Assembly (NCBI GenBank): GCA_037134495.1
Contig: JBAXMC010000001.1
Span: 1 to 58,933 of the forward strand
DNA length: 58,933 bases
Source: Myxococcaceae bacterium
GTDB taxonomy: Bacteria > Myxococcota > UBA727 > JABDBI01
Reading direction: 5' to 3'
Shown here: piece after piece, positions 1-58,933 of the stretch
Layout: every line of letters starts with the position of its first letter
Position numbering within the stretch: position 1 is the first letter of the stretch
Translations under genes and position numbers: made by a program
The notes under the pieces: generated by a model
Told to the model about the DNA's origin: nothing
Database searches by the model: none
Seen by the model: the letters and a program-made list of their open reading frames with translations, nothing else

Positions 1-6665: not shown

Positions 6666-8972
6666 ATGTTATTTGTTGATTTCATGAAAAAATGTATCAT
6701 TATTTTATCTCTCTGTTTTTCCATTGGAGCCAGCGCTCAGTGGGAGGCACCTGTAGCTGGAGCAGTTGCGGGTTTTCAAATTGGCGGAGCAACTGGAGCA
6801 GCCGCGGGCTTGCTGGTGGGCTGTGCCGATGAAATTTTTGTATCCAATGGCTTCTACGACAAGCATTACTTAGCCTCTGGCGCACTGGGAGTAGGGTTGC
6901 TTCAGCCAATGGCCTTGCCCTACCATATCAGCGAAGGGATTGGATTTTTAGCAGGTCTCTTGTTGTCAACGGGACACCTGACTCCTTGGCTAGACACTCT
7001 GACGGGTCCGGCCATGAATGGACTCATGGGAGCGAGCTTGATGGGTCCCGCAGGCGCAGTAGGTGGTCTCGTTTGTTCAGGTGTTGATACGTTTCTCATG
7101 AAACAAAACTGGACAGATAAGCCTTATCTAGAGAAAACTCTACAAGGTATCTCAGGTGCCAATGTCCTCGGATTGCAATTTGGTTTTTCTGCCCCCATCA
7201 GACTTTCAGCTGGCATTGGACTGAGTTCTTATTATCTCGCTGCTCAAGATAAGAATATGCATCAAACCACTGCTTTGGAACTTGGAAAAAAATTATATAA
7301 AGTCTATGCCAAATTGATGAACCCAAAGCAATTGGACCAACTCCTTGAACAGCAAGTACTGGTCATGGCGGCAAGCAATCTGGCCACTGCGAGGCTGCTC
7401 TACCAACTGAATGGTTTTGACGCCAAAATAGACGATGGGATTAGCCAGATTGTCGATAAAAAAGAACTGTTTTTCGGCGCAATGAAAGATCTTTCTATTT
7501 TTCTAATCCCATACTTTGCTATTGATACATCATCCAACCAAATTTCGAAATATTTGAGTTCAACATTCTCTGCCAAACTAGAGAACAAGGCCTTTGAAAA
7601 CTATTTATTTAAGGAAGCGCCTCTGAAGCTTGGTCTCGATAATTCGACTCAAACAGCGGTTTCGAAATTGCGAGAAAACATACAAGCAGTTTCCGGAGAA
7701 GGAAATAATTTGCTTGGCATAGCTTTTCAAGGCAGCACAGGTACTCTATTCCAAATCAGCGTTCTCTACCAAAAACAATCGTTGGATCTCATACCCTTGT
7801 CGGCTGCCTGTCAGGCGATTGTGGCTTGCGTTTCCGTACCACTGTCTCATTGGCATGCCAGTTATAAACTGCTCATCGATGAAGAAGATAACAAGATTAA
7901 ACTTTATGATACTGCAGCCAATACACAAGCCGACCTGATTATACCTTATGACAGGTTAGATCTTCTGAGAAATAAATCGTCTCAGGCCGTCACAAAAAGG
8001 CAAAACCTACAATATAAACAGTCTCTCATCGGAGGATTGATGGGTGGCTTTTCCAGAATTTCGCGTACTGCTGAAAATATTTTGAGATACGCCTTTATTG
8101 GTGGCAAGATACTCAGCGGGGCTTTTAAAACAGATGAGCGATATCAGGTGCTAGTAGGTGGCATGGCAGTATCACAGGCCATGTCATGGGGCCCTCAAAA
8201 TGCCGTTGCAATTTCACAGGTCGAGAAACAAATCGAGCAAATTTCGAGTGTTCTGGAAGCAATTCAAAAAAACTTCGAATCAAACAAGCCACAGCTGATT
8301 TTTAAGACCCTCCAAGATACTCAATCAGCTATCGAATATACAAACATCAAAGCAGGTCTTAAAGAAGGTGAAACACGCATCACAATTGAAAACCTCTATC
8401 TAAAAAATGGCATTTATGCTGTTACCGGCCCTTCTGGTTACGGAAAATCAACGTTTTTGAAAAAGCTAAAAGGGTTGCAGCACAGCTATGGCTGGGCACA
8501 AGGCGAAGTCACTTATTGGACACCCAATGGAGAATCTCCCAAACTAACTTTTATTTCTCAAAAAGACTATCTCATGCCTTACGCCAGCTTGCTTGAGATT
8601 ATCTTGTCCAAGACTGAATACTCTCTAGAAGAACACGAACGTGTTCAATCGCTTGCAAAAGAAATAGAGCTCGACAAAAACGATTTTCTTGCTCAGCAGC
8701 CCAGCTGGGAAGAACTCAGTGGCGGTGAACGCAAGAAAGTAGCGGTAATTTCGGCGATTATGCAGAATCCAAATATTCTTGTGTTGGATGAAACTTTCGT
8801 AGGGCTTGATCCAAAGTCACTTCAGAACACACAAGCAATGCTCAAAAAATATTTGCCTAACACTCTGTTCTTAGTGGTTGAACAGCAACTTGAAGCCAAT
8901 AACCGTTTTGGATTTTATGATTATGAGCTGCGACTTGATGAGGGCAGAATTCGAGATTTAGAAAAGCATTAA
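6666..8972 (+). CDS. ABC transporter fusion protein: N-terminal Gly-rich membrane region, an ABCD/SbmA-like transmembrane region, and a C-terminal ATPase
   Basis: Walker A GPSGYGKST, signature LSGGERKK, Walker B ILVLDE. The middle region resembles the ABC_membrane_2 type (GLDNSTQ...). An alternative ATG at 6684 gives MKKCIIILSLCFSIGASAQ. Confidence 0.7.
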   Translation: MLFVDFMKKCIIILSLCFSIGASAQWEAPVAGAVAGFQIGGATGAAAGLLVGCADEIFVSNGFYDKHYLASGALGVGLLQPMALPYHISEGIGFLAGLLLSTGHLTPWLDTLTGPAMNGLMGASLMGPAGAVGGLVCSGVDTFLMKQNWTDKPYLEKTLQGISGANVLGLQFGFSAPIRLSAGIGLSSYYLAAQDKNMHQTTALELGKKLYKVYAKLMNPKQLDQLLEQQVLVMAASNLATARLLYQLNGFDAKIDDGISQIVDKKELFFGAMKDLSIFLIPYFAIDTSSNQISKYLSSTFSAKLENKAFENYLFKEAPLKLGLDNSTQTAVSKLRENIQAVSGEGNNLLGIAFQGSTGTLFQISVLYQKQSLDLIPLSAACQAIVACVSVPLSHWHASYKLLIDEEDNKIKLYDTAANTQADLIIPYDRLDLLRNKSSQAVTKRQNLQYKQSLIGGLMGGFSRISRTAENILRYAFIGGKILSGAFKTDERYQVLVGGMAVSQAMSWGPQNAVAISQVEKQIEQISSVLEAIQKNFESNKPQLIFKTLQDTQSAIEYTNIKAGLKEGETRITIENLYLKNGIYAVTGPSGYGKSTFLKKLKGLQHSYGWAQGEVTYWTPNGESPKLTFISQKDYLMPYASLLEIILSKTEYSLEEHERVQSLAKEIELDKNDFLAQQPSWEELSGGERKKVAVISAIMQNPNILVLDETFVGLDPKSLQNTQAMLKKYLPNTLFLVVEQQLEANNRFGFYDYELRLDEGRIRDLEKH

Positions 8973-9013
8973 AGCATGCTAGCTTCTTCTCCTAACTGAA
9001 GGAGATTTTATCT

Positions 9014-9613
9014 ATGTACAGCTTGATTCAAAAACCCGCCCCGGATTTTACCGCTGAAACCGTCATGCCTAATGGCGAATTCACCAAACTCACTCTGTCT
9101 AGTTTCAAAGACAAAAAATATGTCTGCCTGTTCTTTTATCCCCTAGATTTTACGTTTGTTTGTCCGTCTGAGATCTTGTCTTTTTCCCATAAAGCCAAAG
9201 AATTTGAAGACCGAAATACGCAAATTTTGGGCGTTTCTGTCGATTCCAAATTTAGCCATCACGCTTGGAGACAGACAGCGCTCGAGCAAGGCGGTATCGG
9301 ACCTATTAATTTTCCGTTGGTTTCAGATTTAACCAAAGAAATTTCGCGCGATTATGGCGTGCTGGTCGAAGATGCTGTCGCCCTGCGAGGAACTTTCTTG
9401 ATTGATAAATCAGGAATCGTTAGACATGCAACGCTCAATGACTTGCCACTGGGTCGTAATGTCGATGAAACTCTACGCATGATTGATGCTTTGCAGCATA
9501 CTGAACAATATGGCGAAGTGTGCCCTGCTGGTTGGAAAAAAGGCGAAACAGCTATGAAACCGACAGCTGCCGGTGTTGCTTCTTACTTGAAAGAAAACGG
9601 TTCGAAGCTCTGA
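9014..9613 (+). CDS. ahpC: Typical 2-Cys peroxiredoxin (AhpC/Prx1 family)
   Basis: Peroxidatic Cys motif DFTFVCPSE and resolving Cys in GEVCPAGW. GGAG RBS upstream. Confidence 0.92.
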   Translation: MYSLIQKPAPDFTAETVMPNGEFTKLTLSSFKDKKYVCLFFYPLDFTFVCPSEILSFSHKAKEFEDRNTQILGVSVDSKFSHHAWRQTALEQGGIGPINFPLVSDLTKEISRDYGVLVEDAVALRGTFLIDKSGIVRHATLNDLPLGRNVDETLRMIDALQHTEQYGEVCPAGWKKGETAMKPTAAGVASYLKENGSKL

Positions 9614-9640
9614 AAAAAATCCCCTCTGTTAACAGAGGGG
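9613..9640 (-). terminator. Intrinsic terminator between convergent genes. The T-run is on the minus strand, and the hairpin could also act on ahpC.
   Basis: Perfect 20-nt palindrome CCCCTCTGTTAACAGAGGGG (9621-9640), flanked by A7 on the plus strand, which is T7 after the hairpin on the minus strand. Confidence 0.7.
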
Positions 9641-9654
9641 AGTCATAAGATTTC

Positions 9655-10023
9655 TTATTTCTTGGCAACAACTGGAGCTTGCTGAGTTGTTTGAGTTTGG
9701 GTCTGACCCTTTGTTTGCGCAGCTGGAGCTGGAGCTTGTTGAGCCTGTGTCTGAGTTTTTGGAGCATCTTGCTTAACAGGAGCTTGAGCAGCTGGGGCTT
9801 GAGCCTGAGTTTGACCTTTTGGAGCGTCACAAGCTGGAGCACAAGGAGCCTTTGGAGCATCTTGTTGCTTGGCTGGAGCAGCTTGGAACTTGTCAGTCAC
9901 CGGAACAGCAACAGGAGCCTTTGCCGGGGTTTGCTGAGCTGTTTGGGCTTGAGTCTGACCCTTAACTGGAGCTTGTTGTACTGCTGGGGTTTGTTGAGCT
10001 TGGGTTTGGCCTACTGCTTTCAT
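9655..10023 (-). CDS. Low-complexity Gln/Ala/Pro/Thr/Lys-rich repeat protein (122 aa), function unknown
   Basis: A GAGG RBS lies 8 nt upstream of the ATG, and the terminator follows the gene. It contains repeated KGQTQAQ-type units. Two other overlapping ORFs in this repeat DNA lack start context. Confidence 0.5.
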   Translation of the reverse strand: MKAVGQTQAQQTPAVQQAPVKGQTQAQTAQQTPAKAPVAVPVTDKFQAAPAKQQDAPKAPCAPACDAPKGQTQAQAPAAQAPVKQDAPKTQTQAQQAPAPAAQTKGQTQTQTTQQAPVVAKK

Positions 10024-10178
10024 GATAATACCTCGATGTTTAAGTTTTAAGTTTCAACAAGCGCATCCTCTACGAACACGCTCGTTCACAAGAACCTCTT
10101 GCGCAAGATTCTTTATTCCAGAAGGTCAAGTTTTGGACTTGACATGTTTTTTAAATGTATTATTTTGACAATCAAATC

Positions 10179-11375
10179 ATGAAACACTTATTTTGTATTG
10201 TTTTCGTTTTTCTGAGCGCTTGTGGGCCTCAGCCGGATCGTGCGCCTAAAAAAATTGAGTACATGATCACACTTCAAGACAATGGATTTTTAGTCGAGAT
10301 CAAGCATGACGGAACTCAAAGATTAAACATTCTCGGCCTATCCCGTGAACCGTCTCTCGAATCCAAAATTCTAAGGGGGACAGAAGAATACCCTGTTCGT
10401 TATACGGTAACCCCTAAAAAACTTCCTCTGCCTCGAATAAGAGCCCTTCCAACAATCTTCGATTTTGAAAATGGTTTTTTTCAGACAGTGGGTCATGCTT
10501 TTCTCATGTGCACAAGCCAAATGGATTCTAAAAAGTCTATTCGAATAACCTGGAAGGGTCGTTCTAATTGGAAATTCGCAAACTCTTTTTCTGCTACTCA
10601 AAACGAACAAAATTTCGAAGCCAATTGCGATGAGCTCAGGGCAGCACTTTATACAGGTGGTTCCGAACTCACACTTTATAAAACTTGGTTTGGTGTTTTA
10701 GCGCTCATAGGAGAGTTTAAAACTCTCGATATTCATGACATAGAAGATGCTCTTAAGCGCAACATGGAACGCGTTCTCGAGTTTTGGGATTCAGAACCAG
10801 ATGAGCACTATTTTATAGCCTTAAGCAGCAAAAAAGATACAGCTTTTGGTGGAACAGCTCACTTGCGCTCTTTTCAAATCAACTTACCAGAGGACCTCAA
10901 ACCCTATCAGTTAGATCACTTGATCACTCATGAATATTTTCACAATTGGAACGGCCTCAGAATCAACCAGCTACCCTCTGTCAACAATGACCATCTTGAT
11001 GTCTGGTGGTTCGTTGAAGGATTCACAGATTACTACGCTTATCTGCTCAACAAAATACCAGACACAGAAGTTTTCCAAAACATCGGATTGGCTGAACTTA
11101 AGCAAAAATATAGCGATACTGATGACACTTATTCCAAGATTCCCTATATTCAAGGCAGGCGGATTGCCGGGAAATTAGATGGAAAAATTCGAACGCATTC
11201 AGGCAAAGAACTTAAGCATGTGATGCATGAGATCATAAAACTTTCTGAGAAAAATCCTAATTATTATCTAACCCGTGAGAATATTCTCGGTGTTATTTGC
11301 ATCGGCGGTTATATGTCTTGCACAGAAGCCACAGAGATTCTTAGAAATCATGTTGATTTAGGCATGTCATTCTAG
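10179..11375 (+). CDS. Lipoprotein HExxH metallopeptidase (M61-like)
   Basis: Lipobox FLSAC-G after MKHLFCIVFVF. Zinc motif ITHEYFHNWNG resembles glycyl-aminopeptidase M61 (HEfFHxWN). An alternative ATG lies at 10155. Confidence 0.55.
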   Translation: MKHLFCIVFVFLSACGPQPDRAPKKIEYMITLQDNGFLVEIKHDGTQRLNILGLSREPSLESKILRGTEEYPVRYTVTPKKLPLPRIRALPTIFDFENGFFQTVGHAFLMCTSQMDSKKSIRITWKGRSNWKFANSFSATQNEQNFEANCDELRAALYTGGSELTLYKTWFGVLALIGEFKTLDIHDIEDALKRNMERVLEFWDSEPDEHYFIALSSKKDTAFGGTAHLRSFQINLPEDLKPYQLDHLITHEYFHNWNGLRINQLPSVNNDHLDVWWFVEGFTDYYAYLLNKIPDTEVFQNIGLAELKQKYSDTDDTYSKIPYIQGRRIAGKLDGKIRTHSGKELKHVMHEIIKLSEKNPNYYLTRENILGVICIGGYMSCTEATEILRNHVDLGMSF

Positions 11376-12899
11376 CTTCATGGTCAGTTCTTCGGACTCT
11401 TTTTCAGTCAGCAAGCTAGACTCCATAGAATCCCGATAAGAGACGCGAGCAATCTGTTTAAGTTGTCTTTGAATTGTCTCTAAACGCAAAGCTGCTGCTT
11501 GTTGGAAACTAGGATCTTCTTGTCTCGCTTCAAGGTTTTTTAAGATTCCAACGCGCTCTGCCTGCAAATCAGCAATCAAAGCTTTGGCTGCTGGCAAATC
11601 TTGCGAAGACAGTTTCGAAACAGCTTCCAGCTGAGCCTTAATCGCTTTTAGCCTCGCTAAACTCTTATTTAAAAAAGAAACAGCCTCTGTTCGAACAGGC
11701 ATTAAATCCAACCAACGCAGCAGCATGCCAATTGTTGAGCCCTGAAATACGACTGATAAAACAACCACACCAAAAGTCATCGCAATCATCGTGTCTTTAA
11801 AGGCAATAGAATCTGGCAGTGACAAAACAAGCACCATGGATAAAGCACCACGAAGGCCCGCCCACCAAACCATCGTCGCATTTTTAACGCTGAGCGGCTG
11901 CCCCATGCGGCGCAAAACAGGCAAAGACATGTAAATGGACACAGCCCGGGAAGCCTGAACCGCTAAATAAGCAATCGCAATAACAGAAGCATTGCTAAAT
12001 AGTAGCGGCACACTGACTTCTAAACCCATCATCAGAAACACAATACTGCTAACAAAAAACGAGACATACTCCCAAAAGCTTGTCACAGCCACTTGAGTAT
12101 TAGGATTAAAGCCTTTTTTAGAGCCGAAATTTCCAACAAACAACCCAGCCATCACCGTCGCAAGAATACCGGACATATGAACACGTTCGGCCAACAAATA
12201 AGAACCGTAAGCCGTCACTGTTGTCATGGCGATCGCAATTAAGTGATCTTCGGCTAGAGAAATCACAAATCCAGCAAACAGCCCCAAAATAGAACCGATT
12301 AATAAGCCACCCAGCGAATAGCTAATTAACTGGACGATGCTATCGGTCCAGTCAAAATGACCCACACTCAATGCAATTAAAACTGCGTTGTAAAAAACAA
12401 TGGCCGTCCCATCGTTAAATAAGCTCTCGCCTTCTATAATCAAAGACAAGCGCCGTTCAACGCCCAATTGCCGAAGCAAACTGATGACAGAAACAGGATC
12501 GGTTGCTGCAATGATCGTTCCGAAAAGCAAAAAATGCAAAAAACCTAAAGAGTCTGAAAAACCTAAAGTTGAAAAACTCACCTGGAGAACAAGCGCTGTG
12601 ATGAGCGCGGCAATCAGAACACCTGGTAAAGCCAATGTCGCAATGGTTGGTGAATATTTACGCAATTCATGCGCAGGAAAGTGAATGGCTGCTTCAAACA
12701 AAAGAGCCGGCAAAAAAATCGTTAACAATAAACCAGGCGTAAGCTTGAGATCTGGCACCACATGCAAGGCATTAATACCAATACCCACAAGCACCAAAGA
12801 AACCGTATAAGGCACTTTAATACGGGCAGCCACAACACCTACAATCGTCGCGACAATCATCAACGAGACTAAGGCCTGTACGGTTTCTAGTTCACTCAT
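11367..12899 (-). CDS. nhaP: Na+/H+ antiporter, CPA1 (NhaP-type), with a C-terminal cytoplasmic coiled tail
   Basis: About 12 hydrophobic segments with CPA1-like stretches (ATDPVSV, SLFNDG, WAGLRGA). Confidence 0.8.
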   Translation of the reverse strand: MSELETVQALVSLMIVATIVGVVAARIKVPYTVSLVLVGIGINALHVVPDLKLTPGLLLTIFLPALLFEAAIHFPAHELRKYSPTIATLALPGVLIAALITALVLQVSFSTLGFSDSLGFLHFLLFGTIIAATDPVSVISLLRQLGVERRLSLIIEGESLFNDGTAIVFYNAVLIALSVGHFDWTDSIVQLISYSLGGLLIGSILGLFAGFVISLAEDHLIAIAMTTVTAYGSYLLAERVHMSGILATVMAGLFVGNFGSKKGFNPNTQVAVTSFWEYVSFFVSSIVFLMMGLEVSVPLLFSNASVIAIAYLAVQASRAVSIYMSLPVLRRMGQPLSVKNATMVWWAGLRGALSMVLVLSLPDSIAFKDTMIAMTFGVVVLSVVFQGSTIGMLLRWLDLMPVRTEAVSFLNKSLARLKAIKAQLEAVSKLSSQDLPAAKALIADLQAERVGILKNLEARQEDPSFQQAAALRLETIQRQLKQIARVSYRDSMESSLLTEKESEELTMKLE

Positions 12900-14491
12900 A
12901 ATAACACCGGAAAACTCTTCTCATAATACTTCAAAAACGCCTTTTCAAGATCTGTCAGTAATCTTTCATCAATTAACCGAGCATCTAATGGACAAAAGGA
13001 TAAAGGAACTACTTTCAAAAATCCAGGAAACTCTACATCTTCTACAGCTGTGCACAAGTTTTCAATTCGAACACCCCCAAATCCTTCGATGTAAATTCCA
13101 GGCTCAATCGAGAACACTTGAGACACTTCAATCGGACTTGTACTTGCAGTCGATACACGCGGCGGGTCTTCATGGACATTAATGCCAACGCCATGTCCCG
13201 TACCGTGATTATAGTTATAACCCAAACGCCAAATCGGGTCTCTGACAATGGCATCCAATTGCACGCCTGTTGTTCCTTTTGGGAACCGAGCACTCATACC
13301 TGCGATTGAGCCTTTCAGTACCGCCGTAAAAATTTGCTTTTGGAAGTCTGTCGCTTTTTGATTGGGGCCTCCCATTAGGAAAGTTCGAGTCAAATCCGTC
13401 GCATAGCCACCTTCGTAATAAGCGCCTGAATCCAATAAAAATAAATCGCCAGCCTTTAATGGCTCTTTGGTCTCTGGGGTTCCATGGTGAATCTGGGCCC
13501 CATTTTTGCCACCACCACAGATCGGCTTAAATGACAGACCGGTAACACCTGATTTCTCGTACTCATCTCGGATTTTCTCGTCCACAGAACTTTCAGTGAT
13601 ATTTTTTTTCTGATCAAATTGTGCACAAACCCAAGCTTGTACACTGGCAACCACTCGGTCAGCTCGCGCAATCGCGCTGCGCATGTGGTTAAGTTCAGAC
13701 GGATTCTTGATCGACTTCATGTGCTGAAAAGGACTTTTGACAAAAACAATCTCAGCACCGGCTTGTTCTAACTCCCTTCGAACAGCTTCTGGAGTAAGCG
13801 CAGGGTCCAAACCCACCCGAGTATTTTTTTTAATAAAAATCGGCCCCGTCAGCAATTCCAAACGTTCAGGATAAGCCAGAGCTCTCGCAGAAAAAACAGC
13901 CTGATAGGGGAACTCACTGCTGCGCTGATTGGTAAGCCAAGCAATTTCGTCCAAAGGGACCACCAAAAAAGCGTCTAGTTTATTAGCTTGAAAGAAAGAA
14001 GCTGCTCGTTTTAGGCGACTGACAGTGCTTTCACCCGTAATACTCTCTGGGACCTCCCAAGTTTTATGTTGACCAACAGGAGCAGGAGGTGGACCAAATG
14101 AAGGCAGCTCTGCCAAATCAAAATTTTTGAGCTTTTCAAACAAATTAACCGAGATGCGATCGGTCTCAATACCGATTTTAACTTTTCCCCAAGTTTCTAG
14201 TTCTGTGATCCAAGCGCTTTCTATAGACTGGCCTAACGGAAGCACTCGTACTTCAAAATCAGGCGCCTCGGCTTTAGCCTGAATGGCGTATCTGCCATCG
14301 ACAAACAAAATGGCTTTATCGGCGCTCACAAGCACATCACCGAGAGAACCCGTAAAGCCCGTCAAATAAGCTCGACGACTTTGCTCTGTGGGCACATATT
14401 CGTTTAAATAACAGTCCGTTGAGCGGACCAAACCGCCTTGCAACTGACTTCTTTGGAGTAATTGACGAAAAGTAGTTAGGCGCTGGTTCAT
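12896..14491 (-). CDS. pepP: Xaa-Pro aminopeptidase (M24B, aminopeptidase P family)
   Basis: Pita-bread metal ligand motifs (LLDSGAYYEGGYATDLTRT, HGTGHGVGINVHE, SIEPGIY, VRIEN). N-terminal creatinase-like domains. Confidence 0.85.
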   Translation of the reverse strand: MNQRLTTFRQLLQRSQLQGGLVRSTDCYLNEYVPTEQSRRAYLTGFTGSLGDVLVSADKAILFVDGRYAIQAKAEAPDFEVRVLPLGQSIESAWITELETWGKVKIGIETDRISVNLFEKLKNFDLAELPSFGPPPAPVGQHKTWEVPESITGESTVSRLKRAASFFQANKLDAFLVVPLDEIAWLTNQRSSEFPYQAVFSARALAYPERLELLTGPIFIKKNTRVGLDPALTPEAVRRELEQAGAEIVFVKSPFQHMKSIKNPSELNHMRSAIARADRVVASVQAWVCAQFDQKKNITESSVDEKIRDEYEKSGVTGLSFKPICGGGKNGAQIHHGTPETKEPLKAGDLFLLDSGAYYEGGYATDLTRTFLMGGPNQKATDFQKQIFTAVLKGSIAGMSARFPKGTTGVQLDAIVRDPIWRLGYNYNHGTGHGVGINVHEDPPRVSTASTSPIEVSQVFSIEPGIYIEGFGGVRIENLCTAVEDVEFPGFLKVVPLSFCPLDARLIDERLLTDLEKAFLKYYEKSFPVLL

Positions 14492-14612
14492 AGGAGGGTT
14501 TTATAACCCAGTTGAACGAGAATCGACACAAGAATCCAAGCACTTCCTTCCAAAAAATAAATATTTCAACAAATTAAGATTTTCACTGAAACATGCTGTT
14601 ATATTTATAAAC

Positions 14613-15977
14613 ATGAGAACACTGATCACTTTTTTATGTGTTGGATTGTTTGGATTATCAGCATCAGCTACTCCAGAGCGGATGCTCGGTTTACGACGAC
14701 TTCCAAAGGGAAGGCTTGATTTTGCGCCAGCTCCCGATCTTCGTAGTTACAGTCAAGAAACGGTTGATTGGCGTCCTTATAGCACCGTCATGAATCAAGG
14801 CAATTGCGGCAGTTGTGTAGCGTTTGCCACCATCGCAACTCTACAGATACAAATGTCAATTGCGGCTGGTGTATCTTGGCTCAACCCTCATTATTCTACA
14901 GATGCCTTGTTCGCCTGCGGAGGCGGCAGCTGTGACGGTGGTTGGATGCCTGAAGAAGCAGTAAGCTATCTACAATCTTCAGGAGTTCCCGATGAAGCAT
15001 GCTTGCCTAATACGTCAGCATCTAGCAGTTTTGATGCACAGTGCAGCGACATGTGTTCTGACTCATCATCAAGAATTTATAAAATCTTAAGCTATACAAC
15101 ACCAACAAGCGGCGGCGGAGATGTCGAGACTGTTAAAGCAGCTTTAAGAAAAGGTCCCTTGGTAACAACTCTTTCTGTCTATGATGATTTCTTGCTATAT
15201 GAAAAAGGCGTTTATCAACATAAGACAGGAAACATTCTCGGAGGCCATGCAGTCAGCCTCGTTGGTTTTGATGACACCAAAAGAGCTTGGTTGGTCCAAA
15301 ACAGCTGTGGACCCGACTGGGGAGAGGGTGGATATATTTGGATAAGCTGGGACGACGATTCAGGCATCGGCGGAGAAACCTGGGGACTGGAGCTCGAACA
15401 TCCCGCAAACTTTATCAGCGTCACTTATCCCAATGACCTAGATTATGTTTCAGGACAAATTAAATTAACTTCTCAAGGCAATGTCAAATTCCATCTTAGA
15501 GATTCTAAAGGACAAGAGATCGGTGTTTACACAGCTGACAGTATCTATGCTTTTGACACAACCAAACTGCGAGAAGGGCGTTTCGAGATCTATGCTGAAA
15601 GTCTCTCTGCTCCTGGTGTCAAATCACAAGTGAGAGAATTTTACATCTTGAATAGTGAGCCCCAAATGTCTCTTTCTTTCTCGCCGGTCAAGAAAATCAA
15701 ACCTAACGGCTCAGTCAATGGTCGTATCGAGTTTGATATCAAAGCGATTTTCTCGCCCGTCCCGATCCAACACTTACAATTGAGAATACTGGATCCACAA
15801 GGTAAAGTCGTCAAAACGTTGTCTAACGATCGTGTGTTATCAGCCATGAGAATGGGTTGGCGAACCCCTACAGTACCCAATGGACACTATAATTTAGTGC
15901 TTCATGGAGAAACCAACTACAATGGGAAAGTCTATTCAGTTGATTCGAGTGCACTGGGTGTCACGGTGAAAAATTAA
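14613..15977 (+). CDS. Secreted papain-family (C1A) cysteine protease with a C-terminal beta-rich (Ig-like) extension
   Basis: A signal peptide, catalytic Cys in QGNCGSCVAF, catalytic His in GGHAVSLVGFDD, and NSCGPDWGEGGY in place of the usual NSWG...GY. Confidence 0.8.
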   Translation: MRTLITFLCVGLFGLSASATPERMLGLRRLPKGRLDFAPAPDLRSYSQETVDWRPYSTVMNQGNCGSCVAFATIATLQIQMSIAAGVSWLNPHYSTDALFACGGGSCDGGWMPEEAVSYLQSSGVPDEACLPNTSASSSFDAQCSDMCSDSSSRIYKILSYTTPTSGGGDVETVKAALRKGPLVTTLSVYDDFLLYEKGVYQHKTGNILGGHAVSLVGFDDTKRAWLVQNSCGPDWGEGGYIWISWDDDSGIGGETWGLELEHPANFISVTYPNDLDYVSGQIKLTSQGNVKFHLRDSKGQEIGVYTADSIYAFDTTKLREGRFEIYAESLSAPGVKSQVREFYILNSEPQMSLSFSPVKKIKPNGSVNGRIEFDIKAIFSPVPIQHLQLRILDPQGKVVKTLSNDRVLSAMRMGWRTPTVPNGHYNLVLHGETNYNGKVYSVDSSALGVTVKN

Positions 15978-16829
15978 TTACAAAAACGAACTCACCTGTA
16001 CGCCATGACCTGTTAGCACAATATCGATTTTTCCCTGGGTTCCTGTATCCCAGGTTTTGGCTTTTGCCATTTCCCAACGCTCTTTGATGATTGGGTTTGG
16101 GAAACCAAAATTATTTTCTGCTTGTGTACAAAAAATAACATGTTGAGGCGATACTGTTTTGACAAGATGCTCAGACGAAGAACTCTTAGAACCATGGTGA
16201 GGCGCTTTCAAAACGCTTGCTTTCCAGCTAGGCAACGCTTGTGTTTCTCGAATGCTTTCTAGATCGCCCGGCCATAAAGCACTATCGTTTCCCATAACTA
16301 TTTTTACAACCATGCTGTTGTTATTGGTTGACTGTTTTGAATCAAAATGAGTGGGCGCCAGCACCCAAACTCGACTGTCTCCGAAAGCATGTTCTCCTAG
16401 TAATTCAGGGATTTTTTTGACTAAAATCTTTCTTTGCTCTGCCAAGTTCAGCAATTTTGCCATCAAAAAATGGCTCTTATCAAATCCACTGTGCCAGATT
16501 TCTTTTACTTTGAGTTCTTCAATCACTCGAAAAAAACCCATAATGTGATCACCATCGGGATGCGACAAAACCAAGACATCTATTGTTGAAATCTGTTTGC
16601 GCTTTAAAAAACTCAGCAAGTACTCTTCTTTGGGTCCAGCATCAATGAGCATCACTTGCCCATTAGGAAACTCAAAGAGACTTGAATCACCCTGACCCGC
16701 CGGCAAAACCGTAATATAAACTCCAGAAGATCCTTCAAATAGTTTTGGGCCTAAAAAACAAACTAAGAGCAAGAATATAGCCAGCAGTCTGTATGCCTGA
16801 GGGCGGAGCCAACCTCCAATATCCACCAA
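15978..16829 (-). CDS. comEC: ComEC/Rec2 C-terminal part (metallo-beta-lactamase domain); overlaps the upstream part in another frame
   Basis: YITVLPAGQGDSSLFEFPNGQVMLIDAG, VLVLSHPDGDH and APHHGS are the ComEC MBL-domain motifs. The only possible starts are TTG or GTG. Confidence 0.7.
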   Translation of the reverse strand: MVDIGGWLRPQAYRLLAIFLLLVCFLGPKLFEGSSGVYITVLPAGQGDSSLFEFPNGQVMLIDAGPKEEYLLSFLKRKQISTIDVLVLSHPDGDHIMGFFRVIEELKVKEIWHSGFDKSHFLMAKLLNLAEQRKILVKKIPELLGEHAFGDSRVWVLAPTHFDSKQSTNNNSMVVKIVMGNDSALWPGDLESIRETQALPSWKASVLKAPHHGSKSSSSEHLVKTVSPQHVIFCTQAENNFGFPNPIIKERWEMAKAKTWDTGTQGKIDIVLTGHGVQVSSFL

Positions 16830-18102
16830 TATAATCTCCTAAAGCTTCACACAAAGCCTCAATCATGCCAGCCAAATACGCAGCCTCATGGACAAAACCA
16901 ATCACCGACAAAAAGATCGCTGGGGTTTGCAAGAATACTGCGATGGGCACCAAAACGAGGTTAGCGAGTAACCCACCCAGGGCCAGCATCCCAAAATAAT
17001 AAGCCGATAGAGGCAGCGTCATGATGCCTGCCCCTAAAGAACCTCCGATTAAGATTCCAAAAATAGCCAAGTAAGACAGCGTAAAACTCGGATCCAAAAT
17101 AGCTTCTGGAGTTACAATCACCGTTATAAAGCCAGCAATTCCAAAAGAATCGATCATCGCAACTGGTTTGTTTAATAAGAGCCCTAGCAAAATCACGGAA
17201 CTCATAAAAGCTGAACGAACAGCAGAGGCAGAACTCCCCGACAAAATAACAAATGCCCAAATCGACAACAGTGTCAAAATAACAGCTGGAACCCTGGCCC
17301 TAGAGAGTCTGCCAAACCATGGAATCAGCAACAAAATAAATCTGAAAAAATAGAAAAACAAAAACGACAGACAACTCACTTGCAGACCACTGACAGCCAA
17401 TAAGTGCCCTGCTCCAACAAGTTGATAGATTTCTTTTTGTTCTTGTTCAAAAAAAGCCGTATCTCCAATGGTCAATGCCAATAAAACACTCGCTTCACGA
17501 GGTGTTCCTAAATGCGTCCAATGTTCTCTCAGGTGCTGCCTGAGCTGCGCCCAATAATTAGTTTCTACCTGAGTTTGCAATATTCTTATTTTAAACGGAC
17601 TGCTCACAGAGATTCTGCCTTCAAAGTGCCTTGCAACGCCGAACCAATAAGAGTCAAATTCTCCGGGTGCCATGGCATGCTGCAAGTGTTTTATTTTGCC
17701 TTGGATTCTGATTCGGTCTCCTTGTTTTACAGGCATCAGTGCTGCGCCATCTCTCAAAGAAACCTTCAGCCTAAATCCAGGGTCAGCTCTGAGTTGCAAC
17801 TTTTTGCCATCCAATAAGCTCGGGGCAGACTCTTCAACAATGCCTTCTATGTAGCCAAACTCAGATGGAATCCGAGCTTCTCTGATTTTGAAATCTACGA
17901 GTTTTTTTTGAGCCAAAGAAGCTGCCAGAAGAAATCCACAACTTAAAATCAAAAGAGCTTTGACGATTTTAGAAGACAGAAACAGAGCCAGCAGACCCAA
18001 AATCCCGGTTAAAAATAATCCAAGCAGCCAATTGAAAGAGCAAAAAAATCCAGCATAGCCACCTGCTAAGACACAGGCAAAAAGGACAAGTCCTGGAGTC
18101 AC
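16735..18102 (-). CDS. comEC: ComEC/Rec2 N-terminal part (DUF4131-like region plus the competence membrane domain)
   Basis: Polytopic membrane protein with ComEC-like stretches (LLALTIGD, GAGHLLAVSGLQV, SAVRSAFM). Its start overlaps the stop of the kinase gene. Confidence 0.75.
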   Translation of the reverse strand: MTPGLVLFACVLAGGYAGFFCSFNWLLGLFLTGILGLLALFLSSKIVKALLILSCGFLLAASLAQKKLVDFKIREARIPSEFGYIEGIVEESAPSLLDGKKLQLRADPGFRLKVSLRDGAALMPVKQGDRIRIQGKIKHLQHAMAPGEFDSYWFGVARHFEGRISVSSPFKIRILQTQVETNYWAQLRQHLREHWTHLGTPREASVLLALTIGDTAFFEQEQKEIYQLVGAGHLLAVSGLQVSCLSFLFFYFFRFILLLIPWFGRLSRARVPAVILTLLSIWAFVILSGSSASAVRSAFMSSVILLGLLLNKPVAMIDSFGIAGFITVIVTPEAILDPSFTLSYLAIFGILIGGSLGAGIMTLPLSAYYFGMLALGGLLANLVLVPIAVFLQTPAIFLSVIGFVHEAAYLAGMIEALCEALGDYIGGYWRLAPPSGIQTAGYILALSLFFRPKTI

Positions 18103-19307
18103 CAGTTTTGTCTCAACAACGTATCCTGATCTGACTTAATGATAACGGCTCTCGAAACATGTTTCGAGATTTCTGGGTTCTCGAGATCAACTTGATAAGT
18201 TCCCTCAGGCAAAGTTTTCGTTGCCATCGGGGTTGCTCCGACATAATCGCCATTAATATACACTCTTGCCCAAGGCGTAGCAAAAATCTTCAATCTACCT
18301 AAAGCAACTTTTTGTACGGGTGCAAACTGTTGCTGTTCAAAGCCGAGCCCAGAAAATGCAAAAACAAGCGCTCCGAAGGCTGCTGCTAAAAAATTATTTT
18401 TATGAGCTTTAATTTGTGTAGCTTCCGTTAAGATCTGATTTCTGGGTCTAGGAAGATTTCTCATGAAATCTGCTACTTCTTTGCTTTCGGCCATTTGGTT
18501 CTTTTTTTGCGCATACTCAAAGAGAGCTTCTCGAAATTGTTCGCAGCTCTGAAAACGATTCTCTTTTTGCTTCGCCAAAGCTCTGAGAATAATCTGACCC
18601 AATTCAGGATCCATGTTTTCAGGGATTTGGACTTCGCACTGAGCGATTGCCTGAAGCGTTAGCATATCACTGCTGCGTTTGAACAATCTTGTTCGCGTTG
18701 ATAACTCGAACAAGATAACTCCCATTGAAAAAATATCGCTATGAATCGATATTTTCCCCCCAGAAGCCTGCTCCGGAGACATATAACTGTATTTTCCCTT
18801 CAAAACACCTGTTATTGTCTCGGCCGATCGTTCTTCGTATTTTGAAATCCCAAAATCGAGTAATTTGACTTTACCGCTGTAAGTCAGCATCCAATTTTGA
18901 GGCGAAATATCTCGGTGAACAATTTTTGAATTATGCACATAGGAGAGTCCAGAAAGGGCCTCTAAAAATAGATAATTCACAATTGATTGAGGAACAAAGT
19001 GCTGCGAAATCGTCCTCCAATCATAGCCCTCTAAATATTCCATCACCACATAGTTCGTATGCGCCTCTAAAACTCGGACGATATTTTCATGCTGAAGACT
19101 AGACAAAATCTGCAATTCTTCTCGAAACATGCGCAAATACTCTGTCTGAGAAGCCAAATGAGGCAGGATTTTTTTGATAACAACAGGCTTTCTGCTTAAG
19201 TCATAAGCCAAAAAGACCTCTGCCATGCCACCTGTGGCGATTTTCCTATCTAAAACATAGTCTCTCACAGCCACAAAACAGATGAACGGGCCAAGATTCT
19301 TCCACAA
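18099..19307 (-). CDS. Hanks-type Ser/Thr protein kinase with a TM segment and a C-terminal PEGA domain
   Basis: GGMAEVFLA, VVIKKI, HRDISPQNWML, DFGIS, YMSPEQ. The C-terminus (LKIFATPWARVYINGDYVGATP...LPEGTYQVDL) is PEGA-like. TTG start, so the 5' end is uncertain. Confidence 0.85.
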   Translation of the reverse strand: MWKNLGPFICFVAVRDYVLDRKIATGGMAEVFLAYDLSRKPVVIKKILPHLASQTEYLRMFREELQILSSLQHENIVRVLEAHTNYVVMEYLEGYDWRTISQHFVPQSIVNYLFLEALSGLSYVHNSKIVHRDISPQNWMLTYSGKVKLLDFGISKYEERSAETITGVLKGKYSYMSPEQASGGKISIHSDIFSMGVILFELSTRTRLFKRSSDMLTLQAIAQCEVQIPENMDPELGQIILRALAKQKENRFQSCEQFREALFEYAQKKNQMAESKEVADFMRNLPRPRNQILTEATQIKAHKNNFLAAAFGALVFAFSGLGFEQQQFAPVQKVALGRLKIFATPWARVYINGDYVGATPMATKTLPEGTYQVDLENPEISKHVSRAVIIKSDQDTLLRQNW

Positions 19308-19364
19308 TTGCTTTAATTCCCCCCTGTTTACTTTTAAAACAATTGTAAATACTGTTTTAAAACT

Positions 19365-20261
19365 ATGAAATTATTGATCATGTTATTTGTTTCAAAAACA
19401 CTTTTTTCTTTAGAAATTGATGAAGTAAGATCAAACCTGGCAAACATCAGAATAAACCTCGAGTCTGAAAGTTTAACTTCTCAAAATAAAAACGAAGAAA
19501 GAACTCGCTTGTTTCAGATGTTTAAAAGATTTACAGAAGAGCTTGACCGTTGGGACGACGAGTATTTAAACGTTATCAATGACATATTAAATGATCTTTC
19601 CGATTTGTTGCTTGACAGCACCATGCCGTACACCCAAGAAACTCTGAATCAATTGATCGCTACATTAGAGGGGTATTTGATATTTGGAGATGCTCAGCAA
19701 CCTCTTGCGCCAGCTGCTCTCAATCTATTACGCAGAACTCATGAAGTAGCAGTTGGGTTAGATTCACCGAGACATCTCGGAATCCTTGCAAGACTTATCG
19801 CAGAGGGTAGACCAGAGCTAACAGCTCTTTTCAATGAGCTCCAAGAAGCTGAAATGATAAAAACGCTAAGAAATCAGATTTTAGCACTTGCTCAAGAACT
19901 GAGAACAGCTATGGAAACCGATTTTCCTGCGCTGGAAAACAACAACCCAAATCAAAGACTTCCTCAAGATAATCGCGAACGAATCACGTTGATTACCAGA
20001 ATCGTGGCGCGCTTGGCTCAGCTACAAAATGACGTACGAGGACTTCCTGGACTTGAGCAGCATCTCCAAAATCTCATTAGAATGTTAGCACAGGGCACTC
20101 ATCGTTTAGAAGACGCAGAAAGAAATCAAGTGATTGAGTTGATTCAAGCAAGGCTGCACAGAAATTTATGGGAACCGCTCAACATTGAAGATTATCGTCC
20201 GCTTCGCATCACGCATGTTCAATATGCACAAGTTGCATCCAGCATGAGAATGATGCGTTAA
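19365..20261 (+). CDS. Hypothetical exported alpha-helical protein (298 aa)
   Basis: N-terminal hydrophobic signal-like segment and Leu/Glu/Arg/Asn-rich helical composition. No motif recognised. Confidence 0.5.
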   Translation: MKLLIMLFVSKTLFSLEIDEVRSNLANIRINLESESLTSQNKNEERTRLFQMFKRFTEELDRWDDEYLNVINDILNDLSDLLLDSTMPYTQETLNQLIATLEGYLIFGDAQQPLAPAALNLLRRTHEVAVGLDSPRHLGILARLIAEGRPELTALFNELQEAEMIKTLRNQILALAQELRTAMETDFPALENNNPNQRLPQDNRERITLITRIVARLAQLQNDVRGLPGLEQHLQNLIRMLAQGTHRLEDAERNQVIELIQARLHRNLWEPLNIEDYRPLRITHVQYAQVASSMRMMR

Positions 20262-20305
20262 GACAGGGTTGATTTTCGAGGACAATGTTCTATATCTGAG
20301 CCCCT

Positions 20306-20995
20306 ATGAAATGGATATGGACGATGTGTTTTTTCTCTTTCTCCCTTTTTGCTGGGTTTGAAGAATTTCAGATTGCAAAAAGGCGAATCCTGGAACAAAT
20401 AGCATCGGTACAAGCAACTTTGGAACTTTGCATCCCTCTTAAAGATGACTCTGATAAGATAATAGAACAAGAAAACGATTGTAGAAGAGCGGATCTTCTA
20501 CTCCTAGAGCGGCTTCAAAATGAGTTGAGAATGCTTAACAAATTTGATGATCCTCTTGACGATATTGCAGACCTCCAAAAACGTTTGAAAACTTCGCTTG
20601 AGCGGCACGGCGAATTGCTCATGAACGAAATAAGATTGCCGCTGGATAAAAGAGCATTGCTGAATGACAAGGTAAAAGAACTCAAAAAGATAATTAAAGA
20701 GGCACAAGAGAAATCTGAGCTTTTCAATCGAAAGCATGCTGAACACCTTGATCGACATTATCGAAACCTCGATGATGATGACGAATATACCCCTGACGCC
20801 TATGAAGATGTCAACGAACTAGCGAGAGCACGAGATCTTGCCATAGAAACGCGCAATCTCGCCATAGAAGAACTCAGAAATACCGAGCAACAAATCGCCG
20901 AGCTAGGCCCCCAAGAGACTGAAGTTGACATCACGCAACAAAACAGAGAAAAGATGAGCCATGAATCTCTATTTCGTTATTTTGGGGCGTCTTGA
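20306..20995 (+). CDS. Hypothetical exported coiled-coil protein (229 aa)
   Basis: Signal-like N-terminus (MKWIWTMCFFSFSLFAG) and a highly charged helical sequence. No motif recognised. Confidence 0.5.
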   Translation: MKWIWTMCFFSFSLFAGFEEFQIAKRRILEQIASVQATLELCIPLKDDSDKIIEQENDCRRADLLLLERLQNELRMLNKFDDPLDDIADLQKRLKTSLERHGELLMNEIRLPLDKRALLNDKVKELKKIIKEAQEKSELFNRKHAEHLDRHYRNLDDDDEYTPDAYEDVNELARARDLAIETRNLAIEELRNTEQQIAELGPQETEVDITQQNREKMSHESLFRYFGAS

Positions 20996-21233
20996 AGGTT
21001 TATCTTTTTTGACCCTACTGTTTTTCGCCATGCCTATGAAGTATGCCGCACAAGACCCGTATTACGTCAAACTTCTAGGTCCTGTTCATGGCTTCTTGTT
21101 CTTAGGCTATTGCGCGCTTGCTTTCTATTTAGCGCTTGAACACAAATGGTCGCTGAAACAGCATCTACTTGCTTATGCTGCAGCCGTGTTACCTTTTGGA
21201 ACATTCATATTTGAAAAAAAGTACAAAATTTGA
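20961..21233 (+). CDS. DUF3817-family small membrane protein
   Basis: RLEGLSFLTLLFFAMPMKY...GPVHGFLFLGYCALAF...LLAYAAAVLPFGTF matches the DUF3817 pattern as I recall it. Confidence 0.65.
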   Translation: MNLYFVILGRLEGLSFLTLLFFAMPMKYAAQDPYYVKLLGPVHGFLFLGYCALAFYLALEHKWSLKQHLLAYAAAVLPFGTFIFEKKYKI

Positions 21234-21288
21234 CTTTATAGGCAATTTGACGTACTATTTATTCACAGTAATACGTACAGGAGGGTCT

Positions 21289-21540
21289 ATGCAAACCAAA
21301 CTTACTTTGCGTTTAGAAGCAGACTTAATAGAAGAAGCCAAGAAATATGCCGCAAAAGCAGGAAAATCAATTTCTCAAATGGTGGCTGAATATTTTGGAT
21401 TCTTAACTTCAAAAACACAACATTCCATTGTGACGGATATGAATCTGCCTCCCGTGACACGTCAGCTCAAAGGCTTGCTTCGCGCTAAAAAAGTACATGC
21501 GAAAGATTATCTGGAACATCTTGAGAACAAGTATCTATGA
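21289..21540 (+). CDS. vapB: Type II antitoxin (VapB-like, ribbon-helix-helix/DUF6364-like)
   Basis: The ATG at 21289 has a GGAGGG RBS. The sequence starts MQTKLTLRLEADLIEEAKKYAAKAGKSISQMV. The stop overlaps the PIN gene start (ATGA). The track start at 21169 is an unsupported extension. Confidence 0.7.
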   Translation: MQTKLTLRLEADLIEEAKKYAAKAGKSISQMVAEYFGFLTSKTQHSIVTDMNLPPVTRQLKGLLRAKKVHAKDYLEHLENKYL

Positions 21541-21950
21541 AAGTCATGTTAGACACCAATGTGGTTTTAGATCATTTGCTAGATCGAAAGCCATTTGCTC
21601 AATTCTCTGCTGCGATTTTTTCAGAAATTGAGAAAGGTGCAATCAGAGGTGTCATAGGCGCCACAACAGTTACCACAATTCACTATTTGGTCTCGAAGGC
21701 ACTAGGTCAGACAAGCGCCATCAACACTGTTAAATTGCTACTCAGACTTTTTGAAGCAGCACCCATCAATCACCTCGTATTAAGCGGAGCTTTGGAAATC
21801 GCTTCAAAAGATTTCGAAGATGCCGTACTCATAGAAGCCGGATTACATGTTGGAGTGACTGCAATTATAACTCGTGACAGACACGGGTTTTCTCATTCTC
21901 CGATATCCGTATTTTCACCCAACGAGTTTTTACGGACTCTTAAAGGTTGA
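21537..21950 (+). CDS. vapC: PIN-domain toxin (VapC family)
   Basis: VMLDTNVVLDHL (first acidic residue), FEDAVLIEAG, and ITRD near the C-terminus. About 137 aa and coupled to the antitoxin. Confidence 0.8.
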   Translation: MKVMLDTNVVLDHLLDRKPFAQFSAAIFSEIEKGAIRGVIGATTVTTIHYLVSKALGQTSAINTVKLLLRLFEAAPINHLVLSGALEIASKDFEDAVLIEAGLHVGVTAIITRDRHGFSHSPISVFSPNEFLRTLKG

Positions 21951-21960
21951 GGAAGCAAGC

Positions 21961-23211
21961 ATGCTCAAAGGTTCTCCCAAAATTCCTGGAGACAAATCTA
22001 TTTCACATCGAGCACTTATTTTAAGTGCTTTGGCCGAAGGCAAGAGTGAAATATCTTACTTATTAGACAGCGCCGATGTTAACTCTACTTGGAGCTGCTT
22101 AGAAGCCTTAGGTGTTTCTATTAAAAAACACGGTAAGAAAATTTGGGTCCAAGGTCTCGGTTTAGATTCGCTTAAACAAGCTTCAGGAAAATTAGACTGC
22201 GGAAATTCCGGCACAACACTGCGACTCCTCATGGGGGTCTTGGCTGGTCAGAAATTTGACAGTGTCTTAGTAGGCGATACCTCTTTGTCAAAAAGACCTA
22301 TGAACCGAGTGGCTGAGCCGCTCAGAACGATGGGCGCTGAGATCTCTCTCTCAAACCAGAACTACGCTCCTGTAAATATCAAAGGCAGCTCTCTTAAAGC
22401 AACCCATTACGAACTTCCGATTGCCAGCGCCCAAGTCAAATCAGCCATTATGCTCGCTGCTTTGTTCTGTCCAGAGACAACAAGAATCTCTGGATTAATT
22501 CATAGCCGCGATCACAGTGAACGCATGTTTGATTTATTCGGCGCTGATATCAAAATAAGCTCATCAGAAATTTTAGTCACCGGCAACAAAGCTCTCATCT
22601 CTAGAGATTTAAGAGTTCCGGGCGACCCTTCTACGGCAGCCTTTTGGATGGCAGCAGCGGCGATTGTTCCTGGTTCTGAAATTACACTCCGAGATATTTC
22701 ACTCAATCCTACGCGACTCGGATTTTTGAGAGTGCTCGAGAAAATGGGTGCTCATATCGAAACAGAAGTGAGTGTTCTAGGACCTGAACCCATGGGGCAC
22801 GTTTTCATCAAGTATTCTAATCTGAAAGCCATCTCTGTCGCTCCCAGCGAAGTTCCAAGCCTCATAGATGAAATCCCTATTTTGGCCATCGTTTGCACAC
22901 AAGCTCATGGAACCAGTGAAATCCGAGGAGCAGAAGAACTCAAAGTTAAAGAAAGCGATCGTTTAAACGCTATCGCACAAAACTTATCAGCTATGGGCGT
23001 GAAGCTCGAATTATTGCCTGACGGATTTCGAATCACGGGACCTCAAAAACTAAAGGGCGCCGTGATACAAAGTCACGATGATCATAGAATTGCCATGGCA
23101 TTTTCGATTGCTGGCTTACTTGCCAAAGAACCTACTGAAATAGTAAACCCAGAGTGTGTCTCGATTTCTTACCCGCACTTCTTTGACGCCTTGAGAGACT
23201 TAAATCAATGA
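21961..23211 (+). CDS. aroA: 3-phosphoshikimate 1-carboxyvinyltransferase (EPSP synthase)
   Basis: PGDKSISHRALIL, LDCGNSGTTLRLLMG, KESDRL, DHRIAMAF. ATG at 21961. The track start at 21874 overlaps vapC and is rejected. Confidence 0.93.
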   Translation: MLKGSPKIPGDKSISHRALILSALAEGKSEISYLLDSADVNSTWSCLEALGVSIKKHGKKIWVQGLGLDSLKQASGKLDCGNSGTTLRLLMGVLAGQKFDSVLVGDTSLSKRPMNRVAEPLRTMGAEISLSNQNYAPVNIKGSSLKATHYELPIASAQVKSAIMLAALFCPETTRISGLIHSRDHSERMFDLFGADIKISSSEILVTGNKALISRDLRVPGDPSTAAFWMAAAAIVPGSEITLRDISLNPTRLGFLRVLEKMGAHIETEVSVLGPEPMGHVFIKYSNLKAISVAPSEVPSLIDEIPILAIVCTQAHGTSEIRGAEELKVKESDRLNAIAQNLSAMGVKLELLPDGFRITGPQKLKGAVIQSHDDHRIAMAFSIAGLLAKEPTEIVNPECVSISYPHFFDALRDLNQ

Positions 23212-24533
23212 AAACCTGGAAACCTGATAGTTGGAGAAGTAAGAAAATCTCACAGCTTCCAACCTACCCTGATCTCAAAAAACTAACCCAAATTGAACAA
23301 CGACTGTCCACTTATCCACCTCTTGTTTTTGCCGGAGAAACCGAGCGTCTTAAAACTCGGCTGGCAGATGTTGCTGCTGGTAATGGATTTTTATTACACG
23401 GCGGAGACTGTGCAGAAAGTTTTGCTGATCTAAATACAAATACTCTGCAGGCTAATTTTAAAATTTTACTCCAAATGGCCATTATTTTGACCTATGCGCT
23501 CAAAAAGCACATCGTTAAGATAGGAAGAACAGCAGGCCAGTTTGCAAAACCAAGATCCAGCGATACAGAAACTCGAGATGGCGTCACTTTGCCTTCTTAT
23601 CGAGGCGATATTATTAATGGGTTTGAATTCGAGAAAAACGCTCGAATACCTGACCCAGACAGAATGGAACGCGCCTATTTTCATGCCGCAGCGACCCTCA
23701 ATTTAATGCGTGCTTTTGCACAAGGTGGTTTTGCAGACTTAGAACAAATACACGCTTGGAATTTGGACTTCATCGAAAAAAGCCCACAAGGTCAGCACTA
23801 TAAAGAAATCACCCATAGAGTTCAGGAATCCATGAGCTTTATGAATGCTCTTGGAATCAACGGCAAAAATTACAGTCAAATTCGAGAAATCGAGTTTTAC
23901 ACTTCTCATGAATCGCTCTTATTGCCCTATGAGCAAGCACTGACACGTCAAGACTCTGGAAATTGGTATGACTGCTCTGCGCATTTATTGTGGATCGGTG
24001 AAAGAACACGGCAATTAGACAGCGCACATATCGAATTTTTAAGAGGCGTCTCGAATCCTATTGGTCTTAAGTGCAGCTCGCAGTTAGATCCAGATGAGTT
24101 AATTAGATTGATTGATCTCTTAAACCCTCAAAATAATCCAGGACGACTCACGCTGATTACGCGTTTTGGTCACGAAAAGATCGAGGAATTCCTGCCTGGC
24201 ATGATCAAAAAAATCCAAGCTGAAGGCAAACAAGTAGTTTGGTGCTGCGACCCTATGCATGGCAATACACTCGCTGCTTCGAATGGCTATAAAACTCGGA
24301 ACTTCCAACATGTTTTAAATGAAGCTCAAAAATTTCTAGCTATCCATGAAGCCCAAGGCAGCTATGCAGGTGGTGTCCATTTCGAAATGACCGGCAGCAA
24401 CGTCGTTGAATGCGTGGGAGGAGATCAAGAGATCACGGAAGACCATTTGAGTTCTGGACTCTATGAAACACTTTGTGATCCTAGACTCAACGCAAACCAG
24501 GCTTTGGAACTGGCTTTTAAGCTGATTGCTTGA
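23208..24533 (+). CDS. 3-deoxy-7-phosphoheptulonate (DAHP) synthase, class II
   Basis: Length of ~440 aa with class II motifs (GDCAESF, RTAGQFAKPRS, WIGERTR, CDPMHGNT). ATGA overlap with aroA. Confidence 0.88.
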   Translation: MKTWKPDSWRSKKISQLPTYPDLKKLTQIEQRLSTYPPLVFAGETERLKTRLADVAAGNGFLLHGGDCAESFADLNTNTLQANFKILLQMAIILTYALKKHIVKIGRTAGQFAKPRSSDTETRDGVTLPSYRGDIINGFEFEKNARIPDPDRMERAYFHAAATLNLMRAFAQGGFADLEQIHAWNLDFIEKSPQGQHYKEITHRVQESMSFMNALGINGKNYSQIREIEFYTSHESLLLPYEQALTRQDSGNWYDCSAHLLWIGERTRQLDSAHIEFLRGVSNPIGLKCSSQLDPDELIRLIDLLNPQNNPGRLTLITRFGHEKIEEFLPGMIKKIQAEGKQVVWCCDPMHGNTLAASNGYKTRNFQHVLNEAQKFLAIHEAQGSYAGGVHFEMTGSNVVECVGGDQEITEDHLSSGLYETLCDPRLNANQALELAFKLIA

Positions 24534-24698
24534 TTTTGGGAATAAAAGAACAGATCACCCCAATTTGAAGCATTCAAGACCCGTTGCGCACAAATTTAAA
24601 TAAATTATTTTTTCGTTTGTTTATTTAGGGGCTTGCCCTGATCTATGAATTCCAGGCTTGCCTAATCCGTTTGGGTACTGCTACATCCTTTGAAACCT

Positions 24699-26117
24699 AT
24701 GGTAGCGATCCGAGAATTTGAAACACAGCCGGCCGATCTTTTTAGCGAAACTTTGCAATCGCTAAAACGTCGTTTGAGTTTGTTTGTTTGGCAGGGCTTT
24801 TTTGAGCCACTGTCTTTTGTATCATTGGAACATGACACACTTTGCATATCAGCTCCCACATCATTCCATAGAGATTGGGTAAGAAATCATTATTTGGTTG
24901 AGCTACAAGAAAGCGCGAGCAAAGCCTTTGGCCGTGCTCTTAAAGTGACTCTGATCGAAAGCGTGCCAGATCACAATATTGAGCGCTCTGCACCCATTTT
25001 GGTTCCTGAGCTTTCCTCACAATCGATCACACCTCTAAAAGCTTTTCAACAGGCACCAGGGGCTCCGCAAGGACCGATCGTTTTAGAATCGGTGGCCCTC
25101 AATCCAGCCAATACTTTCGAGACCTTCGTACCGGGCCCCTGTAACAGCATGGGGTTTGCAGCTTGTAACGCCGTTGCAGAACAACCTGGCGCACAATACA
25201 GCCCCCTCTTTTTGTTTGGGCCTGTTGGGATCGGCAAAACACATTTAATTCAGGCAATTGGCCAATATGCGCTCAGCAAAAATCCCAACACTAAAATTTT
25301 GTACATGAGTGCAGAACAATGGGTGAATGCCTATATCCTAGCCATTCGGGAAAAACGTTTCGATGCCTTTCGCAAAAAGTTTAGAACAGACTGCGATATT
25401 CTACTAATTGACGATATCCAGTTTTTAGCAGGCAAAGATGCCAGCCAAGATGAGTTCTTTCATACTTTCAACAGCCTTCATCAGGCTCACAAGCAAATTG
25501 TTGTAACGTCTGACAAATATCCTCATGAAATTGAAGGTCTCGAAGAAAGACTCCAAACACGTCTGTCTTGGGGTTTAATAGCTGATATTCGGCCTCCTGC
25601 ATTAGATACACGTAGAGCCATCTTAGATAAGAAAGCCGCAAGATACGGTCTTAATTTGCCTGACGATGTTTCTCATTATTTGGCCTCGCAAGCCACCACT
25701 TCTGTTCGAGAACTCGAAGGTGCCCTTCTGCGCCTATCTGCTTTCTTATCTGTCACAAAGTCTGAGGTCACACTGGCGGCCGTCAAAGAATATTTGTCGC
25801 CTGTTTTCAGACGTACAGCGGGTCAACTCTCGGCCGACAAAATTTGCGAACATGTGGCAGCTTATTATGATTTGAAACCACTTGAGCTCAAAGGTCAAAG
25901 TCGTCAACGTCAGGTAGCGCTGGCAAGACAGATCGCTATGGCTCTTTGCAGAAGCATGATGTCATTTAGTTTGCCAGAAATTGGTCGACTCTTTGGGGGT
26001 CGTGATCACACAACGGTACTTTCTTCAATTCGTAAAATTGACGATTTGCGCGAGAGCGACATTGGGCTACAGACAGTTTTGTCTCGTTTAGAGAAAAGTT
26101 TGATTGAATCGTGTTAA
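24699..26117 (+). CDS. dnaA: Chromosomal replication initiator DnaA
   Basis: AAA+ motifs GPVGIGKTHL and LLIDDIQF, sensor TSVRELEGAL, and the domain IV DNA-binding motif DHTTVLSSIRKI. ATG at 24699; the track start at 24690 is TTG. Confidence 0.93.
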   Translation: MVAIREFETQPADLFSETLQSLKRRLSLFVWQGFFEPLSFVSLEHDTLCISAPTSFHRDWVRNHYLVELQESASKAFGRALKVTLIESVPDHNIERSAPILVPELSSQSITPLKAFQQAPGAPQGPIVLESVALNPANTFETFVPGPCNSMGFAACNAVAEQPGAQYSPLFLFGPVGIGKTHLIQAIGQYALSKNPNTKILYMSAEQWVNAYILAIREKRFDAFRKKFRTDCDILLIDDIQFLAGKDASQDEFFHTFNSLHQAHKQIVVTSDKYPHEIEGLEERLQTRLSWGLIADIRPPALDTRRAILDKKAARYGLNLPDDVSHYLASQATTSVRELEGALLRLSAFLSVTKSEVTLAAVKEYLSPVFRRTAGQLSADKICEHVAAYYDLKPLELKGQSRQRQVALARQIAMALCRSMMSFSLPEIGRLFGGRDHTTVLSSIRKIDDLRESDIGLQTVLSRLEKSLIESC

Positions 26118-26135
26118 CGCGCTAAAGTCGTCGTC

Positions 26136-28610
26136 ATGCGATTTTTACTTCTATTCTCTCTTCTTGTGTCATCCATGCATGCCAACAAAATCCCTGAACT
26201 GCAGCTGCCCCTAGGTGTAAAGCCGCTTTCGTACGAACTCGAGCTCTCTATTAATCCTAAAGCTTCTGGTTTTTCTGGAAATGCCAAAATTGCGTTACAT
26301 TTTGACAAAAAGACAGACCAATTTTGGATGCATGGTGAAGGTTTAACCGTAAAAAAAGCTCTACTTCGAACATCTACAGAAACTCAAGTCGTCAAGTATC
26401 AGCAAGTATCCCCTGAAGGCGTTGTATCGATCACTCTAGAACATGCAATAGAACCAGGAGAAGCTCTCTTAGAAATAGAATACGAAGCTTCATATCAAAA
26501 AGACCTCTCTGGCCTGTATGTGGTCAAGCAAAACAAAGAAGCGTATGCCTACACACAATTCGAAGCCATTGCTGCTCGAACTTGTTTTCCTAGTTTTGAT
26601 GAACCTCGTTTTAAAACGCCTTTTAAAATCTCTCTCACAATTCCTGCTTCTGATACTGGAATTTCAAACGAACTTGTCAAACAAGAATTTAAACACAAAA
26701 ATAAAACTAAAACCCTTGTTTTTGCTGAGACTCAGCCACTGCCAACGTATTTAATTGCCTTCGCTGTTGGGCCATTCGATGTTGTGAATGCAAAACCCAT
26801 GGGTAAAATCCCTCTAAGAGGCATTGCCCCTAAGGGACTTGGTAAAAAATTGGCCTATGCGTTGCAAGAAACACCTCAATTCGTCAAAATCTTAGAAGAC
26901 TATTTCGGAATTGCTTACCCGTATTCAAAGCTTGATATTATTGCCGTTCCTGATTTCGCAGCAGGCGCCATGGAAAACGCAGGAGCGATTACTTTTAGAG
27001 ATTCTTTACTGCTGATGGACGTAAAGACAGCTCCTGTGAGCCAAATCAGACGATTCGCTGAAGTCATGGCTCATGAATTAGCACATCAATGGTTTGGAAA
27101 TTTAGTCACGATGAGCTGGTGGAAAGACATCTGGCTCAACGAAGCCTTCGCAACTTGGATGGCTAATAAAGTGATGATGACTTATAAACCCGGTTATCAT
27201 GCTGATTGGGATGCGCTCGAGAGCACCCAAATGGCGATGGAACAAGACTCCTTAAGTTCTTCCCGAAAAATCCAGGAACCCATCAAAACACATCACGATA
27301 TTTTTAATGCTTTTGATTCTATTACCTATGTTAAAGGCGCAGCCGTAATAGATATGTTTGAAAATTATATTGGCCCTGATATTTTTAAAAAAGGCGTTAG
27401 GAATTATCTTCATCGATATGCCAATAAAAATGCTGAAACAGAAGACTTTATATCTGAACTCTCCAAAGCAGCCGATCAAAACTTGGCTCCAGCCTTTGGT
27501 AGTTTTTTAACACAAGCGGGCGTTCCCTTAATCAGTTTTCACTCCGATCGCTATAAACAATCTCGTTATTTGCCGCTGGGTTCAACTCAGTCTACCGATC
27601 AATCCTGGCAGATTCCGTTTTGTCCAACACTGGCTTCGTGTCAATTGCTCTATCGCTCCAAAGGAACTCTCAGCAATTTCGGTTTTCCGGCACGTGAAGG
27701 TAAAGGCTACTATCGTTTTACCGGCCTCAAAGATTTTGACCTCAGCAAACTCAGTGATGCTGAAAAAATCGTTTTAATCGCTAATCTCAAGGCTTCTTTT
27801 AGAGCCGGGTACTCAAAGACTGCAGAGCTTTTGCCAAAATTATCTGAGTTCACTCAAAGTTCAAATCGCTATTTGGCGACTGCTCCTATGAGTACAATTG
27901 CTTGGCTCAAAGATTATTTATCGTTACCCAATTTAAGTGCTTATGCTCAGAAGCTTTATACTCAAAAGCCTGTCATGACTGAACCTGAAGAACAGAAACT
28001 TTTCGACATAGAGTATTTGAACTTCGAAGCACAAGTTGCAAGAAAACCAGAAATCAGAAAAGAGCTCCTTGATAAAGCGCTCGCATATTTAAAAAACCCG
28101 CTCAGTCTTGATAGCAACCAAGTCCGAGTTTCTCTCTCTGTTTTGATTCAAGAAAAACCCGCTTATTTTAAAAAACTCGTTTCGATTTTATTGAGTAGCC
28201 AAGATGCAATACAAAGAAGCGCTATTTTAGGTGCCCTCGCTGAGTCAGACAATGCTCTTTCGCTGATTCTTTCTCCGAAACTCAGAAAAAACGAAGTTCT
28301 CATGCTTCTATCTGCTTACATGGCAAGACCTGAACACCGAGAAAATGGCTTTGCTTGGCTTCAAAAAAATATTGATGCTTTGCTTAAAATACTACCAGGA
28401 AAAGCAAGTGGACACCTCCCATGGACCATGGCTGGTTTCTGTTCTGAAGAAAAAGCCGTTCAAGTAGAGCAGTTATTCGAAAAAGTCGTTCAGGATTTAG
28501 CAGGAGGCCCCAGAGAACTCAAAGGGGTTCTAGAGAAAATAAGACTTTGTACGGCTTTGGTTGCTGCACAGAAAGCAAATGCTATGACGTTCTTCTCGGA
28601 GAAAATCTAG
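26136..28610 (+). CDS. pepN: Aminopeptidase N (M1 family), exported
   Basis: Signal peptide, exopeptidase motif GAMENAG, and zinc motif [10 protein letters not shown]...WLNEAFA. Confidence 0.9.
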
Positions 28611-29244
28611 ATTCTTTAGCCAAGTTTTCAAACAACTCTTTCTCTTTTGAAGTCAGAGTTGTGGGGACTTTGATTTGTAAGACAACATACAAATCACCAG
28701 GTCCCTGACGCGTCATAGACCCTTTCCCCTTGAGGCGCATACGTGTCCCACTCTGAGAGCCTGCAGGTATTTTGAGCTTCACTCCACCAGAGAGAGTCGA
28801 CAACTGGACAGTTGCTCCTAAAGCAGCTTCCCAGGGTGTGAGCGAGAGAGTAATTTCTGTTTCAGGTTTTTTTTCTGCTTTTCTAGGAGTTTCTGTATAT
28901 CCGCCGAAAATTGAATCAAAAAAACTGCTAAAGCCACCGCCGGTAGAGCTACCACCTAAATTACTAAAATCAAAACCAGCATTTTGCCAACCAGGAGGTG
29001 TTCTAAAATTATCTCCTGCTTTCCAATTGGAACCCAGAGCGTCATATTTTTTACGAGATTCTGGACTTTTCAAGACTTCGTAGGCTTCTGAAAGTTTTTT
29101 AAATTTGTCTTCAGCGCCTTTTTCTTTGTTCATATCAGGGTGATACTGACGCGCTAATTTCCGATAAGCTTTTTGTATCTCATCGGCTGTAGCCGTACGC
29201 GGAACACCTAGAATTTTGTAATAATCTTGAAATTGAACAGCCAT
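28582..29244 (-). CDS. J-domain co-chaperone (short DnaJ/CbpA-like protein without a zinc finger)
   Basis: DYYKILGV...[13 protein letters not shown] (HPD motif), a G/F-rich linker, and a single DnaJ C-terminal-type domain. Confidence 0.85.
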
Positions 29245-29246
29245 AA

Positions 29247-30194
29247 TTAAGCCTTATATAATGCAACGCCCCAAACAAAACCAGCACCAACCGCCATCAT
29301 AAGCACCCAGTCGCCAGAGTCAATCCTACCCTGCGATTTGGCTTCATCGTAGGTCAGCAACAAAGACGCGCTCGAAGTATTAGCATAACGATCGATATTA
29401 ATCATAAAACGCTCCATGGGAATCAGAATCCGATCCGAAATCGCTTCAATGATTCTTAAGTTTGCTTGATGAGCGATTACTTGTTTAATATCACTGGGTT
29501 TTAAATTATTTTTTTCTAAGATATCTTGTGCGGCCGCACTTAAAGCCCGAACGGCAAACTTAAATGTTTCGCTTCCTTTCATTTGTACTTTGCCGCCATG
29601 AGGCATTAGAATATTTTGCCATTGTGAGCCATCAGCATAGAAATCAAAATCGACAAAGCCATGTTCTGGATTTTTGCTTTTTTTCAAAACAGCAGCAGAC
29701 GCCGCATCTCCGAATAAAACACACGTATTCCGATCACTCCAATCAACAGCGCTTGACATGAGCTCGGCTCCAACCACCAAAATATTTTTGTATTTCTTGC
29801 CATCTAAAAATTGATTGGCGATGGCCAAAGCATGTAAAGATCCTGCACAGGCTGCCACGATATCAAAAGCACAAGCAGCTTTAGCGCCTAGTCTGTTTTG
29901 TAATAAGCAAGCACCCGAGGGGAGCCGATAATCTGGCGAAGCTGAAGCCAAAACAATCATATCCAAATCTTCTGCATTAGTTTGGCTATCTTCCAAGGCT
30001 TTAATGGCCGCTTGCTCAGCCATATCAACCGTCGTTAGTGGGTATTTCGGGTCTATCAAGTGACGTGTTTTGATACCCGTTCGTGCTGTTATCCAAGCAT
30101 CTGAAGTATCTACCAGCTCAGACAGTTCTTGATTTGTAACGATACGCGCCGGGACAAAAAAACCAGTCCCAGCGAGATAAGCGCCTGTTTTCAT
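29247..30194 (-). CDS. fabH: 3-oxoacyl-ACP synthase III
   Basis: Active-site Cys in VAACAGSL, plus HQANLRI and ANTSSAS. About 315 aa. Confidence 0.9.
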
Positions 30195-30229
30195 AAAACA
30201 AGCTTTAACAAGTTAAGCTAGAATTCCAA

Positions 30230-31063
30230 TCACTGAATTGATTGAAAACTATTCTGTATCGCTTTCAACTCTTCTTCACATCCAATAATTTCTTCGCCTG
30301 TAACTTGTTCATAGCATTTCATAGAACCATCTTCGAAAGCCATTTCTTGAATTCGCATTGCCGGAAATATTTTTTTCCCGAAACGAATCTCATTGAGATC
30401 AGCAACATACTCTCCAGTTTGCAAATTAACTTTTCCCGTTGCAGGACCTATCTTAATGAGAACATCACCGTAAGAGCTCTGCATTTCAAAACCCTTTTTT
30501 AGCTCAAAGATAATATTTGCACCTTTCTCATAAGTCAGCTTAAGAGAACCTGTATTATTTTTACCCAAAAAAGTTAGGTCCTCTATCGAAACAGAGGTGT
30601 GTTCTGAACCAATTTCGAACAAAGCCAACTTTTTGCCTTGCACGATGAGATTGATTTTTGTGTTTTCTTCTCCAAACAAAAGTCCAATTTGCAATTTAAA
30701 ATCCTTCGATTGGTTCTGATTACATTCTATATGAGACTCAGGCATAATTTTTGCCATCGACTCACAAGTGACATTATAAATAGACCAATCTCCTTCTTGA
30801 TGGTCAAAGTTAGATTCATGCATCAACTCGTTAATAGCCACGGGGATTTTTTCTAGAATCTGAGCAGGAACAGCTAAGCCACTTTTTTGAAGAGATCTTT
30901 CGACATATAGGCTCAAAGCCTTGTCTGTTTTAATCGATTCGAAATGTTTAAGTAATTGTGCTCTTGATTGGTTTGTTTTTTCAGCAATTTCAGAACTCGG
31001 TCCGGAATTTGAACATCCAACAATGAACAATGCAAAAAGAGCCAGTGAATAGTAGTTTTTCAT
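30230..31063 (-). CDS. Hypothetical lipoprotein (277 aa)
   Basis: Lipobox LFIVGC-S. No other motif recognised. Confidence 0.55.
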   Translation of the reverse strand: MKNYYSLALFALFIVGCSNSGPSSEIAEKTNQSRAQLLKHFESIKTDKALSLYVERSLQKSGLAVPAQILEKIPVAINELMHESNFDHQEGDWSIYNVTCESMAKIMPESHIECNQNQSKDFKLQIGLLFGEENTKINLIVQGKKLALFEIGSEHTSVSIEDLTFLGKNNTGSLKLTYEKGANIIFELKKGFEMQSSYGDVLIKIGPATGKVNLQTGEYVADLNEIRFGKKIFPAMRIQEMAFEDGSMKCYEQVTGEEIIGCEEELKAIQNSFQSIQ

Positions 31064-31115
31064 AATGCAATAAAAGTAGACCTTTGAAACAAAGTGTCAA
31101 TACCCCCAGAATCCA

Positions 31116-31556
31116 TTAAGGCGACACTGAGGTCACTTCCCAATGTCGTTTGAGAAGTGCCATGAGTTTTACATGAAACTCTGCCTTAATCGGAGTTTCT
31201 TTAAAAATCCGGATAATTTCTGGATGCAGCTCTGCTGGGATTTTACTTAAGGTTGGTGTGAGTATGACAGGCGTTTTTATTTCTGTCCCAAATTTCATCC
31301 ATACCAAATTATAAGTCTTGTGATATCGATTAACAACACCGGTATAAACTAAGAGCTCTGCCTTTTCAAGCTCGCGAATCAAGCGACTTAGAGTTGCTTT
31401 TGAACGACCGATTTTTTCAGCTAAAATTTTTGTATCGACAGAAACTTGTGGACGTTTTGGGCTCGATAAAAGAGCCAGCTCAATCCAGAGCATTTTTGCG
31501 GAAGCTGATATGTTAGATTTGATGACGTGAAGGGGAACGCGTACAGACCGGGCCAT
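31116..31556 (-). CDS. Winged-helix DNA-binding protein (HTH_36-like), paralogue of 5827..6273
   Basis: MARSVRVPLHVIKSNISASAKMLWIELALLSSPKRPQV... aligns along its full length with the 5827..6273 product. The ATG at 31556 has a GGAG RBS. The track start at 31574 is TTG. Confidence 0.75.
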   Translation of the reverse strand: MARSVRVPLHVIKSNISASAKMLWIELALLSSPKRPQVSVDTKILAEKIGRSKATLSRLIRELEKAELLVYTGVVNRYHKTYNLVWMKFGTEIKTPVILTPTLSKIPAELHPEIIRIFKETPIKAEFHVKLMALLKRHWEVTSVSP

Positions 31557-31567
31557 GGTTGCTCCAT

Positions 31568-31596
31568 TTGACAAACTTGGCCGTCGGCATTATTTT
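31568..31596 (+). promoter_or_regulatory. Candidate sigma70 promoter (TTGACA-17 nt-TATTTT), second copy of the 6277..6305 module
   Basis: Perfect -35 at 31568-31573, a 17-nt spacer, and -10 TATTTT at 31591-31596. Its position relative to the wHTH start is the same as in locus A, apart from a 7-nt insertion. Confidence 0.45.
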
Positions 31597-31602
31597 GCTT
31601 TG

Positions 31603-31664
31603 GCCTTTTATTGGGTGCCGTGTCCTCCCTAAAACTTGCTGGTAGAGGGGAGGCCGGCTTGTTT
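31603..31664 (+). ncRNA. Candidate small RNA or leader with a terminator-like hairpin upstream of nuoE
   Basis: The stem has the base pairs GCCG/CGGC and the inner pairs CCTCCCT/AGGGGAGG (31617-31658), followed by TTGTTT. The 5' part GCCTTTTATTGGGTGCCG is conserved with locus A. Confidence 0.35.
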
Positions 31665-31665
31665 A

Positions 31666-31684
31666 CAAATGCACCATGCATCTG
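31666..31684. promoter_or_regulatory. Imperfect 8+8 palindrome CAAATGCA-cca-TGCATCTG (candidate operator)
   Basis: Seen directly, with one mismatch. It has the same centre and relative position as the 6373-6391 palindrome, but different arms. Confidence 0.3.
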
Positions 31685-31781
31685 CAAGAAATCATCGTAA
31701 AACAAAACAATTTTGAAATGCAAATGACAAATGGGAAAAAGGCAGTTGACAATATCCCCTTAGACTGAAAATCACTCATTC

Positions 31782-32243
31782 ATGCTTACCGCCGAAGAAA
31801 AATCAGAAATTGAACACGAAATCACGAAATTTCCGGTCCGGCGCTCTGCTTGCCTGGAAGCCTTGGCCATCGTTCAAAAACACAGAGGCTGGGTCAGTGA
31901 TGAAGCCCTCAAAGCTGTAGCCGATTATGTGGGCATGTCCGCAACAGAACTTGACGGCATCGCTACTTTTTACAACCTGATCTACCGAAAACCCGTTGGC
32001 AAAAAAGTCATTCGGATCTGCGACAGCGTCAGCTGCTTTATTATGGGTTATGACAAAGTGAGAGCCAAGATCGAATCCGAATTAGGCATCAAGCTGGGTC
32101 AAACCACTCCGGATCACGAATTTACTCTGTTACCTACACCCTGTTTAGGCACGTGCGATCGAGCACCGGCGCTCATGATCAATGATTCCTTGTTTCGCGA
32201 CTTAAATGAGGATAACGTGGCACAAATCTTTAGACATGAATAA
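31782..32243 (+). CDS. nuoE: NADH-quinone oxidoreductase subunit E
   Basis: Thioredoxin-like 2Fe-2S motif (ICDSVSC...PCLGTCDRAP). About 153 aa and first gene of the nuo run. Confidence 0.9.
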   Translation: MLTAEEKSEIEHEITKFPVRRSACLEALAIVQKHRGWVSDEALKAVADYVGMSATELDGIATFYNLIYRKPVGKKVIRICDSVSCFIMGYDKVRAKIESELGIKLGQTTPDHEFTLLPTPCLGTCDRAPALMINDSLFRDLNEDNVAQIFRHE

Positions 32244-33501
32244 GCCACTCACAGAACATATTCGCAGCGATGGCGAAGCGGTTTCGATGGAAGACTACTT
32301 GAAGCTTGGTGGCTACAAAAGTCTTTCTGTTATTTCTAAAATGGCTCCCGTCGATGTTACCAAGCTTATTACGGATTCTGGACTCATGGGCAGAGGCGGC
32401 GCCGGTGTTAGCACAGGCTTTAAAATGAGCGCTGTGCCTATGGGCGAAAAGGCCGCAACACCCAAATATTTAATCTGCAACGCAGACGAGATGGAGCCCG
32501 GAACTTTTAAAGACCGGTGGTTATTAGAAGGCAACCCGCACCAACTCATTGAAGGCATGTTGGTTTCTGCCTACGCCATAGAAGCCTCTGTTTCGTATAT
32601 TTTCGTCCGCGGCGAATATAAACTGGCAATCCAGAGATTAGAAAAAGCCGTCAAAGAAGCTTACTCAAAAGGCTTTTTAGGCAAGGGCTTGGAAATGCAC
32701 ATCCACCCCAGCGCCGGACGCTATATCTGTGGCGAAGAGACTGCCCTCATGAATGCCCTCGAAGGCAAACGCGCGATTCCAAGATCAAAACCACCTTTCC
32801 CTCCTGCTATCGGTGTCTGGGGTAAACCAACACTGATCAATAACGTTGAAACTCTCAGCAACCTGCCTCATATTTTAAACAATGGCATCGAATGGTATAA
32901 AGCGCTTTCTAAAGGCGTGAACGCCGGAACCAAAATCTATGGTGTCAGCGGCCATGTTAAAAAACCTGGTGCCTGGGAACTTCCCATGGGAACTACCGCC
33001 AGAGAACTCTTGGAAGTTCACGCAGGCGGCATGAAAGATGGCTATAAATTCAGAGCCTTGTTGCCCGGTGGAGCTTCTACTGATTTCTGGCTCGAAGATA
33101 AACTTGACACCCCTATGGACTTTGCGTCTACCGCCAAAATCGGCACACGCATGGGTACTGGAACCATGATTGTTCTTGATGACAAAACTTGTCCTGTTGG
33201 CATGTTGTTATCTCTTGAGAAGTTTTTCAAACAAGAATCTTGTGGCTGGTGCACTCCCTGCAGAGATGGCCTATCTTGGGTTGCAGAAATATTGGCTTCA
33301 TTTGAACGCGGAGAAGGCCAAGAAGGCGATATTGCCCAACTTGAACGCCATGCTCGATTACTAGGCCCTGGAAGCACTTTTTGTGCTCTTGCCCCCGGTG
33401 CTGCTTCTCCTCTTGGCACAGGCCTAAAATATTTTAGAGACGAATTTTTAAGACACATCACAGAGAAAAGATGCCCTTATGCCGACCATCTTCATCGATA
33501 A
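32236..33501 (+). CDS. nuoF: NADH-quinone oxidoreductase subunit F
   Basis: GRGGAGVSTGFK, the FMN/NADH-site motif CNADEMEPGTFKDR, and the 4Fe-4S motif ESCGWCTPCRDG. The ATG at 32236 overlaps the end of nuoE. Confidence 0.93.
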   Translation: MNKPLTEHIRSDGEAVSMEDYLKLGGYKSLSVISKMAPVDVTKLITDSGLMGRGGAGVSTGFKMSAVPMGEKAATPKYLICNADEMEPGTFKDRWLLEGNPHQLIEGMLVSAYAIEASVSYIFVRGEYKLAIQRLEKAVKEAYSKGFLGKGLEMHIHPSAGRYICGEETALMNALEGKRAIPRSKPPFPPAIGVWGKPTLINNVETLSNLPHILNNGIEWYKALSKGVNAGTKIYGVSGHVKKPGAWELPMGTTARELLEVHAGGMKDGYKFRALLPGGASTDFWLEDKLDTPMDFASTAKIGTRMGTGTMIVLDDKTCPVGMLLSLEKFFKQESCGWCTPCRDGLSWVAEILASFERGEGQEGDIAQLERHARLLGPGSTFCALAPGAASPLGTGLKYFRDEFLRHITEKRCPYADHLHR

Positions 33502-35575
33502 CAAACCTTATGACGTTCAGCCTGGCCGTAACGTGCTTCATGTCGCCGTGGCCAGCGGTCTCAACTTACCCTATTTTTGTTGGCACCCTGCTCTAGGCTC
33601 TGCCGGTGCTTGCAGACAATGCGCTGTGCAGCATTTCAAAGATGAAAACGATACCCAAGGTCGCATGGTCATGTCTTGCATGACACCTGCCACTGAAGGC
33701 GCTCGTTTTTCTATGGAACACCCAACAGCCAAATCTTTTCGTGCCGATATTATCGAATGGATGATGACCAATCATCCTCATGATTGCCCCGTCTGTGATG
33801 AAGGGGGTGAGTGCCACCTTCAAGATATGACCGTCATGACGGGTCATAACAAACGCAATTATCGATTTAAGAAGAGAACTTTTAAAAACCAAGATCTTGG
33901 TCCAAACATTAATCACGAGATGAACCGCTGCATCACATGCTACCGATGCGTGAGATACTATCGTGACGTTGCCGGTGGAGAAGATTTGCACTCGTTTTCG
34001 TCCTCTAACAAAGTTTATTTTGGACGTTTCGAAGATGGCGCACTCGAGAGCGAATTCAGTGGCAACTTAGTCGAAGTCTGCCCCACGGGTGTATTTACAG
34101 ATAAAACTTTCAGATCTTATTTTAGTCGCAAATGGGATCTACAAACAGCACCGTCGATTTGTCAACAATGTAGTCTTGGTTGCAATATAAGTCCTGGTGA
34201 ACGTCTTGGCACTTTGAGGCGCATTCAAAACAGGTTTCACCCTGACATCAACGGCTATTTCTTATGTGACAAAGGGCGTTTCGGTCACCAATTTGTTAAC
34301 CAGAAAACACAAGTTCCTAGAGCTGAGAATATTGAACCCCTCACAAAAAGCGAAAATTTAATTGGCATCGGCAGCCCAAGAGCTTCTCTCGAAGCCAACT
34401 ATGCTTTGAGAAAACTAGTAGGCGCAGATAATTTCTATGACGGTCATAGTGAGCTTGAACATAAATTACTTCTCAAAATTATAGAGATCTTACAACAGCA
34501 CCCTGAAACAGCTTCTCTTGAAGATGTCCGAAATGCTGATGCTATTTTTATCTTAGGCGAAGACTTAACGCACACAGCTCCTATGTTAGCATTGTCGATT
34601 AGACAGAACCTATATAAACGCGCTCAAGAAAATGCTGAGAAAAAAGGCATCCCTGAGTGGAACGACATTGCTGTCAGAAATGCTGAACCTGGTTTACCTC
34701 AGGTTGTTTACCTTGCTCATGACACTCCTACTAAACTAGATACGCTGGTAACTCATAAAATCAGCACAGAATTAGAAGAGATCCAGACATGGCTTCCTGC
34801 TCTTAAAGCTGCAAAAAACCCTGTGATTATTGCAGGAACAAGTTTGGGTTCAGAAGCTTTGATTCGCATGAGCATCGAGCTGCGTAAGATGGCTCCGCAC
34901 TCGAAATTATGTTATGTTCTACCAGCAGCCAATAGTTTTGGATTGGCGTTGCTTAAACCTAAAGGGTCTCCAAAAGGTAAGACCGCCATCGTTCTAGAAA
35001 ATGATCTGCCTGCTGAGATACTCAGTCGTTTCGAAAATATTATCGCGATTGATTTTCTAGAAAACAACACCACTCAAAAAGCAACGCTTGCACTCGGCTG
35101 TGGCAGTTTCGCTGAAACAACCGGCAGCATGGTCAATAACGAAGGTCGAGCACAGCGTTATTATTCTGTATTTGAACGACGAGAGCAGCGCCCAGAGAGC
35201 TGGCGAATCTTAAGAGATTTAGCTGGCTTTAGTTGGCAAAATATTGATGAGCTCTGCGCCGATTTAGGCAAAGATTTCCCTATCTTTGAACCTTTCTTGA
35301 AACAAGTTCATAACACCAGCTTTAGAATCGATGGTCAAAAAATTGCGAGACAATCTCAGGAGTTCAGCGGTAGAACGTCTATGTACACGCAAATCAGTAT
35401 GCATGAACAAGCGCCCATACAAGATCCTGACTCACCACTGGCCTACTCAATGGAAGGTCACCATGGGGATACACCGCCCGACCTCGCTTCTTCCTATTGG
35501 AGACCGGGCTGGAATTCTGTTTCAGCACTCAACACCTTTTCACACGCAACCAGTGGAGTTAAATTAAAGCCGTGA
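33479..35575 (+). CDS. nuoG: NADH-quinone oxidoreductase subunit G
   Basis: N-terminal 2Fe-2S (CRQCAV) plus HDCPVCDEGGECHLQD and RCITCYRCVRY clusters, with a molybdopterin-like C-terminal domain. Confidence 0.92.
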   Translation: MPTIFIDNKPYDVQPGRNVLHVAVASGLNLPYFCWHPALGSAGACRQCAVQHFKDENDTQGRMVMSCMTPATEGARFSMEHPTAKSFRADIIEWMMTNHPHDCPVCDEGGECHLQDMTVMTGHNKRNYRFKKRTFKNQDLGPNINHEMNRCITCYRCVRYYRDVAGGEDLHSFSSSNKVYFGRFEDGALESEFSGNLVEVCPTGVFTDKTFRSYFSRKWDLQTAPSICQQCSLGCNISPGERLGTLRRIQNRFHPDINGYFLCDKGRFGHQFVNQKTQVPRAENIEPLTKSENLIGIGSPRASLEANYALRKLVGADNFYDGHSELEHKLLLKIIEILQQHPETASLEDVRNADAIFILGEDLTHTAPMLALSIRQNLYKRAQENAEKKGIPEWNDIAVRNAEPGLPQVVYLAHDTPTKLDTLVTHKISTELEEIQTWLPALKAAKNPVIIAGTSLGSEALIRMSIELRKMAPHSKLCYVLPAANSFGLALLKPKGSPKGKTAIVLENDLPAEILSRFENIIAIDFLENNTTQKATLALGCGSFAETTGSMVNNEGRAQRYYSVFERREQRPESWRILRDLAGFSWQNIDELCADLGKDFPIFEPFLKQVHNTSFRIDGQKIARQSQEFSGRTSMYTQISMHEQAPIQDPDSPLAYSMEGHHGDTPPDLASSYWRPGWNSVSALNTFSHATSGVKLKP

Positions 35576-36516
35576 TGCTCTTTTTGATTCCTATTTGTAT
35601 GCTCTTTGGGCCCATTACTATTGCTTCTTTGCTTGTTTGGGGCGAACGGCGTTTATTGGCTCTGTTTCAAGAACGTCATGGACCCAACAGACTCGGGTTT
35701 TTAGGCCTCGGTCAGCTTCCTGCTGATATCTTAAAAATGTTTTTCAAGCAGGATTGGATTCCGCCATTTGCAGAAAAATTTGTTTTTGTTCTTGCGCCGG
35801 CGATTATTATGAGCACCAGCTTGCTCTCTTTCATGGTTGTGCCAGCTGCTCCAGGATTCGTGGTTCTAGACTCTGAAGTGGGCTTATTGATTTTTTTAGC
35901 GCTATCTTCGCTGGGCGCCTATTCTGTTGTTTTGGCAGGGTGGTCATCAAATAGCAAATACGCTCTTCTAGGAGGACTCAGAGCGGCTGGTCAGATGCTT
36001 GGCTACGAAGTTTTCATGGGACTTTCTGTCATGGGCGTGGTCGCTCGAGCAGGATCTTTTAACTTAACTAAAATTATTGAGTCGCAATCAAATTGCTGGA
36101 ACATTCTGCCTCAGATTTTAGGCTTTGGAATTTTTTATATTGCGGCTCTGGCAGAGACTCACAGAACACCGTTTGATATTGCAGAAGCCGACAGTGAGAT
36201 CGTTGCTGGTTTTCATACCGAATACAGTGGCCTTAAATTTGGGATGTTCTTTGTAGGCGAGTATATCGGCGTGACACTGATGTCAGCCATGATGACCGTT
36301 TTATTTTTGGGAGGCTGGCAAGGGCCATTTCTACCCCCAGTTATTTGGTTTCTGATAAAAACTTGCCTATTAATCTGTAGTTTTGTTTTGGTTCGAGGAA
36401 CCCTGCCAAGACTACGCTATGACCAGTTAATTGTCATGGGTTGGAAATACCTGTTGCCATTGGCATTAATCAACCTGATGATAACAGGCGGAGTGATACT
36501 ATGGTCAGCATCCTAA
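35575..36516 (+). CDS. nuoH: NADH-quinone oxidoreductase subunit H
   Basis: [54 protein letters not shown]. An alternative GTG start lies at 35572. Confidence 0.92.
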
Positions 36517-37016
36517 AAGGCCTCTGGTTGGTCTTTAAACATATTTTCAACAAGCCTGTCACGGTGCAGTATCCTGAAGAAAAGCCCAAATTATCTCCAA
36601 GATACAGAGGCCGAATTGTTTTAACGCGAGATCCCGATGGAGCAGAGCGCTGCGTTGCTTGTTACTTATGCTCCAGCGTCTGTCCTGTAGAGTGCATATC
36701 GCTGCAGGCAACCCAAGACGAAACCGGTCGCAGATATCCAAAAACTTTCAGAATTAATTTCTCGCGTTGTATTTACTGTGGCTTGTGCGAAGAGGCTTGC
36801 CCTACAACCGCAATTCAGCTAACGCCTGATTTTGAAATGGCTGAATACCGGCGCGAAAACATGGTTTATGAGAAAGAGCACCTGCTCATATCCGGTCCTG
36901 GAAAATATCCAGGTTATAACTTCTATAAAGTCGCCGGACTTTCTATTGGCGGAAAAGACAAGGGAGAAGCTTTGAATGAGAAGCCACCTGTCGATATCAG
37001 GAGCTTGATGCCATGA
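36501..37016 (+). CDS. nuoI: NADH-quinone oxidoreductase subunit I
   Basis: Two 4Fe-4S ferredoxin motifs ([24 protein letters not shown]). ATG at 36501. The track start at 36441 overlaps nuoH and is rejected. Confidence 0.92.
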
Positions 37017-37459
37017 GCTCACTTTTTTACGTGACTTCAAGTATCGCGATTTTTTCAACTTTCATGGCGATGATCTCACGTCATGCGATACATGCTTTGT
37101 TGTATTTTATCTTATCAGCCTTAGCTTTAAGCTTAGCCATCTATGACATGGGCGCACCTTTTGCAGCTGTTTTAGAAGTGATTATTTACGCTGGCGCTAT
37201 TATGGTGCTGTTCGTATTTGTGGTCATGTTGATTAACCCTAGCAAAGACCTCAGTCGAAGAAGTTTTTGGATGCCAGGCTTTCTGGCATTAATTTTAGTG
37301 GCTGAGCTTTGTTTTCGTGTTCCTAGGCACTCTGTTGTTCCGCAGGCAAATCAGAATCTAGCACTCGCGTTGTTTCAGCAATATGGCACACTGGTCGAGC
37401 TCGTATCGTTTTTACTCTTGGCTGGCCTGCTTGCAGCTTATCGTATAGGTAAAAAATGA
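37013..37459 (+). CDS. nuoJ: NADH-quinone oxidoreductase subunit J
   Basis: Small polytopic membrane protein at the conserved operon position between nuoI and nuoK ([18 protein letters not shown]). Confidence 0.85.
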
Positions 37460-37728
37460 ACGAAATATTAACCGTATCGAGTATTTTGTTTGGCATAGGC
37501 GTTTTAGGCTTATTGCTAAGGCGCAATCTTCTCTTTATTTTGCTTTCCATAGAAGTCATGTTTAACGCCGCTGCTTTTGCATTTGTAGGCATAGCCTGTC
37601 AGCTCGGCCAAGTAGAGGGTCAAGTGATGTTTTTGCTCATTGCTTCTGTTGCCGCCGCTGAAATAGGCATTGGTTTAGCTCTCTTAATGGCGTATGACCG
37701 AATTTTTAAAACCATCGATCTAGGTTAG
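37456..37728 (+). CDS. nuoK: NADH-quinone oxidoreductase subunit K
   Basis: A 90-aa membrane protein with three TM segments (LLSIEVMFNAA...AAAEIGIGLAL), at the expected operon position. Confidence 0.88.
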   Translation: MNEILTVSSILFGIGVLGLLLRRNLLFILLSIEVMFNAAAFAFVGIACQLGQVEGQVMFLLIASVAAAEIGIGLALLMAYDRIFKTIDLG

Positions 37729-37734
37729 GTATTT

Positions 37735-39558
37735 ATGCAGTTAGCTCTCATACCAGCTTTCCCCATCATTGCTTCTTTCTTGTTGGCAATTTTCGGTCCT
37801 AAATTTTCTCGGAAAGTCGTTTCTTTCTTGGGAGTATTTGGTATCGCGTCATCTTTTATTGCAACGCTTTTTGTTTTATTATTTTTATTCAGTGGCGGGA
37901 AAGACTTTCAAGCTTATCGTGAAATCTTATGGACCTGGATTCCATTTTATTCTTCTGAAATGGACACGGCAACCATACAGATGGCGTTTTATTTAGACGC
38001 CTTGTCTGCTGTCATGCTCATGGTTGTGACTTTCATATCGAGTTTAATCGCACTTTTTTCAGTGACGTTTATGGAAGACGATGCCGAAATCAGCTGGTTC
38101 TTCGCCTGCATGAATTTGTTTGTTGGCATGATGCTGATCTTAGTCTTGGCCGATAACTTTCTAGTTCTCTTCTTAGGCTGGGAAGGTGTTGGCCTCACGA
38201 GTTATTTATTAATCGGATTCTGGCGCAATGACGTTTTAAATGGCCGCGCAGCAACCAAAGCTTTTATTACAACGAGAATCGGCGATATCTTCTTGTTATT
38301 TGGAATTTTTTTAGTGTTCTCAAACTTCGGAACGCTCAATATCCAAGAAGTTTTGGATCTGGCTGATGCAAACTGGCCCGTAGGTTCGCTTATCGCGACA
38401 ATAACAGCTTTGTGCTTCTTGGGCGGTGCCATTGGTAAGTCGGCACAGCTACCTTTACAGACTTGGCTAGCAGACGCTATGCGAGGCCCAACGCCAGTCA
38501 GTGCGCTAATTCACGCAGCGACCATGGTTACAGCTGGCGTTTATTTGATTGCTCGTGTCGGGACCATTTTTTCACTCTCCCCCATCGCTCAGTCCGCTGT
38601 CATGTGGATTGGTGCAGCGACTCTGATATTTGCAGGCATTGGTGCGCTTTTACAAAATGATTTGAAGCGTGTGCTGGCTTATTCAACGATGAGTCAGCTT
38701 GGCTATATGTTTCTAGCGCTCGGTGCTGGAGCTTATTCAGCAGCGATTTTCCATTTAGCAACGCATGCTTGTTTCAAAGCGTTGTTATTTTTAGGCGCTG
38801 GCGTCATTGGTTACTTGATGCATCACGAGTATAGCCTAACTAAGATTGGAAACTTGCGTTATCAGTATCCACTGATATTCTGGGTGTTCTTGATTGGTTT
38901 AGGATCTCTGACGGCGTTGCCTTTTATAACAGCTGGTTTTTACAGCAAAGAGCTTATTTTGTCTGAGGTCTTTTTGTCTTCTGCTGGCGGCATGCTTCCC
39001 TGGGCTATTGGAGCTTTCGGAGCTTTGCTAACTGGCGCTTACTCTGCCAGACTCTTTATCTTGTTATTTTATAAACCCTCTCCACAGGGTGGAGAGGGTG
39101 CCACGCATAGCGTGGCGGGAGAGGTTTCCGTATTCATGAAACTTCCACTCACTATCTTAGCCATTTTAGCTCTGGTTGCCGGATTTTTTCCTATCGCAGC
39201 TTTCGTTAGCCGCAGCGTGCTGAGCCCAGTTTTAAATACAGAGAGCCACACTTGGAAACTTGAAATCGCCGTAACAGTACTGGCTTTAATGGGAATTTTA
39301 CTTGGGACAAGAGGCAAACTTTTAAAAAATGCTGTGGGTTTAGATGCCTTTTACGAGGGCTTATTTACAAAACCTTATATTGCGATCTCTTCTTTCATGA
39401 GGGCTGACCCAATTAGGCCTGTTTACAGGCTCTTTGTTTTGCTAGCAGCTTCTCTCCAGCATTTGCTCGCACTCTTACAAAATGGCCGTCTGACCTATTA
39501 CGTAACAGCATTGATCTTAGCTGTTTTATTGGTTCTTAGCTTTGCGGTGTTGTCATGA
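37735..39558 (+). CDS. nuoL: NADH-quinone oxidoreductase subunit L
   Basis: Antiporter-like subunit (FLGWEGVGLTSYLLIGFW, KSAQLPLQTWLADAMRGPTPVSALIHAATMV). Confidence 0.92.
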   Translation: MQLALIPAFPIIASFLLAIFGPKFSRKVVSFLGVFGIASSFIATLFVLLFLFSGGKDFQAYREILWTWIPFYSSEMDTATIQMAFYLDALSAVMLMVVTFISSLIALFSVTFMEDDAEISWFFACMNLFVGMMLILVLADNFLVLFLGWEGVGLTSYLLIGFWRNDVLNGRAATKAFITTRIGDIFLLFGIFLVFSNFGTLNIQEVLDLADANWPVGSLIATITALCFLGGAIGKSAQLPLQTWLADAMRGPTPVSALIHAATMVTAGVYLIARVGTIFSLSPIAQSAVMWIGAATLIFAGIGALLQNDLKRVLAYSTMSQLGYMFLALGAGAYSAAIFHLATHACFKALLFLGAGVIGYLMHHEYSLTKIGNLRYQYPLIFWVFLIGLGSLTALPFITAGFYSKELILSEVFLSSAGGMLPWAIGAFGALLTGAYSARLFILLFYKPSPQGGEGATHSVAGEVSVFMKLPLTILAILALVAGFFPIAAFVSRSVLSPVLNTESHTWKLEIAVTVLALMGILLGTRGKLLKNAVGLDAFYEGLFTKPYIAISSFMRADPIRPVYRLFVLLAASLQHLLALLQNGRLTYYVTALILAVLLVLSFAVLS

Positions 39559-40928
39559 GTTTAGTTTTATTAATCGCAATTCCCTTATTAGCCGGAGTTC
39601 TCTCAAGTCTGTGGATACGCAAAGCCAATGCGATTTCTGCTGTAAGTATCGCTTCAGTTTTTGCTGTCACACTTTATGCTTATTTCTGGGGTGAATCTCG
39701 AACAGGTCTTGAGGATTTTTGGCTCGTTGAGTATCAAGCAAGTTGGTTTCATTTAGGGCTCGACGGTCTTTCATTTGTACTTTTGCTCACTTCAGGATTA
39801 GTGGCAGCGCTCGCCGCAATTCTAAGTTGGGAGAAGCCCAAAGAACAGTTTTTCTTGTTAACAACACTTTCAGGCCTGATTGGGCTTTTGCTGTCCGTTG
39901 ATTTATTCGCATTTTTTATTTTCTGGGAGCTTATGCTCATCCCCATTTATTTCTGGGTGTTGGCTTATGGCAAAGAGCGTAGAATTTTTGCAGCTCTGCA
40001 ATTTATTATTTTCACTCAAATCAGTGGTCTTGTCTTATTGGCATCGATTGTCGCTTTGTTTAGCTACACAGGCACCCTAGATATTAATCAGCTCACTGAG
40101 CTCTCTTTACCAAAGAATGTTGAACTCTGGATAGCCTCGGGATTCACTCTCGCATTCTTGATTAAGCTTCCAGCCTTCCCTTTGCATACCTGGATGCCGA
40201 GTTTATTTAGAGATGCGCCGATACCAGCAATTTTAGCAGGTTTGCTCGTCAAAACAGGCGCCTATGGTTTCTTACGTTTCGTACTTCCGCTTTTTCCTCA
40301 AAGCTCGCAAAGACTTGCACCCTTCATGATATTTTTGGGTGCTATTGGTGTGATTTACGGAGCACTACTCGCTTTCTCACAGAAAAATCCTCGCAAAGTT
40401 TTGGCCTATTCGACTTTAAGTCATGCAAGCTTGATATTGATGGGATTGTTTAGCAACAATTTACTGGCATTAAGCGGCGTGATTGTTTTAGTCGTCACTC
40501 ATGCACTGGCAAGCGCTGGGTTATTTATTGCTCTCGAAGCACATTTTGGGTTCAGCTTATTTTTTGCCATGGCCTTGCTCGGCCTACCAGGTCTAGGAAA
40601 TTTTGTCGGTGAACTTTTGCTTTTGTTTGGCTTATTCGGGCAACATCCTTGGGCAGCTATTATTGGAGCTTCAAGCTTAGTACTCGGAGCTGCTTATATG
40701 CTTCGTTTAATCATCCAGCTATATTATGGATCTCCAAAACCCAATAGCCTCACAAGAGTGCCCATATTGGCTTGTTCATGCATCGCTGTAATTTTGCTTT
40801 GGATCGGACTGTTCCCTGCGCCGTTACTTGATTTAGTTATACCAACTTGGACAGATACCAACGCAGACCCTATTCAAGAATCTATCCCTGAAGAAGAAGT
40901 CCCTGCTGAGGGAGAAAGCACCACATGA
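39555..40928 (+). CDS. nuoM: NADH-quinone oxidoreductase subunit M
   Basis: Antiporter-like subunit (FIFWELMLIPIYF, KLPAFPLHTWMP), at the expected operon position. Confidence 0.88.
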   Translation: MSLVLLIAIPLLAGVLSSLWIRKANAISAVSIASVFAVTLYAYFWGESRTGLEDFWLVEYQASWFHLGLDGLSFVLLLTSGLVAALAAILSWEKPKEQFFLLTTLSGLIGLLLSVDLFAFFIFWELMLIPIYFWVLAYGKERRIFAALQFIIFTQISGLVLLASIVALFSYTGTLDINQLTELSLPKNVELWIASGFTLAFLIKLPAFPLHTWMPSLFRDAPIPAILAGLLVKTGAYGFLRFVLPLFPQSSQRLAPFMIFLGAIGVIYGALLAFSQKNPRKVLAYSTLSHASLILMGLFSNNLLALSGVIVLVVTHALASAGLFIALEAHFGFSLFFAMALLGLPGLGNFVGELLLLFGLFGQHPWAAIIGASSLVLGAAYMLRLIIQLYYGSPKPNSLTRVPILACSCIAVILLWIGLFPAPLLDLVIPTWTDTNADPIQESIPEEEVPAEGESTT

Positions 40929-42019
40929 CAGCGTTTGAATTATTACTCGCTCCTATTGGCATCGCGATTACTGCTTTGCTTTTGCTCGCTTCTTTGAAGC
41001 GTTCTCAACAAATTTCTCTTGGAATTTCGATATTAAGTCTTATTGCCTCGTATTGTTTGAGTCACAATTCTTTTGAGCATATGGTCTTAATGTCTTCTGC
41101 TGCTATTTTATTATTTTCAAGCTGCAAAGAAGGCAGCAGCGAAGAGTTTAAGACTTTAATTTTGCTCAGTACTCTAGGTGCTCTCACCTGTGTGAATAGC
41201 CATGATTTGATGAATCTGTTTATAGGAATCGAGCTCTTAACGCTGCCCATCTACGGACTGATCGCCTGGGATGTACACAGTTCTAAAAACATTGCAGCCG
41301 CGATAAAATACTTGGTTTTGGCTGGAGCATCTTCGGCTTTCATGCTTTTGGGTATGGCCTTTCTCTATGCAGAATCAGGTTCCATGCTGTTAGAGCTGAG
41401 CAGTTTAAAAGGCGCCATCTTGCTCTTTGTCGGCATCGGTTTCAAATTAAGTTTGGTACCGTTTCATTTATGGACCGGCGATATTTATGAAGATTCAGCG
41501 CTTCCCGTGACGGCTTTTTTAGCGACTGTTTCCAAAATTGCCCTGGTCGGTGCACTCGTTCATATTGCACCAACCAAACCCATGATTCAGGTGTTGAGTG
41601 TTATTGCCATTTTATCGATGATTTCTGGAAGTTTGCTTACACTCAGACAACAAAACATGAGTAGATTCCTCGGTTACTCATCGATTGCTCACATGGGCTA
41701 TGTACTTGTGGGTTGGCTAGTTGGCGCTGATATAAGCCTGTACATGACTGTCTATGTAACAACGCTCATTGTCACTTTTGCGATTCTTTCTTGGAAACCA
41801 GCCAGCAAAGCCGGTTCGATTATTTTGATTTTGAGCTTATTATCGCTGATGGGCATGCCTGTATTGCCTGTTTTCTGGGGCAAGTATCAAATTCTGACGG
41901 CTGCATCTATGGGACACCACTGGACCTTGTTCGGCGTTTTCATTTTTTCAAGCTTCATCAGTGCCTATGGTTACGCTCGGTTAATTGCAAAAATTTATTT
42001 AAAGGAGTCTGAAGCATGA
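40925..42019 (+). CDS. nuoN: NADH-quinone oxidoreductase subunit N (short, 364 aa)
   Basis: Antiporter-like subunit (IGIELLTLPIY, KLSLVPFHLWTGDIYE), at the expected operon position. ATGA overlaps on both sides. Confidence 0.85.
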   Translation: MTAFELLLAPIGIAITALLLLASLKRSQQISLGISILSLIASYCLSHNSFEHMVLMSSAAILLFSSCKEGSSEEFKTLILLSTLGALTCVNSHDLMNLFIGIELLTLPIYGLIAWDVHSSKNIAAAIKYLVLAGASSAFMLLGMAFLYAESGSMLLELSSLKGAILLFVGIGFKLSLVPFHLWTGDIYEDSALPVTAFLATVSKIALVGALVHIAPTKPMIQVLSVIAILSMISGSLLTLRQQNMSRFLGYSSIAHMGYVLVGWLVGADISLYMTVYVTTLIVTFAILSWKPASKAGSIILILSLLSLMGMPVLPVFWGKYQILTAASMGHHWTLFGVFIFSSFISAYGYARLIAKIYLKESEA

Positions 42020-42900
42020 CACGCGCTTTATGCTTAATTTTAGTTCTGGCCATTGGGTGCTCAAGCAAAAAAGAAATACCAGCCGCTACACCTGCCCCTG
42101 CTCCCAAAGCCTTGATCACTCAATTTCAGAGTGTTTCTTTAAGCGGCCTAACGGCTCAGCAGCAATCTGGTTTTGTAAAGTTGCTGAACGATGAAATCTG
42201 CCCTTGCAGCAGCTGTTCAGAATCTTTTGCAGCTTGCTTACCTAAGTGCAAACCAGCTGTTTTATTGGCTCAGTGGGTCATCGACCGCCTCAAAGAAGGC
42301 GTCCCAATGGAAATGATGGCTCAAGCGTTAAGCCAAGAAATCAATTCTGGCTTTAGTGCAAACCCACAGATTATAGATATTGGTGATTATAGCTCTAAAG
42401 GCTCACCCAAAGCTTCTATGACCCTGGTTGAATTCGCAGATTTTGAGTGTGCTCACTGCAAAATAACGGCAAAGTCTATCGATGAATTTCTGAAAAAACA
42501 CCCTCAGGATATCAAAATTGTCTACAAACATTTTCCCTTAGAGGGGCACCAATTTGCTAAAAATGCCAGCTTGGCAGCTGAAGCGGCAGGCCTACAAGGA
42601 AAATTCTGGCCGATGCACAAGATGTTATTTGAATCTGAAAAACCTCTTGATGAAACGCAAATTCAAGCTTTAGCTAAGAAAGTCGGTTTAAATCTGGGTC
42701 AGTTTAAGAAAGATTTGAGCAGCACCGTAGTCTTAAATAAAGTCGAAAACAGCCTTGCAGAAGGGCAATTACTCGGAATTTCAGGAACTCCTGCCTTGTT
42801 TTTCAATGGCCGGCCTTACTATTTGTCTACAGACATGAAGGGCCTAGAGCTCAGATTGGCTATGGAAAAAGCACGCACAGGGTCAGATTGTACTCATTAG
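42016..42900 (+). CDS. DsbA-family thiol:disulfide oxidoreductase lipoprotein
   Basis: Lipobox LAIGC-S. Thioredoxin-fold active site FADFECAHCK and GTPALFFNG (cis-Pro loop). Translationally coupled to nuoN. Confidence 0.8.
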   Translation: MTRALCLILVLAIGCSSKKEIPAATPAPAPKALITQFQSVSLSGLTAQQQSGFVKLLNDEICPCSSCSESFAACLPKCKPAVLLAQWVIDRLKEGVPMEMMAQALSQEINSGFSANPQIIDIGDYSSKGSPKASMTLVEFADFECAHCKITAKSIDEFLKKHPQDIKIVYKHFPLEGHQFAKNASLAAEAAGLQGKFWPMHKMLFESEKPLDETQIQALAKKVGLNLGQFKKDLSSTVVLNKVENSLAEGQLLGISGTPALFFNGRPYYLSTDMKGLELRLAMEKARTGSDCTH

Positions 42901-42962
42901 GGTGCAATAACTGTCTGGATCGGATCAGTTCAATCTGATTTCTTCGCGATCATAATCTCTTC

Positions 42963-43076
42963 CTGGTTTCATAGCCCTTTAGGGCGGTATTATTAGAGCC
43001 CCGGGTGTAAACCCGGGGTAACAACGGTGGTTTACCACCTTCCCCTCCCCACCAAAAGCCTCGAAGAGGCGATATT
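42963..43076 (+). repeat. Left ~114-bp multi-hairpin inverted repeat flanking the Y1 transposase
   Basis: It is the reverse complement of 43535..43649, with 6 substitutions and one 1-nt indel by hand alignment. It contains the hairpins CCCCGGGTgtaaACCCGGGG, GGTGGTttACCACC and GCCTCgaaGAGGC. Confidence 0.9.
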
Positions 43077-43527
43077 AACCCCATAGATAGGTGGGATTAT
43101 ATTCGATTTGATTCTGTTTTAGAAAAATCAGATACTCTTCTTCAAATGAATTTTTTCTGTGATGTTCTTTTTGGTTTCTAACATAATGACGAACACGTTC
43201 AATTTGGGAGGCGCTGACAGTAAATGCGCCATATCCATTTTGCCATGAAAAGCTGCCTTGATAGTTTTTGCGTTCGTTTAACCATTTTGAAGAATTTGCT
43301 TTGATAACGCGAACCATCTCTGAAAGATTGATTCCTGCCCGAACCTTGAGAATAAGATGAAGATGGTTTTCTATGCCACCAATCCCTAAAAGAAGTTCCT
43401 GTTTATTTCGAATGATCCCAGCGATATAATCGTATAGTTCTGTCTGAATTTCTTCTTTAATCGTTGGAGCCCTGTTCTTCGTGCTGAACACCACATGATA
43501 GATGAGATTTGTTAACGTTGACGTCAT
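43075..43527 (-). CDS. tnpA: IS200/IS605-family Y1 (HUH) transposase, REP-associated (RayT-like)
   Basis: LIYHVVFSTKNR, the HUH motif HLHLIL, and SSKW...FSWQNGYGAFTVS...YVRNQKEHH. About 150 aa. Confidence 0.88.
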   Translation of the reverse strand: MTSTLTNLIYHVVFSTKNRAPTIKEEIQTELYDYIAGIIRNKQELLLGIGGIENHLHLILKVRAGINLSEMVRVIKANSSKWLNERKNYQGSFSWQNGYGAFTVSASQIERVRHYVRNQKEHHRKNSFEEEYLIFLKQNQIEYNPTYLWG

Positions 43528-43534
43528 ATTGCTA

Positions 43535-43649
43535 AATATCGCCCCTGCGGGGCTTTTGGCGGGGAGGGGGAAGGTGGTAAACCACCGTTGTTACCCCGGG
43601 TTTACACCCGAGGCTCTAATAATACCGCCCTACAGGGCTATGAAACCAG
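43535..43649 (-). repeat. Right ~115-bp multi-hairpin inverted repeat flanking the Y1 transposase
   Basis: It is the reverse complement of 42963..43076. The terminal hairpin is GCCCCgcaGGGGC, a compensatory change relative to GCCTCgaaGAGGC in the left copy. Confidence 0.9.
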
Positions 43650-43743
43650 CTGGTCATAATAAATAAATATCAGTAAAACAGAGATGTAAAAGTCAGCAAA
43701 CCCTTGCTAAAATCGGGCAAAGAGTTATTATGGTGCACTAATT

Positions 43744-44661
43744 ATGCCAAATATGAAGAAGATATTCTACATCATACAGCTGCTTTTACTGACTGTGTCT
43801 TGCTCTGGAAGCATTGACTCCGAAAACCTGCATCCAACAAGCAAACCGACAAAAATTTGGCTTAAAGCTGAAAGTTATCTGACTCATCTATCTGGAAAAA
43901 CAGAGAGATATAAAAGTTCTCTTGGGCGCCAAATAGAGCTGGGAGGGGTAGATGGAGATAATGAGTCAATCCCGGTGTTAGAGACAGAAATCACCCAAGA
44001 ACTTTTGCCTTATGTCGACATAAAGGGAAGCGACTGGTTTCTCAGAATTGAACAAAAAAGCTATCTGCTGGCGGATGCAGCCTTGCGTTCTAGAATGCAG
44101 GATAAAATTTTTATTAATTTCGGAGCTGTTAAAGGTTATCATCCGGTCCTTGATTTAGATAAAAGCGAATTGCAAAATGAGCCTATTTTGGCGCGTTTGC
44201 ATCCGAATTTATCTGCCTTTGGACCTGATGCTCCAATCGAGCAATTATTGTCAAGTTTTGGTCGTCAGTGGGCAAAGAAAAATTCAGAAGAAGAAGGGCC
44301 TAACTGTTTTTTTAGTGCGATTGCCTCTCTCAATGAAGGTTGGAACACACCTCGTTTTATGTCTGAACCCGAACTGATGTGCCATTTGAAGCGTTCTTTT
44401 ATTGAAATAGATGAATTAACTCAGTTCGGTGATGCATTAGTCTTGTTTGGAGAAGATGGAACGCCTGAACATGCAGCAACTTATGTTGGTCAGCTCTCAA
44501 CCGGAGAAAAAATCATCTTCACGAAAAATGGAAGAAGACCAAGTTTTTATCTTTTTATGGATTTAGACACAATTACCGGCAATGAGCATTCTTACAAAGG
44601 ATCAAAACCGAAGTTCTTTCGCTCAATCAAGACTTCTTTGCCATCAGATTGCAGTAACTAA
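43744..44661 (+). CDS. Lipoprotein with a C-terminal papain-fold (NlpC/P60-like) Cys/His signature
   Basis: Lipobox LLTVSC-S. Candidate nucleophile in GPNCFFSAIASL. FGDALVLFGEDGTPEHAATYVG...IFTKNG resembles the NlpC/P60 His strand. An alternative ATG lies at 43753. Confidence 0.5.
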   Translation: MPNMKKIFYIIQLLLLTVSCSGSIDSENLHPTSKPTKIWLKAESYLTHLSGKTERYKSSLGRQIELGGVDGDNESIPVLETEITQELLPYVDIKGSDWFLRIEQKSYLLADAALRSRMQDKIFINFGAVKGYHPVLDLDKSELQNEPILARLHPNLSAFGPDAPIEQLLSSFGRQWAKKNSEEEGPNCFFSAIASLNEGWNTPRFMSEPELMCHLKRSFIEIDELTQFGDALVLFGEDGTPEHAATYVGQLSTGEKIIFTKNGRRPSFYLFMDLDTITGNEHSYKGSKPKFFRSIKTSLPSDCSN

Positions 44662-44736
44662 CTAAAACTCAAGTTGTTTCTGCCCATGAAGACAGTAGCA
44701 ACACTCTATATTTGGTTTTGTGTTATAATAAAATAA

Positions 44737-46548
44737 GTGAAAGCTTTATTTTTATTATTAATATTTCTAATTGGTTGCGATAACGTTGGATTCAATCGCT
44801 CTGACAAATCGCCTTCAAAACCTTCTGCAGCAATGCAAGCCTTTGCAGATTTAGTCAATCGCGCCATTGGCCTTGCAGACACTGAATTATCTGAAAATTT
44901 TTCGCCTGAATCTATTCTCTTGATCGAACAAATTTACACAGACAGATTTGCTGCTTTTATCACGGAACTTAAGAAAGACACACAGACACAAAGCAACTTG
45001 ATTAAGCTCAAAAATGAGTTGATGGGTTTCGAAATAAGCAATCCTGGGCTCAAACCCATAGAGCAGGCGGCTTTCTTTGAAAAAATAGCTAACAATCCAA
45101 AAGCGCTCAAAATACTCATTGAAATTCGCAATGATCTTTACGGGCCAGATGGAAAATTACTCAAAAGAATTCTCTGGGGAGCTGCTCATGATCCCATCAA
45201 AAAACAAGCTCTTATCTCGGGTCAAATTTTAGGACTCTGTAAAACTCTGCATTGTGCTATTTCCAAACCAGAAAACATAAAGCCCATTTTTTCAGATCAC
45301 CCTTATGCTCTTGATCTAATCGTGTTCAGTCAAAGCAAGCTGAAAAAAGACTTAGATGCTTTCTCTGGACTAACAGGCGAAGAGGGTCATCTCATAGAAG
45401 ACGAGTTTATTTGGACAGGACTCAGACTAATTGCCCTCACAGATTATGTTTCTCTTGCTTGGGCGCATGAATATATTCGGGATTTGACCGAAGAAAAACT
45501 CAAGGAGCGTTTATTAGCAGCAGCACAATACCTCAAAGCTCCGAAACAGGGAAAAATAAACCAGCTTGCTGCTGACCTCATGCCTGAATTGCGTGAGTTT
45601 GCTCGCACCCTAATAGAGCCTTTAACGAGCAAAGATCTCCAAGACCTATTAAACAAGTTAAGTGAATACTTGACCCAGTACTCTAAAAACAACCCAGTAT
45701 TAAGCTCACCCATACTCAGCCCAAAACCTTCTATTGAATCCCCCATTAGAACACATATCCGCAGACTCGATGATTTTGCTCAAGAACTTCTTCGAGATCC
45801 CATCGCCGAACAAAATCTCATTGAAGTCAAAGATGCCTTCTTAAATTCTGCCCCTAAGAGACATGCCTGGTCCGGAGTAGAGTGGGCAAGTTTTATTGAT
45901 ACGATTGCTGCCCACCCAGAAACCATTTCAATCTTGCTCAGAATCAGAGACAGTCTCTATGGTCCAGACGGCCAATTATTAAAGAAAATTCTGCTGTCTG
46001 CAGCTCATGACAATACCGAACGTGACGCTTTTTTAGCAGGCCAAGCCTACAACAAATGTGTCAAAGAACACAGCATTTATCAATGCCTGCCGACAGGCCT
46101 TTATCAAGAAGCCTTCATGCACTACGCATCGATGAAAAATTCCGATAAAATACTCTTCAGTAAAACGAGACTAAAGGCCGATTTAGATACTTTCTTGGAA
46201 ATCACTCAGAAAGATGGAGAATTGGGAGCGGGTGAAGAGAACAAGCTTGTCTGGGCCTGCATTAAATTACTCCCTATTTTAAGCTACTCTTCTCTTTCTT
46301 GGCTTCATAATGACATCAAAAAAATAGAGGCTAGAACTCTCAAAAATCACCTGCTCTCTCTAAGTAAATACTTAAGAGACTCGAAACAAGGGCAAGTCGA
46401 AGCCTTGCTGTCTGAATTTGGTCCACAAATACATGAAACAGGGCATAGCTTGTTTGCTGCTTTTACGGGTAAATCACTGAAAGATTTAACCCCCGAAGAA
46501 CTGCATGGCTTACTAGAACAACTGGATGCTTTTTTGGGACCGCATTGA
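44737..46548 (+). CDS. Lipoprotein made of two tandem family-A modules (603 aa), function unknown
   Basis: GTG start and lipobox FLIGC-D. The motif LxIRxxLYGPDGxLLKxIL..AAHD...G....C occurs twice (KILIEIRNDLYGPDGKLLKRILWGAAHD and ILLRIRDSLYGPDGQLLKKILLSAAHD). Confidence 0.65.
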   Translation: MKALFLLLIFLIGCDNVGFNRSDKSPSKPSAAMQAFADLVNRAIGLADTELSENFSPESILLIEQIYTDRFAAFITELKKDTQTQSNLIKLKNELMGFEISNPGLKPIEQAAFFEKIANNPKALKILIEIRNDLYGPDGKLLKRILWGAAHDPIKKQALISGQILGLCKTLHCAISKPENIKPIFSDHPYALDLIVFSQSKLKKDLDAFSGLTGEEGHLIEDEFIWTGLRLIALTDYVSLAWAHEYIRDLTEEKLKERLLAAAQYLKAPKQGKINQLAADLMPELREFARTLIEPLTSKDLQDLLNKLSEYLTQYSKNNPVLSSPILSPKPSIESPIRTHIRRLDDFAQELLRDPIAEQNLIEVKDAFLNSAPKRHAWSGVEWASFIDTIAAHPETISILLRIRDSLYGPDGQLLKKILLSAAHDNTERDAFLAGQAYNKCVKEHSIYQCLPTGLYQEAFMHYASMKNSDKILFSKTRLKADLDTFLEITQKDGELGAGEENKLVWACIKLLPILSYSSLSWLHNDIKKIEARTLKNHLLSLSKYLRDSKQGQVEALLSEFGPQIHETGHSLFAAFTGKSLKDLTPEELHGLLEQLDAFLGPH

Positions 46549-46579
46549 CAATCCAGAGTGACATAGTATCGTTTAGGCA

Positions 46580-47371
46580 GTGAAATTATACAGTAAATTT
46601 CTTGCTCTTTCACTGATTTGTTTATCTTGTTTAGGACAAAATAAACCAATCAGCTTAACTGAGCGACAAAAAAACCTCGTCCGTTGGGCCTACAGAGCGA
46701 TTAACGAGGTCATGAAAACAACTCCATTGCCGGCTGTGAGCCCCCAGGGACAACCTCCTGATTGGAAGTGGATACCTGTTTTGCTTGAGGACTTAGCAAG
46801 CGATAGTGCCATGCTTGAGCTTATCATCAACACAAAAAATGACATCTATAAACCATGTCATTTTTATCAGCCATGCTATTTTCAAAAATCAATTGGTGAC
46901 TTGATCCAAGAAATTGCAGTCAAAGCAAGAAAAGATAAAGATTACAGAATTGCCTTGCTTAAAGGCTACCAATGGGAAGACTGCAGCAAAGCATATTTCG
47001 GGGCTTTAGATCCTAGAAGCTACTTTCAATGTGGTATGCCACCCCTAGACTGGAGCTTAATAAAACTCAAATTCTCTGATTTTAAAAGCGATTTCGACAG
47101 TCTTTTAGATAATTTATTTAAAAAAGGCCTGCCAAAGAAAAAAGCTTCAGAGCTTACAGTCGAAGAGATGGATCAACATTTGCTCTTCATAGAGCTTTTC
47201 GTAAAGCTCGCTCCACGGTTACAAGAACTTATCTCATTGCCCTGTGAAATCTATTTAGAAAAATCTCTTCAGGAAGTTGACGTAGATGAACTTAGAAGCG
47301 TTTTAGAAGAACTCAATCGGCTTCTAAAAGGAACCCTCAAGGCTGCAGAGCCAAGAAACCAAAGGACTTAG
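46580..47371 (+). CDS. Exported family-A paralogue (263 aa), function unknown
   Basis: GTG start and a signal-like N-terminus. It is homologous to 48422..49228 and to the modules of 44737..46548. The C-terminus is SLQEVDVDELRSVLEELNRLL...AEPRNQRT. Confidence 0.6.
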   Translation: MKLYSKFLALSLICLSCLGQNKPISLTERQKNLVRWAYRAINEVMKTTPLPAVSPQGQPPDWKWIPVLLEDLASDSAMLELIINTKNDIYKPCHFYQPCYFQKSIGDLIQEIAVKARKDKDYRIALLKGYQWEDCSKAYFGALDPRSYFQCGMPPLDWSLIKLKFSDFKSDFDSLLDNLFKKGLPKKKASELTVEEMDQHLLFIELFVKLAPRLQELISLPCEIYLEKSLQEVDVDELRSVLEELNRLLKGTLKAAEPRNQRT

Positions 47372-47374
47372 ATC

Positions 47375-48385
47375 ATGAAATTATTTATTTTAAATATCAT
47401 ATTAGTGGCTCTCGCAACAGGCTGTGGCGACACAAAATTCAGTAAACTTGAACCAAGACCAAATCAAAACATTGAGGATTCTGTCATTGACCATCTCAAA
47501 AATAACGCTAAAAACAACGCTCAGTGTCACGATGAAATGACAACTCTGATCGAGAATAATAAGTCGGAGCTCAAAAACTTCGTTGCTCAGCTTAAAATGC
47601 TCCCCTCAAAGACAACACCTGGGTTGCCTGATAGCAATGAAGACTACTTCAAACAGCAGCTTAAGAAAATCCTCAGCCCTGACTTTAAAGATGCTCTCAT
47701 AGAACTCTCTTCGACTCTGGAGGCAATCGCAAACGATGACGATCTGATCAACAGCCTTAAAACTGTTCATAGCGAGATTATGCTCGAATCTGGTGACAGA
47801 TTTTCAGAACTCTTGATGGCTGTTACTCAAAGCCCATACGCAGGAACAGCAATTCTAGAAGCAGTCAAAAAACACTTAGAGTGTGACACTTTTGACCCAG
47901 CCAATGCCCTTGAAGCTTCTTTGAATCTTCTCTCAGAAACAAAAGAGATCGTTCTGGGTAACCTGGGTTATTTGTTAGGAAATACAAACCTTTTTGAAGA
48001 CGGCAAAAAAATCATAAAAGGCGTTGAGCTGATTAAAAATGCAAAAAAAATTCAGCAATTTCTCCCTGTAACAACAGGAGACAACTTGAAATTCATTTGT
48101 GAGCTAGAAAACCTGAAAACTTATCAAAATCATATTAAACTTTTGAACACTCTTTTAACAAAGAATTCTAAAGACCCTAAGGCTCCAAGGCCACTGAGAG
48201 CCCTTTTGAACATGTCGCTCAAACTCTTCACCATGAACAAAGAAACCAATAATTGCTTAGGCCGCTCATTTGATGACCTCAAAAAAGAAGACCTCAAGGC
48301 TAATCTATTGATGATTGCAGACTACTTGGTAAGTGAGAAATCTGGGCTGCTCAGCATCATCAATGCCATGAAACCGCGCACGTAG
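47375..48385 (+). CDS. Family-B lipoprotein (336 aa), function unknown
   Basis: Lipobox ALATGC-G. It starts 3 nt after the previous stop. It is a full-length paralogue of 49232..50242 with four conserved Cys, and ends ...GLLSIINAMKPRT. Confidence 0.7.
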   Translation: MKLFILNIILVALATGCGDTKFSKLEPRPNQNIEDSVIDHLKNNAKNNAQCHDEMTTLIENNKSELKNFVAQLKMLPSKTTPGLPDSNEDYFKQQLKKILSPDFKDALIELSSTLEAIANDDDLINSLKTVHSEIMLESGDRFSELLMAVTQSPYAGTAILEAVKKHLECDTFDPANALEASLNLLSETKEIVLGNLGYLLGNTNLFEDGKKIIKGVELIKNAKKIQQFLPVTTGDNLKFICELENLKTYQNHIKLLNTLLTKNSKDPKAPRPLRALLNMSLKLFTMNKETNNCLGRSFDDLKKEDLKANLLMIADYLVSEKSGLLSIINAMKPRT

Positions 48386-48421
48386 GAATCAGACCCAATC
48401 TTGCTCTGTTGACCGACTGTA

Positions 48422-49228
48422 ATGAGAAACCTCATAGTTGGTCTGTTTTTGATAACACTTTGGCAACCGCAGTTATACGCAGCAGAGCTTTTTCGAAACC
48501 TCTCCTCTAACTCCTCTCCAGAATCTGGAGAGGGATTTAGGGAGAGGTCTCCGAGTTTCGGTCTATTAAGTCAGGCAGATCAAGCTCTGCTTAAATCTGT
48601 CTTGAAGATTACTTTTTCAGCAACTCTTCCCATTGTATCCAACATACCCAATCAAACCCTCTCGCTTGATAAGGCAACCAATTCGCTCAGAAAAATAGCT
48701 GCCGACTCAGATACACTTCAAAAAATCTTACTCGTCCGTGATGGCTTCTATACAGTAGAAGGCGATCTTCTCAGGGCTATTTTGGTCACTGCAGCCAGCA
48801 GTCAACTTGAGAGAGATGCTTTTATTGCAGGATTACAATACGAAAAATGTAAAAAATGGTTCTGGGAATGTAAGCTCCCTCCTATCAATTCGGCGAAACT
48901 GCTCTTCAAATTCTTCTCAAAACTTAGAAACGACATCGATGATCTCGAAGAAAAACTGACCCAAATAGGTGTACTAGAAAATAACGACCTCTCAAATTTT
49001 GACCCCAGAAGTCTCGATCAATATGAGCCTTATTTTCAGCTCTTTGTTCAGCTAGAGCCTCTTATCGGTCAACTAAACTCATTTTTATTCAATTATTACG
49101 CTCAGAAGTCTCTGCGCGATTTAAATCCAAAAGAACTTCGAGAACTGTTAGAGAAACTAATTTCGTTTTTAAGCGATAACGAAAACGGAGCTCTCGGATT
49201 CATTCGAAAAGCTCAACCTCGGAGCTAA
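48422..49228 (+). CDS. Exported family-A paralogue (268 aa), function unknown
   Basis: Signal peptide. LQKILLVRDGFYTVEGDLLRAILVTAASSQLERDAFIAGLQYEKC. Ends ...GALGFIRKAQPRS. Confidence 0.7.
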   Translation: MRNLIVGLFLITLWQPQLYAAELFRNLSSNSSPESGEGFRERSPSFGLLSQADQALLKSVLKITFSATLPIVSNIPNQTLSLDKATNSLRKIAADSDTLQKILLVRDGFYTVEGDLLRAILVTAASSQLERDAFIAGLQYEKCKKWFWECKLPPINSAKLLFKFFSKLRNDIDDLEEKLTQIGVLENNDLSNFDPRSLDQYEPYFQLFVQLEPLIGQLNSFLFNYYAQKSLRDLNPKELRELLEKLISFLSDNENGALGFIRKAQPRS

Positions 49229-49231
49229 CCC

Positions 49232-50242
49232 ATGAAACGAATTGCAGGTCTTTTAATTTTACTCACCGGCTGTAATAATATTAACCAAACAGAGATAAAA
49301 TCTAAAACATACTTAGAAGAAGTCGTTACAAAAAGTCTCGAAGGCTTTGCTGCCAATTCTTCTGTTTGCAGGGAAGAAAAAGTTGCACTGGTTCGAAAAG
49401 ACAAAGCTCTGATTCAAAATTTGGTGGCTCAGGTTAAGAACTTAGCGAACAGTAGTCCCATCGCAACCCTCAACATCAAATCTTTTAGCCAGTATTTAGA
49501 TCAAAGTACCGCCGATCAAATCGACATGATGTTTCAAATCCTCACAAGCGATGGCTTTAGAGTTGTGGTTGGACAAACAGCCGATCTTCTCAGAACTGTC
49601 TCAACCAATGATGCTATTCTAGATAATCTAACAAGCGTTCGAGACGATTTGCTTTCAGAACCAGGAGACAGAATATCCGAAATTATCACTTCTTTGGCTT
49701 CAGATAGAGCCAAACAAGATGCTTTGCTGGGAGCTGTTAAAAGCGCTACGTGCAATAACCCCTCTGAAACAGATTTAGTAGGTCTCTTGTTTACGCCTCA
49801 AGTTTTATGGGAACTGGGAGCCAATGGAACTTATTTGATCGCAAGCCCATTAGCACAACATGCCAGGCCACTGCTCTTGGCTGTACAGCAACTTGCAATC
49901 CCCGATGAACTTGCACAATTCGTAGCCATGGTTAAAGACATGCTCCCTAAACAAGACATCTGTTTAATCGATAACCTAGATGCTTATCAGCCACATATAG
50001 CCCTGGCCTTAAGTCTCTTCAAAGCAAGCGATACGGCAAATGAACCTAGGCCCTTGAGAAGTTTGGTAAATGTACTATTCAAGCTTTATACGATGGAAGA
50101 CTCTAATCAATGTTCCGGGACATCTTTTGATGATCTCACAAAACAAAGCATCCAAGACGCACTCACAACAACTGCCAATTTTTTATCTGATGAACAACAT
50201 GGCGTTGTTGGAGTTTTGAAAAAAATGAAACCGCGCAAATAG
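49232..50242 (+). CDS. Family-B lipoprotein (336 aa), function unknown
   Basis: Lipobox LLTGC-N. It starts 3 nt after the previous stop. It is a paralogue of 47375..48385 (GDRISEI, EPRPLRSLVNVLFKLYTM, CSGTSFDDL) and ends ...GVVGVLKKMKPRK. Confidence 0.7.
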   Translation: MKRIAGLLILLTGCNNINQTEIKSKTYLEEVVTKSLEGFAANSSVCREEKVALVRKDKALIQNLVAQVKNLANSSPIATLNIKSFSQYLDQSTADQIDMMFQILTSDGFRVVVGQTADLLRTVSTNDAILDNLTSVRDDLLSEPGDRISEIITSLASDRAKQDALLGAVKSATCNNPSETDLVGLLFTPQVLWELGANGTYLIASPLAQHARPLLLAVQQLAIPDELAQFVAMVKDMLPKQDICLIDNLDAYQPHIALALSLFKASDTANEPRPLRSLVNVLFKLYTMEDSNQCSGTSFDDLTKQSIQDALTTTANFLSDEQHGVVGVLKKMKPRK

Positions 50243-50255
50243 AAAGGTCTTCACC

Positions 50256-51452
50256 ATGATAAAAATTTATTCTGTTTCATTTTTTTTGGCTGTGTTTAGC
50301 CTACAAGCTGGACCGATTGAAGATACATTCGGCGCAGGTGCTCGAAATAAAGCCATGGGCGGAGCCGGTATTAATATTGCCGAAGATTACACGGCAACTT
50401 TCTATAACCCTTCTTTGCTGGCTCTGTGCCGAGGAAGCCGCTTATCAATGGGCTATGACCTGATCCACACGAGCCTCAACGACCCAAATCCAGAGGCGGA
50501 GCAACTCGGCACTTATCAAGCCCTCAATCTTGGATTTTGCTTAAAGCCCTTGAACCATGTGGGTATCGGTGTCTACACCAATTTTAGCTTAGGCCCCATT
50601 GAATTTACTGCCAATACTTTAAACACAACACCGACATTTATTATGTATGCAGGCGATTTAAAAGCTTTCTCGATGATGATGGGTGGTGGATATGCGCCCA
50701 TTAAGCAACTAACCATCGGTGCAGCCATGAGCATGGCAACTGGAGTGACGCTTGGCACGGATTTAAAAGGTTCTCCGGGCAGTAAAACCCCCGTAGAAGC
50801 TAGCTTCCCAGCACAGATTTCTCCAATTGTTGGCGCCATTGCAGGTGTTACGGCAACGCCCTTAGATGACTGGAAGCTAAGTCTCGTCTATCGCTCTTCA
50901 ACCTATGGGAAAATTAACATTAAAGTTGATGCAAACCTCTATGACCAATCTCTCAACACAACTTATATTGGAGGCTACTTATCTTACTCTCCGCACCAGA
51001 TTGCATTTGGAAGTTCTTATCTTTTGAATGATAAGTTCCTGTTTACTGGAGATTTGACCTATTATTTTTGGTCAGCCTACCCCGGACCTTTCTTAAAAAT
51101 TGAGACCGATCCCAATTCTGTTTTGTTTAGTGGAATCACTGTTGCTCCGACAGAACCTCCTAATTTCTCGAATATTCTTGTTCCCAGAGCAGGCTTTGAA
51201 TATACAGTTTGGGACAAGTTAAAAGTCAGAGCAGGTTATTCTTTCAGAAAAACGCCCGCCCCCATTCCAGCAGGTACAGCTAAATTATTAGATGCCAGTG
51301 CCCACCGCGTTTCAGCAGGTGTTGGCTATGAGTTTCAATTGTATCAAAATATATTTTTAATTACAGATGCTTTCTTTAGTGCTGATATTTTGATGAATGG
51401 TAGGGGTAGCGCTATTAACACAGGCCTGTTAATAGGCGCTGAGTATGACTGA
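50256..51452 (+). CDS. Outer-membrane beta-barrel of the FadL/OmpP1/TodX hydrophobic-compound transporter family
   Basis: Signal peptide and a FadL-like N-terminus (GAGARNKAMGGAGINIAEDYTATFYNPSLLA). The rest is alternating beta-strand sequence (RAGYSFRKTP, SAGVGYEF). Confidence 0.7.
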   Translation: MIKIYSVSFFLAVFSLQAGPIEDTFGAGARNKAMGGAGINIAEDYTATFYNPSLLALCRGSRLSMGYDLIHTSLNDPNPEAEQLGTYQALNLGFCLKPLNHVGIGVYTNFSLGPIEFTANTLNTTPTFIMYAGDLKAFSMMMGGGYAPIKQLTIGAAMSMATGVTLGTDLKGSPGSKTPVEASFPAQISPIVGAIAGVTATPLDDWKLSLVYRSSTYGKINIKVDANLYDQSLNTTYIGGYLSYSPHQIAFGSSYLLNDKFLFTGDLTYYFWSAYPGPFLKIETDPNSVLFSGITVAPTEPPNFSNILVPRAGFEYTVWDKLKVRAGYSFRKTPAPIPAGTAKLLDASAHRVSAGVGYEFQLYQNIFLITDAFFSADILMNGRGSAINTGLLIGAEYD

Positions 51453-52068
51453 CATTGTTGCAATAGATGGGCCCGCAGGTTCGGGCAAAAGCTCTGTAGC
51501 GAAAACCTTAGCCAAAGAACTGGGGTTTTTGCATGTAGATACCGGGGCAATTTATAGGACTCTAGCTCATGCAGCTATCGAAGCTGGCATCTCGCTAAGT
51601 GACCCAGAAGCGGTTTCTCAGCTGGCAGCTTCTGTCGTTCAAATTAATACTTCTTCTGAAATCAGAACCGAAAAAATTGGCGCTGCGGCTTCACATATTA
51701 GTCAGTACCCGGAAGTCAGAGCTAATCTATTAGATCTTCAAAGACGCTTCGGGCTTTCATCTAAAACAGGCGCTGTCTTAGAAGGCCGCGATATTGGAAC
51801 GGTTGTTTTCCCTGATGCGAAATTTAAATTTTTCTTAACTGCGTCTCCAGAGCAACGGGCCAAGCGCAGACTTTTAGAGCTTGAGCAACGCGGTGAATCC
51901 GCAAATTATGAAGAAGTTCTAAGAAAGCTCAAAGAGCGGGATGACCGAGATAAAAACAGAGCCATCGCGCCCCTCATACCTGCCCAAGATGCCATTTTCA
52001 TCGACACGAGCAACAGCTCTTTGGAACAGGTGGTGGCTCAAATCATTCAGCTGATTAAAGATGCTTGA
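51445..52068 (+). CDS. cmk: Cytidylate kinase
   Basis: IAIDGPAGSGKSSVAK, HVDTGAIYR, EGRDIGTVVFPDA, RAKRR. It overlaps the barrel gene by 8 nt. Confidence 0.92.
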   Translation: MTDIVAIDGPAGSGKSSVAKTLAKELGFLHVDTGAIYRTLAHAAIEAGISLSDPEAVSQLAASVVQINTSSEIRTEKIGAAASHISQYPEVRANLLDLQRRFGLSSKTGAVLEGRDIGTVVFPDAKFKFFLTASPEQRAKRRLLELEQRGESANYEEVLRKLKERDDRDKNRAIAPLIPAQDAIFIDTSNSSLEQVVAQIIQLIKDA

Positions 52069-52447
52069 TCTCTGTATCGTCCTTGTCACCTGCTGTAGCT
52101 TTCTTACATGCATCCGAAAGATTCTTTGTGAGTTTGTTGCAAGTGTTTAAAGCTTCGTAACCCACGTTGTCAGCATTGAGCACGCATTCAGTGAACTGTA
52201 CACCTGCGAGTAAATCATCTTGTGAGCAGTATTCTTGCATACTTTCAATTTGATCTTGCTTTGGAACGGGAACCCTAACATTCTGTATGCCAGCTTGAAT
52301 ATACATTGCAGCCACTTTTTCTAGATTATCTACAATTTTATCCACGAGAGCTTTTTTAGAAAGTTTCTCGGGTTGAGCACCAGAACCAGCATTTTCACCA
52401 CAACCAATAAAACATAAAAGAAGTGTTAAGCAAATTAGTGTTTTCAT
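52055..52447 (-). CDS. Hypothetical lipoprotein (130 aa)
   Basis: Lipobox CFIGC-G and four further Cys residues. No motif recognised. Confidence 0.5.
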   Translation of the reverse strand: MKTLICLTLLLCFIGCGENAGSGAQPEKLSKKALVDKIVDNLEKVAAMYIQAGIQNVRVPVPKQDQIESMQEYCSQDDLLAGVQFTECVLNADNVGYEALNTCNKLTKNLSDACKKATAGDKDDTEIKHL

Positions 52448-52484
52448 ATGCTGGACATTCTATAACCCACTGCAAAGATGTCAA

Positions 52485-53126
52485 TCAGGTAAATCGTGCT
52501 TCAGTCTTTACCTTAACTTCTTCTAAGCTTACACCTGGCATCAATTCTAAAAGCTTTAAATCCTTACCGCGCTCGACTCCAAACACACATAAATCTGTAA
52601 CGATCATATCGACACAAGCTTTTCCAGTCAGCGGCAACGTGCACTCACGCAAAATTTTTGCTTCTCCATTTTTATTCGTATGCTCCATGGCGACAATAAC
52701 TCTCGGTGTCCCTGTCACTAAATCCATAGCGCCACCCATACCTTTAACCATTTTTCCAGGAATCATCCAATTCGCTATATCGCCTGTTTCAGAAACCTGC
52801 ATCGCTCCTAAAACCGTCAAATCAATATGACCACCTCGAATCATCGCAAAAGAATCTGCTGACGAAAAATAAGATGCACCTAAAATCTCTGTCACGGTTT
52901 GCTTGCCAGCGTTTACCAAATCAGGATCCACTTGATCTTCATCTGGGAAAGGCCCCATGCCCAATAAACCATTTTCACTTTGAAAAATAACTTCGATACC
53001 TTCGGGGACATAGTTGGCTACCAGTGTTGGCATTCCGATACCCAAATTCACCACATAACCATCTTTGAGTTCGCGAGCGATGCGTTTAGCAATTTCGTAC
53101 CGTGCGTTGTTCGATCCATTTGTCAT
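52485..53126 (-). CDS. scoB: 3-oxoacid CoA-transferase subunit B
   Basis: [21 protein letters not shown] (catalytic Glu motif), GAMDLV. Confidence 0.9.
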
Positions 53127-53781
53127 AGTGTTCGCCTATAATAATCCGCTGTACATAAACGCCGGGGACATGAATTTGATCGGGCTCAAGCTCTCCGAGT
53201 TTTACAAACTCTTCAACTTCAACAATCGTTATTTTTGCAGCTGCACACATGACAGAGTTAAAATTTCTGGCCGTCTTTCTAAAAACCAAATTCCCAAAAG
53301 GGTCCGCTTTATAAGCTTTGATAATCGCAAAGTCAGCTTTCAAAGCTTTCTCAAGTAAATACTCTCGCCCGTCAAAAACCCGAATCTCTTTGTTTTTGGC
53401 AACCTCAGTTCCAACTCCAGTGGGTGTATAAAATGCAGGAATACCTGCGCCGCCAGCTCGAATACGCTCGGCTAGAGTTCCTTGGGGTACCAACTCGACT
53501 TCGATTTCATGATTTAATAATTGCCGTTCAAATTCAGAATTTTCACCGACATAGCTTGCTGTAATTTTTTTGATTTGTTTGTTTTTAAGCAAAACCCCGA
53601 GACCCAGTTCTGTCGTACCGCAGTTATTACTAATCAAACTAATTTCTCGAATACCTTTGTCAGCAATCGCTTTAATTAAATTTTCTGGGTTACCACATAA
53701 ACCAAAACCGCCAGCCATTAACACTGAGCCGTCTTTCAAATCAGAAACAGCTTCCGCAGCCGATTTAAAAAGCTTGTTCAC
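53086..53781 (-). CDS. scoA: 3-oxoacid CoA-transferase subunit A
   Basis: [43 protein letters not shown]. Confidence 0.9.
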
Positions 53782-54917
53782 CCGAACAACTCACGCGTAA
53801 TGATCACACGTTGTATCTGGCTTGTACCCTCGTAAATTTGCAAAATCTTCGCATCTCTCATGAGTTTCTCGACTGGATACTCTTTATTAAAACCGTTGCC
53901 ACCAAAAACTTGAACAGCATCGGTTGTTACACGCATGGCCATGTCTGCACAGAAGCGCTTTGCATGTGCAGCTTGAAGCGTATTGCTCTGCCCTTTGTCT
54001 AGTCTAAGCGCAGCATTCCAAGCCAAAAACCTTCCTGCTTCTATATCTGTCGCCATGTCAGCAATCATGAAACCGATTCCCTGGTGATGCCAGAGTGGCT
54101 TTCCGAAACTTTTGCGTGCTGAAGCATATGCAACAGCATGTTCCATGGCTGCACGTGCAACACCAACACCAGCAATGCCTACCAGTGGCCTTGTATGGTC
54201 GAATGCTTTCATCGCAATCATAAAGCCGTCACCTTCACGACCCAATAAATTTTCAGCAGGAATTTCAACATCTTCAAATGTCACAGAGCGTGTATCAGAA
54301 GCGCACTGGCCCATATTGTGCTCTTTCTTACCAACACTCACGCCAGGCAAATCTCTGGGAACGACAAAAGCACTCATGCCCTTGTGAGCAGCATTCTTGT
54401 CTGTTTTAGCCAAAACAAAATACCAACGTGCATGTCCTGCGCCGGTAATCCACATTTTTTGGCCATTTAGAATATATTTGTCGCCTTTTTTAACAGCACT
54501 GGTTTGAATAGCTGCCACGTCAGACCCAGCGCCCGCTTCGGTCACAGCATAAGCACAAATATGGTGTTCATGAGAAAACGGTGAGAGCCATTTTTTCTTT
54601 TGTTCTTCACTTCCGGCAATAATCACAGGCATTTGGCCTAATGAGTTTGCAGTAATCGCTGTTGTGACGCCCATACAGCCCCAGCTCAGCTCTTCTTCGA
54701 TCAAACAGCCATCCATCGCACCTAGCTCAAGTCCGCCGCAGCTCGCCGGGAGATGTACATTGAGGAGACCTAAATCAAACGCTTTCTTCAAGATATCTTC
54801 AGGCCATTCACCTGTTTCATCATGATAGCTGGCCTTTGGCCTGATTTCTTTCTCGGCAAAATCATGGGCAAGAGACTTAAGTTGCTTCTGGTCGTCGCTC
54901 AGATCAAAGTTAATCAT
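53778..54917 (-). CDS. Acyl-CoA dehydrogenase (short/medium-chain type)
   Basis: [19 protein letters not shown], and the C-terminal motif [18 protein letters not shown]. About 379 aa. Confidence 0.9.
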
Positions 54918-54926
54918 CGCTTTCTA

Positions 54927-55286
54927 TTAGCTCTTCCTAGGAACCAATACAACACCTGACTCGAATCCAACTAAAACAGGTCTCACTTCGTTGCTAAGAC
55001 CACTCAAAGAAATGTTGAGTTGTCTTTTAATCATAGCCTGACAACGATCTTCTTTGCCTGTCACATCTATGATTTTAGCATCGCAAACATTCACAACTCC
55101 GATGTTCTGGGTGTTAGATATCTCACAATTCACCAAATTCATTTCAAAGCGATGTTCAAAACAGCCGCCATTGTATAGAACTTGAACTTCAAGCTGGTCT
55201 AATTGCTGATTGTAAACAACGTTGGTCACTTGCAAGGCCGACACGGAACCAGAAATCAGAAGCAGTAAAGCAGCGAATATTTTCAT
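54927..55286 (-). CDS. Small hypothetical exported Cys-containing protein
   Basis: The ATG at 55286 is preceded by an AAGAGG RBS. Signal peptide MKIFAALLLLISGSVSA and four Cys residues. The track start at 55325 is an unsupported extension. Confidence 0.5.
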   Translation of the reverse strand: MKIFAALLLLISGSVSALQVTNVVYNQQLDQLEVQVLYNGGCFEHRFEMNLVNCEISNTQNIGVVNVCDAKIIDVTGKEDRCQAMIKRQLNISLSGLSNEVRPVLVGFESGVVLVPRKS

Positions 55287-55356
55287 AAATGACCTCTTAT
55301 GAAAGATTTCGGCACGGCTTGTCAAAAGTTGCGTTCTGTGTCGTTATTTCTGTCAC

Positions 55357-56844
55357 ATGACTGATTTTTCACACGATGTGATTGTGATAGGCGGCGGGAT
55401 CAACGGTGTAGGTATCGCGCGCGACTGTGCTTTGAGGGGCATGAAGACGCTGCTTATCGAAAAGCATGACTTTGCCAAAGGCGCCTCCGGTAACAACACG
55501 GGCATGATCCACGGCGGAATCCGATATTTGCGCTATGATGTCGGCACTACAAAATCAAGCTGCACAGATTCCGGCTATATTCAGAAAATTGCTGGACATT
55601 TGTTGCATCGCGTCCCCTTTTTATTTCCAGTCATGAAGAGCGATTTTGGTGGACAATTTCTACTTGAAGGCGCTGAAATTTTTTTCGAAGGTTATGACCG
55701 ATTTCAGCCGCTCAAAAACGGCAAATCTCATACGCGTTTGACTCGAGAAGAAGCACTTGAATTAGAACCCGGTCTTTCTCCTAATATTATTGGTGCTGTT
55801 ACTTTAGACGAGTGGGCCATCGACTCCTATAGACTAACAGTCGAAAATGCCGTTGATGCGAAACTGGCTGGTGCCCAGGTTAGAAACTACTGTGAGTTCA
55901 CGCGATTTATTGGGGATTCTAAGCAACGTATTCGAGAAATCGAATTCTATGATCACATCCATAAACGCCATGAACAACACGAGGCAAAGTGGATCGTGAA
56001 TGCGACAGGGTCATGGGGAGCGTCTATCTCTAACCAAACTCAGACGCCTTACAAGCTAAGACCCGGCAAAGGTGTGCACGTTGTTTACCCACACAGAATC
56101 TCCAACTATGGCCTGATCATGAAAGCAATTGATGGCCGCCAGATGTTTTTCCTGCCTCATGGCCATACCACTTGGATAGGAACAACCGATGATGATTTTT
56201 ACGGAGATTTAGACTCGCCTCCAATTCTAGAAGACGAAATCAAATATATCATCGAGTCGGCTCGCTCAGTTTTTCCATCGATAGACCATTATACGCCAGA
56301 TCATAGTTATGTTGGCGTCAGACCTACGCTTTATGAGTGGGGTAAAAACGAAGATGCCTTAAGTCGAGAGCATTTAATTTTAGATCATGAAAATGGTGTA
56401 TTTTCTGTAACCGGCGGCAAGCTCGCTTCTTACAGAGAACTCTCTGAAGAAGTGACCGATATCTTGGCTAAAAAATTAGGCATACAAACGCCTTGTCAAA
56501 CCCATACGCGTCTCCTGCCCGGATTTCATCCAGAGCCACCTACAGAAGAAGTTTGTTTGTGTGAAAACATCAGCAAAGAGCAGCTGACTTATAGCATTCA
56601 GCATGAAATTGTGAGTCGCTTAAGCGACCTCAGAGGTCGTTGTCATTTAGCCAAAGGCGCCTGCGGCGGTGCACATTGTTTAATGCGTGCTTCTCAAATT
56701 TTCGCCGACGAAAAACAGCTTAGCTCTCAACAGCAATTGGCAGAGCTAAAGCACATGCAAGAAATTTGCTTCAAAGAACGAGAGCCTGTTTTAAGCGGCG
56801 CCAATTTGGCTCGTGAAGAATTAGGGCATATGATCCTACGATAG
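55357..56844 (+). CDS. glpD: FAD-dependent glycerol-3-phosphate dehydrogenase (GlpA/GlpD-like) with a C-terminal BFD-like Cys cluster
   Basis: DVIVIGGGINGVGIARDCALRG, GMIHGGIRYL, GGKLASYR. C-terminal CLCENIS...CHLAKGACGGAHC. Confidence 0.8.
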   Translation: MTDFSHDVIVIGGGINGVGIARDCALRGMKTLLIEKHDFAKGASGNNTGMIHGGIRYLRYDVGTTKSSCTDSGYIQKIAGHLLHRVPFLFPVMKSDFGGQFLLEGAEIFFEGYDRFQPLKNGKSHTRLTREEALELEPGLSPNIIGAVTLDEWAIDSYRLTVENAVDAKLAGAQVRNYCEFTRFIGDSKQRIREIEFYDHIHKRHEQHEAKWIVNATGSWGASISNQTQTPYKLRPGKGVHVVYPHRISNYGLIMKAIDGRQMFFLPHGHTTWIGTTDDDFYGDLDSPPILEDEIKYIIESARSVFPSIDHYTPDHSYVGVRPTLYEWGKNEDALSREHLILDHENGVFSVTGGKLASYRELSEEVTDILAKKLGIQTPCQTHTRLLPGFHPEPPTEEVCLCENISKEQLTYSIQHEIVSRLSDLRGRCHLAKGACGGAHCLMRASQIFADEKQLSSQQQLAELKHMQEICFKEREPVLSGANLAREELGHMILR

Positions 56845-56859
56845 CAGTGTTGTTCTCGT

Positions 56860-57849
56860 ATGAGACGCATCATTGAGAACCATGGGTACATAGAAATCGA
56901 GATGGATGAGATACCTGCTCTGGACCCGCCCAGAGTGCAAGACAATGATTCTCCTCCTCTTTTAATCGACGATGAAATTTTATTGAACAGTTTTGAAGCG
57001 GCTCCTGTCACTCGAACCAATCATTTCCAAGAAGATGCTCAAGTTCTTGCTCATCAATTAAAAGCTGGGTTTTCTCCTACAGAAACAGCTGTTTCCGGCT
57101 TAGAACTTTTACCGAGTGTGCTTAAAGAACTTGGGCATCAAGTTCCAGGAGTCGGGGCTCTTTTCGCTACCGGTTTTCTCGCTGAAGATATCGCCAGCTT
57201 CAAACATCTTCAACAGCATATTAAACACACAAAAAAATTTCTGCCTAAAAAACTAGAGCCTATAAGTTTTAATGATTTTGCTTCTCAAAATGCAGAGCGT
57301 GGTCATAATGCTTTGATTCAAAACACGCTTGCTTATGTAATTAGTCAATTCGAACGTCGTTCAGACAAACTCATGGACAGTATGGGTGGGAAAACTTTGC
57401 AGGCAACGGGCAGCATTTTAATTTTCACAGGTCTATTTACACACGGCCTGACAGCTATTCCAGGTTTAGCACTTGGGGCTGCTGGAACTGTGATTAAAGC
57501 ACGTGTTGGCATTCGTTCCGTTTTGAATAATCTGAAAAAAAGAAAAGGAAAAGAGCTTTCTGTAAACAGAGAAAATCATGCAAGATATCTCTACGGGCTC
57601 ACGCTTTTGCATCTGCATCGCTTAGGGGCTCATAATGGTAATTACTCACAATCAAAGGAAGCCAAAAAGTCTGTTGAGTTTGTTCAGAATATCCCAGGAG
57701 ATCCTCATTATGCAGCTCAAATGGCAGCAGAGTTTGTATGTTCACTCAAAGGGTTAGAATTTTTCAAAAAACATGCTCTCACTCAAACAGAAATGGAGCA
57801 TTTTTTAGAATATGGCCTTTGGAAAATTATGTTGGAGATAAAATCCTAA
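56860..57849 (+). CDS. Hypothetical protein with an acidic N-terminus and a central hydrophobic hairpin (329 aa)
   Basis: Long ORF starting 15 nt after glpD. The hydrophobic stretch is GSILIFTGLFTHGLTAIPGLALGAAGTVI. No motif recognised. Confidence 0.5.
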   Translation: MRRIIENHGYIEIEMDEIPALDPPRVQDNDSPPLLIDDEILLNSFEAAPVTRTNHFQEDAQVLAHQLKAGFSPTETAVSGLELLPSVLKELGHQVPGVGALFATGFLAEDIASFKHLQQHIKHTKKFLPKKLEPISFNDFASQNAERGHNALIQNTLAYVISQFERRSDKLMDSMGGKTLQATGSILIFTGLFTHGLTAIPGLALGAAGTVIKARVGIRSVLNNLKKRKGKELSVNRENHARYLYGLTLLHLHRLGAHNGNYSQSKEAKKSVEFVQNIPGDPHYAAQMAAEFVCSLKGLEFFKKHALTQTEMEHFLEYGLWKIMLEIKS

Positions 57850-57869
57850 TGAGCTTTGCTGCAACCGAC

Positions 57870-58340
57870 TCAGCGGTAGGTCATATACTTGTATCTCATC
57901 TGAACCTCACCCAAACAAACTGATTTGAAAATTAGATCACATTCTACTTCAGCTGATGCTTCTAAGAAGCTAGGACATGTCTTAATATCTTCAGAATTCC
58001 ATGGGTGCTCAACCTGACTGGAGTTTCTATCCCAAGATTTCAAAACAGAGGAACTGTTATAATCTGCAATATTATTGCCATTGCAGTCGTTGAGTTGATA
58101 TTGAATATCAGAGAGCGATGAATCCGACTGTGCAACTATTTTAACGTGGCACTTAATAAATCGATGGGTTTCCATGACTGGTTTATCATTCACTGTATCG
58201 TCCATGCGAAGCCAGTTTGGCAATTGTTTCTTTGGCCAAAGCTGATCTTTCTCTTCACATGAAATCATCTCCAAAGAACTATCCTTAACTTCTTTTCCAC
58301 AACCAATCACAAAGATGATTAACAAAAGCAATATTTTCAT
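57870..58340 (-). CDS. Hypothetical lipoprotein (about 156 aa)
   Basis: The ATG at 58340 gives MKILLLLIIFVIGC-G (lipobox). There are several further Cys residues. The track start at 58358 is GTG. Confidence 0.5.
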   Translation of the reverse strand: MKILLLLIIFVIGCGKEVKDSSLEMISCEEKDQLWPKKQLPNWLRMDDTVNDKPVMETHRFIKCHVKIVAQSDSSLSDIQYQLNDCNGNNIADYNSSSVLKSWDRNSSQVEHPWNSEDIKTCPSFLEASAEVECDLIFKSVCLGEVQMRYKYMTYR

Positions 58341-58522
58341 AGCAGAGTCAGCATACACAGTATTTTTACTTTTTCAACAGATAGGTGGTTTTTTATATTG
58401 GTTTCGATGCTCTTCCAGAAGTTCGCTGACTCTCCAAGTGAAATCCTCTTTGTTCAGGCTTTTGACGGATCTCTTTTTAATCCGCGTAGCGGATTTAAAA
58501 CCTGTGATTTTAGAAGATCATT

Positions 58523-58554
58523 AAAAAACCCAGGTCATGCCTGGGTTTTATTTT
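58523..58554. terminator. Bidirectional intrinsic terminator downstream of rplO
   Basis: AAAAAA-CCCAGG-tcatg-CCTGGG-TTTTATTTT. The stem is flanked by an A-run and a T-run, so it reads as a terminator on both strands. Confidence 0.7.
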
Positions 58555-58596
58555 ATCCCCCTCTCTACTTGGTGGAGAGGAGTTAGGAGTGAGGTC

Positions 58597-58933
58597 CTAA
58601 AGATTCTTCAAGTTATAAGTCGGTGCATTCTTGACGATAACTTCAACAGTTCCGCCTTTTTCTTGCACTTTCTCAATCGCTTTAGCAGATGCTGCGTTCA
58701 CTTTGATGGTCAATGCATGGCTAATAGCACCATCGCCCAAAAGCTTAATCAAGCATTTCATGTTCGGAGCCAAACCAACTGCCACCAAACCTGCTTGGTC
58801 AACAACAGTTCCTGCTTCGAAATACTTGCTCAAACGAGCAACGTTCACTGCATGATAGTCTGTTCTAAAGCCGTAGTTTGAAAAGCCACGTTTTGGAATA
58901 CGACGAGTCAATGGGTTCTGACCACCTTCGAAA
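58597..58933 (-). CDS. rplO: 50S ribosomal protein L15. The 5' end runs off the window.
   Basis: The minus-strand frame is open to the window edge and reads FEGGQNPLTRRIPKRGF..., the conserved L15 core. The M in the track is a TTG Leu codon. Confidence 0.9.
   Translation of the reverse strand, partial: FEGGQNPLTRRIPKRGFSNYGFRTDYHAVNVARLSKYFEAGTVVDQAGLVAVGLAPNMKCLIKLLGDGAISHALTIKVNAASAKAIEKVQEKGGTVEVIVKNAPTYNLKNL

Follow-up and report, generated by a model that had tools for sequence, protein, structure and literature searches.

The fate of hydrophobic molecules after lateral release from FadL-type channels is poorly understood. In the genome of an uncultured Myxococcota-like bacterium, a gene for a FadL-type barrel closes an array of five genes for exported helical proteins, and the question raised by this locus is what these proteins do beside such a channel. 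Here, the window refers to the whole stretch of DNA analysed (58,933 nucleotides), A and B denote the two families of helical proteins, and AA denotes two fused A domains. The array and its neighbours are as follows.

42016..42900, + strand: DsbA-like thioredoxin-fold lipoprotein with a CAHC active site and an N-terminal Cys-rich segment (Pfam DSBA, 78.5 bits)
43075-43527, minus strand: IS200/IS605 Y1 transposase (Pfam and NCBIfam Y1_Tnp)
43744-44661: 305-aa lipoprotein (Pfam, NCBIfam and PDB searches all without a match)
44737..46548, + strand: AA lipoprotein, 603 aa, lipobox LIGC, two tandem A-type helical domains (internal repeat 33% identity, E 1e-41; A-family HMM E 3e-120)
46580..47371, + strand: pair-1 A protein, 263 aa, exported, all-helical, signal peptide without a canonical lipobox (A-family HMM E 2e-75)
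47375..48385, + strand: pair-1 B lipoprotein, 336 aa, lipobox ATGC, four further Cys (B-family HMM E 6e-134)
48422..49228, + strand: pair-2 A protein, 268 aa, signal peptide, one Cys pair (C143, C150), all-alpha (AlphaFold2; orthologs in every related locus)
49232..50242, + strand: pair-2 B lipoprotein, 336 aa, lipobox LTGC, invariant Cys 46, 174, 244 and 294 (homologs, AlphaFold2)
50256..51452, + strand: FadL/TodX/OmpP1-family outer-membrane beta-barrel, 398 aa (Pfam Toluene_X; TbuX/TodX profile matches)
51445..52068, + strand: cmk, cytidylate kinase, with an 8-nt overlap with the barrel gene (Pfam; synteny)

The six open reading frames of the array sit exactly at the coordinates given in the initial annotation, and direct reading of the sequence returned the same gaps (31, 3, 36, 3, and 13 nt) and the same overlap between the barrel gene and cmk. 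The pair-1 A gene ends 3 nt upstream of its B partner, and no terminator-like sites were found between the genes of the array. The cmk gene is probably co-transcribed with the barrel gene, but as a housekeeping gene it lies outside the envelope module. For all array genes dN is far below dS, which is itself saturated, and thus these are real genes under purifying selection.

The five helical proteins had been proposed to form one divergent, uncharacterised, exported, and all-helical superfamily, a proposal that the analysis supports. In BLASTP comparisons, the two halves of the 603-aa protein match each other (33% identity, E 1e-41), as do the two A proteins (28% identity, E 9e-18) and the two B proteins (29% over 340 aa, E 4e-38), and the A protein encoded at 48422 matches the C-terminal half of the 603-aa protein at E 3e-19. 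Families A and B are also related, because this same A protein matches the B protein encoded at 49232 at E 6e-10 (23% over 220 aa). Judged by these alignments, the paralogy of the five proteins is far above chance. The previously described A and B motifs, together with a C-terminal module shared by both families, were seen in three alignments.

A search for a known family or fold matched no described family. Pfam and NCBIfam returned nothing below E 0.02 for the five helical proteins, and profile and sequence searches against the PDB gave no match. The AlphaFold2 model of the pair-2 A protein is all-alpha with 11 helices (pLDDT 81.3, pTM 0.75), and that of the pair-2 B protein is also all-alpha at a moderate pLDDT of 66. 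Foldseek found no fold match for either model (best E 0.2-1.2, TM <=0.21; A against the PDB and BFVD, B against the PDB). An exhaustive HMMER scan of 1.84 billion representatives recovered 29 proteins, all members of the A/B family and none from outside the clade, while a database of 5.8 billion protein sequences held only 8 homologs of the pair-2 B protein. By these searches, the helical proteins are an orphan family confined to their own narrow clade.

Export signals on all five proteins had also been claimed, and the N-termini agree. The lipobox pattern [LVI][ASTVI][GAS]C is matched by the 603-aa protein (LIGC) and by both B proteins (ATGC and LTGC) within residues 11-17, a prediction by pattern only, and the two A proteins of the window have, by inspection, signal-peptide-like N-termini without a canonical lipobox. 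No transmembrane-like segment was found in the mature A and B proteins. We compared related loci of nine lineages from one narrow clade. Across these loci the lipobox is present in all B proteins and absent from most A proteins that adjoin a B; the A of an A-B unit is usually a soluble signal-peptide protein and the B is always a lipoprotein. The lipid Cys and four further Cys are invariant in nine B sequences. The claim of conserved Cys pairs stands for B and only partly for A: the A proteins of L004, L009, and L010, as well as P0016, P0017, P0019, P0024, and P0027, carry EKG..WFPGWD in place of the pair. The loss of this pair in several lineages counts against the preferred reading given below.

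By profile and motif, the barrel is a true, though very divergent, member of the FadL/TodX family, as first annotated. It scores 44.7 bits against Pfam Toluene_X (PF03349; gathering cut-off 29.7), and a profile of four orthologs matches TbuX at E 1.3e-7 and TodX at E 1e-6 with the hatch region included, while E. coli FadL is reached only at E 0.08. The N-terminal hatch motif reads GAGARNKAMGGAG...YNPSLL; the segment GAGARNKAMGGAGINIAEDYTATFYNPSLLA aligns with TbuX residues 8-40 and is invariant in the four orthologs. Only 7 residues separate the predicted signal-peptide cleavage site from the hatch motif, and the N-terminal tail, from sequence reading and profile alignment, has canonical FadL length with no BamG-like extension. 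The mature protein of 380 aa fits a 14-stranded barrel in size and ends in an invariant GAEYD with no terminal aromatic residue, and its orthologs in six loci are 62-71% identical. More specific assignments were rejected: PorV/PorQ (NF033709, 43.1 bits against a cut-off of 90), T9SS PorV (NF033710, 16.9 against 250), BamG (NF053685, 42.4 against 250, and no extended N-terminal tail), and AupA (NF041571, 26.9 against 840).

The initial annotation had further regarded the stretch as accessory because an NlpC/P60-like lipoprotein and a Y1 transposase lie upstream. The transposase is well supported (Pfam 92.4 bits against 23; NCBIfam 67.9 against 55). The NlpC/P60 label had to be abandoned, as the 305-aa lipoprotein has no Pfam match at E 1 over its full length or at E 10 for its C-terminal half, no NCBIfam match, and no PDB match at E 10. 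Neither gene is present at the array position in L001, L003, L004, and L009, and therefore both represent a later insertion in the window's lineage. The array itself occupies a stretch of conserved core gene order, nuoLMN-dsbA-[array]-barrel-cmk-CoA transferase, some 20 kb away from dnaA. An origin of the array as a mobile or accessory island that arrived together with the transposase is highly improbable. The IS200-like gene is flanked by 95-nt inverted repeats only 1.2 kb upstream, and in L003 and L010 the array contains or adjoins inserted AAA_14 and ATPase_2 genes, both observations in favor of an island. However, in relatives the array stands at this position of the chromosome with both the transposase and the 305-aa lipoprotein missing, its GC content (0.40-0.41) is close to the range of the window (0.40-0.48), the A/B family occurs nowhere outside the clade, and dnaA and core genes surround it. 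The comparative loci have already refuted the island in practice. The other upstream neighbour, the DsbA-like gene, overlaps nuoN by 4 nt, scores 78.5 bits against a Pfam DSBA cut-off of 25.6, and encodes CAHC, a CxxC motif. In L001, L003, L004, and L009 it immediately precedes the array, which is not the case in L010 or L013.

The A-B pair had been described as the repeat unit of an old duplication ending at the barrel, and both the unit and the linkage recur in the relatives. A precedes B in 14 of 14 pairs across the nine lineages, at a gap of -4 to +17 nt, and a B without an A just upstream was never seen there. Both pairs already exist in L009 and L010, the most divergent relatives, and thus the duplication is old. 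Copy number differs between lineages, with paralogs expanded; the AA protein has an ortholog of 643 aa in L003 and single-domain lipoprotein versions in L001 and L008. In eight of the nine lineages the barrel directly follows the last B. In L009 and L010, where barrel and cmk have diverged most (62-67% identity), this linkage is still kept, an observation in favor of a partnership. All loci come from one narrow clade in which gene order is conserved over more than 20 kb anyway, so synteny is weak evidence of function.

It is also conceivable, though somewhat unlikely, that the A-B pairs have no functional link to the barrel. They would then form an independent, lineage-specific structural or chaperone-like complex of the periplasm or outer membrane, perhaps a DsbA client, that conserved gene order holds between nuo-dsbA and a housekeeping barrel-cmk unit. 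The L004-L007 lineage fits this idea, as nuo-DsbA-A-B is kept there with no adjacent barrel and with MiaB, TPR, and TonB/ExbBD genes downstream. The barrel is also tied more tightly to cmk than to B, their 8-nt overlap being kept in six of six loci that show both genes, and DsbA is upstream in 5 of the 7 lineages with a visible upstream side. Flanking genes without an evident functional tie to the array (CoA transferase, acyl-CoA dehydrogenase, and DUF4360) are equally syntenic in L001, L002, and the window. However, the barrel-less state of L004 looks derived because its NuoN/DsbA identity (60%/64%) places it between close relatives (73-75%) and L009 (46%/61%). Moreover, the L013 lineage has lost the nuo/DsbA context, with FabH/DnaJ upstream instead, yet retains the A-B-barrel trio, and in eight lineages, even where barrel identity falls to 62%, only 8-19 nt separate the last B from the barrel.

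A second alternative takes the barrel as a platform and not as a channel, with A and B as surface-exposed lipoprotein complexes, a coat or canopy that uses the barrel as its anchor and serves adhesion, nutrient capture, or protection instead of the hand-over of ligand. Exposed proteins tend to evolve fast, and A and B are only 34-38% identical where the barrel and cmk keep 62-67%, with dN 1.3-2 times that of their neighbours; the paralog expansion and copy-number variation point the same way. T9SS cargo docks on PorV. A FadL-type barrel of the Bacteroidota BAM complex, BamG, docks and anchors the surface lipoprotein BamH (PMC12611786). The array barrel matches the BamG model at 42 bits (residues 27-317) and PorV/PorQ at 43 bits, weak but full-length matches about as strong as those to Toluene_X and TbuX/TodX. 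These scores fall far below the BamG (250) and PorV (90) cut-offs, and the tail of canonical FadL length also argues against such a platform. Most A proteins are not lipidated, a surface-lipoprotein export route finds no support in the host, and dN/dS is well below 1, though dS is saturated. All told, a coat of this kind is unlikely.

Our preferred reading, held at somewhat less than even confidence, is that the array is a clade-restricted envelope module of a new all-helical family in which A-B dimers are accessory subunits of the FadL-type channel, most likely handling its cargo. The array is probably a lineage-restricted, heteromeric set of envelope partners of this channel, to which the helical proteins are most likely accessory; judged from gene neighbourhood alone, a role for A and B in hydrophobic-ligand handling is plausible. 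The initial annotation also offered display of the helical proteins through the barrel, again from gene neighbourhood alone; we know of no precedent for the translocation of a folded protein through the plugged FadL lumen, whereas docking onto a FadL-type barrel is known from BamG-BamH. Translational coupling would supply A and B in equal amounts, and the two may associate into a heterodimer, stabilised by disulfides and held at the outer membrane by the lipid anchor of B. Both proteins are probably oxidised by the DsbA-like lipoprotein, whose gene usually lies immediately before the array and which we regard as the candidate oxidase of their Cys pairs. As accessory subunits, the dimers would most likely bind the channel's hydrophobic cargo or pass it on, feeding the channel if they sit on the cell surface and receiving from it if they sit on the periplasmic side. 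Two diverged A-B pairs and an AA protein may give one channel different ligand or partner specificities. The lack of a homology or fold match for the helical proteins weighs against this reading, and several A-B pairs per barrel fit poorly with a simple 1:1 lid.

A more specific version, in which the heterodimers are previously unseen disulfide-bonded helical carriers that dock on the channel, provide a protein route between it and the rest of the envelope, and differ in cargo from pair to pair, is decidedly doubtful. If true, it would supply a candidate explanation for the exit of FadL substrates from the outer membrane. Binding of the pairs to the barrel or to its cargo would make them a new architecture by which hydrophobic molecules are taken up at the outer membrane; failing that, the array is still a clean case of a clade-specific envelope family with a fold absent from the PDB. 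Because the family is restricted to one small clade of uncultured bacteria, its broader significance stays limited unless a mechanism can be demonstrated.

Among known systems, the barrel is closest to FadL/TodX/TbuX (PF03349), with a score above the Pfam cut-off and a hatch motif ending in NP(A/S)xL that aligns with TbuX and TodX. It differs in its strong divergence, its GAEYD terminus, and the helical (lipo)protein genes that precede it; to our knowledge, canonical fadL, todX, and tbuX loci have no such genes. The array shares with SusC/SusD-type pairs, in which an all-helical lipoprotein stands beside an outer-membrane barrel and has expanded into paralogous sets, both the adjacency and the expansion. 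However, SusC is a TonB-dependent 22-strand barrel from another phylum whereas FadL has 14 strands, the array proteins have no SusD/RagB Pfam match, and several A-B pairs accompany each barrel. BamG, the partner of BamH, and PorV are FadL-family barrels that bind a lipoprotein or cargo protein and do not conduct small molecules. The array barrel matches both models weakly, at 42-43 bits against cut-offs of 250 and 90 and without the extended N-tail, no BAM or T9SS genes lie near the array, and neither BamH nor BamM shows homology to A or B. In Vibrio cholerae, the genes for the lipoprotein VolA and a FadL homolog are separated by 16-23 bp and transcribed together, and VolA, encoded downstream of fadL, is a lipase that prepares cargo for the channel (PMC3656444). 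A lipoprotein gene is close beside a fadL-type gene in the array as well, but A and B look non-enzymatic, are helical, are encoded upstream of the barrel in several paralogous pairs, and have no sequence or fold similarity to VolA. For alkane uptake in Marinobacter, the FadL-like outer-membrane protein AupA and a partner of unknown fold, AupB, share an operon, bind each other physically, and often occur in multiple copies (PMC5989066). AupB differs in being an inner-membrane protein, the array barrel reaches only 27 bits against the AupA cut-off of 840, and searches revealed no relationship of A or B to AupB. AupA/AupB, VolA, and BamG show that FadL-type barrels can recruit dedicated partners, and in the array such a barrel is consistently encoded with soluble-protein/lipoprotein pairs of a new, confidently predicted all-helical fold.

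The five genes for exported helical proteins stand directly upstream of an outer-membrane barrel gene and cmk. A is a helical exported protein that is usually soluble, and B is a helical lipoprotein. The ORF listing places the genes as follows:

44737-46548, plus strand: AA protein, a 603-aa lipoprotein with two tandem A domains
46580-47371, plus strand: pair-1 A, 263 aa
47375-48385, plus strand: pair-1 B, 336 aa
48422-49228, plus strand: pair-2 A, 268 aa
49232-50242, plus strand: pair-2 B (B2), 336 aa
50256-51452, plus strand: barrel, 398 aa
51445-52068, plus strand: cmk

Reading of the junction sequences bore out the spacings of the initial annotation (31, 3, 36, 3 and 13 nt, with an 8-nt overlap of the barrel gene and cmk). 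At both A-B junctions (47369-47377, TAG ATC ATG; 49226-49234, TAA CCC ATG) the genes share one frame, with a stop and one sense codon between them. Fusion of A and B by stop-codon read-through was ruled out because the in-frame layout is not conserved in relatives, where the gaps are -4, -1, +1, +2 and +17 nt, and because B carries its own lipoprotein signal.

BLASTP among the array products links all five proteins. The 603-aa protein is internally duplicated (33% identity, E 1e-41), the two A proteins share 28% (E 9e-18), pair-2 A matches the C-terminal half of the 603-aa protein (E 3e-19), the two B proteins share 29% over 340 aa (E 4e-38), and A is joined to B by 23% over 220 aa (E 6e-10). 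The motifs proposed earlier are visible in our protein alignments (A1-A3), including the C-terminal module common to A and B (KSLxDLxxxELxxxLExLxxFL...G.....KPR-end). All five proteins had been credited with export signals and conserved Cys pairs. As judged by pattern inspection only, lipoboxes are present in the 603-aa protein and both B proteins, whereas the A proteins of the pairs have signal-peptide-like N-termini without a canonical lipobox; no transmembrane-like segment was seen in the mature part of any of the five. All nine B sequences compared keep the four extra Cys, but the Cys pair of A is missing from several divergent A proteins, which carry EKG..WFPGWD instead.

The helical proteins fit no described family. 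Searches of Pfam and NCBIfam gave nothing better than E 0.02, and the PDB gave no sequence or profile match. In a word-index search of 5.8 billion sequences, B2 found 8 homologs and a six-sequence A/B alignment (A1) found only 9 proteins, two of them from the window itself; with a 30-sequence alignment as query, the matches listed included no protein beyond those already found. When 1.84 billion 50%-identity representatives were searched exhaustively with a HMMER profile, no more than 29 proteins reached E 0.001, and the same motifs occur in all 22 of them whose sequences were read. Scans with an A-family pattern against GTDB genomes and a B-family pattern against metagenomes gave no confirmed match. 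AlphaFold2 models are all-alpha, that of pair-2 A being good (pLDDT 81.3, pTM 0.75, 11 helices, one of 33 residues) and that of B2 having pLDDT 66 and about 19 helices. Foldseek was run with both models against the PDB and with the A model against BFVD; no match fell under E 0.2 or exceeded a TM-score of 0.21. Fold assignments from bestrophin, alpha-pore-forming toxins and Borrelia PF12 were dismissed as noise (all E above 0.2, TM 0.21 or less). By every test available, A and B are an orphan family whose fold is not represented in the PDB.

Related loci were found through look-ups of encoding contigs and scans with barrel patterns, the only scan patterns to give confirmed loci (GTDB genomes, metagenomes), and were classed with HMMs built from our own alignments. 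The gene orders, with taxonomic labels as given by the depositors, are:

Window: nuoN-DsbA-(IS200, 305-aa lipoprotein)-AA-A-B-A-B-barrel-cmk
L003: nuoN-DsbA-AA-A-B-(AAA_14, reverse)-A-B-barrel
L008: A(lipo)-A(lipo)-B-A-B-barrel-cmk
L001: nuoN-DsbA-A(lipo)-A-B-barrel-cmk (L002: same B-barrel-cmk part)
L009 (GTDB genome, "uncultured Myxococcaceae"): nuoN-DsbA-A-B-A-B-barrel-cmk
L010 ("Deltaproteobacteria" NORP243): (ATPase_2)-A-B-A-B-barrel-cmk
L011: A-B-barrel
L013 (also L012, L014): (FabH, DnaJ, reverse)-A-B-barrel
L004-L007: nuoN-DsbA-A-B, then MiaB (reverse), TPR, TonB and ExbB/D, without the barrel

Across nine lineages, all from one clade and thus not phylogenetically independent, A precedes B in 14 of 14 pairs with gaps of -4 to +17 nt, and no B occurs without an A directly upstream. 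This is the pattern to be expected if A and B were translationally coupled as subunits of a single complex. Lineages differ in copy number, with one or two A-B pairs and up to two extra A domains. Orthologous A and B proteins retain 34-38% identity where the barrel and cmk keep 62-67%, and their dN is 1.3-2 times that of neighbouring genes. The dN/dS ratio stays under 0.21 throughout, but because of saturation in dS (above 1.5, or undefined) it can only be said that dN is much smaller than dS, and the ratio was discarded as a test of diversifying selection. From these comparisons, A and B are real genes under purifying selection, and no other genes of the block evolve as fast. A mirror-tree analysis of A-B co-evolution was set aside, as the NJ trees were too crude and the C-terminal half of the L003 AA protein (out of frame) has to be left out.

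The linkage to the barrel noted in the initial annotation recurs in relatives: the barrel gene comes next after the last B in eight of nine lineages (gap 8-19 nt). The B-barrel linkage is kept down to 62% barrel identity, and in L013 the upstream context differs while A, B and the barrel are still together. A serious rival reading, only somewhat less probable than a joint role, is that A-B are functionally unconnected with the barrel; the clade as a whole is highly syntenic, the 8-nt overlap that binds the barrel to cmk is invariant, and A-B are kept without the barrel in L004. The barrel-less state of L004 looks derived, because its NuoN/DsbA identity (60%/64%) falls between that of close relatives (73-75%) and that of L009 (46%/61%).

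The array had also been read as part of an accessory island, on account of two genes upstream:

43075-43527, minus strand: IS200-type Y1 transposase gene, in a unit with inverted repeats at 42963-43649
43744-44661: 305-aa lipoprotein (lipobox TVSC; Cys...His pattern GPNCFFSA ... PEHAATYVG)

Synteny contradicts this reading. Both genes are missing at this position in L001, L003, L004 and L009, so the insertion is private to the window, and the array GC (0.40-0.41) lies inside the window range. The NlpC/P60 label given to the 305-aa lipoprotein is unsupported, as the protein has no match in Pfam, NCBIfam or PDB; as relatives lack it at this position, it came in with the transposase unit or beside it. 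The inverted repeats around the Y1 gene (95 nt, 93% complementarity, plus a second 35-nt pair) have no further copy of the 95-nt repeat in the window. Since true IS200/IS605 elements have no terminal inverted repeats, the unit looks like a REP-associated (RAYT-like) arrangement. An AAA_14 gene is inserted inside the L003 array (7827-9053, minus strand) and an ATPase_2-type gene lies just upstream of the L010 array (291-1703). Adding the transposase of the window brings the independent insertions in or near the array to three, a sign that its surroundings may be a hotspot where insertion is tolerated.

The setting of the array is core chromosome. The window is the entire 58.9-kb contig of an NCBI MAG labelled "Myxococcaceae bacterium" (locus tags WCK49_00230-00240); among its genes are dnaA, those for PEGA-domain Ser/Thr kinases, aromatic amino-acid genes and the whole nuo operon. 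The DsbA-like lipoprotein gene (window 42016-42900; L001 7297-8169; L003 2928-3803) overlaps nuoN by 4 nt and so seems to close the complex I operon. Its product has a conserved N-terminal Cys-rich stretch (CPCSSCSESFAACLPxCKP) before a thioredoxin domain with CAHC, and shows only weak similarity to the Rcas_1661 thioredoxin-like lipoprotein family (NCBIfam). An orphan 130-aa lipoprotein gene (52055-52447, minus strand; LCFIGC), with no Pfam match, runs convergently to cmk and shares 14 nt with its 3' end. The dnaA gene (24690-26117) lies about 20 kb upstream of the array and is followed by an 824-aa ORF; cumulative GC skew (2-kb profile) falls almost steadily with no turn at dnaA, so no origin is evident in the window. 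Beyond cmk, two CoA-transferase subunits and an acyl-CoA dehydrogenase (52485-54917, minus strand) are conserved in L001 and L002; this possibly places fatty-acid or ketone-body catabolism near a FadL-type channel, perhaps by coincidence.

The barrel was rightly assigned to the FadL type (Pfam Toluene_X, FadL/OmpP1/TodX, 44.7 bits against a cut-off of 29.7). A four-ortholog profile matches TbuX (1e-7), TodX (1e-6), a Pseudomonas FadL homolog (2e-4) and E. coli FadL (0.08), and the TbuX alignment takes in the N-terminal hatch motif. Against NCBIfam, the barrel fails the cut-offs for PorV/PorQ (43 bits, cut-off 90), BamG (42, cut-off 250) and AupA (27, cut-off 840), and since it does so it is a divergent FadL-family member outside every named subfamily. 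Most outer-membrane barrels end in an aromatic residue; this one ends in ...LLIGAEYD (51438-51452), with GAEYD invariant in orthologs (alignment A6). The option that the helical proteins themselves pass through the plugged barrel lumen, raised in the initial annotation, is the least probable of all, and to our knowledge such passage has no precedent.

What is established is that the helical paralogs are exported, that A and B are coupled as genes, that a FadL-family barrel gene lies downstream and that a DsbA-like lipoprotein is usually encoded upstream. We propose that A and B would form a heterodimer, tethered by the lipid anchor of B and stabilised by disulfides, and that such dimers may work with the FadL-type barrel. 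Their likeliest role, put forward tentatively, would be the hand-over or capture of hydrophobic cargo, because canonical FadL-family barrels conduct hydrophobic molecules and dedicated partners are documented. The VolA gene is co-transcribed with a fadL homolog (PMC3656444), and the FadL-like AupA interacts physically with AupB (PMC5989066). A docking or canopy role on the barrel, like that of BamH on BamG, is less probable but still a serious rival; it would find its model in BamG, a FadL-family barrel that anchors a surface lipoprotein (PMC12611786).

The array is real and clean and is confined to a small uncultured clade; its proposed mechanism is read from gene order. As a system, it stands closest to FadL-type barrels that have dedicated partners (VolA, AupB, BamH, PorV cargo), while SusC/SusD barrel-lid pairs are close by analogy only. 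The array differs from the nearest systems in its new fold, its pairing of soluble proteins with lipoproteins, its several pairs per barrel and its DsbA association. The protein family from which it is built is new.
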